Below are positions 1 to 64,000 of a stretch of DNA of 64,000 nucleotides, piece by piece. A program made the position numbers and the translations under genes. Each line of letters opens with the position of its first letter. The stretch's first letter is position 1. A model generated the notes under the pieces. That model searched no databases. It worked only from the letters and a program-made list of their open reading frames with translations, and was not told the DNA's origin. The DNA is from Betaproteobacteria bacterium (lineage in GTDB: Bacteria > Pseudomonadota > Gammaproteobacteria > Burkholderiales > CAIKXV01). Where the stretch lies: positions 142,491 through 206,490 of the forward strand of contig CANGYF010000004.1 in NCBI GenBank assembly GCA_947458265.1. The letters run 5' to 3'.

Positions 1-1
1 C

Positions 2-706
2 TCAGCCCCGGGATGTCCATTTGGCATTGCGTGCCTGCACCAGCGCGCGGGCCTCGGGCGAGAAACCGAGCCCGGCCACCTGGTGCGCGGCCTGCTGGAA
101 GAAGGCCGGACATTCGGATGGAAGGTGGGTCTCCAGCCGGCGGTAGGCCCGCTCCATCTTGCGCAGATCGCGCGAGCGGGTGGAGACGATCGCGGCATTG
201 ATCAGCAACTGCCGCCACGGCCGAAGCGGATCGGTCGAGGTGTGGTCGACCTGCAACCGGGCCGCGACATTGGCGATCACCGCCTCGTAGGCATCCGACA
301 GCGCGATGCAGGCGTCCAGGCTGCCGGCCAGGTTCGCCCGGTTGGCGAGCGCGGCCACCACCGGCCCGATCTGGCGCAACTGGCCCCGATGGCGCATGCA
401 CCACTGGGCGGCCTCGAGCGAGATGTCGATCACCGAGACACGCGCATTGCGCAGCTTTAGCCGATCGGCCCAGTTGCCCAGGTCGTGCAGGCATTCGAAT
501 ATCTGGTCCGCGATGCCGTTCACGTCCTCGGCCAGCACCTCGGCGGTCGGTCCGTAGTCGCGGTCGATGCGCTCGCAGTCGTCGAAGAACACATCGAGGG
601 CATCGACGAGGTTCGTCGGAGTGATCTTGTTGCCGGGCGGCACGCCCGAGAGATCGAATGCGGCGATGATTTCCCGCGCGGCCGCCTTGAGGCGCGCCCG
701 CATCAT
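2..706 (-). CDS. conserved hypothetical protein (234 aa), family not recognised
   Basis: ATG at 706 overlaps the msrB stop (ATGA, 703-706) and the ORF ends at TGA 2-4. The track ORF portion upstream of 706 lies inside msrB in another frame. Confidence 0.6.
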
Positions 707-1107
707 TCGGAGCCTGTCTTGTCCAGATGCAGGGCGGCCGAGTTCATGCAGTAGCGCAGGCCGGTCGGCGCCGGTCCGTCCTCGAACACGTGGCCCAGGT
801 GTGCGTCGCAGCGTGCGCACAGGACCTCGGTGCGCCGGCTGAACCAGCTGTTGTCTTCCGCGGTGGCCACCGCATCGCCCGCCAGGGGCTGGAAGAAGCT
901 CGGCCACCCGGTGCCCGAGTCGTACTTGGTGGAGGCGTCGAACAGCGGGTTGCTGCAGCACACGCAACGGTAGGTGCCGGCGTCCTTGGCATCCCAGTAA
1001 GCTCCGGTGAACGCGCGCTCGGTGCCGTGCCGGCGGGTCACTTCGTACTGCTCGGCGCTCAACTGGGCGCGCCACTCCTCGTCGGTCTTGCGGATCTTGT
1101 CTGTCAT
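703..1107 (-). CDS. msrB: peptide-methionine (R)-S-oxide reductase MsrB
   Basis: 134 aa. It has two CxxC pairs ([23 protein letters not shown]) and the RYCMNS catalytic Cys context typical of MsrB/SelR. Confidence 0.95.
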
Positions 1108-1166
1108 GATCGCGGTTCTGGCTGGATGGCTCGGCTGCTCGGTGGATACGGAAAGGAGAGACCCGG

Positions 1167-1544
1167 ATGACCCTTGCCTACTGGATGGTCCTCGCAGGAG
1201 CGATGTTGCCTTACCTGACGGTGGCGGTGGCGAAGTATCGTCCCGATTACGACAATGCTGCGCCTCGGGCGCAGCTCGCCGCGGCCGACGGACACCGGCT
1301 GCGCGCCTGGTGGGCGCACCTGAACCACTTCGAGGCTTTCCCGCCGTTCGCTGCAGGCGTCATTATTGCGCACCTCGCACAGGCTCGGCAGGATTGGGTG
1401 GACATCCTCGCCGTCGCTTTCGTGGCGCTGCGCTGCCTGTATGCGGTGCTGTACGTGGCCGATCGGCCGACCGCCCGGTCGCTCGTCTGGTCGGCGGCCT
1501 TCTTCTGCATGGTGGGCCTGTTCGTGGCGGCGGCGCTCGCCTGA
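1167..1544 (+). CDS. MAPEG-family small membrane protein
   Basis: 125 aa with several hydrophobic segments. The N-terminus ([15 protein letters not shown]) and the '[13 protein letters not shown]' block resemble bacterial MAPEG proteins. Confidence 0.75.
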
Positions 1545-1850
1545 TCGGGCGATGGCAGCAGGGCAAGCGGTGCGCTTCGGAGAGGGTGGTTGCACCGGTC
1601 GCGGCATGCCCGCACGGCGGCGAAATGTGCAAAAATCGAAAGCTGTCGACCCCGGCGCCAGTAATCAGTGACAGCGGCGCGTGACGCCGTCGTGTGATGA
1701 CGTCGCGCGATGTCGGTACCTGATCGCGGTAGCCCGTCGGCAGCGGCGCCGGTCGCCGGTCCGTCCCCAGTGACTGGACCGCCGTTCCAGCAGCGCCCAG
1801 GTCTTTCCAGGACACTTCAACACTCACAAAGCCTCTGAGAGGAAGCCAGC

Positions 1851-4538
<2,688 letters not shown>

Positions 4539-4607
4539 CCGGGTTACGCCCCGTCCAAGCATGCCCTTCGTACCCTTTTCCTGTTTCGTGCGACTACAGA
4601 GCCTGTC

Positions 4608-7313
<2,706 letters not shown>

Positions 7314-7370
7314 TAGGGCGGGCCGCTCTGATCGACTGAACCGGGCGGAGTCGTACCTTCAGGGGGCTGG

Positions 7371-7479
7371 GACGCGGGCATCGGGTAGCCCCTTCCGCTC
7401 ATGTCCTCCGGCTCCAGTCGGTCGCCCGACTGGAGCCTCCCCCTTTACTTCGCTCCAGGGGCTACCCGATACCCGCGTC
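7371..7479. repeat. ~110-nt long-hairpin repeat, copy 1
   Basis: Outer arms 7371-7392 (GACGCGGGCATCGGGTAGCCCC) and 7458-7479 (GGGGCTACCCGATACCCGCGTC) are complementary with 1 mismatch. An inner hairpin GGCTCCAGTCGG/CCGACTGGAGCC lies at 7411-7438. It carries the core blocks CCGCTCATGTCC (7395-7406) and TACTTCGCTCC (7446-7456). Confidence 0.7.
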
Positions 7480-7639
7480 CGTTCCACCCGCGTGCGGTAC
7501 TGCCGCCTTGGGCCGGGACGTCCGTCGTACGTTGAGCGACCATTTCGCCATGGTTGCGCGGCGCACGTTGGTTCCGTTGCAGCCATCCTGCCCGAACGCC
7601 GATGACGGCAATACCCCCTCTGGCCACAGCCCGGTGCTG

Positions 7640-7750
7640 ATCGAGGAGGCGGGGTGCCCTGCGGAGCGAAGTAGAGGAGGAGGCCCGGAGCCGCGCGAGC
7701 GGGTCTGGGCCGGGGGACATGAGCGGAGCAGGGCACCCCGTCTCCTCGAT
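7640..7750. repeat. ~110-nt long-hairpin repeat, copy 2 (inverted relative to copy 1)
   Basis: Outer arms 7640-7662 and 7728-7750 are complementary with 1 mismatch. It contains the exact reverse complements of the copy-1 core blocks: GGAGCGAAGTA (7663-7673) and GGACATGAGCGG (7715-7726). Confidence 0.7.
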
Positions 7751-7815
7751 CCGGCAAGGCTCCGTCGACCGATGGGCGGAGCAGCGCACCGGTCGTTGAT
7801 CGGGTAAGGCGATAC

Positions 7816-9258
7816 TCAGGCCGAGAACAGGTCCACGAACTGGTCGACCGGCATCGATTGCAGCTTGCCGGCATCCGCGCAGGCCTCGCGGATCAGCCGC
7901 TGCTGCTTCGGAGCGAAGCGCCGCGCCAGGTTGACCGCAAACTTGGCGTCGAGCAGCGGGTAGCCCTCCGCGCGGCGGCGGCGATGTCCGACCGGGTATT
8001 CGACCTCCACCTGCTGCGTGCTGGTCCCGTCCTTGAAGGTGACCTGCACCGCGTTGGCGATCGAGCGCTTCGCCGGATCGAGGTAGTCGCGGGTGTAGCG
8101 CGGTTCCTCGACGATCTCCATCCGGTCGCGCAGCGCGTCGATCCGCGGGTCCGCGGCCACGCCGTCCTCGTAGTCGGCCGCCACGAGGTTGCCCTTGATG
8201 AGACCGACCGCCGTCATGTACTGGATGCAGTGATCCCGGTCGGCCGGGTTGTGCAACGGCCCCCGCTTGTCGATGATGCGGATCGCCGATTCATGCGTGG
8301 TGATGGTGACCTTCTCGATATCCTCCAGTCGGTGCTTCACCAGCGGATGCAGCACCAGCGCGCATTCGACCGCGGTCTGCGCGTGGAACTCGGCCGGGAA
8401 AGAGATCTTGAACAGCACGTTCTCCATCACGTACGAGCCGAGCGGGCGGCCCAGCACCAGCGGCTGGCCCTTGAACAGCACGTCCTGGAAGCCCCAGGTC
8501 TTCGCGCTGAGCGCGGACGGATAGCCCATCTCGCCGCGCAGCGTCATCCATGCGATGCGCACCGCGCGCGAAGTCGCGTCGCCAGCGGCCCACGACTTGC
8601 GCGACCCGGCGTTCGGTGCGTGGCGGTAGGTGCGCAACGACTGCCCGTCGATCCAGGCGTTCGACACGGCGTCGATGACCTCGTCGCGCGTGCCGCCCAT
8701 CATCGCGGTCACCACCGCTGTCGAGGCCACCTTCACCAGCACGACATGGTCCAGGCCGACGCGGTTGAAGCTGTTCTCCAGCGCCAGCACGCCCTGGATC
8801 TCGTGCGCCTTGATCATCGCGGTGAGCACGTCGCGCACCGTGAGCGGCGCGAGGCCGCGCGCGACCCGCGTACGCGACAGCCAGTCGGCGGTGGCCAGGA
8901 TGCCGCCCAGGTTGTCCGACGGATGGCCCCACTCGGCGGCAAGCCAGGTATCGTTGAAATCGAGCCAGCGGATCATGGTGCCGATGTTGAACGCGGCCTG
9001 GACCGGGTCGAGCTGGTACGGCGTCCCCGGGACCTTCGCGCCGTTCGGAACGACCGTGCCTGGCACGATCGGGCCGAGCAGCTTGGTGCAGGCCGGGTAC
9101 TCCAGCGCCTCCAGGCCGCAGCCCAGGGTGTCGAGCAGGCAGTAGCGGGCGGTGTCGTAGGCCTCGGTGCTGTCGACCTGCGTCGACAGCACGTAGTCGG
9201 CGATATCGACCAGCAGCGCGTCGGGTTCGGGGCGGATGTTGGAGATCGGAGCGGACAT
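7816..9258 (-). CDS. prpD: 2-methylcitrate dehydratase (PrpD)
   Basis: 480 aa. The N-terminal '[14 protein letters not shown]' block and '[18 protein letters not shown]' are characteristic of PrpD proper. Confidence 0.9.
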
Positions 9259-9360
9259 GTGGGCAGTGCCGGTGGGTTGTACGGGGCTTGCAGGGGAGTG
9301 GGAGGTGGGTTGGCTGGGTGTCGACCAGCGGCGCTGGTCAGGCGCGGCCAGCGGGGTGCT

Positions 9361-10530
9361 TCAGCGCTCGTCGATCGGCACCCAGCGCACGCCTTCCGGC
9401 CCGGTGTAGTTGGCCGTCGGGCGGATGATCTTGCCGTCGATGCGCTGCTCGATCACATGCGCGGCCCAGCCGGAGGTGCGCGAGACCACGAACAGCGGGG
9501 TGAACATCGCGGTTGGTACGCCCATCATGTGGTACGAGACCGCGCTGAACCAGTCCAGGTTCGGGAACATCCGCTTCTCGCGCCACATCACGGCTTCCAG
9601 GCGCTCGGCGATATCGAACAGCTTCATCGACCCTGCGCGCTGCGAGAGGCGGCGTGCGACCTCCTTGATCACCACGTTCCGCGGGTCTCCGGTGGTGTAG
9701 ACGGGATGGCCGAAGCCGATCACCACCTCCTTGGCCTGCACCCGGCGCACGATGTCGGCTTCCGCCTCGTCGGGCGTGGCATAGCGCGACTGGATCTCGA
9801 AGGCCACCTCGTTCGCGCCGCCGTGCTTGGGTCCGCGCAGCGCGGCAATGCCGCCGCAGATCGCCCCATGCATGTCGGCACCGGTGCCGGCGACCACTCG
9901 GCAGGCGAAGGTCGAGGCGTTGAATTCGTGTTCCGCGTACAGGATCAGCGACGTGTTCATCGCCCGTACCCACTCGGCTGGCGGAGCCTCGCCATGCAGC
10001 AGGTGCAGGAAATGGCCACCGATGGATTCGTCGTCGGTGTCGACGTCGATGCGCTTTCCGTTGTGCGACCAGTGGTACCAGTAGAGCAGCATCGAGCCGA
10101 AGCTGGCCATGAACCGGTCCGCGATCTCGCGCGCGCCGGCGGTGCCGTGGTCGTCCTTCTCCGGCAGCAGCGCGCCCAGCGCCGAGGCGCCGGTGCGCAT
10201 CACGTCCATCGGATGGGCCGACGGCGGCAGGCGCTCGAGCAGCGCCTTCAGCGGTGCGGGCAGCCCGCGCAGCGCACGCAGGCTGCGCTTGTAGCGATCG
10301 AGTTCAGCACGGTCGGGCAGGCGTTCGTGCACCAGCAAGTGCGCGATCTCCTCGAATTCGGCGCTGTCGGCGAACTCCATGATGTCGTAGCCGCGGTAGT
10401 GCAGGTCGTTGCCGGAGCGTCCGACGGTGCACAGCGCGGTGTTGCCCGCCGTGATGCCGGACAGGGCAACCGACTTCTTGGGCTTGAACGGTACGGGTGA
10501 TGGCGGTATGCCCGCGGGGGTGTCGCTCAT
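9361..10530 (-). CDS. prpC: citrate synthase family protein, 2-methylcitrate synthase-like (PrpC-like)
   Basis: 389 aa short-type citrate synthase with 'GFGHPVY' and '[11 protein letters not shown]' catalytic His contexts. RBS GAGGAGG precedes the ATG. It lies immediately upstream of prpD on the same strand. Confidence 0.82.
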
Positions 10531-10556
10531 TTCGAATCCTCCTCTGGCAGCAGACG

Positions 10557-10584
10557 AAAAAACGGCCGCTTCGCTGGCGGCCGT
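10557..10584 (-). terminator. Rho-independent terminator downstream of mdh
   Basis: On the minus strand the sequence reads ACGGCCGC-CAGCGAA-GCGGCCGT followed by TTTTTT. It sits about 30 nt after the mdh stop. Confidence 0.75.
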
Positions 10585-10615
10585 CCTTCGATCAACGGGC
10601 GTCGCGCCTGCCGGT

Positions 10616-11605
10616 TCAACCGAGCAGGTGCTTGACGCCGTCGCGCTCTTCCTCGAGTTCCTTCTGGGTGGCCTGCATCTTCGACCGGCTGAAGTCGGAG
10701 ATATCGATGCCCTTGACGATCGAGTACTGGCCGTCCTTGCAGGTAACCGGGAAGCCGTACATCAGTCCTTCCGGGATGCCGTAGCTGCCGTCCGACGGGA
10801 TGCCCATCGACACCCAGTCGCCGTCGGGCGTGCCGTTGACCCAGTTGCGCACATGGTCCATCGCCGCGTTGGCCGCACTGGCCGCCGAGGACAGGCCGCG
10901 CGCATCGATGATCGCCGCGCCGCGCTTCTGGATGGTCGGGATGAAGTTCGACTCGAGCCACTGCTGGTCGTTGATCATCGGCCACGCCGGCTTGCCATCG
11001 ACCTCCGCGCGGAACACGTCCGGGTACTGGGTGGCCGAGTGGTTGCCCCAGATGGTCATCTTCTTCACGCTGCTGACCGGACGGCCGACCTTCTGGGCGA
11101 TCTGGGTCAGCGCACGGTTGTGGTCGAGCCGCATCATCGCGGTGAACTGGGTCGGTTTCAGGCTGGGCGCGTTCTTCATCGCGATCAGCGCGTTCGTGTT
11201 CGCCGGGTTGCCTACCACCAGGACCTTCACGTCGCGGCTGGCGAACTCGTCGAGCGCACGGCCCTGGGGCCCGAAGATCTTGCCGTTGGCTTCCAGCAGG
11301 TCCTTGCGCTCCATGCCCGGGCCGCGCGGGCGCGCGCCGACCAGAAGGGCCACGTTGGCATCGCGGAAGGCGACTTTCGGGTCGTCGGTCGGTGCCACGG
11401 ACTGCAGCAGCGGGAACGCGCAGTCGTCGAGTTCCATGATGACGCCGCGCAGGGCCTTCTGGGCCTTTTCGTCGGGGATCTCGAGCAGTTGCAGGATCAC
11501 CGGCTGGTCTGCGCCGAGCATCTCGCCGCTGGCGATGCGAAACAGCAGGCTGTAGCCGATCTGGCCGGCGGCGCCGGTGACGGCGACGCGAACGGGCGAT
11601 TTCAT
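10616..11605 (-). CDS. mdh: malate dehydrogenase (NAD-dependent, LDH-like family)
   Basis: 329 aa from ATG 11605 (RBS AAGGGAG). It has the N-terminal Rossmann motif [12 protein letters not shown] and the WGNHS motif. The 658-aa track ORF is an upstream extension with no homology signal. Confidence 0.95.
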
Positions 11606-11926
11606 CGTGAAGCTCCCTTGGACTTGGAATGCACGGATATGCAATGTTGCACGGGTTTCGAGGTACGGGGCAGGCGCCGCGCAGCAGGCCTTCGGCCCCG
11701 TGGGGGCTGGCCCGGTGGCGGGCAGCGGCCCGGGCGTACCCGGACGGGCGGTTGGCGTTGCGATCGTGCTGCAATGGCGTTGACAAGTACTGCCGCCCTC
11801 GCGCCGATCGACGTACGCCGGCGGGCAGGACGTTGCCCATGCACCGGAAGCGTGCGGACCGCCTGGCCGGCACCGATGCACTGGCGGGAGGATGATACCG
11901 TAGCCGGGTGGATGCCGTTCACCGGC

Positions 11927-11955
11927 TTGTGAAACCGTGCGCCTGCTGCGATAAT
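11927..11955 (+). promoter_or_regulatory. sigma70-like promoter candidate (TTGTGA-N17-GATAAT) facing sdhC
   Basis: The hexamers lie at 11927-11932 and 11950-11955 with a 17-nt spacer, about 265 nt upstream of the sdhC start. This is a sequence-pattern call only. Confidence 0.25.
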
Positions 11956-12220
11956 CACATGGCTTTGCAGCCAGCCTGCGCGCATGCTCCGCCGGCCGCT
12001 TGCACAACGCGGGATTGCACCAGCCCCGCGCCGATGTGCAGGGCAGCGGCTTCACGGTGCCACCGTGCAGCGCCGGTACCGGCGCCGTCCTGCTGCGTCG
12101 GCAGGCAGCGTCGCCATCGAGCGTGGAAGTGCACGACATCGGTTCGGCGCGTGCCGCGGTCAGGCCGACCGGCGTTCCCGAGTGTCGCGCCCGTACTTTG
12201 TCAGAGAGGAAGACAGCCCG

Positions 12221-12601
12221 TTGATCAAGAAAAGCCGTCCAAAGTATCTCGACCTTACCGAGATAAAGATGCCGACCCCTGCGTTGGTATCCATCCTCCA
12301 CCGGGCCAGCGGCGTAGGCCTCTATCTGGTCGGCGTCCCGCTGGGCCTCTATTTTTTCCAGATGAGCCTCGCCTCGGAGCAGGGCTACGCGCAGTTCGCG
12401 GCGATCGCCGGACATTGGTTCGTCAAGCTGATCTTCCTTGGGCTGCTCTGGGCATTCCTGCATCATTTCTGCGCCGGCATCCGTTACCTCACGCTTGACA
12501 TGCACATGGGTGAGGAATTGCAGCAGGCGCGCAGCACGAGTCTTGCCGTCCTCGCGGTCAGCCTCGTGCTTACCCTGATACTGGGAGTGCAACTATGGTG
12601 A
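12221..12601 (+). CDS. sdhC: succinate dehydrogenase cytochrome b556 subunit (SdhC)
   Basis: The TTG start at 12221 is preceded by AGAGAGGAAG. The N-terminus '[29 protein letters not shown]' matches the SdhC pattern. The gene overlaps the sdhD start. Confidence 0.85.
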
Positions 12602-12939
12602 GCAGGGTCGTGACTGGCGCGCATTACGGGCTGAGGGACTGGCTCGGACAACGCGTGACCGCGGTCATCATGGCCGTGTACACCGTTCTGCTCGGGGCGA
12701 TCCTCCTCTTCAATGCCCCGGACGGATACGGCGAGTGGAAAGCGCTGTTCTCAGGACGGATCATGCAGCTGGCGACCCTTCTGTTCATCGCCTCGCTGCT
12801 GTATCACGCCTGGGTCGGCATTCGTGATGTGTTGATGGACTACATAAAGCCCACTTCGGTTCGGCTCGCGCTCCAGATCGGCGTGATCCTGTCGCTGGTG
12901 GTCTACATGGGTTGGTCCATCCTGATCCTCCTGGGGTAA
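12595..12939 (+). CDS. sdhD: succinate dehydrogenase membrane anchor subunit (SdhD)
   Basis: 114 aa with the 'GAHYGLRDWLGQRVTAV' block and three hydrophobic helices. Its position between sdhC and sdhA supports the call. Confidence 0.9.
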   Translation: MVSRVVTGAHYGLRDWLGQRVTAVIMAVYTVLLGAILLFNAPDGYGEWKALFSGRIMQLATLLFIASLLYHAWVGIRDVLMDYIKPTSVRLALQIGVILSLVVYMGWSILILLG

Positions 12940-12945
12940 AGACTG

Positions 12946-14709
12946 ATGGCACTCGCAAAACGTACTTTCGACGCGGTGGTGGTGGGCGCAGGCGGAGCGG
13001 GGCTCCGTGCAGCGCTGCAGTTGTCCGAGTCAGGCCTCAAGACGGCGGTGCTGACCAAGGTGTTCCCGACCCGCTCCCACACCGTGGCCGCGCAGGGCGG
13101 TATCGCCGCGGCGCTGGGCAACTCGATGGAAGACCACTGGATCTTCCACATGTACGACACCGTGAAGGGCGCCGACTATCTGGGCGACCAGGACGCGATC
13201 GAATTCATGTGCCGTACCGCCAACGAGTGCGTCTACGAGCTCGAGCACTTCGGCATGCCGTTCTCGCGCCTGCCCAACGGCAAGATCTACCAGCGTCCGT
13301 TCGGCGGCCAGTCGATCCACTTCGGCAAGGAGCAGGCTGCGCGCAGCTGCGCCGTGGCCGACCGCACCGGCCATTCGATGCTGCACACGCTCTACCAGCG
13401 CAACGTGCGGGCGAACACCCTGTTCTTCGTCGAGTGGATGGCACTCGACCTGATCATGAACGAGGCCGGCGAGTGCCTGGGCGTGACCGCGCTCGAGATG
13501 GAAACCGGCGAAGTGATGATGCTCCAGGCCAAGGCCACGCTGCTCGCCACGGGCGGCGCCGGACGGGTCTACCAGGCCAGCACCAATGCGTTCATCAACA
13601 CCGGTGACGGCATCGGCATGGCGGCGCGCGCCAATATCCCGCTGGAAGACATGGAATTCTGGCAGTTCCACCCGACCGGCGTCGCCGGCGCCGGCGTGCT
13701 GATCACCGAAGGCGTGCGGGGCGAGGGCGGCTACCTGCTGAACAAGTCGGGTGAGCGCTTCATGGAGCGCTACGCGCCGAATGCGAAAGACCTCGCCAGC
13801 CGCGACGTCGTCGCACGCGCGATGGCCACCGAGATCAAGGAAGGCCGTGGCGCAGGCCCGGACGGCACCTACCTGTTGCTGAAGCTCGACCACCTCGGTG
13901 CCGAGACGATCAACTCGAAGCTGCCGGGTATCCGCGAGATCGCGCTGAAGTTCGCCAACGTCGACCCGATCAAGGATCCGATCCCGGTCGTGCCGACCTG
14001 CCACTACATGATGGGCGGCATCCCGACCAACTACCACGGCCAGGTGGTGGTGCCGCGCGGCGGCAATCCCGAGGTGCCGGTACCCGGCCTGTATGCGGCC
14101 GGCGAGGCCGCCTGCGTGTCGGTGCACGGCGCGAACCGCCTCGGCACCAACTCGCTGCTCGACCTGGTGGTGTTCGGCAAGTCGGCCGGCCAGCACATGG
14201 CCGATCACGCCCGCTCCAGCCGCAGCCAGCAGGACCTGCCCAAGGATGCCGGCGAGCAGACCGAGGCACGGCTGGCGCGCCTCGAAGGCCAGAAGGACGG
14301 CGAGAAGGTGTCGTCGGTGCTGCGCGACCTGCAGTTGACCATGCAGCTCGATTGCGGCGTCTTCCGCTTCCCCGACAGCATGAAGTCCGGCGTGGAGAAG
14401 ATGCGCGAAGTGGCGAAGCGGTCGCTGGTGACGGAGATCAAGGACAAGAGCAAGGTGTTCAACACCGCGCGCGTCGAGGCCCTCGAACTCGACAACCTGG
14501 TCGAGGTCGCGCTGTCCTCGCTGGTGTCGGCCGAAGCCCGCACCGAATCGCGCGGCGCACACGACCGCAGTGACTTCCCGACGCGCGACGATGCGAACTG
14601 GATCAAGCACACCCTGTGGTTCAAGGAAGGTGACCGGCTCGAGTACAAGCCTGTGCACGACAAGCCGCTGACGGTCGACTCGTTCGAGCCGAAGGCACGG
14701 GTCTACTGA
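12946..14709 (+). CDS. sdhA: succinate dehydrogenase flavoprotein subunit (SdhA)
   Basis: 587 aa with the FAD dinucleotide fold [14 protein letters not shown], the histidyl-FAD context '[10 protein letters not shown]', and HGANRLG. Confidence 0.97.
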
Positions 14710-14743
14710 TCTTCCAGGGCATGCAACGACAAGGCACCGCACG

Positions 14744-15439
14744 ATGAAATTCTCAGTCTTCCGCTACAACCCCGAAGTCGACGAAAAGCCGTACATGCAG
14801 AGCTACGACATCCCGCTCGAGCCGAGCGACCGGATGCTGCTCGACGCGATCGTGCGCATCAAGCAGCACGACGACTCGCTGTCCCTGCGTCGTTCCTGCC
14901 GCGAGGGTGTCTGCGGCTCGGACGCCATGAACATCAACGGCAAGAACGGCCTCGCCTGCATCACGCCGCTCGATTCGCTGGCGGAGCCGGTAGTGCTCAA
15001 GCCGCTGCCGGGCCTGCCGGTGATCCGCGACCTGATCGTCGACATGTCGCAGTTCTTCAAGCAGTACCACTCGGTCAAGCCGTACCTGATCAACGAGAAC
15101 CAGCCGCCCGAGACCGAACGGCTGCAGTCGCCGGAAGAGCGGGAAGAACTCGACGGCCTGTACGAGTGCATCCTGTGCGCCTGCTGCTCGACCTCCTGCC
15201 CGTCGTTCTGGTGGAATCCCGACAAGTTCGTCGGTCCGGCCGGCCTGCTGCAGGCCTACCGGTTCCTGGCCGACAGCCGCGACGAGGCCACTTCCGAGCG
15301 CCTGGACAACCTGGAAGATCCGTACCGGCTGTTCCGCTGCCACACGATCATGAATTGCGTCGACGTCTGCCCGAAGGGCTTGAACCCGACGCGCGCGATC
15401 GGCAAGATCAAGCAGCTGATGGTGCGGAGGATGGTATGA
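14744..15439 (+). CDS. sdhB: succinate dehydrogenase iron-sulfur subunit (SdhB)
   Basis: 231 aa with three Cys clusters (CREGVCGSDAMNINGKNGLAC, CILCACCSTSCP, CHTIMNCVDVCP). Confidence 0.97.
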   Translation: MKFSVFRYNPEVDEKPYMQSYDIPLEPSDRMLLDAIVRIKQHDDSLSLRRSCREGVCGSDAMNINGKNGLACITPLDSLAEPVVLKPLPGLPVIRDLIVDMSQFFKQYHSVKPYLINENQPPETERLQSPEEREELDGLYECILCACCSTSCPSFWWNPDKFVGPAGLLQAYRFLADSRDEATSERLDNLEDPYRLFRCHTIMNCVDVCPKGLNPTRAIGKIKQLMVRRMV

Positions 15440-15696
15440 CCATGGTGCAGACCGAAGTCGCCCGCATCCAGGAGAATCGGTTGCGCTGGCACTGCCGTCG
15501 AGGCCTTCTCGAGCTCGACCTCGTGTTGCAGCGGTTCATGGACAACCGCTATGCTTCGATGAAGGCGGCGGACGTCGAGCTGCTGAAGGAACTGCTCGAC
15601 TACCCCGACCAGGACCTGTGGGACATGATCATCGGTCGGCTGCAGCCAGCCGACAAGAGGGTCGCTCCGGTACTGGAAATGTTGCGCGCGGCTTGA
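15436..15696 (+). CDS. sdhE: FAD assembly factor SdhE (DUF339 family)
   Basis: 86 aa. ATG 15436 overlaps the sdhB stop (ATGA). It carries the conserved '[15 protein letters not shown]' (RGxxE) motif. Confidence 0.85.
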
Positions 15697-15775
15697 CCGC
15701 GCGTTTTTGTATTCGCGCCTGCCTGGACTCGCCCGTGGCGTGGCGGGAGTGCGCGATTTCTCTGTGGAGAAACTG

Positions 15776-17077
15776 ATGGACAGCAAAGCCAAGGCAACCC
15801 TCTCGTTCAGCGACGGACGCCCGTCGGTCGACTTCCCGATCTACGGCGGCACCATTGGTCCCGACGTGATCGACGTGCGCTCGCTCTACGCCAAGACCGG
15901 TGCCTTCACCTATGACCCGGGCTTCATGTCGACCGCGTCGTGCAAGTCGAGCATCACCTACATCGACGGCGACGAGGGCATCCTGCGGCACCGCGGCTAT
16001 CCGATCGAGCAACTGGTCGAGAGCTGCGACCTGCTCGAGGTCGCCTACCTGATCATGAAGGGCGAACTGCCGAACGCGAAGGAGAAGAAGGAGTTCGACA
16101 GCACCGTCACCATGCACACCATGGTGCACGAGCAGATGGCTCGCTTCTACCAGGGCTTCCGCCGCGACGCGCACCCGATGGCGGTGCTCTGCGGCGTGGT
16201 CGGTGGCATGGCGGCCTTCTACCACGACTCGATCGACATCAACGACCCGAAGAGCCGGATGATCTCCGAGTTCCGGCTGATCGCGAAGATGCCGACCATC
16301 GTCGCGATGACCTACAAGTACAACGTCGGCCAGCCGTTCATGTACCCGCGCAACGACCTCGGCTATGTCGAGAACTTCATGCGCATGATGTTCGGCGTGC
16401 CCTGCGAGGACTACAAGCCGAACCCGGTGCTGGTGCGTGCCCTCGAGAAGATCCTGATCCTGCACGTCGACCACGAGCAGAACGCATCGACCTCGACCGT
16501 CCGCCTGGCTGGCTCGTCGGGCGCCAACCCGTTCGCCTGCATCGCAGCCGGCATCGCCAGCCTCTGGGGCCCGGCGCACGGCGGCGCGAACGAGGCCGTG
16601 CTGAAGATGCTCGACGAGATCGGCGACGTGTCGAACATCGACAAGTTCATCGCGCGCGCCAAGGATCCGACGGAAGCCTCGAAGCTGATGGGTTTCGGCC
16701 ACCGCGTGTACAAGAACTACGACCCGCGCGCGCGCCTGATCCAGGGTGCCTGCCACGACGTGCTGGCCGAGCTCGGCCTGGAAGACAACAAGATGTTCAA
16801 GCTGGCGATGGCCCTCGAGAAGGTCGCGCTGGAAGACGAATACTTCGTCAAGCGCAAGCTGTTCCCCAACGTCGATTTCTATTCCGGCATTGTGTACAAG
16901 GCGCTCGGCATCCCGGTGTCGATGTTCACCGCGCTGTTCGCGCTGTCGCGCACCATCGGCTGGATCGCACAGTGGAACGAGATGATCGAGGATCCGGACC
17001 AGAAGATCGGCCGTCCGCGCCAGCTGTTCCTGGGCGAGGCCGAGCGCACGCTCAAGCCGCTCGCCGAGCGCCGCTGA
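15776..17077 (+). CDS. gltA: citrate synthase (type II, hexameric type)
   Basis: 433 aa from ATG 15776 (RBS GGAGAA). It has 'HRGYPIEQL', '[14 protein letters not shown]' and '[14 protein letters not shown]'. Confidence 0.95.
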
Positions 17078-17120
17078 GCCAGCGGCCAGGCCTCGCAGAA
17101 AACAGACGGGAAGATTCCTG

Positions 17121-19958
17121 ATGATGCAAGAGATGTTCGGCAACTCCTACCTGTTCGGCTCGAATGCGCCGTTCATCGAGGAGCTCTACGATGCCTACCT
17201 GGCCGACCCCGCGTCGGTCGACGGCACCTGGCGGCAGTACTTCGACGCGCTGCAGCGGACGGGCAACGGCCCGGACGTGTCGCACGAGCAGGTGCGCGCG
17301 AAGTTCGCCGAGATGGCGAAACGCAGTCCCTACCAGGCGGCTGCGTCCACCGGGATCAGCGCCGAAGCGGCGCTGAAACAGGTGGCGGTGCTGCAGCTGA
17401 TCGGTGCCTACCGGTTCCTCGGCGTGCGTCATGCGGAGATCGACCCGCTGAAGCGCCAGGAAAAGCCGTACATCCAGGAACTCGACCCGTCGTTCTACGG
17501 TCTGTCCGATGCTGACATGGAGACGGAGTTCAACACCGGTTCGCTGGTGGGGCCGCAGCGCGCGACGCTGCGGCAGATCCTGACCCATGTCCGCGAGACC
17601 TATTGCGGCTCGATCGGTTTCGAGTACATGTACATCTCGGATCCGGCGCAGAAGAAGTGGATCCAGCAGCGCTTCGAGAGCATCCACTCGAAGCCGTCAT
17701 ACGACGCCACCTTCAAGCAGAACATCCTCGAGCGCCTGACCGCCGCCGAGACGCTCGAGAAGTACCTCCATACCAAGTACGTCGGCCAGACCCGCTTCTC
17801 GCTGGAGGGCGGCGAGACGCTGATCCCGATGCTCGACATCCTGCTGCAGCGCGCTGGCGCGAAGGGCGTCAAGGAGTCGGTAATCGGCATGGCCCATCGC
17901 GGCCGGCTGAACGTTCTGGTGAACACGCTGGGCAAGATGCCGAAGGACCTGTTCGCCGAGTTCGAAGGCAAGATCGACGAAGCCATCCTCTATGGCGACG
18001 TGATCTATCACGACGGCTTTTCGAGCGACATCACGACTCCGGGCGGCCCGATGCACCTGGCGCTCGCGTTCAATCCGTCGCACCTGGAGATCGTCAACCC
18101 GGTGGTCACCGGTTCGGTACGGGCGCGCCAGCACCGGCGTGGCGACAAGCTCGGCCGCGAGGTGATGCCGATTCTGATCCACGGCGACGCCTCGTATGCA
18201 GGGCAGGGCGTGGTGATGGAGACGCTGAACCTGTCGCAGACGCGCGGTTTCGGCACCGGCGGCACGATGCACCTCATCATCAACAACCAGATCGGCTTCA
18301 CCATCTCGGACCCGCGCGACTCGCGCTCGTCGCTGTATTGCAGCGACGTATCGAAGATGATCGAGGCGCCGATCTTCCACGTGAACGCCGACGACCCGGA
18401 GGCGGTCGCGCTGGTGATCGAAGCGGCACTCGACTTCCGTATGGAGTTCCGCAAGGACGTCGTGGTCGACATGGTCTGCTACCGCAGGCCCGGCCACAAC
18501 GAGCAGGACGAGCCGATGGTCACCCAGCCGCTGATGTACAAGGTGATCGGCAAGAAGGCTGGCACGCGCAAGTTGTACGCCGACAAGCTCGCCGCCGAGG
18601 GCGTGGTCACCGACAACATCGCGAGCGAGCTGATCAGCACCTATCGCACCGCGATGGATGGTGGTTACCACACGAACAAGACGGTGCTCTCCAACTTCAA
18701 GCCGCCCTATACGCCCAACTGGGAGCAGTTCAAGGGCACGAAGTGGAACGAGAACGACAACACCCAGATCCCGCTCGAGACCCTGAAGGAACTCGGCCGG
18801 CTGGTGTCGAAGGTGCCGGACGACTTCAAGCTGCACCCGCGGGTGCAGAAGATCATGGAAGACCGGCGGCTGATGGCCGAGGGGAGCATCCCGCTCGACT
18901 GGGGCATGGCCGAGACGCTCGCCTATGCGTCGCTGCTGAAGGACGGCTTCGCGATCCGCATGTCGGGTCAGGATGCCGGGCGCGGCACGTTCTTCCACCG
19001 CCATGCGGTACTCCATGACCAGAACCGCGAGCGCTGGGATTCCGGCACCTACATCCCGCTGCAGAACCTGTTCCCCGGACAGCCGGACTTCACCGTCATC
19101 GACTCGCTTCTGTCCGAGGAGGCGGTGCTCGGCTTCGAGTACGGCTACTCGTCCACCGAGCCGAACGAGCTGGTGATCTGGGAAGCCCAGTACGGCGACT
19201 TCGTCAACGGTGCCCAGGTCGTGATCGACCAGTTCATCGCTTCGGGCGAGGTGAAGTGGGGGCGCATGTCCGGCCTGGTGATGATGTTGCCGCACGGCTA
19301 TGAAGGCGCGGGTCCGGAGCACTCGTCGGGCCGCATCGAGCGCTTCCTGCAGCTGTGCGCCGACTACAACATGCAGGTGTGCTACCCGGCCACGCCGGTG
19401 CAGATGTTCTACCTGCTGCGCCGGCAGATGATCCGCCCGTATCGCAAGCCGCTGATCATCTTCACTCCGAAGAGCATCCTGCGCCACAAGGAGTCCGTGT
19501 CCCAGCTCGAGGAGTTCGCGCTCGACAAGTTCCGCCCGGTCAACGGCGAGTGGGATGCCGATGTCGATCCGGCGACGGCGAAGCGGGTCGTGTTCTGCAG
19601 CGGCAAGGTGTTCTACGACCTGCGCGCTGCGCGGCGCGAGGCCGGCATCAAGGACGTGGCGCTGGTGCGCATCTCGCAGCTCTATCCGTTCCCGCACGAC
19701 GAGTACAAGGAGCAGATCGATCTGTACCCGGCGGCGAAGGAGATCGTCTGGTGCCAGGAGGAGCCGCGCAACCAGGGCGCCTGGTACTGGGTGCAGCACT
19801 ACCTGCGCCGGCCGATGCGCAAGGGCCAGAAACTGTTCTATGCTGGCCGGGTATCATCCGCGACACCGGCGGTCGGCTACAAGAAATTGCACGCCATGCA
19901 ACAGAAAGAGCTCGTCACGGCAGCGATCACGCTCGGCGGCGGCGAGACGAAGGAATAG
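17121..19958 (+). CDS. sucA: 2-oxoglutarate dehydrogenase E1 component
   Basis: 945 aa. It is collinear with the SucA family throughout ('GFEYMYI', 'HRGRLNVL', 'YCSDVSKM', 'LLPHGYEGAGPEHSS'). Confidence 0.97.
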   Translation: MMQEMFGNSYLFGSNAPFIEELYDAYLADPASVDGTWRQYFDALQRTGNGPDVSHEQVRAKFAEMAKRSPYQAAASTGISAEAALKQVAVLQLIGAYRFLGVRHAEIDPLKRQEKPYIQELDPSFYGLSDADMETEFNTGSLVGPQRATLRQILTHVRETYCGSIGFEYMYISDPAQKKWIQQRFESIHSKPSYDATFKQNILERLTAAETLEKYLHTKYVGQTRFSLEGGETLIPMLDILLQRAGAKGVKESVIGMAHRGRLNVLVNTLGKMPKDLFAEFEGKIDEAILYGDVIYHDGFSSDITTPGGPMHLALAFNPSHLEIVNPVVTGSVRARQHRRGDKLGREVMPILIHGDASYAGQGVVMETLNLSQTRGFGTGGTMHLIINNQIGFTISDPRDSRSSLYCSDVSKMIEAPIFHVNADDPEAVALVIEAALDFRMEFRKDVVVDMVCYRRPGHNEQDEPMVTQPLMYKVIGKKAGTRKLYADKLAAEGVVTDNIASELISTYRTAMDGGYHTNKTVLSNFKPPYTPNWEQFKGTKWNENDNTQIPLETLKELGRLVSKVPDDFKLHPRVQKIMEDRRLMAEGSIPLDWGMAETLAYASLLKDGFAIRMSGQDAGRGTFFHRHAVLHDQNRERWDSGTYIPLQNLFPGQPDFTVIDSLLSEEAVLGFEYGYSSTEPNELVIWEAQYGDFVNGAQVVIDQFIASGEVKWGRMSGLVMMLPHGYEGAGPEHSSGRIERFLQLCADYNMQVCYPATPVQMFYLLRRQMIRPYRKPLIIFTPKSILRHKESVSQLEEFALDKFRPVNGEWDADVDPATAKRVVFCSGKVFYDLRAARREAGIKDVALVRISQLYPFPHDEYKEQIDLYPAAKEIVWCQEEPRNQGAWYWVQHYLRRPMRKGQKLFYAGRVSSATPAVGYKKLHAMQQKELVTAAITLGGGETKE

Positions 19959-20033
19959 GCCAAGAGAGGCTCCGGTCGCGCAGGCCCGTCCCCGGGCCGC
20001 GCGGACGAAACACGCAGACAAGGTGAATCGATC

Positions 20034-21272
20034 ATGCTGGTGGAAGTGAAGGTACCGATGCTGTCCGAGTCCGTCGCCGAGGCGACGCTGCTCTCGTGGC
20101 ACAAGAAGCAGGGCGAGTTCGTCAAGCGCGACGAGAACCTGATCGACATCGAGACGGACAAGGTGGTGCTCGAGTTGCCCGCGCCCGATTCCGGCGTGCT
20201 GGTGAGCATCGCCAAGGGCGATGGCGGAACGGTGGTGAGCCAGGAGGTGATCGCGACGATCGACACCGAGGCCACTGCCAGCGCCGCGGCGCCCGCAGCT
20301 GCCGCGGTAGCCCCTACTGCAGCCCCGGCCGCGGCCCCTGCACCGGCTGCGTCGCCGGCCGTGATGCCCGCAGCCCAGAAGATCGCCACCGAGCAGCATG
20401 TCGCCACCGACGCACTGGCCGGGTCCGGCCGTGGCGGTCGGGTGACCAAGGAAGACGTGCTGGGCGCGGTGCAGGCCCGTGCAGCGGCACCGGCCGCTGC
20501 GTCGGCGCCCGCCGCGCGCGCAGCGCTGCCGAAGGTCGAGGCACCGGTGAACGTGGGTGCGATCCTGGGCGACCGTCCGGAGCAGCGGGTACCGATGTCG
20601 CGCCTGCGCCAGCGCGTGGCAGAGCGCCTGCTTGCCTCGCAGGCGAACGCTGCCATCCTGACCACCTTCAATGAAGTGAACATGCAGCCGGTGATGGACC
20701 TGCGCGCGAAGTATCGCGACCGGTTCGAGAAGGAGCACGGCGTGAAGCTCGGCTTCATGTCCTTCTTCGTCAAGGCGGCCGTCTACGCGCTGAAGAAGTT
20801 CCCGGCGGTGAATGCCTCGATCGACGGCCCGGATATCGTCTACCACGGCTACTACGACATCGGCGTGGCCGTCTCCAGCCCGCGTGGACTGGTCGTGCCG
20901 ATCGTGCGCGATGCCGACCGCAAGACGATGGCCGACATCGAGAAGGAGATCGCCGAACTGGGCAAGCGTGCGCAGGACGGCAAGCTCACCCTCGAGGAGC
21001 TCACCGGCGGCACCTTCTCGATCTCCAACGGCGGTGTGTTCGGCTCGATGCTGTCGACGCCGATCATCAACCCGCCGCAGAGCGCCATCCTCGGCGTTCA
21101 CGCCACCAAGGATCGCCCGGTCGTCGAGAATGGCCAGATCGTCATTCGCCCGATGAACTACCTGGCGATGTCGTATGACCACCGGATCATCGACGGCCGC
21201 GAAGCGGTGCTGTCGCTGGTCGCCATGAAGGATGCCCTCGAGGATCCTTCCCGCCTGCTGCTGGACGTCTGA
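20034..21272 (+). CDS. sucB: dihydrolipoyllysine-residue succinyltransferase (E2 of OGDH)
   Basis: 412 aa. It has an N-terminal lipoyl domain (IETDKVVLE), an Ala/Pro linker, and a C-terminal catalytic '[13 protein letters not shown]' motif. Confidence 0.95.
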
Positions 21273-21274
21273 CC

Positions 21275-22699
21275 ATGGCCAAGCAATTCGATGTAGTGGT
21301 GATCGGCGGTGGTCCCGCCGGTTATGTCGCGGCCATCCGCGCCGGCCAGCTGGGCCTGTCGGTCGCCTGCGCGGAATCCAACCCGTATGCCGACCCGAAG
21401 GGCGAGCCGCGGCTGGGTGGCACCTGCCTGAACGTGGGCTGCATTCCGTCCAAGGCGCTGCTGCAGTCGTCCGAGAACTACCACCTGCTGCACGAAGGCT
21501 TCGCGCAGCACGGGATCACCGTGTCGGATGCGAAGATCGACATCGCGACCATGGTCGGTCGCAAGAACAAGATCGTCGACCAGTTCACCGGCGGCATCAA
21601 GGGCCTGTTCCGCAAGTACAAGGTCACCTTCATCCCGGGCCATGGCAGGTTCGTGGCCGCCGGTGGTGCCGGCTGGAAGCTCGACATCGGCGGGGAGGCC
21701 GTGGAGGCGAAGCATGTGATCGTCGCCACCGGTTCGCGCTCGCGTCCGCTGCCCGGCGTTCCGGTGGATAACGAGACCATCGTCGACAACGTCGGCGCGC
21801 TCGACTTCAAGGCGGTGCCGAAGAAGCTCGGCATCATCGGCTCCGGCGTGATCGGGCTGGAACTCGGTTCGGTGTGGAAGCGGCTCGGCGCCGAGGTCAC
21901 CATCCTCGAAGCACTGCCGACCTTCCTCGGCGCCTGCGATGAGGCGGTGTCGAAGGAGGCCTGGAAGGTGTTCACGGCGAAGCAGGGCCTGGACATCAAG
22001 CTGGGCTGCAAGATCGGCGAAGTGAAGAAGGGCAAGGCGGGCGTATCGATCGCCTATGAGCAGGACGGCAAGGCGACGACGCTCGAGTGCGACAAGCTGA
22101 TCGTATCGATCGGCCGCGTCCCCAACACCGACGGCCTGGCTGCCGACGCGGTCGGTCTGAAGCTCGACGGTCGCGGCTTCATCGAGGTCGATGGCCATTG
22201 CCGTACCACGCTGCCCAATGTCTACGCCGTCGGCGACGTGGTGCGCGGGCCGATGCTTGCGCACAAGGCGATGGAAGAGGGCGTGATGGTCGCCGAGATC
22301 ATCGCCGGACAGGCCGGCCATGTGAACCTCGATACGGTTCCCTGGGTGATCTACACCTCGCCCGAGATCGCCTGGGTCGGCAAGACGGAGCAGCAGCTGA
22401 AGGCCGAAGGCGTCGCCTATCGTACCGGGCAGATTCCGTTCATGGCCAACGGTCGCGCGATGGGCATGGGCGACACCACCGGTTTCGTGAAGATGATCGC
22501 CGACGCGAAGACCGACCGTATCCTGGGCGTGCACATCATCGCTGCCCATGCTTCGGAACTGATCTCCGAGGCGGTGGTTGCGATGGAGTTCTCCGCGAGT
22601 TCCGAGGACCTTGCCCGGATCGTTCACGCGCATCCGACGCTGTCCGAGGTGATCCACGAGGCGGCACTCGCGGTCGACAAGCGATCGCTGCACTTCTGA
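21275..22699 (+). CDS. lpdA: dihydrolipoyl dehydrogenase (E3)
   Basis: 474 aa with the FAD fold [11 protein letters not shown], the redox disulfide '[13 protein letters not shown]', and the C-terminal 'HAHPTLSE'. Confidence 0.95.
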
Positions 22700-22806
22700 A
22701 CGGGAATCCGACAGTCCCGGGAGCCGCGGCCGGCGCAGGCGCGGCAGGATCCGAAGCGGTGGTGAAGGTGCCGCCCCCTGCCGAGGGCGGCGCCCTCGCG
22801 GCCTGG

Positions 22807-23895
22807 ATGCGGCGCCATGCCTCTGCGCATGGCTACACGCTCGATCCTGCCCAGGAGGCGACCCTTCCGGCGTTCGGACGCGTGTTCGACGGTATGGCCG
22901 AACTCGAGCGCGCCGGGCGATCGCTGCTAGGCCGCCTGTCGCGTCGGCGTACCGTGCGCGGCCTTTACCTCTGGGGTGGCGTCGGTCGGGGCAAGAGCTT
23001 CCTGATGGACACGTTCTTTGCTGCCGTGCCGGCGACGAGGAAGAAGCGCATCCACTTCCATCGCTTCATGCAGGAGATCCACCACAGCCTTCGTGACCTC
23101 CAGGGCCGTGCGAACCCGATGCGCGAAGTGGCGCGCCTGATCGCGAAGGATGCACGGCTGCTGTGCCTGGACGAGTTCCACGTGACCGACATCACCGACG
23201 CGATGCTGATGCGCAACCTGCTCGAAGGGCTGGTGGAGGAGGGCATCGTTCTGGTGACCACCTCGAACGCGAAGCCGGACGACCTGTACCGCAACGGCCT
23301 GCAGCGCAGCGGCTTCCTGCCGGCGATCGAACTGCTGAAGCAGCACCTCGAGGTGATCGAGGTCGAATCCGAAGTCGACTACCGGCTGCGTGCGCTGCAT
23401 GCGGGTGGTGTCTATCACACGCCGATCGATTCGTCGGTCGAGGCGCGGCTAGAGGCTGAGTTCCGGGCGCTGTCCGGCGAGACCGGCGAGACCAGCGTCC
23501 CGATCGAGGTTGATGAGCGCGTGTTCGTCGCGCGCCGCGTCGCCAGCGGCACCGCCTGGTTCGACTTCCGCATGCTGTGCGACGGTCCGCGCGGCAAGTC
23601 GGATTACATCGAACTCGCACGGCGGTTCCATACCGTGATCGTGTCCGGTGTGCCCGAGCTGACGTCCGGCGAACGCGATGTCGCGCGCCGGTTCGTCTGG
23701 CTGATCGACGAGTTCTACGACCGCCGGGTGAAGCTGATCCTGTCGGCCGAAGTCACGGTCGAGCGGCTGTTCGTGCGCGTTCCGCTCGACGATGTCTACA
23801 AGGAGCAGAAGGGCAGTGGCGAGTTCGACCGCACGGTGAGCCGGCTGGTCGAGATGCAGTCGGCGCACTATCTCGCCGAGCCGCACCTTCCCTGA
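22807..23895 (+). CDS. zapE: AFG1/ZapE-family ATPase
   Basis: Walker A GGVGRGKS and Walker B LLCLDEFHV are present. The start is uncertain: ATG 22807, or in-frame GTG at 22759/22762. The track ORF from 22087 overlaps lpdA and is not credible upstream. Confidence 0.85.
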   Translation: MRRHASAHGYTLDPAQEATLPAFGRVFDGMAELERAGRSLLGRLSRRRTVRGLYLWGGVGRGKSFLMDTFFAAVPATRKKRIHFHRFMQEIHHSLRDLQGRANPMREVARLIAKDARLLCLDEFHVTDITDAMLMRNLLEGLVEEGIVLVTTSNAKPDDLYRNGLQRSGFLPAIELLKQHLEVIEVESEVDYRLRALHAGGVYHTPIDSSVEARLEAEFRALSGETGETSVPIEVDERVFVARRVASGTAWFDFRMLCDGPRGKSDYIELARRFHTVIVSGVPELTSGERDVARRFVWLIDEFYDRRVKLILSAEVTVERLFVRVPLDDVYKEQKGSGEFDRTVSRLVEMQSAHYLAEPHLP

Positions 23896-23916
23896 GACCC
23901 CGCGACGGAGTCGACG

Positions 23917-24846
23917 ATGGTCCTGCTGGTCAATGCGCCCACCGAGAACGGGAATGCGTGGCGCGAGATGTTCCTGGAACTGGATCCGTCGCTCGAGGTG
24001 CGCGTCTGGCCCGACGTCGGTGATCCCGCCGAGGTGGACGTCGCATTCGCTTGGCGCACCCAGCCGGGCGACCTCGCGCGCTATCCCAACCTGCGTGCGG
24101 TGTTCTCGCTCGGCGCCGGGGTAGATGGGATGCTCGCCGATCCGGCCTTCCCCCGACAGGTGCCGCTGGTGCGCATGGTCGATCCCAACCTCGGCGTGCT
24201 GATGACCGAGTACGTGCTGGCGGCCGTGCTTCGCCATCATTGCGAACTCGACCACTACCACCTGCTGCAGCAGGCCGGACGCTGGGAGAAGCGGGTGCGT
24301 CCGCCTGCAGGCGAGCGCGTCGTGGGCATCATGGGCCTGGGAGAACTCGGCACGCGTGCGGCGGTGGCGCTGCGGGGGCTGGGTTTCAACGTTCGGGGCT
24401 GGTCGCGGCGCATCCGTACGGTACCGGGCGTCGAGACCTGCGCTGGCGATGCCAGCCTGTCCGCCTTCCTGGCCGGCAGCCAGATCCTGGTCTGCCTGCT
24501 GCCGCTGACCGCGCAGACGCGGGGCATCCTCGGTGCGTCGACCTTCGCCCGGATGCCGCGCGGCAGCTGTCTGGTGAACGCGGCGCGCGGCGGGCATGTG
24601 ATCGATGCAGACCTGATCGCTGCACTCGACGCCGGGCAACTGTCTTCGGCCACGCTCGACGTGTTCGAGACCGAACCGTTGCCGGCCGGGCATCCGTTCT
24701 GGACGCACCCGCGCATCCTGATCACACCGCACATCGCCAGCGTGACCAGCCTGCCCACCGCCGCCACGCTGGTGATCGAGAACCTGAAGCAGTGGCGCGC
24801 CGGTGGCGCGCTGCGTAACGTGGTGGATCCGGACCGGGGCTATTGA
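23917..24846 (+). CDS. D-2-hydroxyacid dehydrogenase family protein (glyoxylate/hydroxypyruvate reductase A-like)
   Basis: 309 aa with the NAD fold 'VGIMGLGELGTRAA' and the catalytic region 'NAARGGHV...D..E..P......PHIAS'. Confidence 0.85.
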   Translation: MVLLVNAPTENGNAWREMFLELDPSLEVRVWPDVGDPAEVDVAFAWRTQPGDLARYPNLRAVFSLGAGVDGMLADPAFPRQVPLVRMVDPNLGVLMTEYVLAAVLRHHCELDHYHLLQQAGRWEKRVRPPAGERVVGIMGLGELGTRAAVALRGLGFNVRGWSRRIRTVPGVETCAGDASLSAFLAGSQILVCLLPLTAQTRGILGASTFARMPRGSCLVNAARGGHVIDADLIAALDAGQLSSATLDVFETEPLPAGHPFWTHPRILITPHIASVTSLPTAATLVIENLKQWRAGGALRNVVDPDRGY

Positions 24847-25025
24847 GCCGGGACGCGCCCGCAAAGGCATTCAGGTCTGTGTCGTACGAACGGGCGCCAG
24901 CCGAGATCGGTGTGGCCCGGTGGTAGCATTCGACAGGTTTTCGTCAGCAACGCGGGAAAACGCTGTCGACGTCGGATTCAGGGATGAAGTTTGCGGTCGG
25001 AACGACCGAGAGGATGGAGACACGC

Positions 25026-26063
25026 ATGGAGCACTCGAAACACGGCACCGCGCCTGGAGGCGCATCACAAGAGACCGGCGTGTGCAGCCGCGGCGCATGC
25101 AGCCGGTCGGCGTATGCAGCAGCGGCGTTCGCGCTGGCAGCCGCCTTGCCGATGACGGCTTTCTGCCAGGCATGGCCCGCGAAGCCGGTCCGGTGGGTGG
25201 TGCCGTTCTCGTCGGGTGGTGTCGCCGACATCCCGGCGCGCATCATCGGCCAGAAGCTGTCGGAGACACTAGGGCAGCAGGTGGTGATCGAGAACCGCCC
25301 GGGTGCCGGCGGCACGCTCGGGTCCGAGGCCGTCGCGCGGGCGCAGCCCGACGGTTATTCGTGGCTGGTCGTGTCCAACACGAACGTGATCAATGCAGCA
25401 CTGTACGGCAAGCTGTCCTACGACCCGGTGAAGGACTTCACGCCGGTCATCCACTTCGCTTCGACGCCCAATGTGCTGGTGGTGCATCCGTCCTTCCCGG
25501 CGAAGACCGTGAAGGAACTGATCGAAGTCGCGCGCAAGCGGCCGAAGCAGATCTTCTATGCCTCGTCCGGTAACGGCAGTTCGCAGCATCTGTTCGCGGC
25601 ATTGTTCGAGTCGATGGCGAAGACCGAGATGGAGCATGTGCCGTTCAAGGGCAGCGGTCCGGCGATCGCGGCGCTGCTAGGCGGCGAGGTGTCGATGTCA
25701 TTTACGGGCATGAGCGCAGTGCTGCCGTTCATCCGGTCCGGCAAGCTGCGTGCACTGGGGGTGACGACCGCGAAACGCAACGCCGCGCTGCCGGACGTTC
25801 CTGCGATCGGGGAGGCAGTTCCTGGTTACGACGCGACGCTATGGCTTGGCCTGCTTGCCCCGGCCGCTACCCCGCGCGAGATCGTCACACGGATGAACGC
25901 CGAGATCGTCAAGGCGCTGAAGGATCCGGTGGTGCGCAAGCCGCTGGTCGATGGCGGCAACGAGGTGATCGGCGGCACGCCGGACGAGTTCGGCAAGCTG
26001 TTCAATGCCGAGATGGTGAAGTGGGCCAGGATCGTCAAGGCAGTTGGCGCCAGGATCGACTGA
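25026..26063 (+). CDS. Bug-family (TctC-like) tripartite tricarboxylate transporter substrate-binding protein
   Basis: The signal region ends at CQA|WPAKP and is followed by 'VVPFSSGGVADI', the Bug signature. The start is ambiguous (ATG 24984, ATG 25026 with GGAGA RBS, or GTG 25080). Confidence 0.85.
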   Translation: MEHSKHGTAPGGASQETGVCSRGACSRSAYAAAAFALAAALPMTAFCQAWPAKPVRWVVPFSSGGVADIPARIIGQKLSETLGQQVVIENRPGAGGTLGSEAVARAQPDGYSWLVVSNTNVINAALYGKLSYDPVKDFTPVIHFASTPNVLVVHPSFPAKTVKELIEVARKRPKQIFYASSGNGSSQHLFAALFESMAKTEMEHVPFKGSGPAIAALLGGEVSMSFTGMSAVLPFIRSGKLRALGVTTAKRNAALPDVPAIGEAVPGYDATLWLGLLAPAATPREIVTRMNAEIVKALKDPVVRKPLVDGGNEVIGGTPDEFGKLFNAEMVKWARIVKAVGARID

Positions 26064-26079
26064 CCACGGAGCGCAGCAT

Positions 26080-26108
26080 CCGGTCCGGACCATGGCGGCC
26101 CGGACCGG
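26080..26108. terminator. GC-rich hairpin between convergent genes (terminator-like, no U tract)
   Basis: CCGGTCCGG (26080-26088) pairs perfectly with CCGGACCGG (26100-26108) around an 11-nt loop. It lies between the Bug stop (26063) and the hydrolase stop (26116). Confidence 0.35.
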
Positions 26109-26115
26109 GAGGGCA

Positions 26116-27033
26116 TCAGCCGCGGTACAGCGGCTCCGGCTGGGTGAAGAACGAATGCAGGATGTGGTAGCACATCAGGTAGTTCTTCTGCTGGAAGCTC
26201 GCATGCGAGATGCCAGCCATCATGGTGAATTGCTTGTCCGGGTTCGGCAGGTGCTTGTAGAACTCGATCAGGTCGTCCAGGGCGGCGATACCGTCGAATT
26301 CACCGCGCATCAACAGCGTGGCGGCCTGGATCTTCGCGGGATCGACGACCGGCAGCTTCGAGCACATGTCGACATAGGTGCCGGTGGGCATCTCGTGGTC
26401 CAGCGCCAGGATCGCATCTGCGAAGGCTTCGACGGTTGCCTCATCGGCGCAGCCGGGGTGGTCGCGGTTGAAGATCGAGTGCACGAAGGCGCGGTCGATC
26501 GGACGCTTCTTGATCGCGATGAAGTCGGGCAGCTTCTTCTTGCGCTCGACCAGGGTCGGTGCGCCTTCGCCGGTCCAGACGAAGGCGTCGAGTGCAAGGC
26601 GCGACACGCGTTCCGGGTTGCGCTCGGCGAACATGGCCGCGCGCAGTGCGCCGGAGGAGATCCCGTAGACCAGGAACTGCTTCGTGCCCCGGGTCTTCGT
26701 GATGTAGTCGCTGGCGGCCTTCAGGTCATCAGCGCCGTTGGAGATGTCGAAATAGATGTCGCGCGACTTGTCGGAACGGCCATAGCCCTCCATGTCGACG
26801 CACCAGTTGTCGAAGCCGCGCTTGGCGAACCAGTCCATCACCGACGAATCCGGCCGGCCCGGGACGGTCAGGTCGAAGGTCGGGGTCGAGGCCATCGAGG
26901 ATCCATGGACCCAGAGGATGGTGCCCCTGCTGCCGGTACCCGGCACGGCACGCTTCTCCCACAGGTACAGGTTGATGTCGCCCTTTTTCGTCCAGTGTTC
27001 CTGTCCGGCGACGTTCGCTTCAGTGGTGCTCAT
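26116..27033 (-). CDS. alpha/beta-fold hydrolase
   Basis: 305 aa from ATG 27033 (RBS AAGGAG). It has the nucleophile elbow 'YGISSG' and a late His ('GISHASF'). The upstream part of the 460-aa track ORF is a low-complexity Arg/Ala/Gly artefact. Confidence 0.85.
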   Translation of the reverse strand: MSTTEANVAGQEHWTKKGDINLYLWEKRAVPGTGSRGTILWVHGSSMASTPTFDLTVPGRPDSSVMDWFAKRGFDNWCVDMEGYGRSDKSRDIYFDISNGADDLKAASDYITKTRGTKQFLVYGISSGALRAAMFAERNPERVSRLALDAFVWTGEGAPTLVERKKKLPDFIAIKKRPIDRAFVHSIFNRDHPGCADEATVEAFADAILALDHEMPTGTYVDMCSKLPVVDPAKIQAATLLMRGEFDGIAALDDLIEFYKHLPNPDKQFTMMAGISHASFQQKNYLMCYHILHSFFTQPEPLYRG

Positions 27034-27050
27034 CGGTGTTGCACTCCTTT

Positions 27051-28352
27051 TCAGGCAGTCGTGCCGCTGCGCCGCTGGAACATGTCGCGCGGCATCAGGA
27101 ACACGAAGAAATTGGCCAGCACGATCGTGCCGGCGAGGAAATAGAACACGGCGAACAGGCCCCAGGTATCGGCGACCCAGCCCGCGAGCAGGGGCGCCAC
27201 GGCGGCACCGATCGCCTGCGTGCTGAACATGATGCCCACCGCCGAGCCCGCTGCCGTGGGCGGGGTGTTGTCCAGCATCCATGCCTGAAGCACGGCGCGC
27301 ACGGCGTACAGGAAGAACCCGAGCAGGGCGGTGCAGAACACGAACAGCAGCGTGCCCGGCGCCATCAGCATCACGCCGATCACCACGGCACTCATCAGCA
27401 TCGATCCGGCGACGATACGCGACCGTCCCATCCGGTCGGACAGGTGGCCGGCGATCGGCGAGGCGGCGAATCCGGCCGCCTGCAGCACGAACAGGCACAC
27501 GCCGACGGCAAAGATCGAGTAGCCGAGGTCATGGGTCAGGTACAGCGGCAGGAACACCAGCAGGCCGGTCTGGGTCATGGTGCGGAAGGCGGCGCTGGTG
27601 CAGATCATCATCATCGCGCGGTTGCGCAGGAGCGCCGCCGACTCGGCCATCTGTTCGGACCAGCGCGGACGCGTGCGCGCCGACTGCGCATCGGCCTGCA
27701 CGTCCATCGGCGTCAGGCCAGCCTGCTTTGCCCCGTCGTCGCGGCCAACGCGCACCGTCGGCAGTGCGCCGAGCATGGCCAGGATCAGCAGGGAGGCGAA
27801 CACCCCTGGAACGACGTTCATCACGACCACTTCGCGCCAGGTGAACATCGCGAGCAGGGCGCCGACCACCAGCGGGGCCAGAGCCTCGCCGACGTTGCCG
27901 CCCATGCCGTGTACCGACAGCGTGACGCCCTTGCGCGAGGGGTAGCGGTCGGCAAGGGTCGAGATCGCGGTCGGGTGCCAGATGTTGTTGCCCACCGATA
28001 CCAGCGTGACGCAGGCGAGCAGCACCCAGTAGGTGCTGGTGAAGCCCATCAGCAGGTAGGGGAAGCCGACCCAGAACAGCGAGGCCGCCATCATCAGGCC
28101 GCGTCTTGCATAACGGTCGACGAGCATCCCGGCCGGCAGGTTCGAGGCGGCACCGACCGCGTGCTGGACGGTCATGATGAAGCCGATCTGCACGTAGGAC
28201 AGGCCCAGCTCGGTGCCGATCAGCGGCAGCAGCAGGTAGAACGTCGCCGTATACCAGTGGGTCATCGCGTGGCCGGCCGATATCAGCCACACATCCTTCA
28301 GGCGCATGATGCCGGGCTGCGGGGGCTGGGGCAGGGTTGCTAGGCCGGACAT
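27051..28352 (-). CDS. MFS transporter
   Basis: 433 aa with about 12 hydrophobic segments and the MFS loop motif 'GMLVDRYARRG'. Confidence 0.85.
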   Translation of the reverse strand: MSGLATLPQPPQPGIMRLKDVWLISAGHAMTHWYTATFYLLLPLIGTELGLSYVQIGFIMTVQHAVGAASNLPAGMLVDRYARRGLMMAASLFWVGFPYLLMGFTSTYWVLLACVTLVSVGNNIWHPTAISTLADRYPSRKGVTLSVHGMGGNVGEALAPLVVGALLAMFTWREVVVMNVVPGVFASLLILAMLGALPTVRVGRDDGAKQAGLTPMDVQADAQSARTRPRWSEQMAESAALLRNRAMMMICTSAAFRTMTQTGLLVFLPLYLTHDLGYSIFAVGVCLFVLQAAGFAASPIAGHLSDRMGRSRIVAGSMLMSAVVIGVMLMAPGTLLFVFCTALLGFFLYAVRAVLQAWMLDNTPPTAAGSAVGIMFSTQAIGAAVAPLLAGWVADTWGLFAVFYFLAGTIVLANFFVFLMPRDMFQRRSGTTA

Positions 28353-28519
28353 CGTGGGTATTCGACTGGCGTGGGTGAACCACGGAAGCCTTGGATGTTA
28401 TCACGCACCCCCGGGCCTTCCCGGTTCACCGGGCCGCAACGGCACTACCGTGCGGGGGCAAGGCCATGGCCCGGCGAAGGCGCTGCTGGCGGGGCGGCCG
28501 CAGCCGCCCCCGGAACCCT

Positions 28520-30397
28520 TCAGGCCGCCTGGGCGAACATCGTGGCCGGGTCGTCGTGCCCGGGCTCGGAGAGCAGGGCCTCCATGTCCAGCACCAGCAC
28601 GACCGAGCCATCGCCGGCAAGTGTCGCTCCGGCCACGCCCTTCGGCTTGATCTGGTCGAGCGGCTTGATCACGACATCATCGCGGCCGATGAAGCCATCC
28701 ACCGCGAGCACCAGCGAGGACAGTGAAGCCTGCAGCAGCACGCCGTAGCGCGGCTGCATCGGCTGTGGCCAGCCGATCAGCCCGGACAGGCTGCGTACCG
28801 GCAGCACCTCGTCGCGCACCACCATCGTGGCGCGTCCGGAGACCGCCTGCACCTCGTTGGCGCGGATCGGGATGATCTCGCGCACCATCGACAGCGGCAC
28901 CGCGAACGGCTGGTCGCCGACCCGCACCACCAGCACCGGCAGGATCGCCAGGGTCAGCGGCAACGCGATCGAGATGCGGGTTCCGGAGCCGGGCTCGGAG
29001 GCGATCTCGATGCGCCCGTTCAACTTCTGGATGTTGCTCTTGACCACGTCCATGCCGACGCCGCGCCCGGACACACTGGACACTTCCTCCTTGGTGGAGA
29101 AGCCGGGCATGAAGATCAGGTGCAGCGCCTGCCGGTCGTCGAGTGCGCTTGCGGCCTCGATGTCGAGCAGTCCCTTCTCGACCGCCTTGCGGCGCAGTAC
29201 GTCTGGTCGCATGCCCCGGCCGTCGTCGCTGATCTCGATCACGATATGGTCGCCGGCCTGGCGTGCGGACAGCCGGACCGTGCCCTTCTCGGGCTTGCCG
29301 GCGGCCCGGCGGTCTTCCGGCGACTCGATGCCATGGTCGGCCGCGTTGCGCACCAGGTGCACCAGCGGATCGTTCAGTTCCTCGACCATCGTCTTGTCGA
29401 GTTCGGTCTCCTCGCCGGAGAGTTCCAGGTCGAGGTCCTTGCCGAGCTGGCGCGCGAGGTCCCGTGCCATCCGGGGATACTTCTGGAACAGTCGGCCGAC
29501 CGGCTGCATCCGCGTCTTCATCACCGCGTTCTGCAGGTCGCCGACCAGCAGGTCGAGTTGGCTCACCGCCTCGTCAAGCGCCCGGAACACTTCGGTAGAC
29601 GTCTTGCCCTGCATGATCTCCGTGCGCAGGCAGGTCAGGCGGTTCTTGGTCAGGCCGATCTCGCCGGACAGGTTGAGCACCTGGTCCAGCCGCGCGGTGT
29701 CGATCCGGATCGTGTTGTCCTTGACCACCAGCTTGTCGTTGTCGCGCCGTCCGGAGCGCTCACCGCGCGCGCCCGGCTGGTCGGTGTCGCGTCGGCCCAG
29801 GGGCGATGGTGCTGCCGGTGCTGCTTCGGCCACGGTAGCGCCGGCGGCCTGAGCCACGGCCGCGGGGGCCGGTACGCCGGTCAGCGCGCCGTACAGCGCC
29901 GGCCAGTCGACTGCCTCGCCTTCCTTGCCGGCCGCCATCGCGGCTGCCGGCGCCGACGGCGGGGTCGCAGCTGCCGGTGTCGCCACCGCGGCGCGCGCCA
30001 GCGGCTCGCCGGAGATCGCGCGCTCGAGATCGGCCAGCAGTGCCGGATCTGCCGGGCCCGAGTGGCCGGACGCGGCCAGCCCATCGAACATGTCCCGAAC
30101 CGAGCCCGTCGCCGACATGATCACGTCCATCAGCGCCGGGTCCAGCTTCAGCGAGCCGTTGCGCAGCAGATCGAACAGGTTTTCGGTCAAGTGGCACAGG
30201 TCGACCAGTGGCTGCACGCAGAGGAAGCCCGCGCCCCCCTTGATGGTGTGGAAGCCACGGAAGATGTGGTTGAGCAGTGCCGGATCGTCCTGCCGCCGCT
30301 CCAGTTCGACCAGCTTGTTGTCGACGTCGGCCAGCAGTTCGCCAGCCTCGGTCAGGAATTCCTTAAGCAGTTCTTGGTCGCCGGAAAAATCGCTCAT
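28520..30397 (-). CDS. cheA: chemotaxis histidine kinase CheA
   Basis: 625 aa. It has the Hpt motif 'FRGFHTIKGGAG', kinase boxes 'HLVRNAADHGIE', 'DDGRGM', 'GFSTK' and 'GRGVGMDVV', and a C-terminal CheW-like domain. Confidence 0.93.
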   Translation of the reverse strand: MSDFSGDQELLKEFLTEAGELLADVDNKLVELERRQDDPALLNHIFRGFHTIKGGAGFLCVQPLVDLCHLTENLFDLLRNGSLKLDPALMDVIMSATGSVRDMFDGLAASGHSGPADPALLADLERAISGEPLARAAVATPAAATPPSAPAAAMAAGKEGEAVDWPALYGALTGVPAPAAVAQAAGATVAEAAPAAPSPLGRRDTDQPGARGERSGRRDNDKLVVKDNTIRIDTARLDQVLNLSGEIGLTKNRLTCLRTEIMQGKTSTEVFRALDEAVSQLDLLVGDLQNAVMKTRMQPVGRLFQKYPRMARDLARQLGKDLDLELSGEETELDKTMVEELNDPLVHLVRNAADHGIESPEDRRAAGKPEKGTVRLSARQAGDHIVIEISDDGRGMRPDVLRRKAVEKGLLDIEAASALDDRQALHLIFMPGFSTKEEVSSVSGRGVGMDVVKSNIQKLNGRIEIASEPGSGTRISIALPLTLAILPVLVVRVGDQPFAVPLSMVREIIPIRANEVQAVSGRATMVVRDEVLPVRSLSGLIGWPQPMQPRYGVLLQASLSSLVLAVDGFIGRDDVVIKPLDQIKPKGVAGATLAGDGSVVLVLDMEALLSEPGHDDPATMFAQAA

Positions 30398-30477
30398 GGC
30401 CGGTCTCGCTTCAGCAGGGTGTACTTTGGTATGGGCAGCACGGGGTGCCCGGCAGTGTCGGGATGTCGCCTGTCCGG

Positions 30478-31203
30478 TCAGAAGCCGAGCGACTCCAGCA
30501 GTTCGTCGACCTGGTCCTGGTTTGAGACCACGTCCTTGCTGCCGTCGTGCTTGATCACCGGGCCGTTAAGCAGGCTCTCGGCCCCGGATCGCTTCTCCGC
30601 AGGCATCTGCTCGACCAGCAGCTGCAGCAGCTTGTGTTCGATGTCGTGGGCCGCGGCGGTGATCTTCTTGATCACCTGCCCGGTCAGGTCCTGGAAGTCC
30701 TGCGCCATCATGATCTCGGTCAGCTGCTGGCGCGTGGCCTCGGTGCGTGTGGGCACGTCGCCGAGGTAGTGCCTGGTCTCTGCGACCAGCACCTTGAATT
30801 CTTCGACCGACAGCTGATTGTCGAACAGGTGTTCCCACTTGGTCGAAAGCGCCTTGGCACCCGTCTCGAGCTCGTCCTGCAACGGGCGCGCGATCTCGGT
30901 TGCGTTGAGGGCGCGTTCGGCTGCCTTCTCGGTGAGCGTGGCCACGTAATTGAGGCGGTCGCGGGTGTCGGGGATGGCGGAGGCGGCCTGCTGCAGCGAC
31001 TTGTCCAGGCCGAGCTGGCGCAGGCTGTCGTGCAGTGCGCGGGTGAGCTTTCCGAGCTTGACCACCACTTCGCCCGACTGAGTGTCGGCCGCACCATGTA
31101 CTGCGTCGCCGCCAGCCACCGGCTCGCCACCGGCGGCCACGATGCTGTCGAAAAGCGCCTCGAGGTCGGGGGAGTCCTGATCCAGAACCGTGCTGTCGTT
31201 CAT
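30478..31203 (-). CDS. cheZ: CheY-P phosphatase CheZ
   Basis: 241 aa with the catalytic-Gln context 'MMAQDFQDLTGQVIKK' and an acidic C-terminal tail 'DQVDELLESLGF'. Confidence 0.9.
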   Translation of the reverse strand: MNDSTVLDQDSPDLEALFDSIVAAGGEPVAGGDAVHGAADTQSGEVVVKLGKLTRALHDSLRQLGLDKSLQQAASAIPDTRDRLNYVATLTEKAAERALNATEIARPLQDELETGAKALSTKWEHLFDNQLSVEEFKVLVAETRHYLGDVPTRTEATRQQLTEIMMAQDFQDLTGQVIKKITAAAHDIEHKLLQLLVEQMPAEKRSGAESLLNGPVIKHDGSKDVVSNQDQVDELLESLGF

Positions 31204-31207
31204 CGCC

Positions 31208-31603
31208 TCACCCCACCTTTTCCATGGTCTTCAGGATCTTGCTGAGCTTCTCGTCGAGCACCGCCGCCGTGAATGGCTTGACGATGTAGCCGCTGGCCTT
31301 GGCCTGCGCCGCCTCGATGATGTTCTCCTTCTTCGCCTCGGCCGTGATCATCAGCACCGGCAGGCTGGACAGCGCCGCATCGCCGCGGATCGCGCGCAGC
31401 AGTTCGATGCCGGTCATGTTCGGCATGTTCCAGTCCGAGATGACGAAGTCGAAGCTGCCACTCTTGAGCTTGGCCAGGGCCACCGCGCCGTCTTCGGCCT
31501 CTTCGATGTTGGTGAAGCCGAGTTCCTTCAGCAGGTTGCGCACGATCCTGCGCATCGTGGAGAAGTCGTCGACGACGAGGAACTTCATGTTTTCCTTGCT
31601 CAT
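31208..31603 (-). CDS. cheY: chemotaxis response regulator CheY
   Basis: 131-aa single REC domain with '[10 protein letters not shown]', '[12 protein letters not shown]', 'MITAEA' and 'YIVKPF'. Confidence 0.95.
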
Positions 31604-31679
31604 TCAGATGCTCCGGAGCGGCTGATGTAGGACGGTTCGGGATTCGGGTCGCGTTGCATGGACGTTCGATGGGTACCCG

Positions 31680-32624
31680 TCAGGCGGCGCGGGCGAGCAG
31701 GGGACGCAGCGTCTCTGCGAGCATGGAGGCATCGAACTTCGCCACGTAGGCATCGACGCCCACGGCCTGGCCCATGGCCCGGCTGGCGCTGGAGGACAGC
31801 GAGGAGTGCATCACCACCGGGATGCCGTTGAAGCGCTTGTCCGCCTTCACCAGTCGGGTGAGCACGTAGCCATCCATCTCGGGCATCTCGGCATCGGCCA
31901 GGATCACCCCGAGGTGCGCGGACAGCGGTGTGCCTTCGGCATCGGCACGCGCTGCCATGGTCTGCAGACTGTCCCAGGCTTCGCGGCCGTTGGTGGCCTG
32001 CAGCGAGCGCACGCCGAGCCGGTCCAGCACGAGGCTGATCTCGCGCCGGGCGACCAGCGAGTCGTCCACGTAGAAGACGGTCGCATCGGACGCGTTGTGC
32101 GCGGGTGCGATCTCCGGCACCAGCGTGTCGCCGTAGACCTGCGCCAGCACGTGCTCGACGTCCAGGATCGACACCAGCCGGTCCTGCTCGAGGCGCGTGA
32201 TGGCGGTGATCGGGTTCTCCGAGGAGGTGAGGCGACTCTCCGGCGGCTTCACCTGGTCCCAGTCGACGCGGATGATGTGTTCGACGTCGTGCACCAGGAA
32301 TGCCTGCGTATGCCGGCTGTACTCGGTGATCATCATCGTTTCGCAGGAAGACAGCGATGGATCGGACAGGCCGGCGAAGCGCGCGAGGTTGATCACCGGG
32401 ATGATGTTGCCGCGAAGGCTGATCACGCCCTCCACGCCGCTGGGCATGTTCGGCGTACGGGTGACCTTCGGGGTCTTCGTGACCTCGCGCACCTTGAACA
32501 CGTTGATGCCGAAGGTCTCGCGGGTGCCGAGGGAGAACAGCAGGATCTCCATCTTGTTCGAGCCGGCGAGGCGGGTGCGTGCATCCACGCTGTCGAGCAT
32601 CGTGCTGTTTTCTGGCATGTCCAT
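31680..32624 (-). CDS. cheV: CheV (CheW-like domain fused to receiver domain), copy 1
   Basis: 314 aa. The N-terminal CheW-like region ('FGINVFKVREV', 'ISLRGNIIPVINL') is followed by a C-terminal REC ('ILADAEMPEMDGY', 'KF'). Confidence 0.9.
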   Translation of the reverse strand: MDMPENSTMLDSVDARTRLAGSNKMEILLFSLGTRETFGINVFKVREVTKTPKVTRTPNMPSGVEGVISLRGNIIPVINLARFAGLSDPSLSSCETMMITEYSRHTQAFLVHDVEHIIRVDWDQVKPPESRLTSSENPITAITRLEQDRLVSILDVEHVLAQVYGDTLVPEIAPAHNASDATVFYVDDSLVARREISLVLDRLGVRSLQATNGREAWDSLQTMAARADAEGTPLSAHLGVILADAEMPEMDGYVLTRLVKADKRFNGIPVVMHSSLSSSASRAMGQAVGVDAYVAKFDASMLAETLRPLLARAA

Positions 32625-32727
32625 CGGGGAGTGTCCTGGTGTCGTCTGTCCGGTGCGGGAGTCGGGGATCGGGAAGCCCGGAGGAAGAGGGAAAGTCGGC
32701 GTGCTTGCCTGATACGGTCGCCTTCGT

Positions 32728-33669
32728 TCAGACGAGCAGGCGCGCCAGCGTGGCGGCGAGCCGCTGCGGCTCGAACTTCGACACGTATTCGTCGACCCCG
32801 ACCGACTTGCCGAGCTTCTGGTTGGAATCGCCTGACAGGGAGGAGTGCATCAGTACCTTGATGCCCTTGAAGCGCGTATCCGACTTGATGCGGCGGGTCA
32901 GCATGTAGCCGTCCATCTCCGGCATCTCGACGTCGGTGAGGACGATCTGCACGCTCTGTACAAGGGGCTCGCCGCGCGAAGTCGACTGGTCGGCCAGCCG
33001 CAGCAGCGTCTCCCAGGCCTGGCGGCCGTTGACCGCCTGGATGTGGTGCACGCCGAGCGCATCCAGGGTGCGCGAGATCTGCTTGCGCGCGGTGCTGGAG
33101 TCATCGGCGAAGAACACGGTGCGGCCTTCCTTGCCGAGCGGGACCACGTGGCGGTAGACATCCTCGTCTTCGGTGCCGGTGGTGTCGGAGAGAATCTTCT
33201 CGACGTCCATCATCATCACCAGCCGGCCGTCGGCGAGTTCCGTCACCGCGGTGATCAGGCCGCTCATGTTCTGCGCGAGCATGGCCGGCGGCACCTTCAT
33301 CTTCGCCCAGTCCAGGCGCAGGATGGTGTCGACCGCGGCCACCAGTAGGCCCTGGGTCCGCCCGTTGTATTCGGTGACGATCATCACCTCCGGCGTGGTG
33401 TCGCTGGGAATGCCGGTGTAGCGCACCAGATCGATGACCGGCACCAGCACGCCGCGCAGGCTCACCATGCCCATTACCGAGCTGGGCATTTCCGGGGCGC
33501 TGGTGATCGGGGGCGTGCGCATCACCTCGCGCACCTTGAACACATTGATGCCGAAGGTCTCGGTGCGTCCGGTCCTGGAGTCGAGGCCCAGGGAGAACAT
33601 CAGGATCTCGAGCTTGTTGGTACCGGCGAGCCGGGTGCGTGCGTCAATGCTCTGTAGGAGGTCGGACAT
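32728..33669 (-). CDS. cheV: CheV (CheW-like domain fused to receiver domain), copy 2
   Basis: 313 aa with the same architecture as copy 1 ('FGINVFKVREV', 'VSLRGVLVPVIDL', 'VLTDVEMPEMDGY'). Confidence 0.9.
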   Translation of the reverse strand: MSDLLQSIDARTRLAGTNKLEILMFSLGLDSRTGRTETFGINVFKVREVMRTPPITSAPEMPSSVMGMVSLRGVLVPVIDLVRYTGIPSDTTPEVMIVTEYNGRTQGLLVAAVDTILRLDWAKMKVPPAMLAQNMSGLITAVTELADGRLVMMMDVEKILSDTTGTEDEDVYRHVVPLGKEGRTVFFADDSSTARKQISRTLDALGVHHIQAVNGRQAWETLLRLADQSTSRGEPLVQSVQIVLTDVEMPEMDGYMLTRRIKSDTRFKGIKVLMHSSLSGDSNQKLGKSVGVDEYVSKFEPQRLAATLARLLV

Positions 33670-33699
33670 TGGGATTCCCGTGTGGATCCGTGCGGGGGG

Positions 33700-35328
33700 T
33701 CAGGCGCGGAACTGGCTGACCTGCTGGTTCACGGCTTCGGCGAGTCCTTCGAGGTCGCGTGCCGCATCGGTCGCGACGACGATGGCACGGCTCGAGTCCT
33801 CGGCCATGCGGGCGATGCGCTCCACATGGCGTGCGATCTCCTGGCTGGCGTTACGCTGTTCGGACGCCGCCGACGCGATGTCGCCGACGTAGTTGCTGGT
33901 GGAACCTGCGCCTTCCTGAATCTGTGCGAGTGCCCGCTCGACCTCGTTCGACAGGCCGACGCCTTCGTCGACCTGGGTGGTGCTGCGCTGGAGCTGGGCT
34001 ACCGCGCTGGCGACTTCCGTCTGGATGGTGCTGGTCAGTGCGGAGATCTCGGTGGTAGACGCACCAGTGCGCTCGGCCAGCTTGCGTACCTCGTCAGCGA
34101 CGACCGCGAAGCCTCGGCCCTGCTCGCCGGCCCGGGCCGCCTCGATCGCCGCGTTCAGCGCCAGGAGGTTGGTCTGTTCGGAGATGTCGCGGATCACGTC
34201 GACGATGGTCGAGATCTCGGCCGAGCGTCTCGACAGCGCTTCGATCAGTCGCGACGAGTCCTGCACCGACCCGGCGAGCCGCGTCATGGCCTCTGCCGCC
34301 TTGCGCATGGTCTCGCGGCCGGTCTCGGACAGGGTGCTTGCCTCCTGGGCGATGCCCCGGGTCTGCTCGGCATGCTCGGCCACATGGCTGATGCTGACCG
34401 ACACCTGCTCGACCGCCGCTGCAGTCGACGAGGCCGCTTCGCTCTGCGCCTGCGCTTGCCCCGCGATGTCGCGCGTGGCCCCGGCGACGCTGGTCGATGC
34501 GCCGGACAGGCGTCCTGCGTCCTGCTTCAACCTGCCCACGGTCTGCTGCAATTGCACCATCAGGCCATTGAAGGCGTCCATCGCCTGGCCGAGTTCGTCG
34601 TGGCCGGCACCTCGCGCGCGCACCGTGAGATCATTGTCGCGCTGGGCGGCCTTCAGCGCATCGCGCAAGCCGTTGAGAGGGTTCAGGATCGAACGGCTGA
34701 CCAGCAGGCCGAAGCCCAGCAGCACGAGCGCGCCCGCGAGGCTGATGCCGACGGTAACCCAGCGGGTCGTCTGTTGGCGGGCGGTTGCCGCCTCGTATTC
34801 CTTGCGGACTTCCTCGACCTGCAGCGCAGTCAGCGCGGTCAGCGCCTCGCTCAGCCCGTTCCAGGGTGCTTCGACTTCGCCGGTGATGATCGTGCGTGCG
34901 GCCGGCATGTTGCCCGCCTTGAGTTCGGCGGCCGCCGGCTTCAGGCCATCGTCGATGAATCGCTTGAGCCGGGGCAGGGTGCTCTTCTGCAGTTCCGCCT
35001 CTTCCCGCGTGCTGCCCGTGGCGAGGTAGTCGGCGAGTGCCTTCTCCGCCTCGGCGACCCGGGCCTCGATACGCGCGGCACGCGCGGCGGCGGCCTCCCT
35101 GGTGTTTTCCACGACAGCGAACGCAGCGTCGGCGCGGGCCCGGGTCAGGCGCTCCACGACGGCGGCGATGTGCAGTTGTGCGACCATCCGGTCTTCGTAC
35201 ACAACCCGCAAGGTCTCCTTCGCCCCGCTCAAGCTCTGGAAGGCGACCACGGACAGCATCACGATCACGAGCAAGGGTAGGAGGGCCATGGCCCAGAGGC
35301 GCTGTGCGACAGTCAGGCTATTCAACAT
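33700..35328 (-). CDS. methyl-accepting chemotaxis protein
   Basis: 542 aa. It has an N-terminal TM segment, a helical periplasmic sensor, a second TM segment and a HAMP domain. The conserved signalling hairpin is '[38 protein letters not shown]'. Confidence 0.93.
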
Positions 35329-35393
35329 GCTTGCAACTCCGGTGGATGGCGTCGTGCGCTGGCGTGCATTCAGATGGTCGAGCCGTTAACGGC

Positions 35394-36059
35394 ATGCCGG
35401 GCGCGCACTTTAGCCCTCGCGTCGACGCGAGGGCAGGTTCTGCCTCGCCGGACATCACGGCTCCCGCGGCGCGAGGTGTGGTCGTGGTGGTGCTCGGCGC
35501 CGGCTTCGGCCGCCGGTTCGGCGGGGACAAGCTGTCGGCCGTCCTGCCCGACGGGCGCGCGGTCGGGGCGGCGAGCCTGGCCCTGGCCCGTGCCGCCTGG
35601 CCGGACGTGGTCTGCGTGGCGCGTCCCGATACCGGCATGGCCCGGATCGCGCGCGAGTCCGGTGTTCCGCTCATCGAGTGCCCGGATGCAGTCGGCGGCA
35701 TGGGCTACAGCCTCGCCGCCGCGGTACGGGCTACCGCCGGCGCGGCCGGCTGGGTGATCGCCCTCGGCGACATGCCTTTCCTGTCGCCGGCGACTTTGCG
35801 CGCGGTCGCCGAATCCGTGGCTGCAGGCCAGTTGATCGTCGCGCCCTCGTTCGAAGGCGAGCGCGGGCATCCGGTCGGGTTCGGAGCAGCGCTTGGACCG
35901 GAACTCGCCGCACTGGCCGGGGACGAGGGCGCCCGGACGGTGCTGACCCGACATCGGGACCGACTGACTCTGCTGTCAGTCTCCGATGCCGGTGTACTAC
36001 AAGATGTCGACCAGCCGACAGACCTCGCCGGAACAGTGGCGGATCCGCGGCCGGACTGA
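35394..36059 (+). CDS. MobA/MocA-like nucleotidyltransferase family protein
   Basis: 'VVVLGAGFGRRFGGDKL' and 'ALGDMPF' motifs of the molybdenum-cofactor nucleotidyltransferase-like fold. The start is uncertain (ATG 35394 or ATG 35346). Confidence 0.7.
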   Translation: MPGAHFSPRVDARAGSASPDITAPAARGVVVVVLGAGFGRRFGGDKLSAVLPDGRAVGAASLALARAAWPDVVCVARPDTGMARIARESGVPLIECPDAVGGMGYSLAAAVRATAGAAGWVIALGDMPFLSPATLRAVAESVAAGQLIVAPSFEGERGHPVGFGAALGPELAALAGDEGARTVLTRHRDRLTLLSVSDAGVLQDVDQPTDLAGTVADPRPD

Positions 36060-36067
36060 ACGCTGGA

Positions 36068-36886
36068 TCAGGCGATCAGCGACAGCTCCGCAGCGAGCAT
36101 GGAAACGCCAGCCGCCGCCGATGCCCAGAACAGGCTGCGCGCGGTGGAGCGCTGTCCCTTGCTGGTACTGGCCGGAATCACCACCTTGTGCTGGTCGCGC
36201 CGCAGCACGCCGTCCCGGTGCAGTTCGTTCAGGGCAGTGGTCACGGTCTGGCGGCGGGCGCCGATCATGTTCGCGAGTTCCTGATGTGTCAGGCGCAGGT
36301 CCAGTGCCCACTCGCCGTCGCGCCGTTCCCCCTTGCCGGCGGCCAGCCGCTGCAGCAGGCGGACGATGCGGTTGGGTACGTCCTGCGACACGACATCGGT
36401 CAGCGAATCGGCGACCGATTCCATCCGCCAGCGCAGCGATTCGATCACCGCCAAGGCCATCGCCGGGCGTGCGGCGATCAGCGCGCGGAAGTCGGCCTCG
36501 TCGATTGCCAACGCCTCGCCGGCTTCGACCACCTGGGCCGATGCCACCCGCGTCGTCGATTTCGAGAGGCCGCTGAAGCCGACCAGTTCCCCGGGACCGC
36601 AGAGCGTGATGATCACTTCGTTGCCGTTCGCGGTCTGGCGCTGCAGTTTCACCAGGCCGCTGCGCAGGATGAACACCGTCGAGCGTGGTTCGCCGCGGCT
36701 GAACAGCAGCTGGCGACGGCCGAGCGCGCGGCGCGAGCATCGCTCGATCATCGCCGTGCGGTCCTCGGCCGACAGCAGGTCGAGGAAGGCTGCCGGCGCA
36801 TGCTGCGCCACTTCGAGGCTGTCGTGGGTGGCGCGCTCGTCGCTGCCTGAGCGGTCGTCCAGGGTGTCGGTCATGGTTCTGGCCAT
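36068..36886 (-). CDS. Crp/Fnr-family transcriptional regulator
   Basis: It has a cNMP-binding-like beta-roll ('FSRGEPRSTVFILRSGLVKL') and a C-terminal HTH ('LTHQELANMIGARRQTVTTALNEL'). The start is ATG 36886 or ATG 36874. No N-terminal Cys cluster is evident. Confidence 0.85.
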   Translation of the reverse strand: MARTMTDTLDDRSGSDERATHDSLEVAQHAPAAFLDLLSAEDRTAMIERCSRRALGRRQLLFSRGEPRSTVFILRSGLVKLQRQTANGNEVIITLCGPGELVGFSGLSKSTTRVASAQVVEAGEALAIDEADFRALIAARPAMALAVIESLRWRMESVADSLTDVVSQDVPNRIVRLLQRLAAGKGERRDGEWALDLRLTHQELANMIGARRQTVTTALNELHRDGVLRRDQHKVVIPASTSKGQRSTARSLFWASAAAGVSMLAAELSLIA

Positions 36887-37152
36887 TCTGTGAGGATATG
36901 GGACTTCAGGGAGCCCGCCGGAATGAATGCGGGCCTTGTATTGGAAGGCATTCTTGACAGTCATCTAGAATTGCATCTTGTGAGAGCCCGCCACACGATT
37001 ATGACATCCGACGTGGCGGTTGGTTCCCGCGACGCTGCCTGAACCTGACGCCTTTGCGCCGCCGGCGCTCGGGGAGGCAGGCGGCCGGTGCAGTGACTTC
37101 CCGCCGCCTGCTTGCTACGATGCGACCCGCCGCAATCGTCCGAGGAAGAAAA

Positions 37153-37632
37153 ATGCTGCAGCTCTCGAAGACTTCAAGCCGCGCGCTGGCAGGTTTCGTC
37201 GCCGCCGCAGGACTCGTGCTGTCGCTCGGCGCCGGGGTGGCGATGGCGCAGACGCCGCAGCAGGCGATCGCATTCCGCAAGGGCTCGATGCAGGTCCAGC
37301 AATGGCACCTGGCGCGCGTCCTGGTCCCGATGATCAAGGGCCAGCGCCCGTTCGACGCGGCCGTCTACCTGCGCGCGATGACGACCATCGAGGTGCTCTC
37401 CGGTTCGATTGGTGACGGTTACATTCCCGGCAGCGAAACCGGCGAAACCCGGGCTCTGCCCGAGGTGTTCAAGGATCCGGCCAGCTTCCGTGCCGCGGTC
37501 GAGCGCTTCCAGGGCGAGGCGAAGCGGGCGGTGGCCGTGGCCCGCAGCGGCGACGAGAAAGCGATGCGCGCCGAGGTGGTGGAGATGATCAAGGCCTGCG
37601 AAGGCTGCCACGAGCGCTTCCGCAGCAAATAG
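37153..37632 (+). CDS. cytochrome c' (class II c-type cytochrome)
   Basis: 159 aa from ATG 37153 (RBS GAGGAAG). It has a signal peptide ending VAMA|QT and a single C-terminal haem site 'CEGCHERFR', typical of four-helix-bundle cytochrome c'. Confidence 0.85.
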   Translation: MLQLSKTSSRALAGFVAAAGLVLSLGAGVAMAQTPQQAIAFRKGSMQVQQWHLARVLVPMIKGQRPFDAAVYLRAMTTIEVLSGSIGDGYIPGSETGETRALPEVFKDPASFRAAVERFQGEAKRAVAVARSGDEKAMRAEVVEMIKACEGCHERFRSK

Positions 37633-37683
37633 AGCGGCCCTGCGGAGCCAGGGCAACCCTCCGGGGCAGAGTAACCCTGCGGG

Positions 37684-38430
37684 TTAGCGCACCAGCAGCC
37701 AGACGCCGCCGGCCGTGCCGGCGGCGAGCAGCACTGCCAGGAGCGGGCTGGCAAAGCGCAGCGCCGGGGGGGCTTCGCCGTCGGCCAGCGGCTTGCGCCC
37801 GGTGAACATCGCCGTCAGCAGATTCCGGCGCAACACCAGCAGGTAGTACAGCACGGCTGCCACATGCACGCCGGCGAGCACCAGCAGTACCTCGAAGTTC
37901 CACTTGTGGATGGTGGTCAGCCAGTCGCTTGTCTCCTTGCTGACCCATCCCACCAGCGGACCTTCGGTCACGATATCGTCGTTGGCGAACATGCCGGTAC
38001 CCGCCTGAACCAGAAGGCACAGCAGCATCAGCGCGATCATCCAGCCGCCCAACGGTGTATGGCCGGCGTAGTGCGGCGGACTGCGCCGTACGAGCCCGGC
38101 GGCATATCGCATCGTCTCGCCCGGTCCATGCAGGAAATGGCCGAAGCGGGCGGTGGTCGAGCCGACCAGGCCCCAGGCGATGCGGAACAGGATCAGTGCC
38201 AGCACGGCGCTGCCCGACCACATGTGCCAGGTCATCTCGTCCAGCCCGCCGGTCTCGCCGGTGTACCAGGACACGGCCAGCAGCGCGACCAGCAGCCAGT
38301 GGAACAGGCGCACCGCCGGGTCCCATGTCCGGACCTCGCGTGAGCGCGCGGCGCCGTCGGGCCCGACGGCGCCGGGTCCGACAGGCTCATCGGGCGACGG
38401 TTCCGTGGCGGGTGGCGTCGATGACTTCAT
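37684..38430 (-). CDS. cytochrome b561-family membrane protein (Ni/Fe-hydrogenase b-type cytochrome-like)
   Basis: 248 aa from ATG 38430 (RBS GGGAGA). It has the 'WDPAVRLFHWLLV..SWYTGE' entry motif, four hydrophobic helices and conserved His residues. Confidence 0.8.
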   Translation of the reverse strand: MKSSTPPATEPSPDEPVGPGAVGPDGAARSREVRTWDPAVRLFHWLLVALLAVSWYTGETGGLDEMTWHMWSGSAVLALILFRIAWGLVGSTTARFGHFLHGPGETMRYAAGLVRRSPPHYAGHTPLGGWMIALMLLCLLVQAGTGMFANDDIVTEGPLVGWVSKETSDWLTTIHKWNFEVLLVLAGVHVAAVLYYLLVLRRNLLTAMFTGRKPLADGEAPPALRFASPLLAVLLAAGTAGGVWLLVR

Positions 38431-38630
38431 CAGGATTCTCCCGGACAATAGAGACGAGTCTGCCGTGACCTGCGGCGGCGTGGCAAGCACGGCATCGGTG
38501 CCGGCAGCCCCGCCACCGGCAAGGCGGCAGGCGGTGCATGACGATAATGCCGGCAGGCCCGCCCGGGCCCTGAGCCGGACGCGCCCCGGCCGCCTTGGCC
38601 GCTACGGGCGTTCCAATGGAGGAGTATCCG

Positions 38631-39614
38631 ATGCCGAGAATCGATGTATTGACGTTTCGGGGCGTTGCCGTAGCGCTGCTGGTGGCAGCGCTGCCGGCGG
38701 CGCCCGTGCATGCACAGGCATGGCCGTCGAAGGCGGTGCGCATGATTGTTCCGTTCCCGCCGGGCGGTTCGACCGACATCTTCGGTCGGCTGATGGCCGA
38801 GGCACTGACCCGGCAACTGGGCGTGCAGGTCGTGGTCGACAATCGCGGCGGTGCAGGCGGCAACATCGGCGCCGCGCTCGCGGCCCGCGCGCCGGCCGAC
38901 GGCTACACGATCTCGATGTTCACGGTCGCGCAGAGCATTGCCCCTTCCGTGATGAAGCTCGACTTCGACCCGGCGAAGGATTTCACCCCGATCACGCTGA
39001 TCGCGCGCCTGCCCAGCATCCTGCTCGTGCATCCGTCCCTGCCGGTGCGCAACGTGAAGGAGTTGCTGGCACTGATGAAGAAGCGGCCGGGCGCGCTCAA
39101 CTATGCATCGACCGGTCCGGGTACCTCGCCGCACATGCTGATGGAAATGTTCCTGCTGATGTCCGGCACCAAGGCGACGCACATCGCCTACAAGGGGGCG
39201 AGTCCGGCGATGGTCGACCAGCTGGGCGGGATGGTCGAGATGGGCTTCACCACCGGCATCGGGCCTTCCCTCGAGGCTGCGCGCAACGGCAAGCTGCGCG
39301 CGATCGCGGTGTCTACCGCCGAGCGCTACGCCGCACTGCCGAACGTGCCGACGGTGGCCGAGGGCGGCGTGCCCGGCTTCGATGGCAGCTCCTGGCAGGG
39401 GCTGGTGGCGCCGGCGGGCCTCCCGAAGGACATCCTGGCACGGCTGAGCGGCGAGGCGGTCAAGTGGATCCAGTCTCCCGAAGGGCGGGAGCGGATCGCG
39501 CAGCAGGGTGGCAATCCCGGCGGCAATTCGCCCGAGGCCTTCGGGCAGTTCATCCAGGAAGAGATCGCGCGCTGGGCGAAGGTGGCCAGGGCGGCGAACG
39601 TGCGTACCAATTGA
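38631..39614 (+). CDS. Bug-family (TctC-like) substrate-binding protein
   Basis: 327 aa from ATG 38631 (RBS GGAGGAG). The signal peptide ends AQA|WPSK and is followed by 'VPFPPGGSTD'. Confidence 0.9.
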   Translation: MPRIDVLTFRGVAVALLVAALPAAPVHAQAWPSKAVRMIVPFPPGGSTDIFGRLMAEALTRQLGVQVVVDNRGGAGGNIGAALAARAPADGYTISMFTVAQSIAPSVMKLDFDPAKDFTPITLIARLPSILLVHPSLPVRNVKELLALMKKRPGALNYASTGPGTSPHMLMEMFLLMSGTKATHIAYKGASPAMVDQLGGMVEMGFTTGIGPSLEAARNGKLRAIAVSTAERYAALPNVPTVAEGGVPGFDGSSWQGLVAPAGLPKDILARLSGEAVKWIQSPEGRERIAQQGGNPGGNSPEAFGQFIQEEIARWAKVARAANVRTN

Positions 39615-39669
39615 CTGGGGCGTCGCCTCTGCCTGCCGCGCGTGCGGCAGGCCACCAGGCGGCCTGCCG

Positions 39670-40926
39670 GTGAGGTTCGCCTCGGTTGCGTTCCGCGCAC
39701 TGCGCCACCGCAACTACGCCCTGTTCTTCGCCGGCCAGGGCCTGTCCATGGTCGGCTACTGGGTGCAGCAGGTGGCAGCCGGCTGGCTGATGTACGAACT
39801 GACGCAGTCGGCTTTCTCGCTCGGGCTGCTGGCTTTCTTCTCGAACCTGCCCGTGCTGCTGCTCTCGCCGCTGGCCGGGTGGTGGTCGGACCACGCGGAC
39901 CGGCGCCGGCTGATGCTCGCTTCGCAGGTGCTGCAGGGCTTGCAGGCGCTGGTGCTGGTGGTGCTCACGGTGAGCGGGCTTATCCAGCCCTGGCACCTCA
40001 TGGTGCTCGGCGCCATCCTGGGTGCCCTGGTGGCGCTGGAACTCGCGGTACGCCAGACCTTCCTGCTCGACCTGATCGATGTGCGAGAGGACCTGCCGAG
40101 TGCGATCTCGCTCACCGCCACGATGGGGCAGGCGGGCCGGCTGGTGGGACCGGCCATCGCGGGTGCGCTGCTGGTCGCGGTCGGACCCGCCTGGTGCTTC
40201 GCCGCCAATGCGCTGTGCTACGTGGTGGTCGTGGGCAGCATCGTGGCCATCCGCACGCCGCCGCAGGCGCCATCGGCCACGCGCGGGTCGTTCATCGAGG
40301 GCCTGCGCGAAGGCTTCGCCTACGCCTGGAATTCGTACCCGATCCGCAACCTGCTGGTTGCGCTGGCGCTGGTGAGCGTGCTGGTGACGCCCTACCAGAA
40401 CCTGATGCCGGCCTTCGTCGCGCAGGTCCATGCCGGTGACCCGAAGATGCTCGGGATGCTGCTCGCCCTGGCCGGCGGCGGCGCCCTGGCCGGCAGCCTG
40501 TACCTCGCGGCGCGGCCCAACGCAGGCGGGTTGCTGAACGTGCTGATCGCCGCGATGGCAACCGCCGGGCTCGGCCTGCTGGCCTTCGCGCTGAGCGACC
40601 GCTGGTGGCTGTCCGCGCCGCTGGTGGTGCTGGTCGGGCTGGGAGTGCTCGCCACGACGCTGCCGGTGCAACTGATCATGCAGACACTGGTGGACGACGA
40701 CAAGCGCGGCCGGGTGATGAGCCTGTCGACCATGCTCTTCATGGGCGTCGGTCCGATCGGGAACCTGCTGGCGGGCAGCATCGCCGAGGCGATCGGCCCC
40801 AGGCTGGCGCTCGCGCTCAACGGCGCAGTGTGCGCCGTCGCCGCGGTCTGGCTGTTCTCGCGGCGCGCCCGGATGCGCGCCGCGATGCGGCCGACCGTCG
40901 AGCGCCTCGGCATCCGTTCGCCTTGA
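39670..40926 (+). CDS. MFS transporter (EntS/MFS_3-like)
   Basis: Its GTG start at 39670 is the first plausible start upstream of 'FRALRHRNYALFFAGQGLSMVGYW'. It has about 12 hydrophobic segments and the loop 'WSDHADRRRLM'. Confidence 0.8.
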   Translation: MRFASVAFRALRHRNYALFFAGQGLSMVGYWVQQVAAGWLMYELTQSAFSLGLLAFFSNLPVLLLSPLAGWWSDHADRRRLMLASQVLQGLQALVLVVLTVSGLIQPWHLMVLGAILGALVALELAVRQTFLLDLIDVREDLPSAISLTATMGQAGRLVGPAIAGALLVAVGPAWCFAANALCYVVVVGSIVAIRTPPQAPSATRGSFIEGLREGFAYAWNSYPIRNLLVALALVSVLVTPYQNLMPAFVAQVHAGDPKMLGMLLALAGGGALAGSLYLAARPNAGGLLNVLIAAMATAGLGLLAFALSDRWWLSAPLVVLVGLGVLATTLPVQLIMQTLVDDDKRGRVMSLSTMLFMGVGPIGNLLAGSIAEAIGPRLALALNGAVCAVAAVWLFSRRARMRAAMRPTVERLGIRSP

Positions 40927-40957
40927 TGACCCTGCCGACTTTGGTACCCTAGGCCCC

Positions 40958-42349
40958 ATGGCACTCCCTGCACCCGCCCTCCGTGCGCACTGGAACCGGC
41001 TGCGCGTCCGTTCGCTGTCGCCGCGCGACCTGCTGGCGGTCGGGCTGCCGGCGCTGCTTCTGCTGGCTGGTGCGTTCTGGTTCGCGTCGCGCTTCATCCA
41101 GCCAGCTCCGCCCGGCTCTCTCGTGATGGCCACTGGCAGCGTCGAAGGTGCCTACCACCACTATGCAGAGCGCTACCGGGACATCCTTGCGCGCAAGGGG
41201 TTCGACCTTCGGCTGCGTCCGTCCGACGGCTCGGCCGAGAACCTCGAACTGCTCGATGGCCGTGCTGAAACCATCGATGTCGCATTCGTGCAGGGCGGGC
41301 TGGGCGCCCCGGAGAAGTCACCGTCGCTGGTGTCGCTCGGCAGCCTCTATCATGAGCCGCTGTGGGTCTTCCATAGATTGCCCGAGGACATCTCGCGCCT
41401 GTCCGACCTGCACGGCAAGCGCGTCGCCATCGGCCCCGAAGGCAGTGGCACGCGGCCGCTGGCGCTGCAACTGCTGCTCGCGAACGGGCTGGGGCCCGGG
41501 CAGGTGCGTCTGTCGGGGCTCACCGGCAAGGCTGCGGTCGAGGCCCTGCGCAGCGGGAAGGTCGATGCGCTGATGATGATCGCGGCGCCCGAGGCCGGCT
41601 ACATCGCCGAGTTGCTGCGCGATCCCGGTGTGCGCCTGATGAGCTTCGTCCAGGCCGACGCCTACACGAAGAAGTTCCTGTTCCTGTCGAAGGTCGTGCT
41701 GCCGCGCGGTTCGATCGACCTGGTGCGCGACCTTCCGCGCCAGGACGTGGCTCTGGTCGCGCCCACCGCGCAACTGGTCGCGCGCGCGGACCTGCATCCG
41801 ACGCTGCAGACGCTGCTGCTTCAGGCTGCGGCGCAAGTCCATGGTGGCGCCGGCCTGTTCCAGGCGGCGCGCGAGTTTCCGTCCGGTCAGCAGCAGGATT
41901 TCCCGCTCAGCCCTGAAGCGGAGCGCTTCCATCGTGGCGGGCTGCCGTTCCTGCAGCGCATCTTTCCGTTGTGGCTGGCGATCCTGATCGAGCGGCTGTG
42001 GGTGATGGTGCTGCCGCTGGTGGCAGTGGCGATCCCGCTGTCGCGCATCATCCCGCCGCTCTACAACTGGCGTATCCGCCGGCGCATCCTGAAGCTTTAT
42101 GGCGAACTGCGGCTGCTCGAGTACGACATCCGCTCGAACTTCGATGCATCCAGGGCCGTCGAGTACGAACAGAAGATCGATGCCCTCGAGGTCGCCGCCT
42201 ACACGCGGCCGATCCCGCTCGGCTTCACCGACCAGGTCTACCTGCTGCGCCAGCACATCAACCTCGCGCGCGAGACGCTGCGCCAGATGAGCGGCGGCGC
42301 GGCGTCGCGGCCGGCATTGCCGCCGGCCACCGGCAAGGCCGGAGCCTGA
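40958..42349 (+). CDS. TAXI-family TRAP-type solute receptor-like protein with N- and C-terminal membrane segments
   Basis: 463 aa. An N-terminal TM segment is followed by 'MATGSVEGAYHHYAERY' and 'VDVAFVQGG', a TAXI-like core. The C-terminus has a TM pair and a charged helical tail. Confidence 0.72.
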   Translation: MALPAPALRAHWNRLRVRSLSPRDLLAVGLPALLLLAGAFWFASRFIQPAPPGSLVMATGSVEGAYHHYAERYRDILARKGFDLRLRPSDGSAENLELLDGRAETIDVAFVQGGLGAPEKSPSLVSLGSLYHEPLWVFHRLPEDISRLSDLHGKRVAIGPEGSGTRPLALQLLLANGLGPGQVRLSGLTGKAAVEALRSGKVDALMMIAAPEAGYIAELLRDPGVRLMSFVQADAYTKKFLFLSKVVLPRGSIDLVRDLPRQDVALVAPTAQLVARADLHPTLQTLLLQAAAQVHGGAGLFQAAREFPSGQQQDFPLSPEAERFHRGGLPFLQRIFPLWLAILIERLWVMVLPLVAVAIPLSRIIPPLYNWRIRRRILKLYGELRLLEYDIRSNFDASRAVEYEQKIDALEVAAYTRPIPLGFTDQVYLLRQHINLARETLRQMSGGAASRPALPPATGKAGA

Positions 42350-42352
42350 TCG

Positions 42353-43750
42353 ATGTCACATGAAGCGGGCGGCGACAACCGCTACACCCGGGGCATCGCT
42401 GAGTTCGTCTCCGGGTTGCGTTACGAGGACGTTCCGCCCGAGGTGCTGGCGCGGATCAAGCTGCTGATGCTCGATTCGCTCGGCTGCGCACTGTACGGCG
42501 CCGACCTCGAGTGGAGCCGCATCCTGCAGCGCATGCTGTCGGTGGTCGATGCCACGCGTACCTGCCCGGTCTGGGGCACCGACCAGCGCCTTTCTGCCCC
42601 GCATGCGGCCCTGGTCAATGGCACGCAGGTACAGGGCTTCGAACTCGACGACGTTCACCGCGCCGGCGTGCTGCATGTCGGCGCCGTCGTGCTGCCGGCG
42701 CTGATCGCCGTGGCGCAGATGCGCCCCGGCATGACCGGTCGCGAGTTCCTGGCCGCGGCGGTGGCCGGCTACGAGGTCGGCCCGCGCGTCGGGCTGTGCA
42801 TGGGCCCGGAGCACATCGCCCAGGGCTGGCATTCGGGTGCGACCCTCGGTGTGTTTTCGGCAGCCGCCGGCGCGGCGCGCGGCCTTGGCCTCGATGCCGA
42901 CCGGACCGTGCATGCCCTGGGCATCGCCGGCACCCAGGCCGCCGGCCTGATGGCCGCGCAGTACGGTGCGATGGTCAAGCGGGTGCATGCTGGCCGTTCG
43001 TCGCAGAGCGGCCTCTACGGTGCGCTGTTCGCGCGCGAGGGCCTGACCGGCATCGTCAACGTGCTCGAGAGCGAGTACGGCGGCTACTGCACGACCTTCT
43101 CGCGCTCGACCGACCGCTTCAACCTGTCGGAGCTCACTGCCGGGTTCGGAACCACGTGGCAGACCATGGGCGTCGCGCTGAAGTTCTATTCCTGCGTCGG
43201 CAGCAACCACACGACGCTGGATGCGATCCGCGACATGCAGGCCGAGCGTGCGTTCGGTGCCGAGGAGGTCGACCGCATCCTGGTGCACGGCTCGCAGGTG
43301 ACGATGGACCATGTCGGCTGGAAGTACGTGCCGCAGGGGCTGACCTCAGCCCAGTTGAACCTGCCGTACTGCGTGGCGACCTGGCTGCTCGAGGGCGACT
43401 GCTTTGTCGACCAGTTCACTGACGACAAGGTGGCCGACCCGGAGCGCATGCGCATCGCGCAGAAGGTCGCCGTGCAGCATGACGACGTGATCACCGCCAA
43501 GGGCGCGAAGTACCGGCACGAGGTCAGGGTCGAACTCTGGCTGAAGGATGGCACCCGCTTCGAACGCCGGGTCGAGTCGGCGCGCGGCAGCGAGTACCGC
43601 TTCGCCTCGGATGCCGACGTGGTCGAGAAGTTCGGCAAGCTGGCGTCCAAGGCGCTGCCGCCGCGCAAGGTCGAGGCCCTGCGCGATGCGATCCTCGGTC
43701 TCGACACGCTGGCCGACGCCTCCACCCTCGGCGAACTGCTCGTCCGGTGA
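42353..43750 (+). CDS. MmgE/PrpD-family protein (not PrpD proper)
   Basis: 465 aa with 'LMLDSLGCALYG', 'NGTQVQGFELDDVH' and 'GWHSGATLGVF' blocks. It starts 4 nt after the preceding stop. Confidence 0.88.
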   Translation: MSHEAGGDNRYTRGIAEFVSGLRYEDVPPEVLARIKLLMLDSLGCALYGADLEWSRILQRMLSVVDATRTCPVWGTDQRLSAPHAALVNGTQVQGFELDDVHRAGVLHVGAVVLPALIAVAQMRPGMTGREFLAAAVAGYEVGPRVGLCMGPEHIAQGWHSGATLGVFSAAAGAARGLGLDADRTVHALGIAGTQAAGLMAAQYGAMVKRVHAGRSSQSGLYGALFAREGLTGIVNVLESEYGGYCTTFSRSTDRFNLSELTAGFGTTWQTMGVALKFYSCVGSNHTTLDAIRDMQAERAFGAEEVDRILVHGSQVTMDHVGWKYVPQGLTSAQLNLPYCVATWLLEGDCFVDQFTDDKVADPERMRIAQKVAVQHDDVITAKGAKYRHEVRVELWLKDGTRFERRVESARGSEYRFASDADVVEKFGKLASKALPPRKVEALRDAILGLDTLADASTLGELLVR

Positions 43751-44002
43751 GTCTCGCGCCGGAGGCGAGATTACAGACTGCGGCGCGCGTGCTGGCCGGG
43801 TACGCTGCCGGCATCACATGCGCGGCGGACGAAAGCCCACGGAGACCAACTTGAATGACATGAAGGCACCGGCCGCAGTCGGCCAGTCACCGCTGACCCC
43901 GCCCCAGGTGCGGGCGATGTATCCGGGCGCGCTTTGGTGTCGGATCGAGCGGATGCAGGCGCTGTGCAGCGAATGGACCGGCGCGCGCGCGTCGGCGGTC
44001 CC

Positions 44003-44920
44003 ATGAGTTTCGATGTGATCGTGGTGGGCGAGGGCATTGCCGGCCTGGCCACGGCGCGCGACTGTGCGCGGGCCGGCCTGCGCACCGGTACTGTCGAGCA
44101 GTTGATGTTCGGTGGGCTGGTGACCTCGATCAACGAGCTGGTCGACTGGCCTGCCGAGGGCGGCGACCCCTGCTCCGGCAGCGACGTGGCGACGAACTGG
44201 ATCACCGAGGCGGCCGATGCCGGGGTCGAGAGCCTGGGCGGCTGCGCGATCGGGCTGGCGAGCGCACCGGGCGGCCTGCTGCTGCACACCGATGCCGGCA
44301 GCCACGAGGCGCGCTGCGTGGTCGTGGCCTCCGGCGCGTCGCGCCGGCCGCTGGGCATCGCCGGGGAGGAAGACTACGCCGAGCGCGGCCTGTCGCATTG
44401 TGCCGACTGCGATGGCCCGCTGGTCAAGGGGGCCGACGTGGTGGTGGTCGGCGGTGGCGACAGTGCGCTGCAGGAGGCCGCGGTGCTGGCGCACTATGCG
44501 CGCACGGTACATGTCGTGCACCGGGGCAGCGCGTTTCGCGCGCGGCCGTCGGTGCGCGCGCTCTTCGAGCGCGCCTTCGAGGGCCGGCCCGATGCACTGC
44601 AGGTACACTGGCAATCGACGGTGTCGGCCATTGAAGGTGCCGGTGGCGTCGAGGCGGTCATCGTCGACGGGCCGTCCGGTGCGTCGCGGCTGCCGGTGCG
44701 CGCGGTGTATCCCTGCGTCGGCCTGGTGCCCAACAGCGGCTGGACCGGCCTGGCCACCGATGCGCAGGGTGCAATCGTCACCGATGACAGGCTGGCGGCG
44801 TCGTTGTCTGGAGTGTTCGCCGTCGGTGCGGTGCGCGCTGGCCATGGTGGTCGGCTGATCGACGCGGTAGCCGATGGCGCACTGGCCGCGAAGTCCGTGA
44901 AGGAGGCATTGCAATGCTGA
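44003..44920 (+). CDS. thioredoxin-reductase-like FAD/NAD(P)H disulfide oxidoreductase
   Basis: 305 aa from ATG 44003. It has the FAD fold 'VIVVGEGIAGL', a redox pair 'SHCADCDG' (canonical TrxB is CATCDG), 'VVVVGGGDSALQEA' and 'HRGSAFRA'. Confidence 0.85.
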   Translation: MSFDVIVVGEGIAGLATARDCARAGLRTGTVEQLMFGGLVTSINELVDWPAEGGDPCSGSDVATNWITEAADAGVESLGGCAIGLASAPGGLLLHTDAGSHEARCVVVASGASRRPLGIAGEEDYAERGLSHCADCDGPLVKGADVVVVGGGDSALQEAAVLAHYARTVHVVHRGSAFRARPSVRALFERAFEGRPDALQVHWQSTVSAIEGAGGVEAVIVDGPSGASRLPVRAVYPCVGLVPNSGWTGLATDAQGAIVTDDRLAASLSGVFAVGAVRAGHGGRLIDAVADGALAAKSVKEALQC

Positions 44921-45585
44921 AGCTCTGGGGAAGGCTCACGTCCAACCGCACGCAGAAGGTGCTGTGGACGCTGGCCGAGGTCGGCATCGAGTTCGAGATG
45001 ATCCTCGCCAGCGGCGTGATGGGTGCCGGCGGCCATGTCGCGAAGGGCAACAAGCCGTTCGGCCTGGTCGACACACCGGAGTACCGCGCGCTCAACCCGA
45101 ACGGGCGAATCCCGACGATCGACGACGACGGCTACGTGCTCTGGGAGTCGAACGCGATCTGCCGCTATCTGGTGATGCAGTACGCACCGGAGGCGATGTA
45201 CGGCAACGACGTGCGCACCTTCGCCTCGGCGACCCGCTGGCAGGATTTTGAGAACAACGAGCTGCTGCCGCCGCAGCACGAACTGGTGATGGAGCTGGTG
45301 CGCCTGCCGCCGGAGCAGCGCAGCGCCGACAACCTGGCCAAGGCCCGTGCCGCGTTCAACAAGCGGCTGGAGATCATCGAGGCACAGCTCGCGCGCACCC
45401 GCTACATGGTCGGCGACCGGTTCACGTTCGGCGACATCCCGATCGGCATCCGGGTGCATCGCTGGGTGCTGCTCGAGGCCGAGCGTCCGCGGTTTCCGAA
45501 CATCGAGCGCTGGTATGCCTCGCTGATCGAGCGGCCTGCCTTCCAGCGCTTCAGCGCAGACCCGGCCAACCATGTCGAGGGGTGA
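44914..45585 (+). CDS. glutathione S-transferase family protein
   Basis: 223 aa with the N-terminal thioredoxin-like part 'NPNGRIPTIDDDGYVLWESNAICRYL'. It overlaps the preceding gene by 7 nt. Confidence 0.9.
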   Translation: MLKLWGRLTSNRTQKVLWTLAEVGIEFEMILASGVMGAGGHVAKGNKPFGLVDTPEYRALNPNGRIPTIDDDGYVLWESNAICRYLVMQYAPEAMYGNDVRTFASATRWQDFENNELLPPQHELVMELVRLPPEQRSADNLAKARAAFNKRLEIIEAQLARTRYMVGDRFTFGDIPIGIRVHRWVLLEAERPRFPNIERWYASLIERPAFQRFSADPANHVEG

Positions 45586-45690
45586 TTGCGCCGGGGACGT
45601 CGGGGACGCACGCCCGTGCCTGCAATAGGTAAACTCCGGCCATCCTGAGCCGGCCCGTGAAGCCGGCGCACCATGGCCCCGGAGGACTTG

Positions 45691-46710
45691 ATGGACCGAT
45701 TCGATACCCCCACGCGCCCAGCCGCGCACACGCCTGCCACATCGACGCTGGCACTGACCCTGGCACTGGCCGCGTCTGCCGCGGCGATGCTCCCCGTCGG
45801 CGCGGCTGCCCAGGCACAGGCCTGGCCGGTCAAGCCGGTGCGGGTGATCTTCCCCTATCCCCCTGGCGGCGGCACCGACGCGGTCGGGCGCATCGCGACC
45901 AACGCGCTCACCGAGCAGCTCGGGCAGACCTTCATCGTCGATACCCGGCCTGGTGCCAGCGGCCAGATCGGCACCGAGGTCGCCAGCAAGTCGCCGGCCG
46001 ACGGCTACACGCTGGTCCTGGGCAACGTCGCGCCGCTGGCGATCCTGCCGGCGTCCAACCCGAAGCTGCCCTACGATCCGCTGCGTGACCTGGCTCCGAT
46101 CAGCCTGATCGCCACCTCCGATTACATCCTCACCGTGCACCCGTCGCTGCCGGTGAAGAACCTGAGTGACCTGCTCGCGCTCGCGAAGAAGCGCCCGGGC
46201 GAACTCAGCTTCGCCTCCAGCGGCGCGCTGGGCGGGCCGCACCTGGCGGGCGAACTGCTGAACCTGCTCGGTGGCGTCAACATGCTGCATGTGCCCTACA
46301 AGGGCAATGGCCCGGCGGTGGTCGCCGTGCTGTCTGGCGAGGCGACGATGCTCTATGGCACCGGGCCAGCCGTGGTTCCATTCGCGCAGCAGGGCAGGAT
46401 GCGCATCATCGCCACCACCGGCCTCACGCGCACGATCAAGGACGTGCCGGCGATCGCCGAGCAGATCAAGGACTTCCAGGTCACCCAGTGGTACGGGCTG
46501 CTGGCGCCCGCGGGTACGCCGCGCGAGATCATCGACCGCCTGGCGAAGGAGACCGCGCGCGCCGTGGCCGATCCGAAGAATGCGGCGGCGCTGGTGAAGC
46601 TCGGCGCCGATCCCATGACGAACAGCCCCGCCGACTTCCGGCGCTTCATCGAGGGCGAGATCGCGCGTTACACCAAGGTGGTGAAGGCGGCCAAGCTGAC
46701 CGCGCAATGA
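45691..46710 (+). CDS. Bug-family (TctC-like) substrate-binding protein
   Basis: 339 aa from ATG 45691 (RBS GGAGGA 4 nt upstream; ATG 45673 is an alternative). The signal ends AQA|WPVKP and is followed by 'FPYPPGGGTD'. Confidence 0.9.
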   Translation: MDRFDTPTRPAAHTPATSTLALTLALAASAAAMLPVGAAAQAQAWPVKPVRVIFPYPPGGGTDAVGRIATNALTEQLGQTFIVDTRPGASGQIGTEVASKSPADGYTLVLGNVAPLAILPASNPKLPYDPLRDLAPISLIATSDYILTVHPSLPVKNLSDLLALAKKRPGELSFASSGALGGPHLAGELLNLLGGVNMLHVPYKGNGPAVVAVLSGEATMLYGTGPAVVPFAQQGRMRIIATTGLTRTIKDVPAIAEQIKDFQVTQWYGLLAPAGTPREIIDRLAKETARAVADPKNAAALVKLGADPMTNSPADFRRFIEGEIARYTKVVKAAKLTAQ

Positions 46711-47735
46711 GTGGCGGGCAGGACCTCGACCCGTTCGAGTTCTTCTTCGACAAGCCGTGGAGTGACGGCCTGCCGGTGGTGACACCGACGCAGGAGCGGC
46801 TCGACTGGATGCTCGGTGGCACCCGGCGCGATCCGACCGAGGTGGTCGGGCCGGTGCCCCCGGCGATGAACGTCGCCACCGTGCGCGATGTCGCACTGCA
46901 TGCGGTGATGGCCGGCTGCCGCCCCGACTACCTGCCGGTGGTGCTCGGCGGCCTCGCGCTGATCCTGCAGGAGCCGTTCAACATGAACGGCGTGCAGGGC
47001 ACGATGCATGGCGTCGCACCGCTGATGATCGTCAACGGGCCGTACGCGGCGAAGATCGGGCTGCACGGCGGCAACGGTTGCCTCGGGCCGGGCTTTCGCG
47101 CGAACGCCACCATCGGCCGCGCGATCCGTCTGCTGCTGCTCAACCTCGGCGGCGGCATCCCGGGCCTGGCTTCGGCCACCGTGCTGTCGACGCCGCAGCG
47201 CTACACCGCCTGCTGGACCGAGAACACCGAGCGCAGCCCGTGGGAGACGCTTGCCGTGTCGCGCGGCTACCGCGCGGACGAAGACGTGATCACCTGCGCC
47301 ATGGTCGAGAGCCCGCGCCTGTGCTACGACGACGTGAGTCAGGAGCCCGTACGCCTGCTCACCGGCATCGCCGACACGATGGCTGCGATGAGCAGCTGGA
47401 ACATGCACGTCCGCTCCGACATGGTGGTGGTGATGGGGCCCGAGCAGGCAACGGTCTGCGATCGCGCCGGCTGGCCTCGAGCGCGGGTGCATGAATGGCT
47501 GGTCGCCAACGCCGGCATGAAGGTGGTGGACATGCGCCGCGGCGGCAACTGGCGCGACGAGCGGGCACGGAAGATCGGTGTCGATCCGTCGGACGACGCT
47601 GCGTTCGTGCCGGTGATCAAGGACGCGCGCGACCTGCACCTGATGGTTGCGGGAGGGTGGGGTCCCGTGAGCGCGGTGGCGCATGGCTGGGGCGGCGGCA
47701 GCCGCGCGGTGCAGGGCACCTACCGCACGGATTGA
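46707..47735 (+). CDS. conserved protein of unrecognised family, paralog A (342 aa)
   Basis: ATG 46707 overlaps the Bug stop (ATGA). The coding signal is strong, with high third-position GC. About two thirds of positions are identical by eye to the next gene. I can name no domain. Confidence 0.8.
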   Translation: MSGGQDLDPFEFFFDKPWSDGLPVVTPTQERLDWMLGGTRRDPTEVVGPVPPAMNVATVRDVALHAVMAGCRPDYLPVVLGGLALILQEPFNMNGVQGTMHGVAPLMIVNGPYAAKIGLHGGNGCLGPGFRANATIGRAIRLLLLNLGGGIPGLASATVLSTPQRYTACWTENTERSPWETLAVSRGYRADEDVITCAMVESPRLCYDDVSQEPVRLLTGIADTMAAMSSWNMHVRSDMVVVMGPEQATVCDRAGWPRARVHEWLVANAGMKVVDMRRGGNWRDERARKIGVDPSDDAAFVPVIKDARDLHLMVAGGWGPVSAVAHGWGGGSRAVQGTYRTD

Positions 47736-47778
47736 CGTGCAGCACCATTGGCGGGGATGACCGCAGGGAAGGGATGCA

Positions 47779-48798
47779 GTGATCGACGAGTTCGAATTCT
47801 TCCTCGAGAAGCCGTGGTCGGACGGGCTTCCGGTGGTGACACCGACCGAGGCGCGGCTGGCCCCCTTCCTGGCGGCAGCCGGGCGCGACCCGGACGAGCC
47901 GATCGGCCGCGTGCCGCCAGCGATGGAGCCGGTCACGGTGCGTATCGCTGCGATCCATGCGCTGATGGCCGGCTGCCGTCCCGAGTACCTGCCGGTCGTG
48001 CTCGGCGCGCTGCCGCTGGTCCTGCGCGACGAGTTCAACCTGAACGGCGTGCAGGGCACGATGCATGGCGTGGCACCCCTGATGATCGTCAACGGCCCGC
48101 ATGCGGCGAAGATCGGGCTCAATGGCGGCAACGGCTGCTTCGGCCCCGGTTTTCGCGCCAACGCGACCATCGGCCGTGCGATCCGGCTGATGCTGCTCAA
48201 CCTCGGCGGCGGCATGGCCGGCATCGCCTCGGCCACCATCTTCGCGACGCCGATGCGCTACACCGCGTGCCTCACCGAGAACGTCGCACGCAGCCCGTGG
48301 GATAGCCTCGCTGCCTCGAAAGGCTACGCGGCTGGCGATGACGTGATCACCTGCGCGATGGTCGAGAGCCCGCGCCTGCACTTCGACGACGTGAGCCAGG
48401 AGCCCGAGCGCCTGCTGACCGGCATCGCCGACGGCATGACTGCGCTCGGTTCATGGAACATGCATGCCCGCTCGGACATGGTGGTCGCCATGGGTCCGCA
48501 GCATGCGACGATCTGCGCGCAGGCCGGCATGAGTCGCGAAGACGTGCACCGCTGGCTGGTCGAACACGCCGGGCGTACGGTCGGCGACCTCAAGCGTGGC
48601 GGTAACTGGCGGCGCGAGCGTGCGCTGCAGTTCCCGATCAAGGTCGACCCCGACGACGATACCTGCTTCATCCCGACGCTGAAGGATCCGGTCGACCTGC
48701 AACTGATCGTCGCCGGTGGCTGGGGTCCATGCACCGCGATCTGCCATGGCTGGAGCGGCGGCAGCCGTGCGGTGCATGGCACCTATGCCGTCCGATGA
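47779..48798 (+). CDS. conserved protein of unrecognised family, paralog B (339 aa)
   Basis: GTG start at 47779 follows GGGAAGGGA. It shares blocks with paralog A: KPWSDGLPVVTPT, NGVQGTMHGVAPLMIVNGP, GGNGC(L/F)GPGFRANATIGRAIRL, DVITCAMVESPRL, GGWGP..HGW(G/S)GGSRAV. Confidence 0.8.
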   Translation: MIDEFEFFLEKPWSDGLPVVTPTEARLAPFLAAAGRDPDEPIGRVPPAMEPVTVRIAAIHALMAGCRPEYLPVVLGALPLVLRDEFNLNGVQGTMHGVAPLMIVNGPHAAKIGLNGGNGCFGPGFRANATIGRAIRLMLLNLGGGMAGIASATIFATPMRYTACLTENVARSPWDSLAASKGYAAGDDVITCAMVESPRLHFDDVSQEPERLLTGIADGMTALGSWNMHARSDMVVAMGPQHATICAQAGMSREDVHRWLVEHAGRTVGDLKRGGNWRRERALQFPIKVDPDDDTCFIPTLKDPVDLQLIVAGGWGPCTAICHGWSGGSRAVHGTYAVR

Positions 48799-48826
48799 AC
48801 CGAACACCCCTGGAAGGAAAGCAACC

Positions 48827-49354
48827 ATGAACGAACTGCCCTTCATCGACCCGACCGCGGGCGGCAACCGTCCGCCGGTCGCCCTCGCACCGCGTCCGAT
48901 GGATCTCGCCGGCAAGGTCGTGGCGATGATCGACAACACCAAGGAGCAGGGCAGCCTGATCCTCGAGACGGTCGCCCAGGTGCTGCGCGAACGCCATGGC
49001 GTCGCCAAGGTGATCATCCGGCGCAAGGAGCACTACTCCAAACCGGCCACCGACCAGCTGATCGACGAACTCGCGCAGGAGGCCCACCTGGCCGTCGCTG
49101 CCGTGGGTGGGTGAGGGTCCTGCACGTTGTGCAGTGTGCACGACACCGTGGAATTCGAGAAACGCGGCATCCCCGCGACCGTCATCATCACGCAGGCCTT
49201 CCGCAATGCCTGCATCTTCCAGTTCCGGTCCAAGGGCATGGCCGGCCATCCGTACATCGAGCTGCCGCATCCGATCAGCAACATGACCGAAGACGAAATG
49301 CGCGAAGTGACGCTGAAGGAAGTCGATGCGCTGGTGAAGCAGCTGGTCGCCTGA
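48827..49354 (+). CDS. candidate selenoprotein with U-G-S-C-T-L-C motif (in-frame TGA at 49112-49114 read as Sec, codon 96 of 175)
   Basis: ATG 48827 lies 8 nt after GGAAGGA. Track ORFs 48716..49114 and 49127..49354 are in the same frame and separated only by TGA plus four sense codons. The downstream part lacks an ATG and an RBS. A hairpin follows the TGA directly. Confidence 0.78.
49117..49144 (+). promoter_or_regulatory. SECIS-like hairpin immediately 3' of the in-frame UGA
   Basis: GUC-C-UGCAC (49117-49125) pairs with GUGCA-C-GAC (49136-49144), giving 8 Watson-Crick pairs and one C.C mismatch. The stem can extend by G.U, U.G and U-A pairs to a GUGC tetraloop at 49129-49132. The hairpin starts 3 nt after the UGA. 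Confidence 0.45.
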
Positions 49355-49370
49355 GCACGAGGCGGCGCGC

Positions 49371-49397
49371 GAGCCGGGGCTGCCCGTGCCCTGGCTC
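49371..49397. terminator. GC-rich hairpin between convergent genes (terminator-like, no U tract)
   Basis: GAGCCGGGGC (49371-49380) pairs with GCCCTGGCTC (49388-49397): 10 bp including one G.U, around a 7-nt loop. It lies between the selenoprotein stop (49354) and the methyltransferase stop (49417). Confidence 0.3.
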
Positions 49398-49416
49398 CCG
49401 GGGGCGCGGTCGGCCC

Positions 49417-50175
49417 CTAGCGTGGCCGCACGAAGCGCAGCGCGAACTTGTCGCTCGAGGGTTTCGCCTCGTTGTAATGAGTAGCACGGGTATCGGCCGG
49501 ATTGCGCCAGGCGGCGCTGTCGGCTTCGAACACGAACCCTGCCGCCTCCACCTCCCGCCGCAGCACCGTTTCTTCGATGCGATGGAAGGTTCTCGTCTCT
49601 GAGAGACCGGTGCCCGGCCGTCCGGAATGGTCCATGACGACCAGCCGTCCACCGGGCTTGAGTGCGTTGAACATCGCCCGGTTCAGCTTCATCCGGTCGG
49701 TGGGGGTGTTGACGATGTCGTGGTAGGAGAGGACCAGCGTGACCAGGTCGACCCGTGCCGCCTCGGCCGGGAACGGATCGTCGAACGGGCGCATCAGCAC
49801 TTCGATGTTCGACGGCGCTGCCTTCGCCCGCTCGATCAGTGCCGGACCGGGCTTCGGCGCCTGCGCCCAGACCTTGCCCCGCTCGCCGACCGCCACCGAC
49901 ATCACCTGCGTGGTGTAGCCGCCGCCGGCGGAGATGTCGAGCACCGTCATGCCCGGACGCACGCCTGCCAGTTGCAGCAGGTCGGCCGGCATGCGCCGCG
50001 CATCGGCCTTTCGGTCTGCGTCCGGCCGTAGCGGGCTGGCCAGCACCGGGGCGTAGTCCATCGGCGGCTGCAGGAGCGCGCATCCCGGCAGGGTCGAGAC
50101 CAGCGCCCCCGAGGCGCCCAGCAGGGCGAGGTTGGCGACAAGGCCGCGACGGGTGCGGTTGGGCGGCTGGATCAT
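49417..50175 (-). CDS. class I SAM-dependent methyltransferase-like protein with N-terminal export/lipoprotein-like signal
   Basis: 252 aa with the SAM motif I 'VLDISAGGGYTT' and post-I/II blocks. The N-terminus 'NRTRRGLVANLALLGASGALVSTLPGC' resembles a twin-arginine signal plus lipobox. Confidence 0.82.
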   Translation of the reverse strand: MIQPPNRTRRGLVANLALLGASGALVSTLPGCALLQPPMDYAPVLASPLRPDADRKADARRMPADLLQLAGVRPGMTVLDISAGGGYTTQVMSVAVGERGKVWAQAPKPGPALIERAKAAPSNIEVLMRPFDDPFPAEAARVDLVTLVLSYHDIVNTPTDRMKLNRAMFNALKPGGRLVVMDHSGRPGTGLSETRTFHRIEETVLRREVEAAGFVFEADSAAWRNPADTRATHYNEAKPSSDKFALRFVRPR

Positions 50176-50284
50176 GCTCGGACTCCTGCTGGCGGGTTTG
50201 GGTAGGGCACCAACATGCTAACAAGTCCGGCGTGCGCGCGCCGTCCGGGGCTGGGCACGAATGCTGCGGGCTCGCCGTCCGATA

Positions 50285-50298
50285 TTGACGATCGTCAA
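50285..50298. promoter_or_regulatory. perfect FNR/Anr/Dnr-type palindrome TTGAC-GATC-GTCAA
   Basis: This 14-nt perfect inverted repeat matches the TTGA(T/C)-N4-(A/G)TCAA consensus. Its centre lies about 79 nt upstream of the uspA ATG. A -10-like GACTAT at 50322-50327 is at class-II spacing. Confidence 0.55.
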
Positions 50299-50370
50299 GG
50301 CAGGCGCAGACCACGCGCCCAGACTATGAACCGCAGGCATTCGCCTGCCGAACCCGGGAGACTACACATC

Positions 50371-50889
50371 ATGTACCGCAGGATTCTGGTAGCCATCGAC
50401 GACAGCGAGACCTCCGCACGCGGCCTGGACGAGGCGATCAAGCTGGCCAGGGGCGACGCTGCCCAGCTGTGCATCATGCACGTGATCGAGCCCATGGCGC
50501 TCGCGATGTACCCGGAAGCGGCCGCCTATGCCGACGACCTGTTCGGGATGCTGCGCGAGTCGGGCAAGGCGCTGGTGCAGAAGGCTTCCGCGAAGGCTGC
50601 GCGGCGCGGGGTGGTGGCGCGAATGGCACTGGTCGAGGATCGCGGCTTCCCGATCGCGGATCTGATCGTCGAGTACGCAGGGCGGTGGAAGGCCGACGTG
50701 ATCGTGCTCGGCACCCACGGCCGCCGCGGCTTCAGTCACCTGCTGATGGGCAGCGACGCCGAGAGCGTGGTGCGCCTGTCGCCGATCCCGGTGCTGCTGG
50801 TGCGCAGTCCGGAGGGTAGTGCGCCGAAGGCGGCTCCGGCGAAGCGGGCGGGCGGCGCGAAGCGCGGTGCTGGCCGCAAGCGCGCTTAG
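50371..50889 (+). CDS. universal stress protein (UspA family)
   Basis: 172 aa from ATG 50371 (RBS GGGAGA). It starts 'ILVAIDDSE' and has the ATP-binding motif 'VLGTHGRRGFSHLLMGSDAESV', with a basic Lys/Arg/Ala tail. Confidence 0.9.
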   Translation: MYRRILVAIDDSETSARGLDEAIKLARGDAAQLCIMHVIEPMALAMYPEAAAYADDLFGMLRESGKALVQKASAKAARRGVVARMALVEDRGFPIADLIVEYAGRWKADVIVLGTHGRRGFSHLLMGSDAESVVRLSPIPVLLVRSPEGSAPKAAPAKRAGGAKRGAGRKRA

Positions 50890-51063
50890 CGGCACGAGCC
50901 ACAGCGCAGGGCCTGCACTGCGCCGTCGTTGAACCTGCCGGATTCACAGGCACCTGTCATCTACGGTATGCTTTTCCGGCTACCGCAAGGTGGCTGGGAC
51001 GCGCGGTATTGCCGGGGGGCCTTCCCCGGCTGCACGCGCGCTCGGACCAGGGGGAGTGAATCG

Positions 51064-52338
51064 ATGAGCAGAAAATGGATGGCTGCGCTCGCGCGCGGCA
51101 TGCTGCCCGCCGCGCTGGCTGGCGCGTTCGGGATGATCGCCGGAGTGGCCGGGGCACAGACGCCGACCACACCGCCAACGGCCAAGGAGGTCGAGGCGCG
51201 CCGCGCGATGGGTGGGTATTTCCCCGAGCGGATGACGAACCCGAACCTCACGGCCAATCCGCCCCACCTCATCGCGACACCACTCGACCAGATCCCGCTC
51301 GACCGGATCCGTGTACCCGAGGGCTTCAAGGTGGAAGTCTGGGCGCACGGCATTCCCGGCGGACGCATGATGGCGCGCGCCCCGGGTGGTACGATTTTCG
51401 TCGGTACCCGCACGATCGGCCGCGTCTACGCGGTCTACGAGCAGAACGGCCAACGCGTCAACAAGGTGGTTGCCGAGAAACTCGTGCAGCCCAACGGCGT
51501 GCTGGTGCAGAACGGCTCGCTGTACATCGCCGCGATCAACCGCGTGTTCCGCTACGACAACATCGAGGCCAACCTCGAGAACATCCCGACGCCGGTGGAC
51601 ATGACCGAGGCGTTCAAGCTGCCGCCCGAGGTGCACCACAACTGGAAGTTCCTCGCCTTCGGCCCCGACGGGAAGATCTACTTCCAGGTCGGCGCGCCCT
51701 GCAACGCCTGCGAGATCAACCCCGGCGTGCATGGCCAGATCCGTCGCTACAACCTCGACGGCTCGGGCATGGAGATCGTCGCGCGCGGTGTACGCAACAC
51801 CGTGGGCTTCGACTTCCATCCGAAGACCGGCGAGCTCTGGTTCACCGACAACGGACGTGACTGGGCTGGCGAGAACGGCTTCGAGGACGAGCTCAACCGG
51901 CTGCCCGCCAACATGATCGGCGCGAACTTCGGCTTCCCGTACTGCCATGCCAACGGACAGCCCGACCCGGATGTCCGCGTGCCCAATCCCTGTGCCAACA
52001 CCATCCTTCCGGTGACGTTGCTGGGTGCGCACACGGCCGCACTGGGCATGCGCTTCTACACCGGCAAGATGTTCCCGGCCGACTACCAGAACTCGATCAT
52101 GATCGCGCGTCGCGGTTCGTGGAACCGCACCGAACGCGCAGGCTATGACGTGGTGCGTGTGACCGCGACGCCGGATGGCCGCAATGCACGGGTGACCCCG
52201 TTCATGACCGGCTTCCTGGACACCGCGAAGAACGCCTACTACGGCCGGCCGGTCGATGTGCTGCAGTTGCCCGACGGATCGATGCTGGTCGCCGACGAGC
52301 AGAATGGCGCAATCTACCGCGTGAGCTACTCGAGGTGA
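51064..52338 (+). CDS. PQQ-dependent sugar/sorbosone dehydrogenase-family protein (soluble, beta-propeller)
   Basis: 424 aa from ATG 51064 (RBS GGGGGAG), with a signal peptide. The blocks 'FTDNGRDWAGENGFEDELNRL' and 'GANFGFPYCH' are typical of this family. Confidence 0.85.
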   Translation: MSRKWMAALARGMLPAALAGAFGMIAGVAGAQTPTTPPTAKEVEARRAMGGYFPERMTNPNLTANPPHLIATPLDQIPLDRIRVPEGFKVEVWAHGIPGGRMMARAPGGTIFVGTRTIGRVYAVYEQNGQRVNKVVAEKLVQPNGVLVQNGSLYIAAINRVFRYDNIEANLENIPTPVDMTEAFKLPPEVHHNWKFLAFGPDGKIYFQVGAPCNACEINPGVHGQIRRYNLDGSGMEIVARGVRNTVGFDFHPKTGELWFTDNGRDWAGENGFEDELNRLPANMIGANFGFPYCHANGQPDPDVRVPNPCANTILPVTLLGAHTAALGMRFYTGKMFPADYQNSIMIARRGSWNRTERAGYDVVRVTATPDGRNARVTPFMTGFLDTAKNAYYGRPVDVLQLPDGSMLVADEQNGAIYRVSYSR

Positions 52339-52979
52339 CAGGCAGTGTCGATCGCGCGCCGCAGTCGCTGCGGCGCGTGTTCGCGTCGGTTGCGCTGGGC
52401 GCGACGCTCGCGGCCGGCGTGGCCTCCGCCCAGCAGGTCTGGCGCGTAGGCGATCCTGCCAGGGGAGCGTCACTCGCCGCCGGCTGCGCAGGCTGCCACG
52501 GCGAGCACGGTGCGGCACCGCTTCCGGGCATGCCGGCGCTGGCCAGCCAGCAGCCGGAGTTCCTCATGCTGCAACTCGTGCTGATGCGCGAAGGGTTGCG
52601 CGATGTGCCGGCGATGGCCGGGACACTGAAGGGACTCAACGATCGCGATCTGGTGGATATCGCCACCTACTACGGAGCGGCCCGGCCGTTCCGCAGCCCG
52701 CCTGCGCGCGATCCGGCGCTCTACGCCCGTGGCGAAACGCTGTCCGGGGCGATGGGTTGCAACAGCTGCCACATGGGCGACTACAGCGGTCAGCGCCAGG
52801 TGCCGCGGCTGGTCAACCAGCGTGAGGACTACCTGGCGGCCGCGCTGCGCGCCTACCGCGACGACCGGCGCAGCGGCACGGATACCAGCATGAATGCGGT
52901 GATGTACAAGGCTGTCGACGCGGATATCGCCGCAATCGCGCACTACCTGGCGCAGCGCCCGAACGATCAGATACGGTAG
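52335..52979 (+). CDS. dihaem c-type cytochrome (c4-like)
   Basis: GTG 52335 overlaps the preceding stop (GTGA). It has a signal peptide and two CxxCH sites (CAGCH, CNSCH). Confidence 0.85.
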   Translation: MTGSVDRAPQSLRRVFASVALGATLAAGVASAQQVWRVGDPARGASLAAGCAGCHGEHGAAPLPGMPALASQQPEFLMLQLVLMREGLRDVPAMAGTLKGLNDRDLVDIATYYGAARPFRSPPARDPALYARGETLSGAMGCNSCHMGDYSGQRQVPRLVNQREDYLAAALRAYRDDRRSGTDTSMNAVMYKAVDADIAAIAHYLAQRPNDQIR

Positions 52980-54058
52980 CGCTCGACGCGACGCCAGTCG
53001 ACGAGGGTCGAGAGGCCCACGGTGTCGTCCAGCCTTACGACACCGTGGCTGATCTCGGGCGATCGCGTGGTGATCTGATCGGCGTAGGCCAGGAAGAACG
53101 TGGATTCGGCCGGCAGCGATCCTGCGTGTCGGGGAAATGCGGCTGCCACGTTGAGGCTCGCGAACGCGCCCAGTGCGCTTTCCGCATGTAATCCCACGTT
53201 CACCGCACATCCGGCCGCATCTGCTGCGTGCGCGATGTCGAGGGCGATACTTGCGCCAACCCGGGCCGCCTTGAGGCCGATGAAGCGCGCGCCGCGTTCC
53301 AGGAACAGTTCGGCGTCTTCCAGCGACAGACAGCGCCCGTCCACCACGAACGGAATGGGCAGGGCGCGCTGGGTCTCTTCGAACCAGCGATTGGGGCGCA
53401 GGTCGCACGGATCTTCCGCATGCGTGGCGCCCTTGTCCGCAAGCAGCGCCACATAGGCTGCAGTCTGCTCAGGCGTGTAGGCGGTATTGGCGTCGACATA
53501 GAAGCTCACCTCGGCGCCTACCGCTGTACGGATCTCGTCCAGCGCCTTCGCATCGGTGTCGAAACCCTGGCCGCCCTTGATCTTCAGGGTCCTGAAGCCG
53601 TGACGCTCGACCATGCTGGCCGCTTCCCGCGCCATCTCCAGGGGCAGGGCGCGAGTCACGGTCCACGACACGGGCACTTCGGGCGTGCCCTTCCAGAGCT
53701 GCCATAGCGGCACGCGTTGCGCCTGCGCGCGCAGGTCCCAGCATGCGCTGTCGATGAGTCCCTTCGCCAGTCGGTTCTCCGGGAAAGGAGCAAGCCGCTG
53801 GCGCACGGCTCGAACATCCGAGAGGTCCACGCCCTTCAGCGCCGGCAGCAGCATGTCCTCGAGCACCGCGACCAGCGCCCTGCGTGTCGTACCGGTCCAG
53901 GTCGGCTTGATCGCCCCCTCGGCGACGCCTTCCAGGCCGTCATCCGTGAACAGCCGCAGCAGCATCAACTCGCAGCCTTCTTCCACCGTATCTTTCCAGT
54001 GGATCGGGCGAGGGTAGGGCAGCCTGATCGCAGTCAGGGTCGAGCGTTCGAGTTGCAT
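52967..54058 (-). CDS. enolase-superfamily enzyme (mandelate racemase/muconate lactonizing enzyme family)
   Basis: 363 aa. It has an N-terminal capping domain and barrel motifs 'LKIKGG', 'FYVDANTAY' and 'HAEDP'. Confidence 0.88.
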   Translation of the reverse strand: MQLERSTLTAIRLPYPRPIHWKDTVEEGCELMLLRLFTDDGLEGVAEGAIKPTWTGTTRRALVAVLEDMLLPALKGVDLSDVRAVRQRLAPFPENRLAKGLIDSACWDLRAQAQRVPLWQLWKGTPEVPVSWTVTRALPLEMAREAASMVERHGFRTLKIKGGQGFDTDAKALDEIRTAVGAEVSFYVDANTAYTPEQTAAYVALLADKGATHAEDPCDLRPNRWFEETQRALPIPFVVDGRCLSLEDAELFLERGARFIGLKAARVGASIALDIAHAADAAGCAVNVGLHAESALGAFASLNVAAAFPRHAGSLPAESTFFLAYADQITTRSPEISHGVVRLDDTVGLSTLVDWRRVERYRI

Positions 54059-54097
54059 GTACGAAGTCCCTGTCTCCGGTTCCTGAAGGTCACGCGG

Positions 54098-55105
54098 TCA
54101 TTCAGGCTTGATCCCGGTCTCCTGCGCAACCTTGCGCCAGCGGTTGATCTCGTTGGAAACGAAGCGCTGGAACGCCTCGGCGCTCATGGCCTCCGGCTCC
54201 GCACCCTCGCCGGCGAAGCTCTGCCTGAGCTCGGTGGACTGCAACGCCCTGGCCAGTTCGCTCCCCAGCCGGGCAGTGATCTCGGCCGGCGTCTTCACCG
54301 GAACCACCAGGCCCCACCAGAACTCCGCCATGTAGCCGGGTACGCCGGACTCGGCGATGGTCGGCACCTGCGGCATGAAGCTGCTGCGCTTCTCGCTGGC
54401 CACGCCCAGCGCTCTCATGCGGCCGGCCTGGACCTGGGTCATCGCCGAGGGCAGGCTGGTCATCACCAGCTGGATGTGACCGCCCATCAGGTCGGTCAGC
54501 GCTGGTGCCGCCCCTTTGTACGGCACGTGGATGATGTTGATGCCGGCCATGCGCTTGAACAGTTCCGTGGCCATGTGGTTATGGCTGCCGGTGCCGGTGG
54601 AGCCGTAGTTGATAAGCCCGGGCTTGGATTTCGCCAGCGCGAGGAACTCGCGCACATTCCTCACCGGCAGCGACGGATGCACCACCATCAGCAGCGGACC
54701 GCGCGCCATCATCCCGACATAGGCGAAGTCGGCGATCGGCTCGTAGGGCAGCTTCGGCCGCAGCGCGGCATTGGCGACGAAGGAGGCCTGGATATTGAGC
54801 ATGCTGTAGCCATCGCCGGGCGACCTCGCGACGATCTCGGTACCGACGATGCCGCCGCTGCCCGGACGGTTCTCGACGACGATCTGCTGGCCGAGTCCAG
54901 GGCTCATGGCCTGCGCCGTGATCCGCGACAGCACATCGTTGCTGGCCCCGGGCGGGAAGGGCACGACCAGGCGAATCGGTTTGGCCGGCCAGGCCTGGGC
55001 CTGTGCCTGTGCCTGTGCCTGCACGGGACCGGTGGTGATCGCGTGGAAAGCGGTGGCAAGGATTGCGGCAACAAGCGGGGCACGCAGCCCGGAGCGCATG
55101 AACAT
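54098..55105 (-). CDS. Bug-family (TctC-like) substrate-binding protein
   Basis: 335 aa. The signal peptide ends in a (QA)n run followed by WPAKP, then 'VPFPPGASND'. Confidence 0.9.
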   Translation of the reverse strand: MFMRSGLRAPLVAAILATAFHAITTGPVQAQAQAQAQAWPAKPIRLVVPFPPGASNDVLSRITAQAMSPGLGQQIVVENRPGSGGIVGTEIVARSPGDGYSMLNIQASFVANAALRPKLPYEPIADFAYVGMMARGPLLMVVHPSLPVRNVREFLALAKSKPGLINYGSTGTGSHNHMATELFKRMAGINIIHVPYKGAAPALTDLMGGHIQLVMTSLPSAMTQVQAGRMRALGVASEKRSSFMPQVPTIAESGVPGYMAEFWWGLVVPVKTPAEITARLGSELARALQSTELRQSFAGEGAEPEAMSAEAFQRFVSNEINRWRKVAQETGIKPE

Positions 55106-55122
55106 TGTCGGTCACCTCCACT

Positions 55123-55383
55123 TCAGAGGACGTCGGTTTCGTCGATCGCCTTCTGCACCGCGCTGGCGGTCACCCTGGCCCTCGTTGCGGCTGGCGCCAG
55201 CACCATGAAGCGACCGCTCTGCCGCTTCGGGGACGCCTGCATGATGTCGGCCTGCAGGCCGCGCTCGACCACGCTGCCCGGCAGCCGGGCAAGCGGAATG
55301 TCGTCGCGCTGCGACTGCCGCCGCAGCCGCTCATGCAATGCGTCGCTCAGTTCGATGGTGGTGCGCACGATGATTCTCCACAT
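55123..55383 (-). CDS. ribbon-helix-helix (CopG/VapB-like) antitoxin-like protein, no cognate toxin gene adjacent
   Basis: The N-terminus 'VRTTIELSDALHERLRRQSQRDDIPLARL...VERGL' resembles RHH antitoxins. The C-terminal half is not recognisable. Confidence 0.5.
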   Translation of the reverse strand: MWRIIVRTTIELSDALHERLRRQSQRDDIPLARLPGSVVERGLQADIMQASPKRQSGRFMVLAPAATRARVTASAVQKAIDETDVL

Positions 55384-55414
55384 CAGTGATGCAATGAATC
55401 ATACGGTGCGTCGA

Positions 55415-55510
55415 GAGCCGGGCGCAAACCAGGTTCACCGACACGCCCGAATCGGCCCTTTTCAAGAACCCGATGAGCTGCGCCTCCGAGAACCGCTTCT
55501 TCACGTCCAA
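55415..55510 (-). mobile_element. IS3-family transposase OrfA N-terminal remnant (about 30 codons only)
   Basis: The translation 'KKRFSEAQLIGFLKRADSGVSVNLVCARL' matches the conserved start of IS3-family OrfA (HTH). Similarity ends abruptly and no OrfB follows. Confidence 0.55.
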
Positions 55511-55876
55511 CCTCCTTTTCGGGGCCGGACTCTGAACCTTCATGCTACTGATTCTTGGGGGGCGTCGCTGCCGCTATGCGTAGTTCCGTCCGCAGCAAGG
55601 GCAGGGTTATCGGACGTCGTCGTCGGTTATGTGCAGGCTCACCCGGTGAGCCCGCTCTCAGCCAAGATCCCGCGCTGTGATACGGCCTGATATAGAGGGC
55701 ATCATGGATCTGACAGAAGGCAGGCCCTTCGTGCCTGCGCGAACATGAGTTTCCCGGGCCTTGCGTGGTCATGGCACAGTATGAAAAGACGAACCTGGTC
55801 GCGCTATTGTTGGCGAAGGTCAAGGCACTCTGGACATGTTGCCTACTAGATCGCCCAACCGGCACCGGGGTGCTGG

Positions 55877-56155
55877 GTGATGCAAGCCCGCGTGCGAAAC
55901 GCAGTTCTGGACGACGTGACGGACGAGGATGTCGAAGCGTGCCGGCTGAACGATGACCAGATCCAGGCTATGTCGGGCCAGACGCTCGAGGATGCGCAGA
56001 CTGCCGAGTACCGCAAGGTCGTTGCCTGGTGCGACGAAGTCGACCCGGACTGCACCGCCAAGGACATGGCGGCCGTTCTTTACAGGGCAGTTTGCGAGGA
56101 GGGCGGCAAGGAGATTACCGAGCCGGACCCGATCATCGGCCTGCTGGAGGTGTGA
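55877..56155 (+). CDS. small acidic hypothetical protein (about 91-92 aa)
   Basis: Start is GTG 55877 or ATG 55880. Its stop overlaps the next start (TGATG). No family is recognised. Confidence 0.45.
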   Translation: MMQARVRNAVLDDVTDEDVEACRLNDDQIQAMSGQTLEDAQTAEYRKVVAWCDEVDPDCTAKDMAAVLYRAVCEEGGKEITEPDPIIGLLEV

Positions 56156-56730
56156 TGGGAACCATGGACCGACTTACTTATACATCTGACCGGATTTCCG
56201 AGAGCGTCCGCGACGCAGCGGGCGATGCGGCAGCGCAGTGTGGCTACGACCAGTTCGAGGAGGTGTTGCTCGATTACGTAATCGTCGGCATACGACGGGT
56301 TTCCGCTCGGTCGGTCAAGGATCACTATCCCGAATGGCTGGAGCCGCCGTGTTCGTTTTCGCCTGACGAAATCGTTCGAGTCGACTGGCAAACCTGGGCT
56401 GTGCCCAAGGGCTACGTAAGCGCTTGTAAGGGAGGCGTGATTGCACGCGCCGATTCCATCCTCGTAGCCATCCCGACCCTTTTAGCGCGGGAGGTGTTCA
56501 CCTACGGATTGGGCCCCGAATACAACTGGCTGGAATGGGAAGAAGGCGTTCCCCCGGCAGGCGAGCCAGCGGCGTGCGCTTTCGAGGCGCTTTATGACCT
56601 GATCACCAGCGAATGGCTGGATGATATTTGCTGGGATGCCGACAGGGACCCTCGCTATCTGGATGACCTTCATCCCGACCTTCGGGCGACAGTCGCTAAG
56701 GCGATCGACAACTGCGGCAACCGTTCATGA
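56155..56730 (+). CDS. hypothetical protein (191 aa)
   Basis: ATG 56155 overlaps the preceding stop, and its own stop overlaps the next start (ATGA at 56727-56730). No family is recognised. Confidence 0.55.
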   Translation: MGTMDRLTYTSDRISESVRDAAGDAAAQCGYDQFEEVLLDYVIVGIRRVSARSVKDHYPEWLEPPCSFSPDEIVRVDWQTWAVPKGYVSACKGGVIARADSILVAIPTLLAREVFTYGLGPEYNWLEWEEGVPPAGEPAACAFEALYDLITSEWLDDICWDADRDPRYLDDLHPDLRATVAKAIDNCGNRS

Positions 56731-57512
56731 GCCGTTCGGGCTATCCCCCCTGGGTGGTCTTGCACATTCCGCATGACTCCACCTTCATCCCCGACCAAGT
56801 GCGGCCGCAATTCCTGCTGTCCGAGCAAGATCTCGCGCTCGAGCTTCAGCGCATGACCGATCATTTCACACACGCGCTGTTTGCCGAGCCGTCTGGTGAG
56901 GCTACGGTCATTCGCGCACCGGTCAGTCGCTTGGTGGTCGATGTGGAGCGTTTCGCCGACGACGCGATGGAGCCGATGGCCGCCCGGGGCATGGGGGCCG
57001 TTTACCAAGTTACGTCGCAACTCGCACCGCTTAGACGTCTGCTGCAGCCAGAGGAGCGTGAGGCGCTGATGCGTGAGTGGTATCGGCCTCACCACGAGCG
57101 GCTCGAGTGGTCGGTTGCCAGTGCTGTCGATCGGCACGGGCGTTGCCTTGTGATCGACTGCCACAGCTTCCCCGGGACGGCGCTGCCCTACGAGGACGCA
57201 GATCCTTTCGGTGCCCGACCGGACATCTGCATAGGGACCGATCCGTTCCACACGTCAGACGCGCTGGGGCAGGCCTTCATCGCCGCGTTCGGTTGCGACA
57301 GCTGGCGCGTTACGGTGAACGAACCTTTTGCGGGCGCTCTGGTACCGGCAAGCCGGTATCGTAAAGACCCTCGCGTTGCCGCGGTGATGGTCGAGGTGAA
57401 ACGGGATCTGTATCTCGACCGTTCAAATTTTTGCCCAGACCGACACTTTGATCTGATCGCGACCGAGGTGAAGCGCCGCTGCGTCGAGGCGATTTCGGCG
57501 TGGCAGGGGTGA
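56727..57512 (+). CDS. N-formylglutamate amidohydrolase (FGase)-family protein
   Basis: 261 aa with 'VVLHIPHDSTFIP', 'RLVVDVERF' and 'LVIDCHSFP' motifs characteristic of the FGase family of metal-dependent hydrolases. Confidence 0.75.
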   Translation: MSRSGYPPWVVLHIPHDSTFIPDQVRPQFLLSEQDLALELQRMTDHFTHALFAEPSGEATVIRAPVSRLVVDVERFADDAMEPMAARGMGAVYQVTSQLAPLRRLLQPEEREALMREWYRPHHERLEWSVASAVDRHGRCLVIDCHSFPGTALPYEDADPFGARPDICIGTDPFHTSDALGQAFIAAFGCDSWRVTVNEPFAGALVPASRYRKDPRVAAVMVEVKRDLYLDRSNFCPDRHFDLIATEVKRRCVEAISAWQG

Positions 57513-57730
57513 ATGATCTCTGGCGGACAAAGGCCCGCCAGCTTCATTCCAAACGCTATTGGCCGCTTCCGGGAGTTAAGCGCATCGACCTTCTTCTGTT
57601 TGTCCTAACCCCGTTCCCGAGCATCAGCCCGACATCGGCATACGCCAAACAGGGAAATCTACTTCCCTTTACAGATCAGAGGATTGCTGCACTCTGATGT
57701 GTTGTTCGTGCACTTGGGAGGGGATGCTGC

Positions 57731-57806
57731 TGGCGCCCCGAAGACGAATCGAACGTCCGACCTGCCCCTTAGGAGGGGGCTGCTCTATCCACTGAGCTAC
57801 CGGGGC
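57731..57806 (-). tRNA. tRNA-Arg (anticodon CCU)
   Basis: The minus strand reads GCCCCGG-TA-GCTC-AGTGGATA-GAGC-A-GCCCC-CTCCTAA-GGGGC-AGGTC-GGACG-TTCGATT-CGTCT-TCGGGGC-G-CCA. This is a 76-nt cloverleaf with an encoded CCA and a TTCGA T-loop. Confidence 0.92.
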
Positions 57807-57882
57807 GTGGCCCGGCGCGACCAGCCGGGATCCGGATTCTACCCCGGTCGCGTCGCAGGCATCAGCTACGCGCCAGCCCTTG

Positions 57883-58887
57883 TCAATCCGCCGTGATCTT
57901 CAACCGCTTGATCGTCTCCCCGTACGTGCGCGCGTCTGACCGCACCAGGTCGGCCATCTGCTTCGGCGTGCCGCCCACCGGGTTGATGCCCTGTGCGGTC
58001 AGCTGCCCGCGGATGTCGGTCGAGCGCACCACCTCGGTGGCATCGCGTGCGATCTTCTCGAGCAGGCGCGGGGGCGTGCTCGCTGGTGCATAAAGCGCGA
58101 ACCAGCTCACCACGCGGAAGCCCTTGTAGGTTTCGCCAACGGCGGGCGCCGCCGGGAACTGCGGGTTGCGCTTGACGCCGCCGGTGGCCACCGGGAACAC
58201 GCGGCCGCTGGTGGCGAAGCCCATCGCAGCCGCGGGCGAGACGAACATCGCATCGACGTTGCCGGCCGCGACCTCGGCGGCGCCGGGCGGGCCGCCCTTG
58301 AACGGGACATGCACCATCGACACGCCCAGCAGCTGGTTCAGCTGCTCGAAGCCGAGGTGGTGCACGGTGCCGATGCCGGCCGAGGCGAAGGTGCGCTGCC
58401 CGGGCTGCTTCAGCGCCAGTGCGCGCAGGTCGTCCAGGGTCCGGATGCCCGACTTCGCCGATGCGATCAGCACGTAGTCGGTGTCGGCGAGGTTGACCAC
58501 CGGTGCCAGCGCCTTCTGCGGGTCGATGCTCAGGTTGCGCTGGATCGCTGGTGCGATGACGATCGCGCCTTCCTGCGCGAGCATCAAGGTGTGTCCGTCG
58601 GGTTCGGCCTTGGCGACGATCTCGGCGGCGAGCAGCCCGCCGACGCCGCCGCGGTTGTCGACGATCACCGACTCCTTCCAGGCGTCGGTCAGGCCGCGCG
58701 CAACGATGCGAGCGGCAAGGTCTGCGCCGCTGCCGGCGGTATTGCCGACGATGAAGCGCACCGGCCGGGTCGGGAAGCGCATGTCGTTCGCTGCGGCGCC
58801 CATGGGCACCAGCATCGAGGCCAGGCCGATGGCCAGGGTGCACAGGAGGGCGGCGGCGCGGCGCGTCGGCAGAGGTGCAGCAGGCAT
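57883..58887 (-). CDS. Bug-family (TctC-like) substrate-binding protein
   Basis: 334 aa from ATG 58887, with a signal peptide followed by 'PTRPVRFIVGNTAGSGAD'. The 749-aa track ORF upstream of 58887 overlaps the M1 peptidase gene in another frame. Confidence 0.88.
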   Translation of the reverse strand: MPAAPLPTRRAAALLCTLAIGLASMLVPMGAAANDMRFPTRPVRFIVGNTAGSGADLAARIVARGLTDAWKESVIVDNRGGVGGLLAAEIVAKAEPDGHTLMLAQEGAIVIAPAIQRNLSIDPQKALAPVVNLADTDYVLIASAKSGIRTLDDLRALALKQPGQRTFASAGIGTVHHLGFEQLNQLLGVSMVHVPFKGGPPGAAEVAAGNVDAMFVSPAAAMGFATSGRVFPVATGGVKRNPQFPAAPAVGETYKGFRVVSWFALYAPASTPPRLLEKIARDATEVVRSTDIRGQLTAQGINPVGGTPKQMADLVRSDARTYGETIKRLKITAD

Positions 58888-59003
58888 CGAGGTCTTCAGG
58901 TTCCGAGGGGGCACGAAGGGTAACGTGGCCCTGCGCCCGACTGAACGTCTTTCTCGTAGCATGGATATTCGCGAAACGACTGAGCCAGCCGCAGGGCGGT
59001 GCC

Positions 59004-61121
59004 TCAGGGGGCGACCGGTACTCGCGGGCTCTCGATGCTGCCCACGCCCGAGACGATCGCCCGGCCGCTGCGGAAGCCGACATGGCCCTGCGCGCCGTAG
59101 TGCGGAGCGCGCCGGTGCAGGTCGATCAGCGCGACGGTGTCCTCGACCGAGGCGACGATGCGCGGGGCGCCTGCGCTGCTCCGTGCAGCCCACAGCGCGG
59201 CGTCGGCCTGGCGGGGCAGCGGCGTCGGCCGGATGAGTCGCGGGTCGCGCCGGACGAGGCGGTCGATGTCCTCGTGGCGGCCGATGATCAGCAGCGGCAC
59301 CGCTGCATCGAGCTCGGTGAGGCGGGCAGTTGCGGGCTTCGCGGCCTCGAGCATGCGCGCGGCGAGCTCGGCGGCGGCCGACCGCCAGCCTTCGTCGCCG
59401 TCGCTGGCGACCAGCAGGCGTGCGTCCGGCGCCAGCATGGCATCGCGCAGCAGCGGGGGCGACTCGCCCGGGGCGAGCCTGCGCCAGGCCGCGAAGCCGG
59501 GGTCGAACTGCAGGGCGTCGGGTATCCGGCCCCCGGGTGGCCGCCAGGTCACGCTGCGTTCGCCGCGCCTGAGCTCGAGCGTGGTCGGCTCGGCGCGATC
59601 GCCAGTCCACGCAACGACCGGCAGCCTGAACGCATAGAGCAGGGGCTCGGCGAAGGTCAACCGCACGGTGGCGCCGTCGGGCTCTGCGCGCACCGACTGT
59701 GGCAGCAGCAACGGTGCGCCGGTGCCCGACACCATCGGCTCGAACAGCGCGGCCAGCGACCGCCCAGCGCGTCGCTCGAATGCCGCCTGCAGGTCTTTCC
59801 AGGCCGCGCTGCGCCCGGCGTGGCTGCGCCACAGGTCGCGCAGTGCTTCGTGGAAAGCGGTATCGCCGATCTCGCCGCGTACCATGTGGAACAGCATTGC
59901 CGACTTGCCGTAGCCGACCGCGGAGGCTGCACCGTGCGTGCGTGAGGTGAAGGCCTGCAGCGGCGCATCGCTGCCGGGTGCGATCGCTGCGAAATCGCGC
60001 AGCCAGCTCCAGCGCATCTGGCGTGCGGCGTCCGGAGACTGCGCCGCGCGCAGTGCGTGGTCGGCCATCAGCGTGGTGAGGCCTTCGCTCCAGTTGCCGC
60101 TGCGCCAGTCGGGGCGCACGCCATTGCCCCACCAGTTGTGCAGCACTTCATGCGCGAGCGACTGGCCGCGCATGAACGGCAGGCCGAGCACTGCCTCGCC
60201 GATGTAGGTTGCGCCAGGCAGGCCGAAGCCGGTGGGCAGTGGCGAGGACACGATGCTGAAGCCATCGAACGGGTAGGGGCCGATCTCTCGGTCGTAGCGC
60301 TCGATCGGCGCGGCCGCGGCGGCGAGGTAATCCTGGGCGAGCGGATGTACACCCTCGACGAAGTACGTGCGCAGCCGCACGCTGCGCCCGCCCGGCAGCG
60401 GTAACGGCCGTTCGTCCACCCGGTAGGGCCCTGCCATCAGCGTCACGCCCTCGGTCGGCAGTATCGATTCGTACACCGCGTGCGAGCCGGTGCCGTCCGC
60501 CGATTCGGACACGAGCCGGCCCGGGACGACCGCACGCTGGCCCGAGGGCAGTTCGACGCGCACCCGGTAGTGCACGGGCAGCGTCGTCTCTGGATACCAG
60601 CCTGAGCCGGCCGGCAGGTAGCTGCCTCGGGGCGAGGCCATCGGTGGCAAGGCGCCTATCACGCCGCGATGGTCCAGCGATCGGTCGAGATCGGCCAGTG
60701 GGCCGCGCCAGCGCAGCAGCCAGGTGCGCGTGCCCGGGGCGGCGGCGATGGCGATCACCCGGCGCGTGGTGCCGACTGGTGCGCCGCCCTCCGCCAGCGG
60801 GCGCGGGCGGCCGTCGACCGACAGCGCCTCCAGGGTGAAGCGGCGGTCGAGTGCCAGTTCCAGGGCCACACCGGACGGGATCGTCCAGGTGGCCTCGCCG
60901 CGCAGCAGTCGGGTTGCGGGGTCGAACTGAACGTCGAGTACGACCTGCGGCAGGGCCGCTGTCGACGGGCTGCGTGCGTCTGGCGTGGTGCCGCCGGCGC
61001 TGCGCCCGGGCCTGGCAGCCTCTGCCTCGCGCAGGGCGAAGAGGGGCGTGTGTCGCGGGACCAGACCTGCCATCGCTGTGCCGAGCGCTACCTGCAAGGC
61101 ACGGCGCCGCGCCCGCTTCAT
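59004..61121 (-). CDS. M1-family zinc metallopeptidase (aminopeptidase N-like), secreted
   Basis: 705 aa with the zinc site 'HEVLHNWWGN...NWSEGL' and an N-terminal signal-like segment. Confidence 0.88.
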   Translation of the reverse strand: MKRARRRALQVALGTAMAGLVPRHTPLFALREAEAARPGRSAGGTTPDARSPSTAALPQVVLDVQFDPATRLLRGEATWTIPSGVALELALDRRFTLEALSVDGRPRPLAEGGAPVGTTRRVIAIAAAPGTRTWLLRWRGPLADLDRSLDHRGVIGALPPMASPRGSYLPAGSGWYPETTLPVHYRVRVELPSGQRAVVPGRLVSESADGTGSHAVYESILPTEGVTLMAGPYRVDERPLPLPGGRSVRLRTYFVEGVHPLAQDYLAAAAAPIERYDREIGPYPFDGFSIVSSPLPTGFGLPGATYIGEAVLGLPFMRGQSLAHEVLHNWWGNGVRPDWRSGNWSEGLTTLMADHALRAAQSPDAARQMRWSWLRDFAAIAPGSDAPLQAFTSRTHGAASAVGYGKSAMLFHMVRGEIGDTAFHEALRDLWRSHAGRSAAWKDLQAAFERRAGRSLAALFEPMVSGTGAPLLLPQSVRAEPDGATVRLTFAEPLLYAFRLPVVAWTGDRAEPTTLELRRGERSVTWRPPGGRIPDALQFDPGFAAWRRLAPGESPPLLRDAMLAPDARLLVASDGDEGWRSAAAELAARMLEAAKPATARLTELDAAVPLLIIGRHEDIDRLVRRDPRLIRPTPLPRQADAALWAARSSAGAPRIVASVEDTVALIDLHRRAPHYGAQGHVGFRSGRAIVSGVGSIESPRVPVAP

Positions 61122-62371
61122 GGCGTGCGCGGCGGGAACCGCACCATCACCTCGACCTCGCGGCCGTCGCGCTGCACGACGATCGGCAGGATCGTCCCCG
61201 GCGGCTGCTCGCGGATCGCGGCGGTGACGTCCTCTGCGCCGCGCACCGGCACACCCGCGACGCGCTGGATGCGGTCGCCGGCGCGCAGGCCACTGCGTTC
61301 GGCGAGGCTGTCGCTGCCCACCTTGTCGATGCGCGGCGGTCCGTCTGCGCCGCCGAGCGCCACGCCGAGGCGCGGGCCGGCGGCCACGGGTGCCGCGGCT
61401 GGCAGCACGAACACGGCCTGCGCGAGCGCCGTTGGTGGCTTCGCGCAGTCCTGGCCAGGCGACAGGTCGAACGGCAGCATGGTGTATGGATCGGCAATAC
61501 CCAGCGCGCGCAGCTGGTGCGGTACGCCATGCCCGAACGTCAGGTGACCGCTGCCCATCACGCCGACCACCAGCGAGGCGGCGGACGCACGGGCGCGCTG
61601 GGCCAGCAACTCGGCCATCGCACGATCCCAGGTGAGCTGCGCCTCGAGGAAGCGCATGAAGCGCGCGTCCGCATCGGACGGGCGTGCCGCGCCGGGTGCT
61701 CGCGGCGGCAGGTGCATCTCGAAGGTCTCGCGCAGTTGTGCGACGTAGGCCTCGGGTGCCGGGGCTGCGCGCGTCACGCCCTCGCGCTGGGCCTCGGGCA
61801 CGCTGTCCCAGCCGCCGGCACCGACCTGGCGCACCAGCGTGCGTTCCACGTTCAGCGCGATCATCGGGATACGGTTCAGGCGTGCGAAATGGAACAGCGG
61901 CAGGTAGAGCTGTGGATCGAAACCCCAGACGCGATTCCAGTCCGACGCACGCAGGAACTCCGCCTCCGACAGCTCGCCCGCCACCCAGCGGTCGAGCACC
62001 GGCTGCACCCGGCGCGGGAACATCTCGAAGCCGATCGCCATGTCGGGGCGTCGCGCATGCAGAGCGGCGAGGACCTGCAGTTGCCAGCGATGATGGTCGG
62101 CGCTGTCGTGGTGCTCGCCGATCAGGACGACCCGTCGCTGCGCTGCCTCCGCGATCACCTCGAGCGCCGGACGCGGCTGCAGCGCGTGCACGGGGCTGCC
62201 GGAGGACGTGGTCGCCGCCGGCGACAGCCAGTCGCCCGGCCGGGCACAGCCATCGGCCGCGACACGTGGCAGCGGCTGTGCGCCGCTGGTGCGGGTGGAG
62301 ATCGGCACGGCCAGCGCGACCACCGCCGTCAACGGCAGCAGCAGTGCGAGCAGGGCGGGTCGGGCAGTCAT
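61118..62371 (-). CDS. ChaN/Tiki-superfamily protein fused to a C-terminal PDZ domain
   Basis: 417 aa with a signal peptide. The 'VVLIGEHHDSADHHRWQLQVL' ChaN-type motif is followed by a C-terminal PDZ ('GLRAGDRIQRVAGVPV'). Its stop overlaps the M1 peptidase start by 4 nt. Confidence 0.8.
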   Translation of the reverse strand: MTARPALLALLLPLTAVVALAVPISTRTSGAQPLPRVAADGCARPGDWLSPAATTSSGSPVHALQPRPALEVIAEAAQRRVVLIGEHHDSADHHRWQLQVLAALHARRPDMAIGFEMFPRRVQPVLDRWVAGELSEAEFLRASDWNRVWGFDPQLYLPLFHFARLNRIPMIALNVERTLVRQVGAGGWDSVPEAQREGVTRAAPAPEAYVAQLRETFEMHLPPRAPGAARPSDADARFMRFLEAQLTWDRAMAELLAQRARASAASLVVGVMGSGHLTFGHGVPHQLRALGIADPYTMLPFDLSPGQDCAKPPTALAQAVFVLPAAAPVAAGPRLGVALGGADGPPRIDKVGSDSLAERSGLRAGDRIQRVAGVPVRGAEDVTAAIREQPPGTILPIVVQRDGREVEVMVRFPPRTP

Positions 62372-62469
62372 GGCATAGCCTAGCGCAGGCGCCCGTGCCA
62401 GGCTCTGGCCGGCGCGGTGTTCACTCGGTGCTGGTGGCTGCCGGCGGTAGCCGGACAGCGCGTCGGCGC

Positions 62470-63444
62470 TCAGCCCACGCGCGAGAACGCCTCCGCGGTT
62501 GCGCGCAGTGCGACCACCTGGTCGGCCAGACGCTCGCCGATCGACTCGATCACGTCAGCATCGATCGACAGCAGCGCAGCGGTACGCTCCGAGACGCCCT
62601 CGAGCATGACTGCATCGAGCAGGAAGGGTGGGTCCACGTCGCGGTACACGGCACCCATCACCACCTCGGATCGTGCGAGTTCGTCGGCAACCGCGAGGAT
62701 GGCCGACAGCGAGTCGGGCTCGATGCAGTCGAAGTCCCGCTCCGCCACCGCTGCGGTGATCTCCTCCGGCAGGCTCCACTTGTGCAACAGTGCGGTGGAC
62801 ACCGCGCGGCGCGCCTTGCCCAGCATCACGTGCTCGACCTCGCCGAGCTTCATGCCGCGCATGATCGCCGTCTCCAGCAGCAGGTCGAGGGTGCCTGCCT
62901 GAAGGCACTCGATCACCAGCGTGCCGATGTCGTAGATCATGCCGGCGAGGTAGGCATTGGCGCGTTCGGCCGGGGCTGCCTTCACCGCCAGCATGCTGGC
63001 ACCGTGGGCCACCGCCATGGCATGCAGCCAGAGGAACTCCCGCCACTGCGGCGACAGCCCATTGTTCAGTGCCTGTCCGCACAGCATGCCGAAGGCTGTC
63101 TGGGCGGCGCGTTCGAGTCCGATCCGGGTGACCGCCTGGTCGAGCGCATTGAACTTCTTGCCCGGGATGCCGAACGCCACCGAGTTCGCCAGCCCGATCA
63201 GCCGGGCGACGCAGATCGGTTCCTGTTCGATGATCGCGCAGAACTCCCTGGTCGATTCCATTTCCGACGGGTTGAGTGCGGCGAGCTTGCTCGCCACCGG
63301 GGAAATCCGGGGCAGGGCGTTGAGGTCGAGCGCATCGAGGCGTTCCGACAGCTTGCCCATTGCGCCGCTGGAGGCGGCAGGCGGGGGCGGAGCTGGCGGG
63401 GGCGCCGCTTGCGGGGGCGTGGTGAAATCCAGTGAATCATCCAT
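62470..63444 (-). CDS. HDOD-domain protein
   Basis: 324 aa with 'LPRISPVASKL', 'IEQEPICVARLIGLANS', 'HAMAVAH' and 'GMIYDIG' blocks typical of HDOD signalling domains. Confidence 0.85.
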   Translation of the reverse strand: MDDSLDFTTPPQAAPPPAPPPPAASSGAMGKLSERLDALDLNALPRISPVASKLAALNPSEMESTREFCAIIEQEPICVARLIGLANSVAFGIPGKKFNALDQAVTRIGLERAAQTAFGMLCGQALNNGLSPQWREFLWLHAMAVAHGASMLAVKAAPAERANAYLAGMIYDIGTLVIECLQAGTLDLLLETAIMRGMKLGEVEHVMLGKARRAVSTALLHKWSLPEEITAAVAERDFDCIEPDSLSAILAVADELARSEVVMGAVYRDVDPPFLLDAVMLEGVSERTAALLSIDADVIESIGERLADQVVALRATAEAFSRVG

Positions 63445-63471
63445 GGGTCTGCAGGGAGTCCTTCGGTTGGG

Positions 63472-64000
63472 TCAGTGGATCTGGGCGAACATGGATGCCA
63501 TGGCGCGCAGGGCCTGCACCTGGCTGGCCACCCGCGCCTCGATCCGTACCGCCTCGTCCGGGGTCAGCGAACAGGCGGAGAAGAATGCGTCCGGCAGGCC
63601 CTCTTGCGTGCAGATCTGCAGCGGCAGCGGCGGTTCCTCGTCGAGGTAGACGCCCTCGACCAGGTCGCGAGAGCGTGCCATGTGGTCCGCGCACCAGAGT
63701 ACCGCCGGCATCGAGTCCTGGTCCATCGACGACAGCGACCGGCGGGTCACCGCATCGATGATCGGTGCGGGCATCGACCAGCTCGCGAGCAGCGTGCGGG
63801 CAAGCTGGTCGCGCGCGTCACCGGCGCGCTCGTCCTCCACCTGGCGCAGCGGGCGTCCTTTGCCCTGCGCGGTCGTCGCGATCGCATCCAGCGTCCCCTG
63901 CTGGACGCATTCGAGCGCCATCAGGCCGATGTCGTAGATCAGGCCGCCGAGGTAGGCATCGTTCGGATCGCAGGTCTCCAGCTCGCGCGCGATCTTGTTG
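63472..64000 (-). CDS. HDOD-domain protein, paralog (5' end beyond window)
   Basis: The reading frame stays open to the window edge ('...YLGGLIYDIGLMALECVQQGTLD...'). Its C-terminal two thirds are collinear with the preceding HDOD protein. Confidence 0.75.
   Translation of the reverse strand, partial: NKIARELETCDPNDAYLGGLIYDIGLMALECVQQGTLDAIATTAQGKGRPLRQVEDERAGDARDQLARTLLASWSMPAPIIDAVTRRSLSSMDQDSMPAVLWCADHMARSRDLVEGVYLDEEPPLPLQICTQEGLPDAFFSACSLTPDEAVRIEARVASQVQALRAMASMFAQIH

Follow-up and report, generated by a model that had tools for sequence, protein, structure and literature searches.

A rare acidic protein and an FGase-family enzyme form a conserved gene pair in a scarred islet at tRNA-Arg(CCU), a probable remnant of mobile-element cargo

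Conjugative and integrative elements carry arrays of accessory and anti-defence genes, for example in the leading regions of plasmids. Three further described systems bear on the locus reported here: genomic islands linked to tRNA genes, the FGase family (PF05013; structures 2q7s and 2odf), which according to its Pfam description is best known from histidine catabolism, and type II toxin-antitoxin (TA) bicistrons. The locus is a segment of 2.3 kb within a 64,000-nucleotide stretch of the genome of a Betaproteobacteria bacterium, the whole of which is referred to as the window. It resembles a tRNA-linked genomic island in its place at a tRNA 3′ end, its deviant composition, its difference between close relatives and its insertion sequence (IS) scar, but is without an integrase, an att direct repeat or mobility genes and, at only 2.3 kb, amounts to a residue, not to an island. 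The enzyme that it encodes shares with HutG and the FGase family the fold, the family profile and the conserved PH..., DVER and DCHSFP motifs. It differs from HutG in falling below the equivalog cutoff, in lying in no hut operon and in belonging to a clade that travels in mobile-element arrays, coupled to an acidic partner. As in type II TA bicistrons, an acidic upstream gene shares an ATGA overlap with the enzyme gene, and decayed islets have kept the pair; unlike them, the enzyme's clade is found without the partner, the partner lacks a DNA-binding domain and the two proteins are bigger than is usual in TA pairs. Related loci elsewhere resemble the accessory and anti-defence arrays, being co-directional and overlapping, rich in small acidic uncharacterised proteins and in 'eraser' enzymes (Macro, ADP-ribosyl-glycohydrolase, HD_4), and adjacent to recombinase/ParB modules. 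They differ from such arrays in that no known anti-defence gene (ArdA, KlcA, Acr) was identified here, no conjugation genes were present in the flanks of the related loci examined, and FGase is without precedent there in the literature searched.

The sequence-only reading had described an islet of lower GC content on the 3′ side of tRNA-Arg(CCU). Indeed, 55384–57714 had a lower GC content (0.604) than any other segment of its size in the 64 kb, lying about 3 sd under the mean of 0.671 (sd 0.023), and GC3 was also depressed in the genes for the 191-aa protein (0.66) and the FGase (0.72) relative to flanking genes (0.79–0.90). The tRNA-Arg(CCU) gene (CCT in the DNA) was located by ARAGORN at 57731–57806 on the minus strand (Rfam tRNA, 61 bits), which places the islet on its 3′ side as proposed, with the variable segment bounded on the right by the tRNA 3′ end (57731).

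The sequence-only reading had called for a comparison with relatives at this tRNA. The route to the orthologous locus was the M1 peptidase, by way of a member of its 90% cluster; the right-flank Bug/TctC protein, used as a metagenome query for the same locus, returned only paralogues (31–39% identity). One relative (L112) aligned over 64000→57731 at 94.5% identity, ending exactly at the tRNA end, and holds another island at tRNA-Arg(CCU) with DUF2779, IS21 and IS256 genes. A second (L105) aligned over 59296→57715 at 99.8% identity and therefore still has in common with the window the 16 bp 3′ of the tRNA (57715–57730, 2 mismatches), the point at which the islet diverges; its last 180 bp matched nothing in the window. 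Since similarity ceases at the tRNA 3′ end in one relative and 16 bp beyond it in the other, the 3′ flank of tRNA-Arg(CCU) is a hypervariable site. The segment is not present and syntenic in all relatives, L105 and L112 carrying different DNA there, and these comparisons support its horizontal acquisition and its strain-specific nature. The window and L003, compared as within-population variants, differ too little to support a test of selection.

The ORF list of the window contains no integrase, as had been stated, and a search of 48000–58200 for a direct repeat (att) of the tRNA 3′ end was negative; integration at the tRNA itself we therefore infer from the hotspot behaviour. Between the FGase stop codon and the junction lies a non-coding spacer of very low GC content (0.53; 57513–57714), delimited by reading of the sequence and comparison of assemblies, and three assemblies, independent of one another, stop or diverge within ~57529–57715. 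The spacer opens with a GC-rich hairpin (CTGGCGG..CCGCCAG, ~57519–57541) that may be a terminator, although it was not flagged as such by the pattern scanner. No sigma-70-like promoter was detected in 55000–58000, the scan being for that one promoter type.

The left scar of the islet is marked by an IS3-family OrfA (HTH) remnant of ~40 N-terminal codons, located by tblastn at 55418–55537 on the minus strand, inside the ORF 55331–55543. Residues 3–42 of this ORF match the N-termini of IS3-family transposases (IS1389/IS1403-type) at 60–62% identity (E = 4e-7), in agreement with the earlier identification; the Pfam match to HTH_Tnp_1 (E = 0.0045) is sub-threshold on its own. Because only ~40 OrfA codons remain and no rve/DDE ORF corresponding to OrfB was found, the piece is a fragment and not an element. 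Two assemblies break at 55485–55491. A match of the fragment to DrmC (PADLOC, E = 0.005) was rejected as being at chance level. A ribbon-helix-helix (RHH) antitoxin-like gene had also been placed at the start of the islet. The 86-aa basic protein in question (55123–55383, minus strand) has a weak RHH signature (RHH_5, E = 0.14; Arc-like PHROG, E = 0.0095), but both matches are sub-threshold, no toxin ORF adjoins the gene and no PDB relative was found. Since its composition is native (GC3 0.87), the gene is probably part of the left flank and not of the islet.

Three translationally coupled genes had been proposed for the islet itself, the first encoding a 92-aa acidic protein. Direct reading confirmed the overlapping stops and starts (TGATG at 56153–56157 and ATGA at 56727–56730). 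The first of the three ORFs was not borne out as a gene. tblastn with a 516-aa protein of a related locus (L012, residues ~405–516) and with P0121 identified 55826–56155 (plus strand) as a remnant of the last ~110 codons of a gene of this type, and the homology runs upstream of the start of the 92-aa ORF, through an in-frame TAG at 55847–55849. The supposed 92-aa protein is the residual ORF 55877/55880–56155, which retains the TGATG overlap and a GGAGG ahead of the 191-aa gene and is represented by only two clusters in 5.8e9 proteins; by these alignments, it is a truncated C-terminal fragment and not a separate gene. The interval 55741–55830 (plus strand) corresponds to residues ~75–103 of an NTF2-like array gene of 132/153 aa (tblastn with the 132-aa protein of L012, E = 3e-9; DNA 73% identical to L012 5046–5120), members of which also occur in L010, L011, L017 and L113. 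An internal deletion joined this fragment to the remnant of the 516-aa-type gene. A small Zn-ribbon protein encoded upstream of the pair in Limnohabitans was considered as a homologue of the window's small ORF and dismissed as a MAFFT look-alike (hhalign probability 0.5%).

The second ORF (56155–56730, plus strand) is an intact gene for an acidic protein of 191 aa (pI 4.3; 4.1–5.2 in the family), coupled by ATGA to the FGase gene. The absence of a recognisable domain, noted earlier, held across profile, sequence and fold searches, with no match in Pfam, NCBIfam, PHROGs, PADLOC, PDB sequences or Foldseek; no DNA-binding domain was found, and ten longer relatives (300–470 aa) gave no domains in Pfam scans. 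The family comprises 64 clusters in 5.8e9 proteins, 57 of 1.84e9 representatives and 5 of 185,579 species genomes, and nothing in 72,556 plasmids and 50,697 phages matched it. The AlphaFold model (pLDDT 88.6) had no fold match in PDB or BFVD at E ≤ 0.001, and the top candidates (NTF2-like, VirB8 and RAD52/ERF) were rejected at TM values below 0.3, showing the predicted fold to be a novel one that matches none known in these databases. The most conserved motif of the family, the invariant TYGLGPEYNW, sits in the only low-confidence region of the model, a flexible loop at residues 106–124. The protein of the window is full length and keeps every family-invariant residue, and dN/dS values of 0.14–0.23 indicate purifying selection on its gene.

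The third ORF (56727–57512, plus strand) is intact and encodes a 261-aa enzyme of the FGase family (PF05013; Zn-amidohydrolase fold), as had been recognised. The Pfam match (E = 2.7e-51) scored 175.3 bits against a gathering cutoff of 28.9 and covered profile positions 3–219 of 219, and the AlphaFold model (pLDDT 90.2) matched 2q7s (Foldseek E = 2.5e-15, TM 0.81) and 2odf (TM 0.68). Twelve residues invariant in the clade are all present here (H13, H16, D72, E74, R75, H122, H123, D144, H146, E156, E223 and R226); ten of them (all but the two arginines) are candidate metal or catalytic residues, invariant across 28 clade members, and the HS motif aligns with 2q7s. Purifying selection was again indicated (dN/dS 0.14–0.20). 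The score against the HutG equivalog TIGR02017 (52.6 bits) fell far short of the cutoff of 278.75, and no hut genes (hutU, hutH, hutI or hutF) were found in 53.5–60 kb or in any related locus. The enzyme is on these grounds not a HutG orthologue and probably has no role in histidine catabolism, and the genes map to no known catabolic pathway.

This FGase belongs to a highly conserved mobile-element clade (60–75% mutual identity) of more than 2000 clusters, as against the 64 of the 191-aa family. Clade members without a 191-aa homologue occur in L017, L019 and the P0198 locus (61–69% identity); the 210-aa and 191-aa ORFs near the FGase of L017 were ruled out as family members by hhalign. Because the clade is far larger than the 191-aa family and is found without it, the partner is dispensable for the enzyme. 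FGase relatives of ~40% identity were found in Rhodococcus plasmids within the 72,556-plasmid collection, near the ends of linear plasmids and within arrays of small hypothetical genes. The phage collection gave one 30% match, in a Vibrio jumbo phage, and a scan of IMG/VR with the FGase profile gave nothing confirmed.

Elsewhere, the order 191-aa gene, then FGase gene recurs in L007, L009, L010, L011, L012, L013, L014, L015 and L113, so that the two are adjacent in 9/9 other loci with enough sequence. The dN values of the two genes were similar against each partner locus, showing, by sequence comparison, that they are co-inherited and evolve at similar rates under purifying selection. The conserved unit is the pair rather than a three-gene cassette: the overlaps and the two downstream genes of the proposed unit stood, and its first ORF proved to be left over from a deletion. 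In most cases the pair closes a unidirectional array with DUF3293, Macro, HD_4 and acidic uncharacterised genes, and such arrays contain a WYL/SprT regulator pair, DUF3857-transglutaminase, Macro, DUF3293, HD_4, SNase, DUF2779, MetK and ADP-ribosyl-glycohydrolase genes. Their flanks hold large serine recombinases (L011 and L113), ParB/RepB and SocA (both in L113). One array adjoins a gene for a DruE-like helicase. In the window itself only remnants of such a mobile-element array are left, and tRNA-Ala has an independent islet in which the two-gene core has likewise persisted on its own. PADLOC and PHROGs gave no relevant match for the array proteins and NCBIfam nothing useful. No literature was found linking FGase (PF05013) or DUF3293 (PF11697) to mobile elements, defence, conjugation or leading regions, in keeping with the earlier remark that the FGase could not be tied, in this context, to a described system.

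Taken as a whole, we lean towards reading the segment at 55.4–57.7 kb as a decayed, non-mobile remnant of a cargo array that belonged to an integrative mobile element, and in which the pair would serve the element in conflict with its host. The upstream part of the array would have been lost to an IS3 insertion and one or more internal deletions, which left an NTF2-like fragment, a fragment of the 516-aa-type gene and one intact two-gene module; decay is indicated because the homology to the 516-aa and 132-aa genes of L012 is truncated and crosses a stop codon. The 191-aa protein and the FGase would be co-translated and act together, the FGase hydrolysing a small conserved amide or N-acyl substrate and the 191-aa protein, a regulator or specificity factor, using the exposed TYGLGPEYNW loop to bind that substrate or its target. 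By erasing a modification or signal, the pair would aid the element against the host (establishment or counter-defence), comparably to the Macro, ADP-ribosyl-glycohydrolase and HD_4 'eraser' enzymes of the same arrays. This 'eraser' role we infer by association, from ~10 loci. Cargo of a mobile element for host-element conflict is the most likely account of the pair, with a mechanism that stays conjectural, and the array context points to element-side functions (establishment, counter-defence) being as likely as host defence. More tentatively, and in our estimate improbably, the pair could be the effector end of a system, as yet undescribed, by which integrative elements counter defence or take over the host, maybe together with the DUF3293, NTF2-like and acidic 'family X' genes of the array; a Zn amidohydrolase would undo amide-linked modifications or signals made by host immunity, and the acidic partner of novel fold would target or gate the enzyme through the TYGLGPEYNW loop.

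The defence or toxin-immunity cassette suggested by the sequence-only reading was not supported, PADLOC-DB v2 having no match for the 92-aa, 191-aa or FGase proteins and the FGase clade occurring without the 191-aa partner. The related possibility of a type II TA-like or toxin-immunity pair would make the FGase fold the toxin (deacylating, for example, an essential N-acylated metabolite or fMet-tRNA) and the acidic 191-aa protein the antitoxin, stabilising the element or aborting infection. An acidic partner upstream of a larger enzyme with a 4-bp ATGA overlap fits such an arrangement, as do the intactness of the pair in two integrase-less islets, often seen with addiction modules, the YhaV/PrlF and Fic genes also carried by the L007 islet and, in the model, an invariant exposed loop that could plug the active site. 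We nevertheless regard it as distinctly unlikely, since the three loci with a partnerless FGase argue against obligate pairing, the 191-aa protein lacks a DNA-binding domain and a PADLOC match, and most loci embed the pair in a long co-directional array and not in a stand-alone bicistron. If instead the two proteins were inert relics, intact only through the recency of the deletion and IS events and unexpressed and functionless in the host, the loss of the upstream array and any native promoter, the negative sigma-70-like scan of 55000–58000, the fragmentary first ORF and the relatives that manage without the segment would all be expected. Both ORFs are, however, full length with all family-invariant residues, the two-gene core survives alone in the independent tRNA-Ala islet, and the promoter scan was limited to one promoter type; we consider the relic account very improbable.

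Two further accounts were given equally little credence. A niche-metabolic cassette, in which the FGase would hydrolyse an N-formyl or N-acyl amino acid or a gamma-glutamyl compound imported via Bug/TctC with the 191-aa protein as accessory subunit, draws on the family's histidine-catabolic background, on the Bug/TctC genes that flank the pair in the window and in L007, and on the homologue P0198, which lies among amino-acid catabolic genes. It is a poor match to the HutG score (52.6 against 278.75), to the lack of linked hut genes, transporter membrane components or regulators, and to the other contexts, which are mobile-element arrays without metabolic genes; moreover, the flanking Bug genes are native in composition and the right-hand one is kept in L112, which lacks the pair. 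The arrays of L011 and L014 begin at a divergent WYL-WCX and SprT-like gene pair, that of L011 runs on into SRAP, Peptidase_S24, Cho and IMS genes, and L019 too has a WYL neighbour, all of which would suit cargo of a regulon that the divergent pair controls and that DNA damage or ssDNA induces; the array would act on DNA or DNA-protein adducts alongside SRAP, UmuD/UmuC, Cho and Macro, and the FGase would remove a formyl or amide adduct or a peptide remnant. Against this stand the MerR/VWA or MetK/PLD neighbours, rather than WYL/SprT, in L010, L012, L017 and L113, the lack of a nucleic-acid-binding domain in both proteins and the absence of the WYL/SprT regulator from the window, and such a role seems to us a remote prospect. 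Remnant cargo of an integrative element thus remains the reading preferred here.

As a scarred tRNA hotspot, the islet is ordinary; its value is as a pointer to a minimal surviving gene pair that is otherwise hidden where integrative elements of freshwater Betaproteobacteria carry long arrays of uncharacterised genes. In it, a highly conserved FGase enzyme is combined with an acidic protein that is rare and has a confident model fitting no known fold. Were the proposed role in element-host conflict not true, the locus would merely be a well-documented case of island decay. If it is true, amide hydrolysis would be a new activity among counter-defence 'erasers', and the pair would provide a handle on ~8 further conserved, uncharacterised genes of the same array.

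The tRNA-Arg(CCU) gene, a single gene placed by ARAGORN and Rfam at 57731-57806 of the window, itself scaffold sequence of a metagenome assembly, is encoded on the minus strand. The islet therefore lies on its 3′ side, as the sequence-only reading had proposed. Its lower GC content was likewise confirmed: GC over 55384-57714 was 0.604, the lowest among all windows of equal length in the 64 kb (mean 0.671, sd 0.023), and GC3 was 0.66 in the gene for the 191-aa protein and 0.72 in the FGase gene, versus 0.79-0.90 in flanking genes. The IS3 OrfA scar is genuine though tiny, comprising ~40 N-terminal codons (55418-55537, minus strand) with 60-62% identity (E=4e-7) to transposases of the IS1389/IS1403 type. 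The 86-aa gene at 55123-55383, formerly counted within the islet as RHH antitoxin-like, gave only sub-threshold RHH matches; its GC3 is native (0.87), and it was therefore assigned to the flank. Composition and the IS3 scar would place the left edge at about 55384-55420. Indeed, no integrase ORF was present in the segment, as had been stated, and a search for a direct repeat of the tRNA end found none.

Independently made short-read assemblies of the same population begin on the left at 55491 (L002) and 55485 (L004), and four (L104, L004, L005 and L106) end on the right at 57529-57583. Breaks at 55485-55491 and 57529-57583 are in keeping with IS sequence present in repeated copies at the left and with heterogeneity among strains at the right. 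A tandemly repeated hexamer, (GCCTGT) × 4.8, was observed at 54993-55021, where it encodes an (AQ)n run (residues ~29-37) near the N-terminus of the Bug/TctC protein (54098-55105); this run could be a slippage-prone length polymorphism.

Two close relatives, L105 and L112, were recoverable for comparison of the tRNA-Arg flank, and both hold other DNA at this position, so that the segment is not syntenic in all relatives. L105, from a separate metagenome, matched the window at 99.8% identity across the stretch that runs from the Bug gene to 16 bp past the tRNA, and its last 180 bp (1583-1762) had no similarity to the window or to L112. The latter, retrieved by way of a protein that clusters at 90% identity with the adjacent M1 peptidase, was collinear with the window from 64000 to 57731 (94.5% identity over 6.3 kb), the alignment stopping exactly at the tRNA 3′ end. 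Beyond tRNA-Arg(CCU), L112 (13416-22118) carries several small ORFs, a 539-aa DUF2779 protein, an IS21 element (IstA/IstB) and an IS256-type transposase. Since three near relatives have three different sequences here, the tRNA-Arg(CCU) 3′ flank counts as a hypervariable hotspot, and the islet is specific to its strain.

The islet had been described as carrying three translationally coupled genes. The ORF positions and both junctions, TGATG at 56153-56157 and ATGA at 56727-56730, are present, and the reading of the segment as an islet holds; the coupled unit consists of two genes preceded by a fragment. The first ORF (55877-56155, plus strand, ATG at 55880) is residual, its relatives among 5.8 billion proteins being itself and one 146-aa protein. 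By tblastn, 55826-56152 was homologous to the final ~110 residues of a 516-aa protein, with homology extending 5′ of the ORF start codon across an in-frame TAG at 55847-55849. Directly upstream and in a different frame, 55741-55830 corresponds to residues ~75-103 of an NTF2-like 132-aa gene. In the locus L012, the NTF2-like gene precedes the 516-aa gene, which directly adjoins and overlaps the gene for the 191-aa protein. The two gene fragments were thus joined by a deletion of ~1.2 kb. The fragment retains a Shine-Dalgarno-like GGAGG and the TGATG junction. Elsewhere the gene upstream of the pair differs, being a Zn-ribbon gene of 96-99 aa in L010, L011, L014 and L113, the 516-aa gene in L012, and absent from L007; the Zn-ribbon protein was considered as a homologue of the window ORF and rejected, the two not being homologous.

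The second ORF (56155-56730, plus strand) encodes the 191-aa protein, overlapping its neighbours at both junctions. That it has no recognisable domain was borne out by the lack of matches in Pfam, NCBIfam, PHROGs and PADLOC. The family is small: 64 clusters represent it in the set of 5.8 billion proteins, a full profile search recovered 57 among 1.84 billion representatives, and it occurs in five of 185,579 species genomes, the isolate Limnohabitans sp. Jir72 among them; it was absent from 50,697 phage and 72,556 plasmid records. Its members are acidic throughout (pI 4.1-5.2). The AlphaFold model was confident (pLDDT 88.6, pTM 0.82) and matched nothing in PDB or BFVD by Foldseek at E≤0.001. 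The sole low-confidence, loop-like stretch (residues ~106-124) contains the invariant TYGLGPEYNW, a candidate interaction epitope.

The third ORF (56727-57512, plus strand) is an FGase-family hydrolase as proposed, matching PF05013 over its full length (E=2.7e-51; 175 bits, cutoff 28.9). Its model (pLDDT 90) superposed on the FGase structure 2q7s with a TM of 0.81; Amidase_3 and the phage poly-gamma-glutamate hydrolase were matched more distantly. Identity as HutG was rejected (52.6 bits versus an equivalog cutoff of 278.75, with no linked hut genes). The FGase clade is far larger than that of its partner, with >2000 clusters at E≤1e-10, the best 120 listed being at 59-76% identity. Relatives of ~40% identity lie within a few kb of the termini in many linear plasmids of Rhodococcus, in arrays of small hypothetical genes; in pNSL1 of Rhodococcus sp. 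NS1 (gene at 5911-6681) and ~40 other plasmids they often lie 4-9 kb from the record end. The records of pNSL1 and pRHL3 give both as linear, and in pNSL1, the one near-end example examined, the FGase relative stands among small hypothetical genes arrayed in one direction, with DUF3846, DUF3560 and a 3′-5′ exonuclease nearby.

The FGase gene lay directly 3′ of the gene for the 191-aa protein in each of the nine other loci whose sequence extends far enough (L007, L009-L015 and L113). In L010 (3689-9376), L011 (5539-9358), L012, L014 (6931-11763), L017 (5831-8807) and L113 (4918-11403) it is the last gene of a co-directional, often overlapping array. The usual order is DUF3293, 94-aa, NTF2-like (132-153 aa), sometimes HD_4, acidic family X (210-344 aa), a 370-396-aa protein, the Zn-ribbon or 516-aa protein, the 191-aa protein and FGase; the 94-aa and family-X genes are missing from L012, as is the gene for the 191-aa protein from L017. 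The unnamed proteins had no match in Pfam, PHROGs or NCBIfam. In loci without the 191-aa family, family X (pI 4.3-4.7) directly adjoins FGase, on its upstream side in L017 and its downstream side in L019.

Around the arrays are a divergent WYL-WCX/SprT-like pair and genes for DUF3857-transglutaminase, Macro, MerR, VIT-VWA, MetK, PLD-like, ADP-ribosyl-glycohydrolase, SNase, DUF2779, SRAP, UmuD-like, Cho and IMS proteins, and at the region ends large serine recombinases, ParB_N/RepB and a SocA/Panacea protein. A full MetK (S-adenosylmethionine synthetase) gene and a PLD-like gene stand in L012 (2361-3551), upstream of the 516-aa, 191-aa and FGase genes of the same mobile-element array. The DUF2779 protein 3′ of the array in Limnohabitans L014 is 29% identical to that of L112 over 180 aa. 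Directly upstream of the L017 array (1-2338) are a UvrD-type helicase and a 2140-aa DEAD/Helicase_C/MZB helicase, which from its domains we take to be DruE-like; these suggest a defence island beside the array. L113 (IMGVR_UViG_3300032102_000021), filed as viral in IMG/VR, has ParB_N/RepB, two large serine recombinases and SocA/Panacea beside the array (13950-20488); the part examined contained no Pfam matches typical of phage structural genes, and the contig has the appearance of an integrative element, not of a phage. At tRNA-Ala(CGC) (L007 3411-9358, equivalent to L013 5411-11358), a second islet that lacks an integrase keeps both genes, in the order Transglut_core, YhaV/PrlF toxin-antitoxin, HTH_17, Fic, 191-aa and FGase, and no coupled gene stands upstream of the pair; like the window islet, it ends at a Bug/TctC gene.

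The segment, specific to its strain and foreign in composition, bears an IS scar and an internal deletion and lies at a tRNA hotspot. Against four to five pair loci, dN/dS was 0.14-0.23 for the gene of the 191-aa protein and 0.14-0.20 for the FGase gene, dN of the two was alike against each partner locus, and the window copies keep all family-invariant residues. The intact content is a co-inherited gene pair under selection, carried elsewhere as cargo of integrative elements. A toxin-antitoxin-like module would fit the gene architecture, but the pairing is not obligate, clade members in L017, L019 and the P0198 locus having no 191-aa partner. A catabolic function draws on the family name and the adjacent Bug genes and on nothing else, and a WYL-controlled DNA-damage regulon fits only some of the contexts. 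The pair might also be an inert relic.

Within the reading as selected cargo, the 191-aa protein and FGase would work together, the acidic partner regulating or targeting the enzyme, and the pair may act in conflict between element and host, as the Macro, ARH and HD_4 'eraser' enzymes of the same arrays suggest by analogy. Neither a PADLOC model nor a paper in the literature searched links FGase, DUF3293 or the array to defence or counter-defence. A new amidohydrolase-based counter-defence module is an unlikely though conceivable reading, and a defence or toxin-immunity cassette is not preferred to element-side cargo. As a feature the islet is ordinary in kind; its cargo, which joins a known enzyme family to a partner of novel fold, is an undescribed combination.
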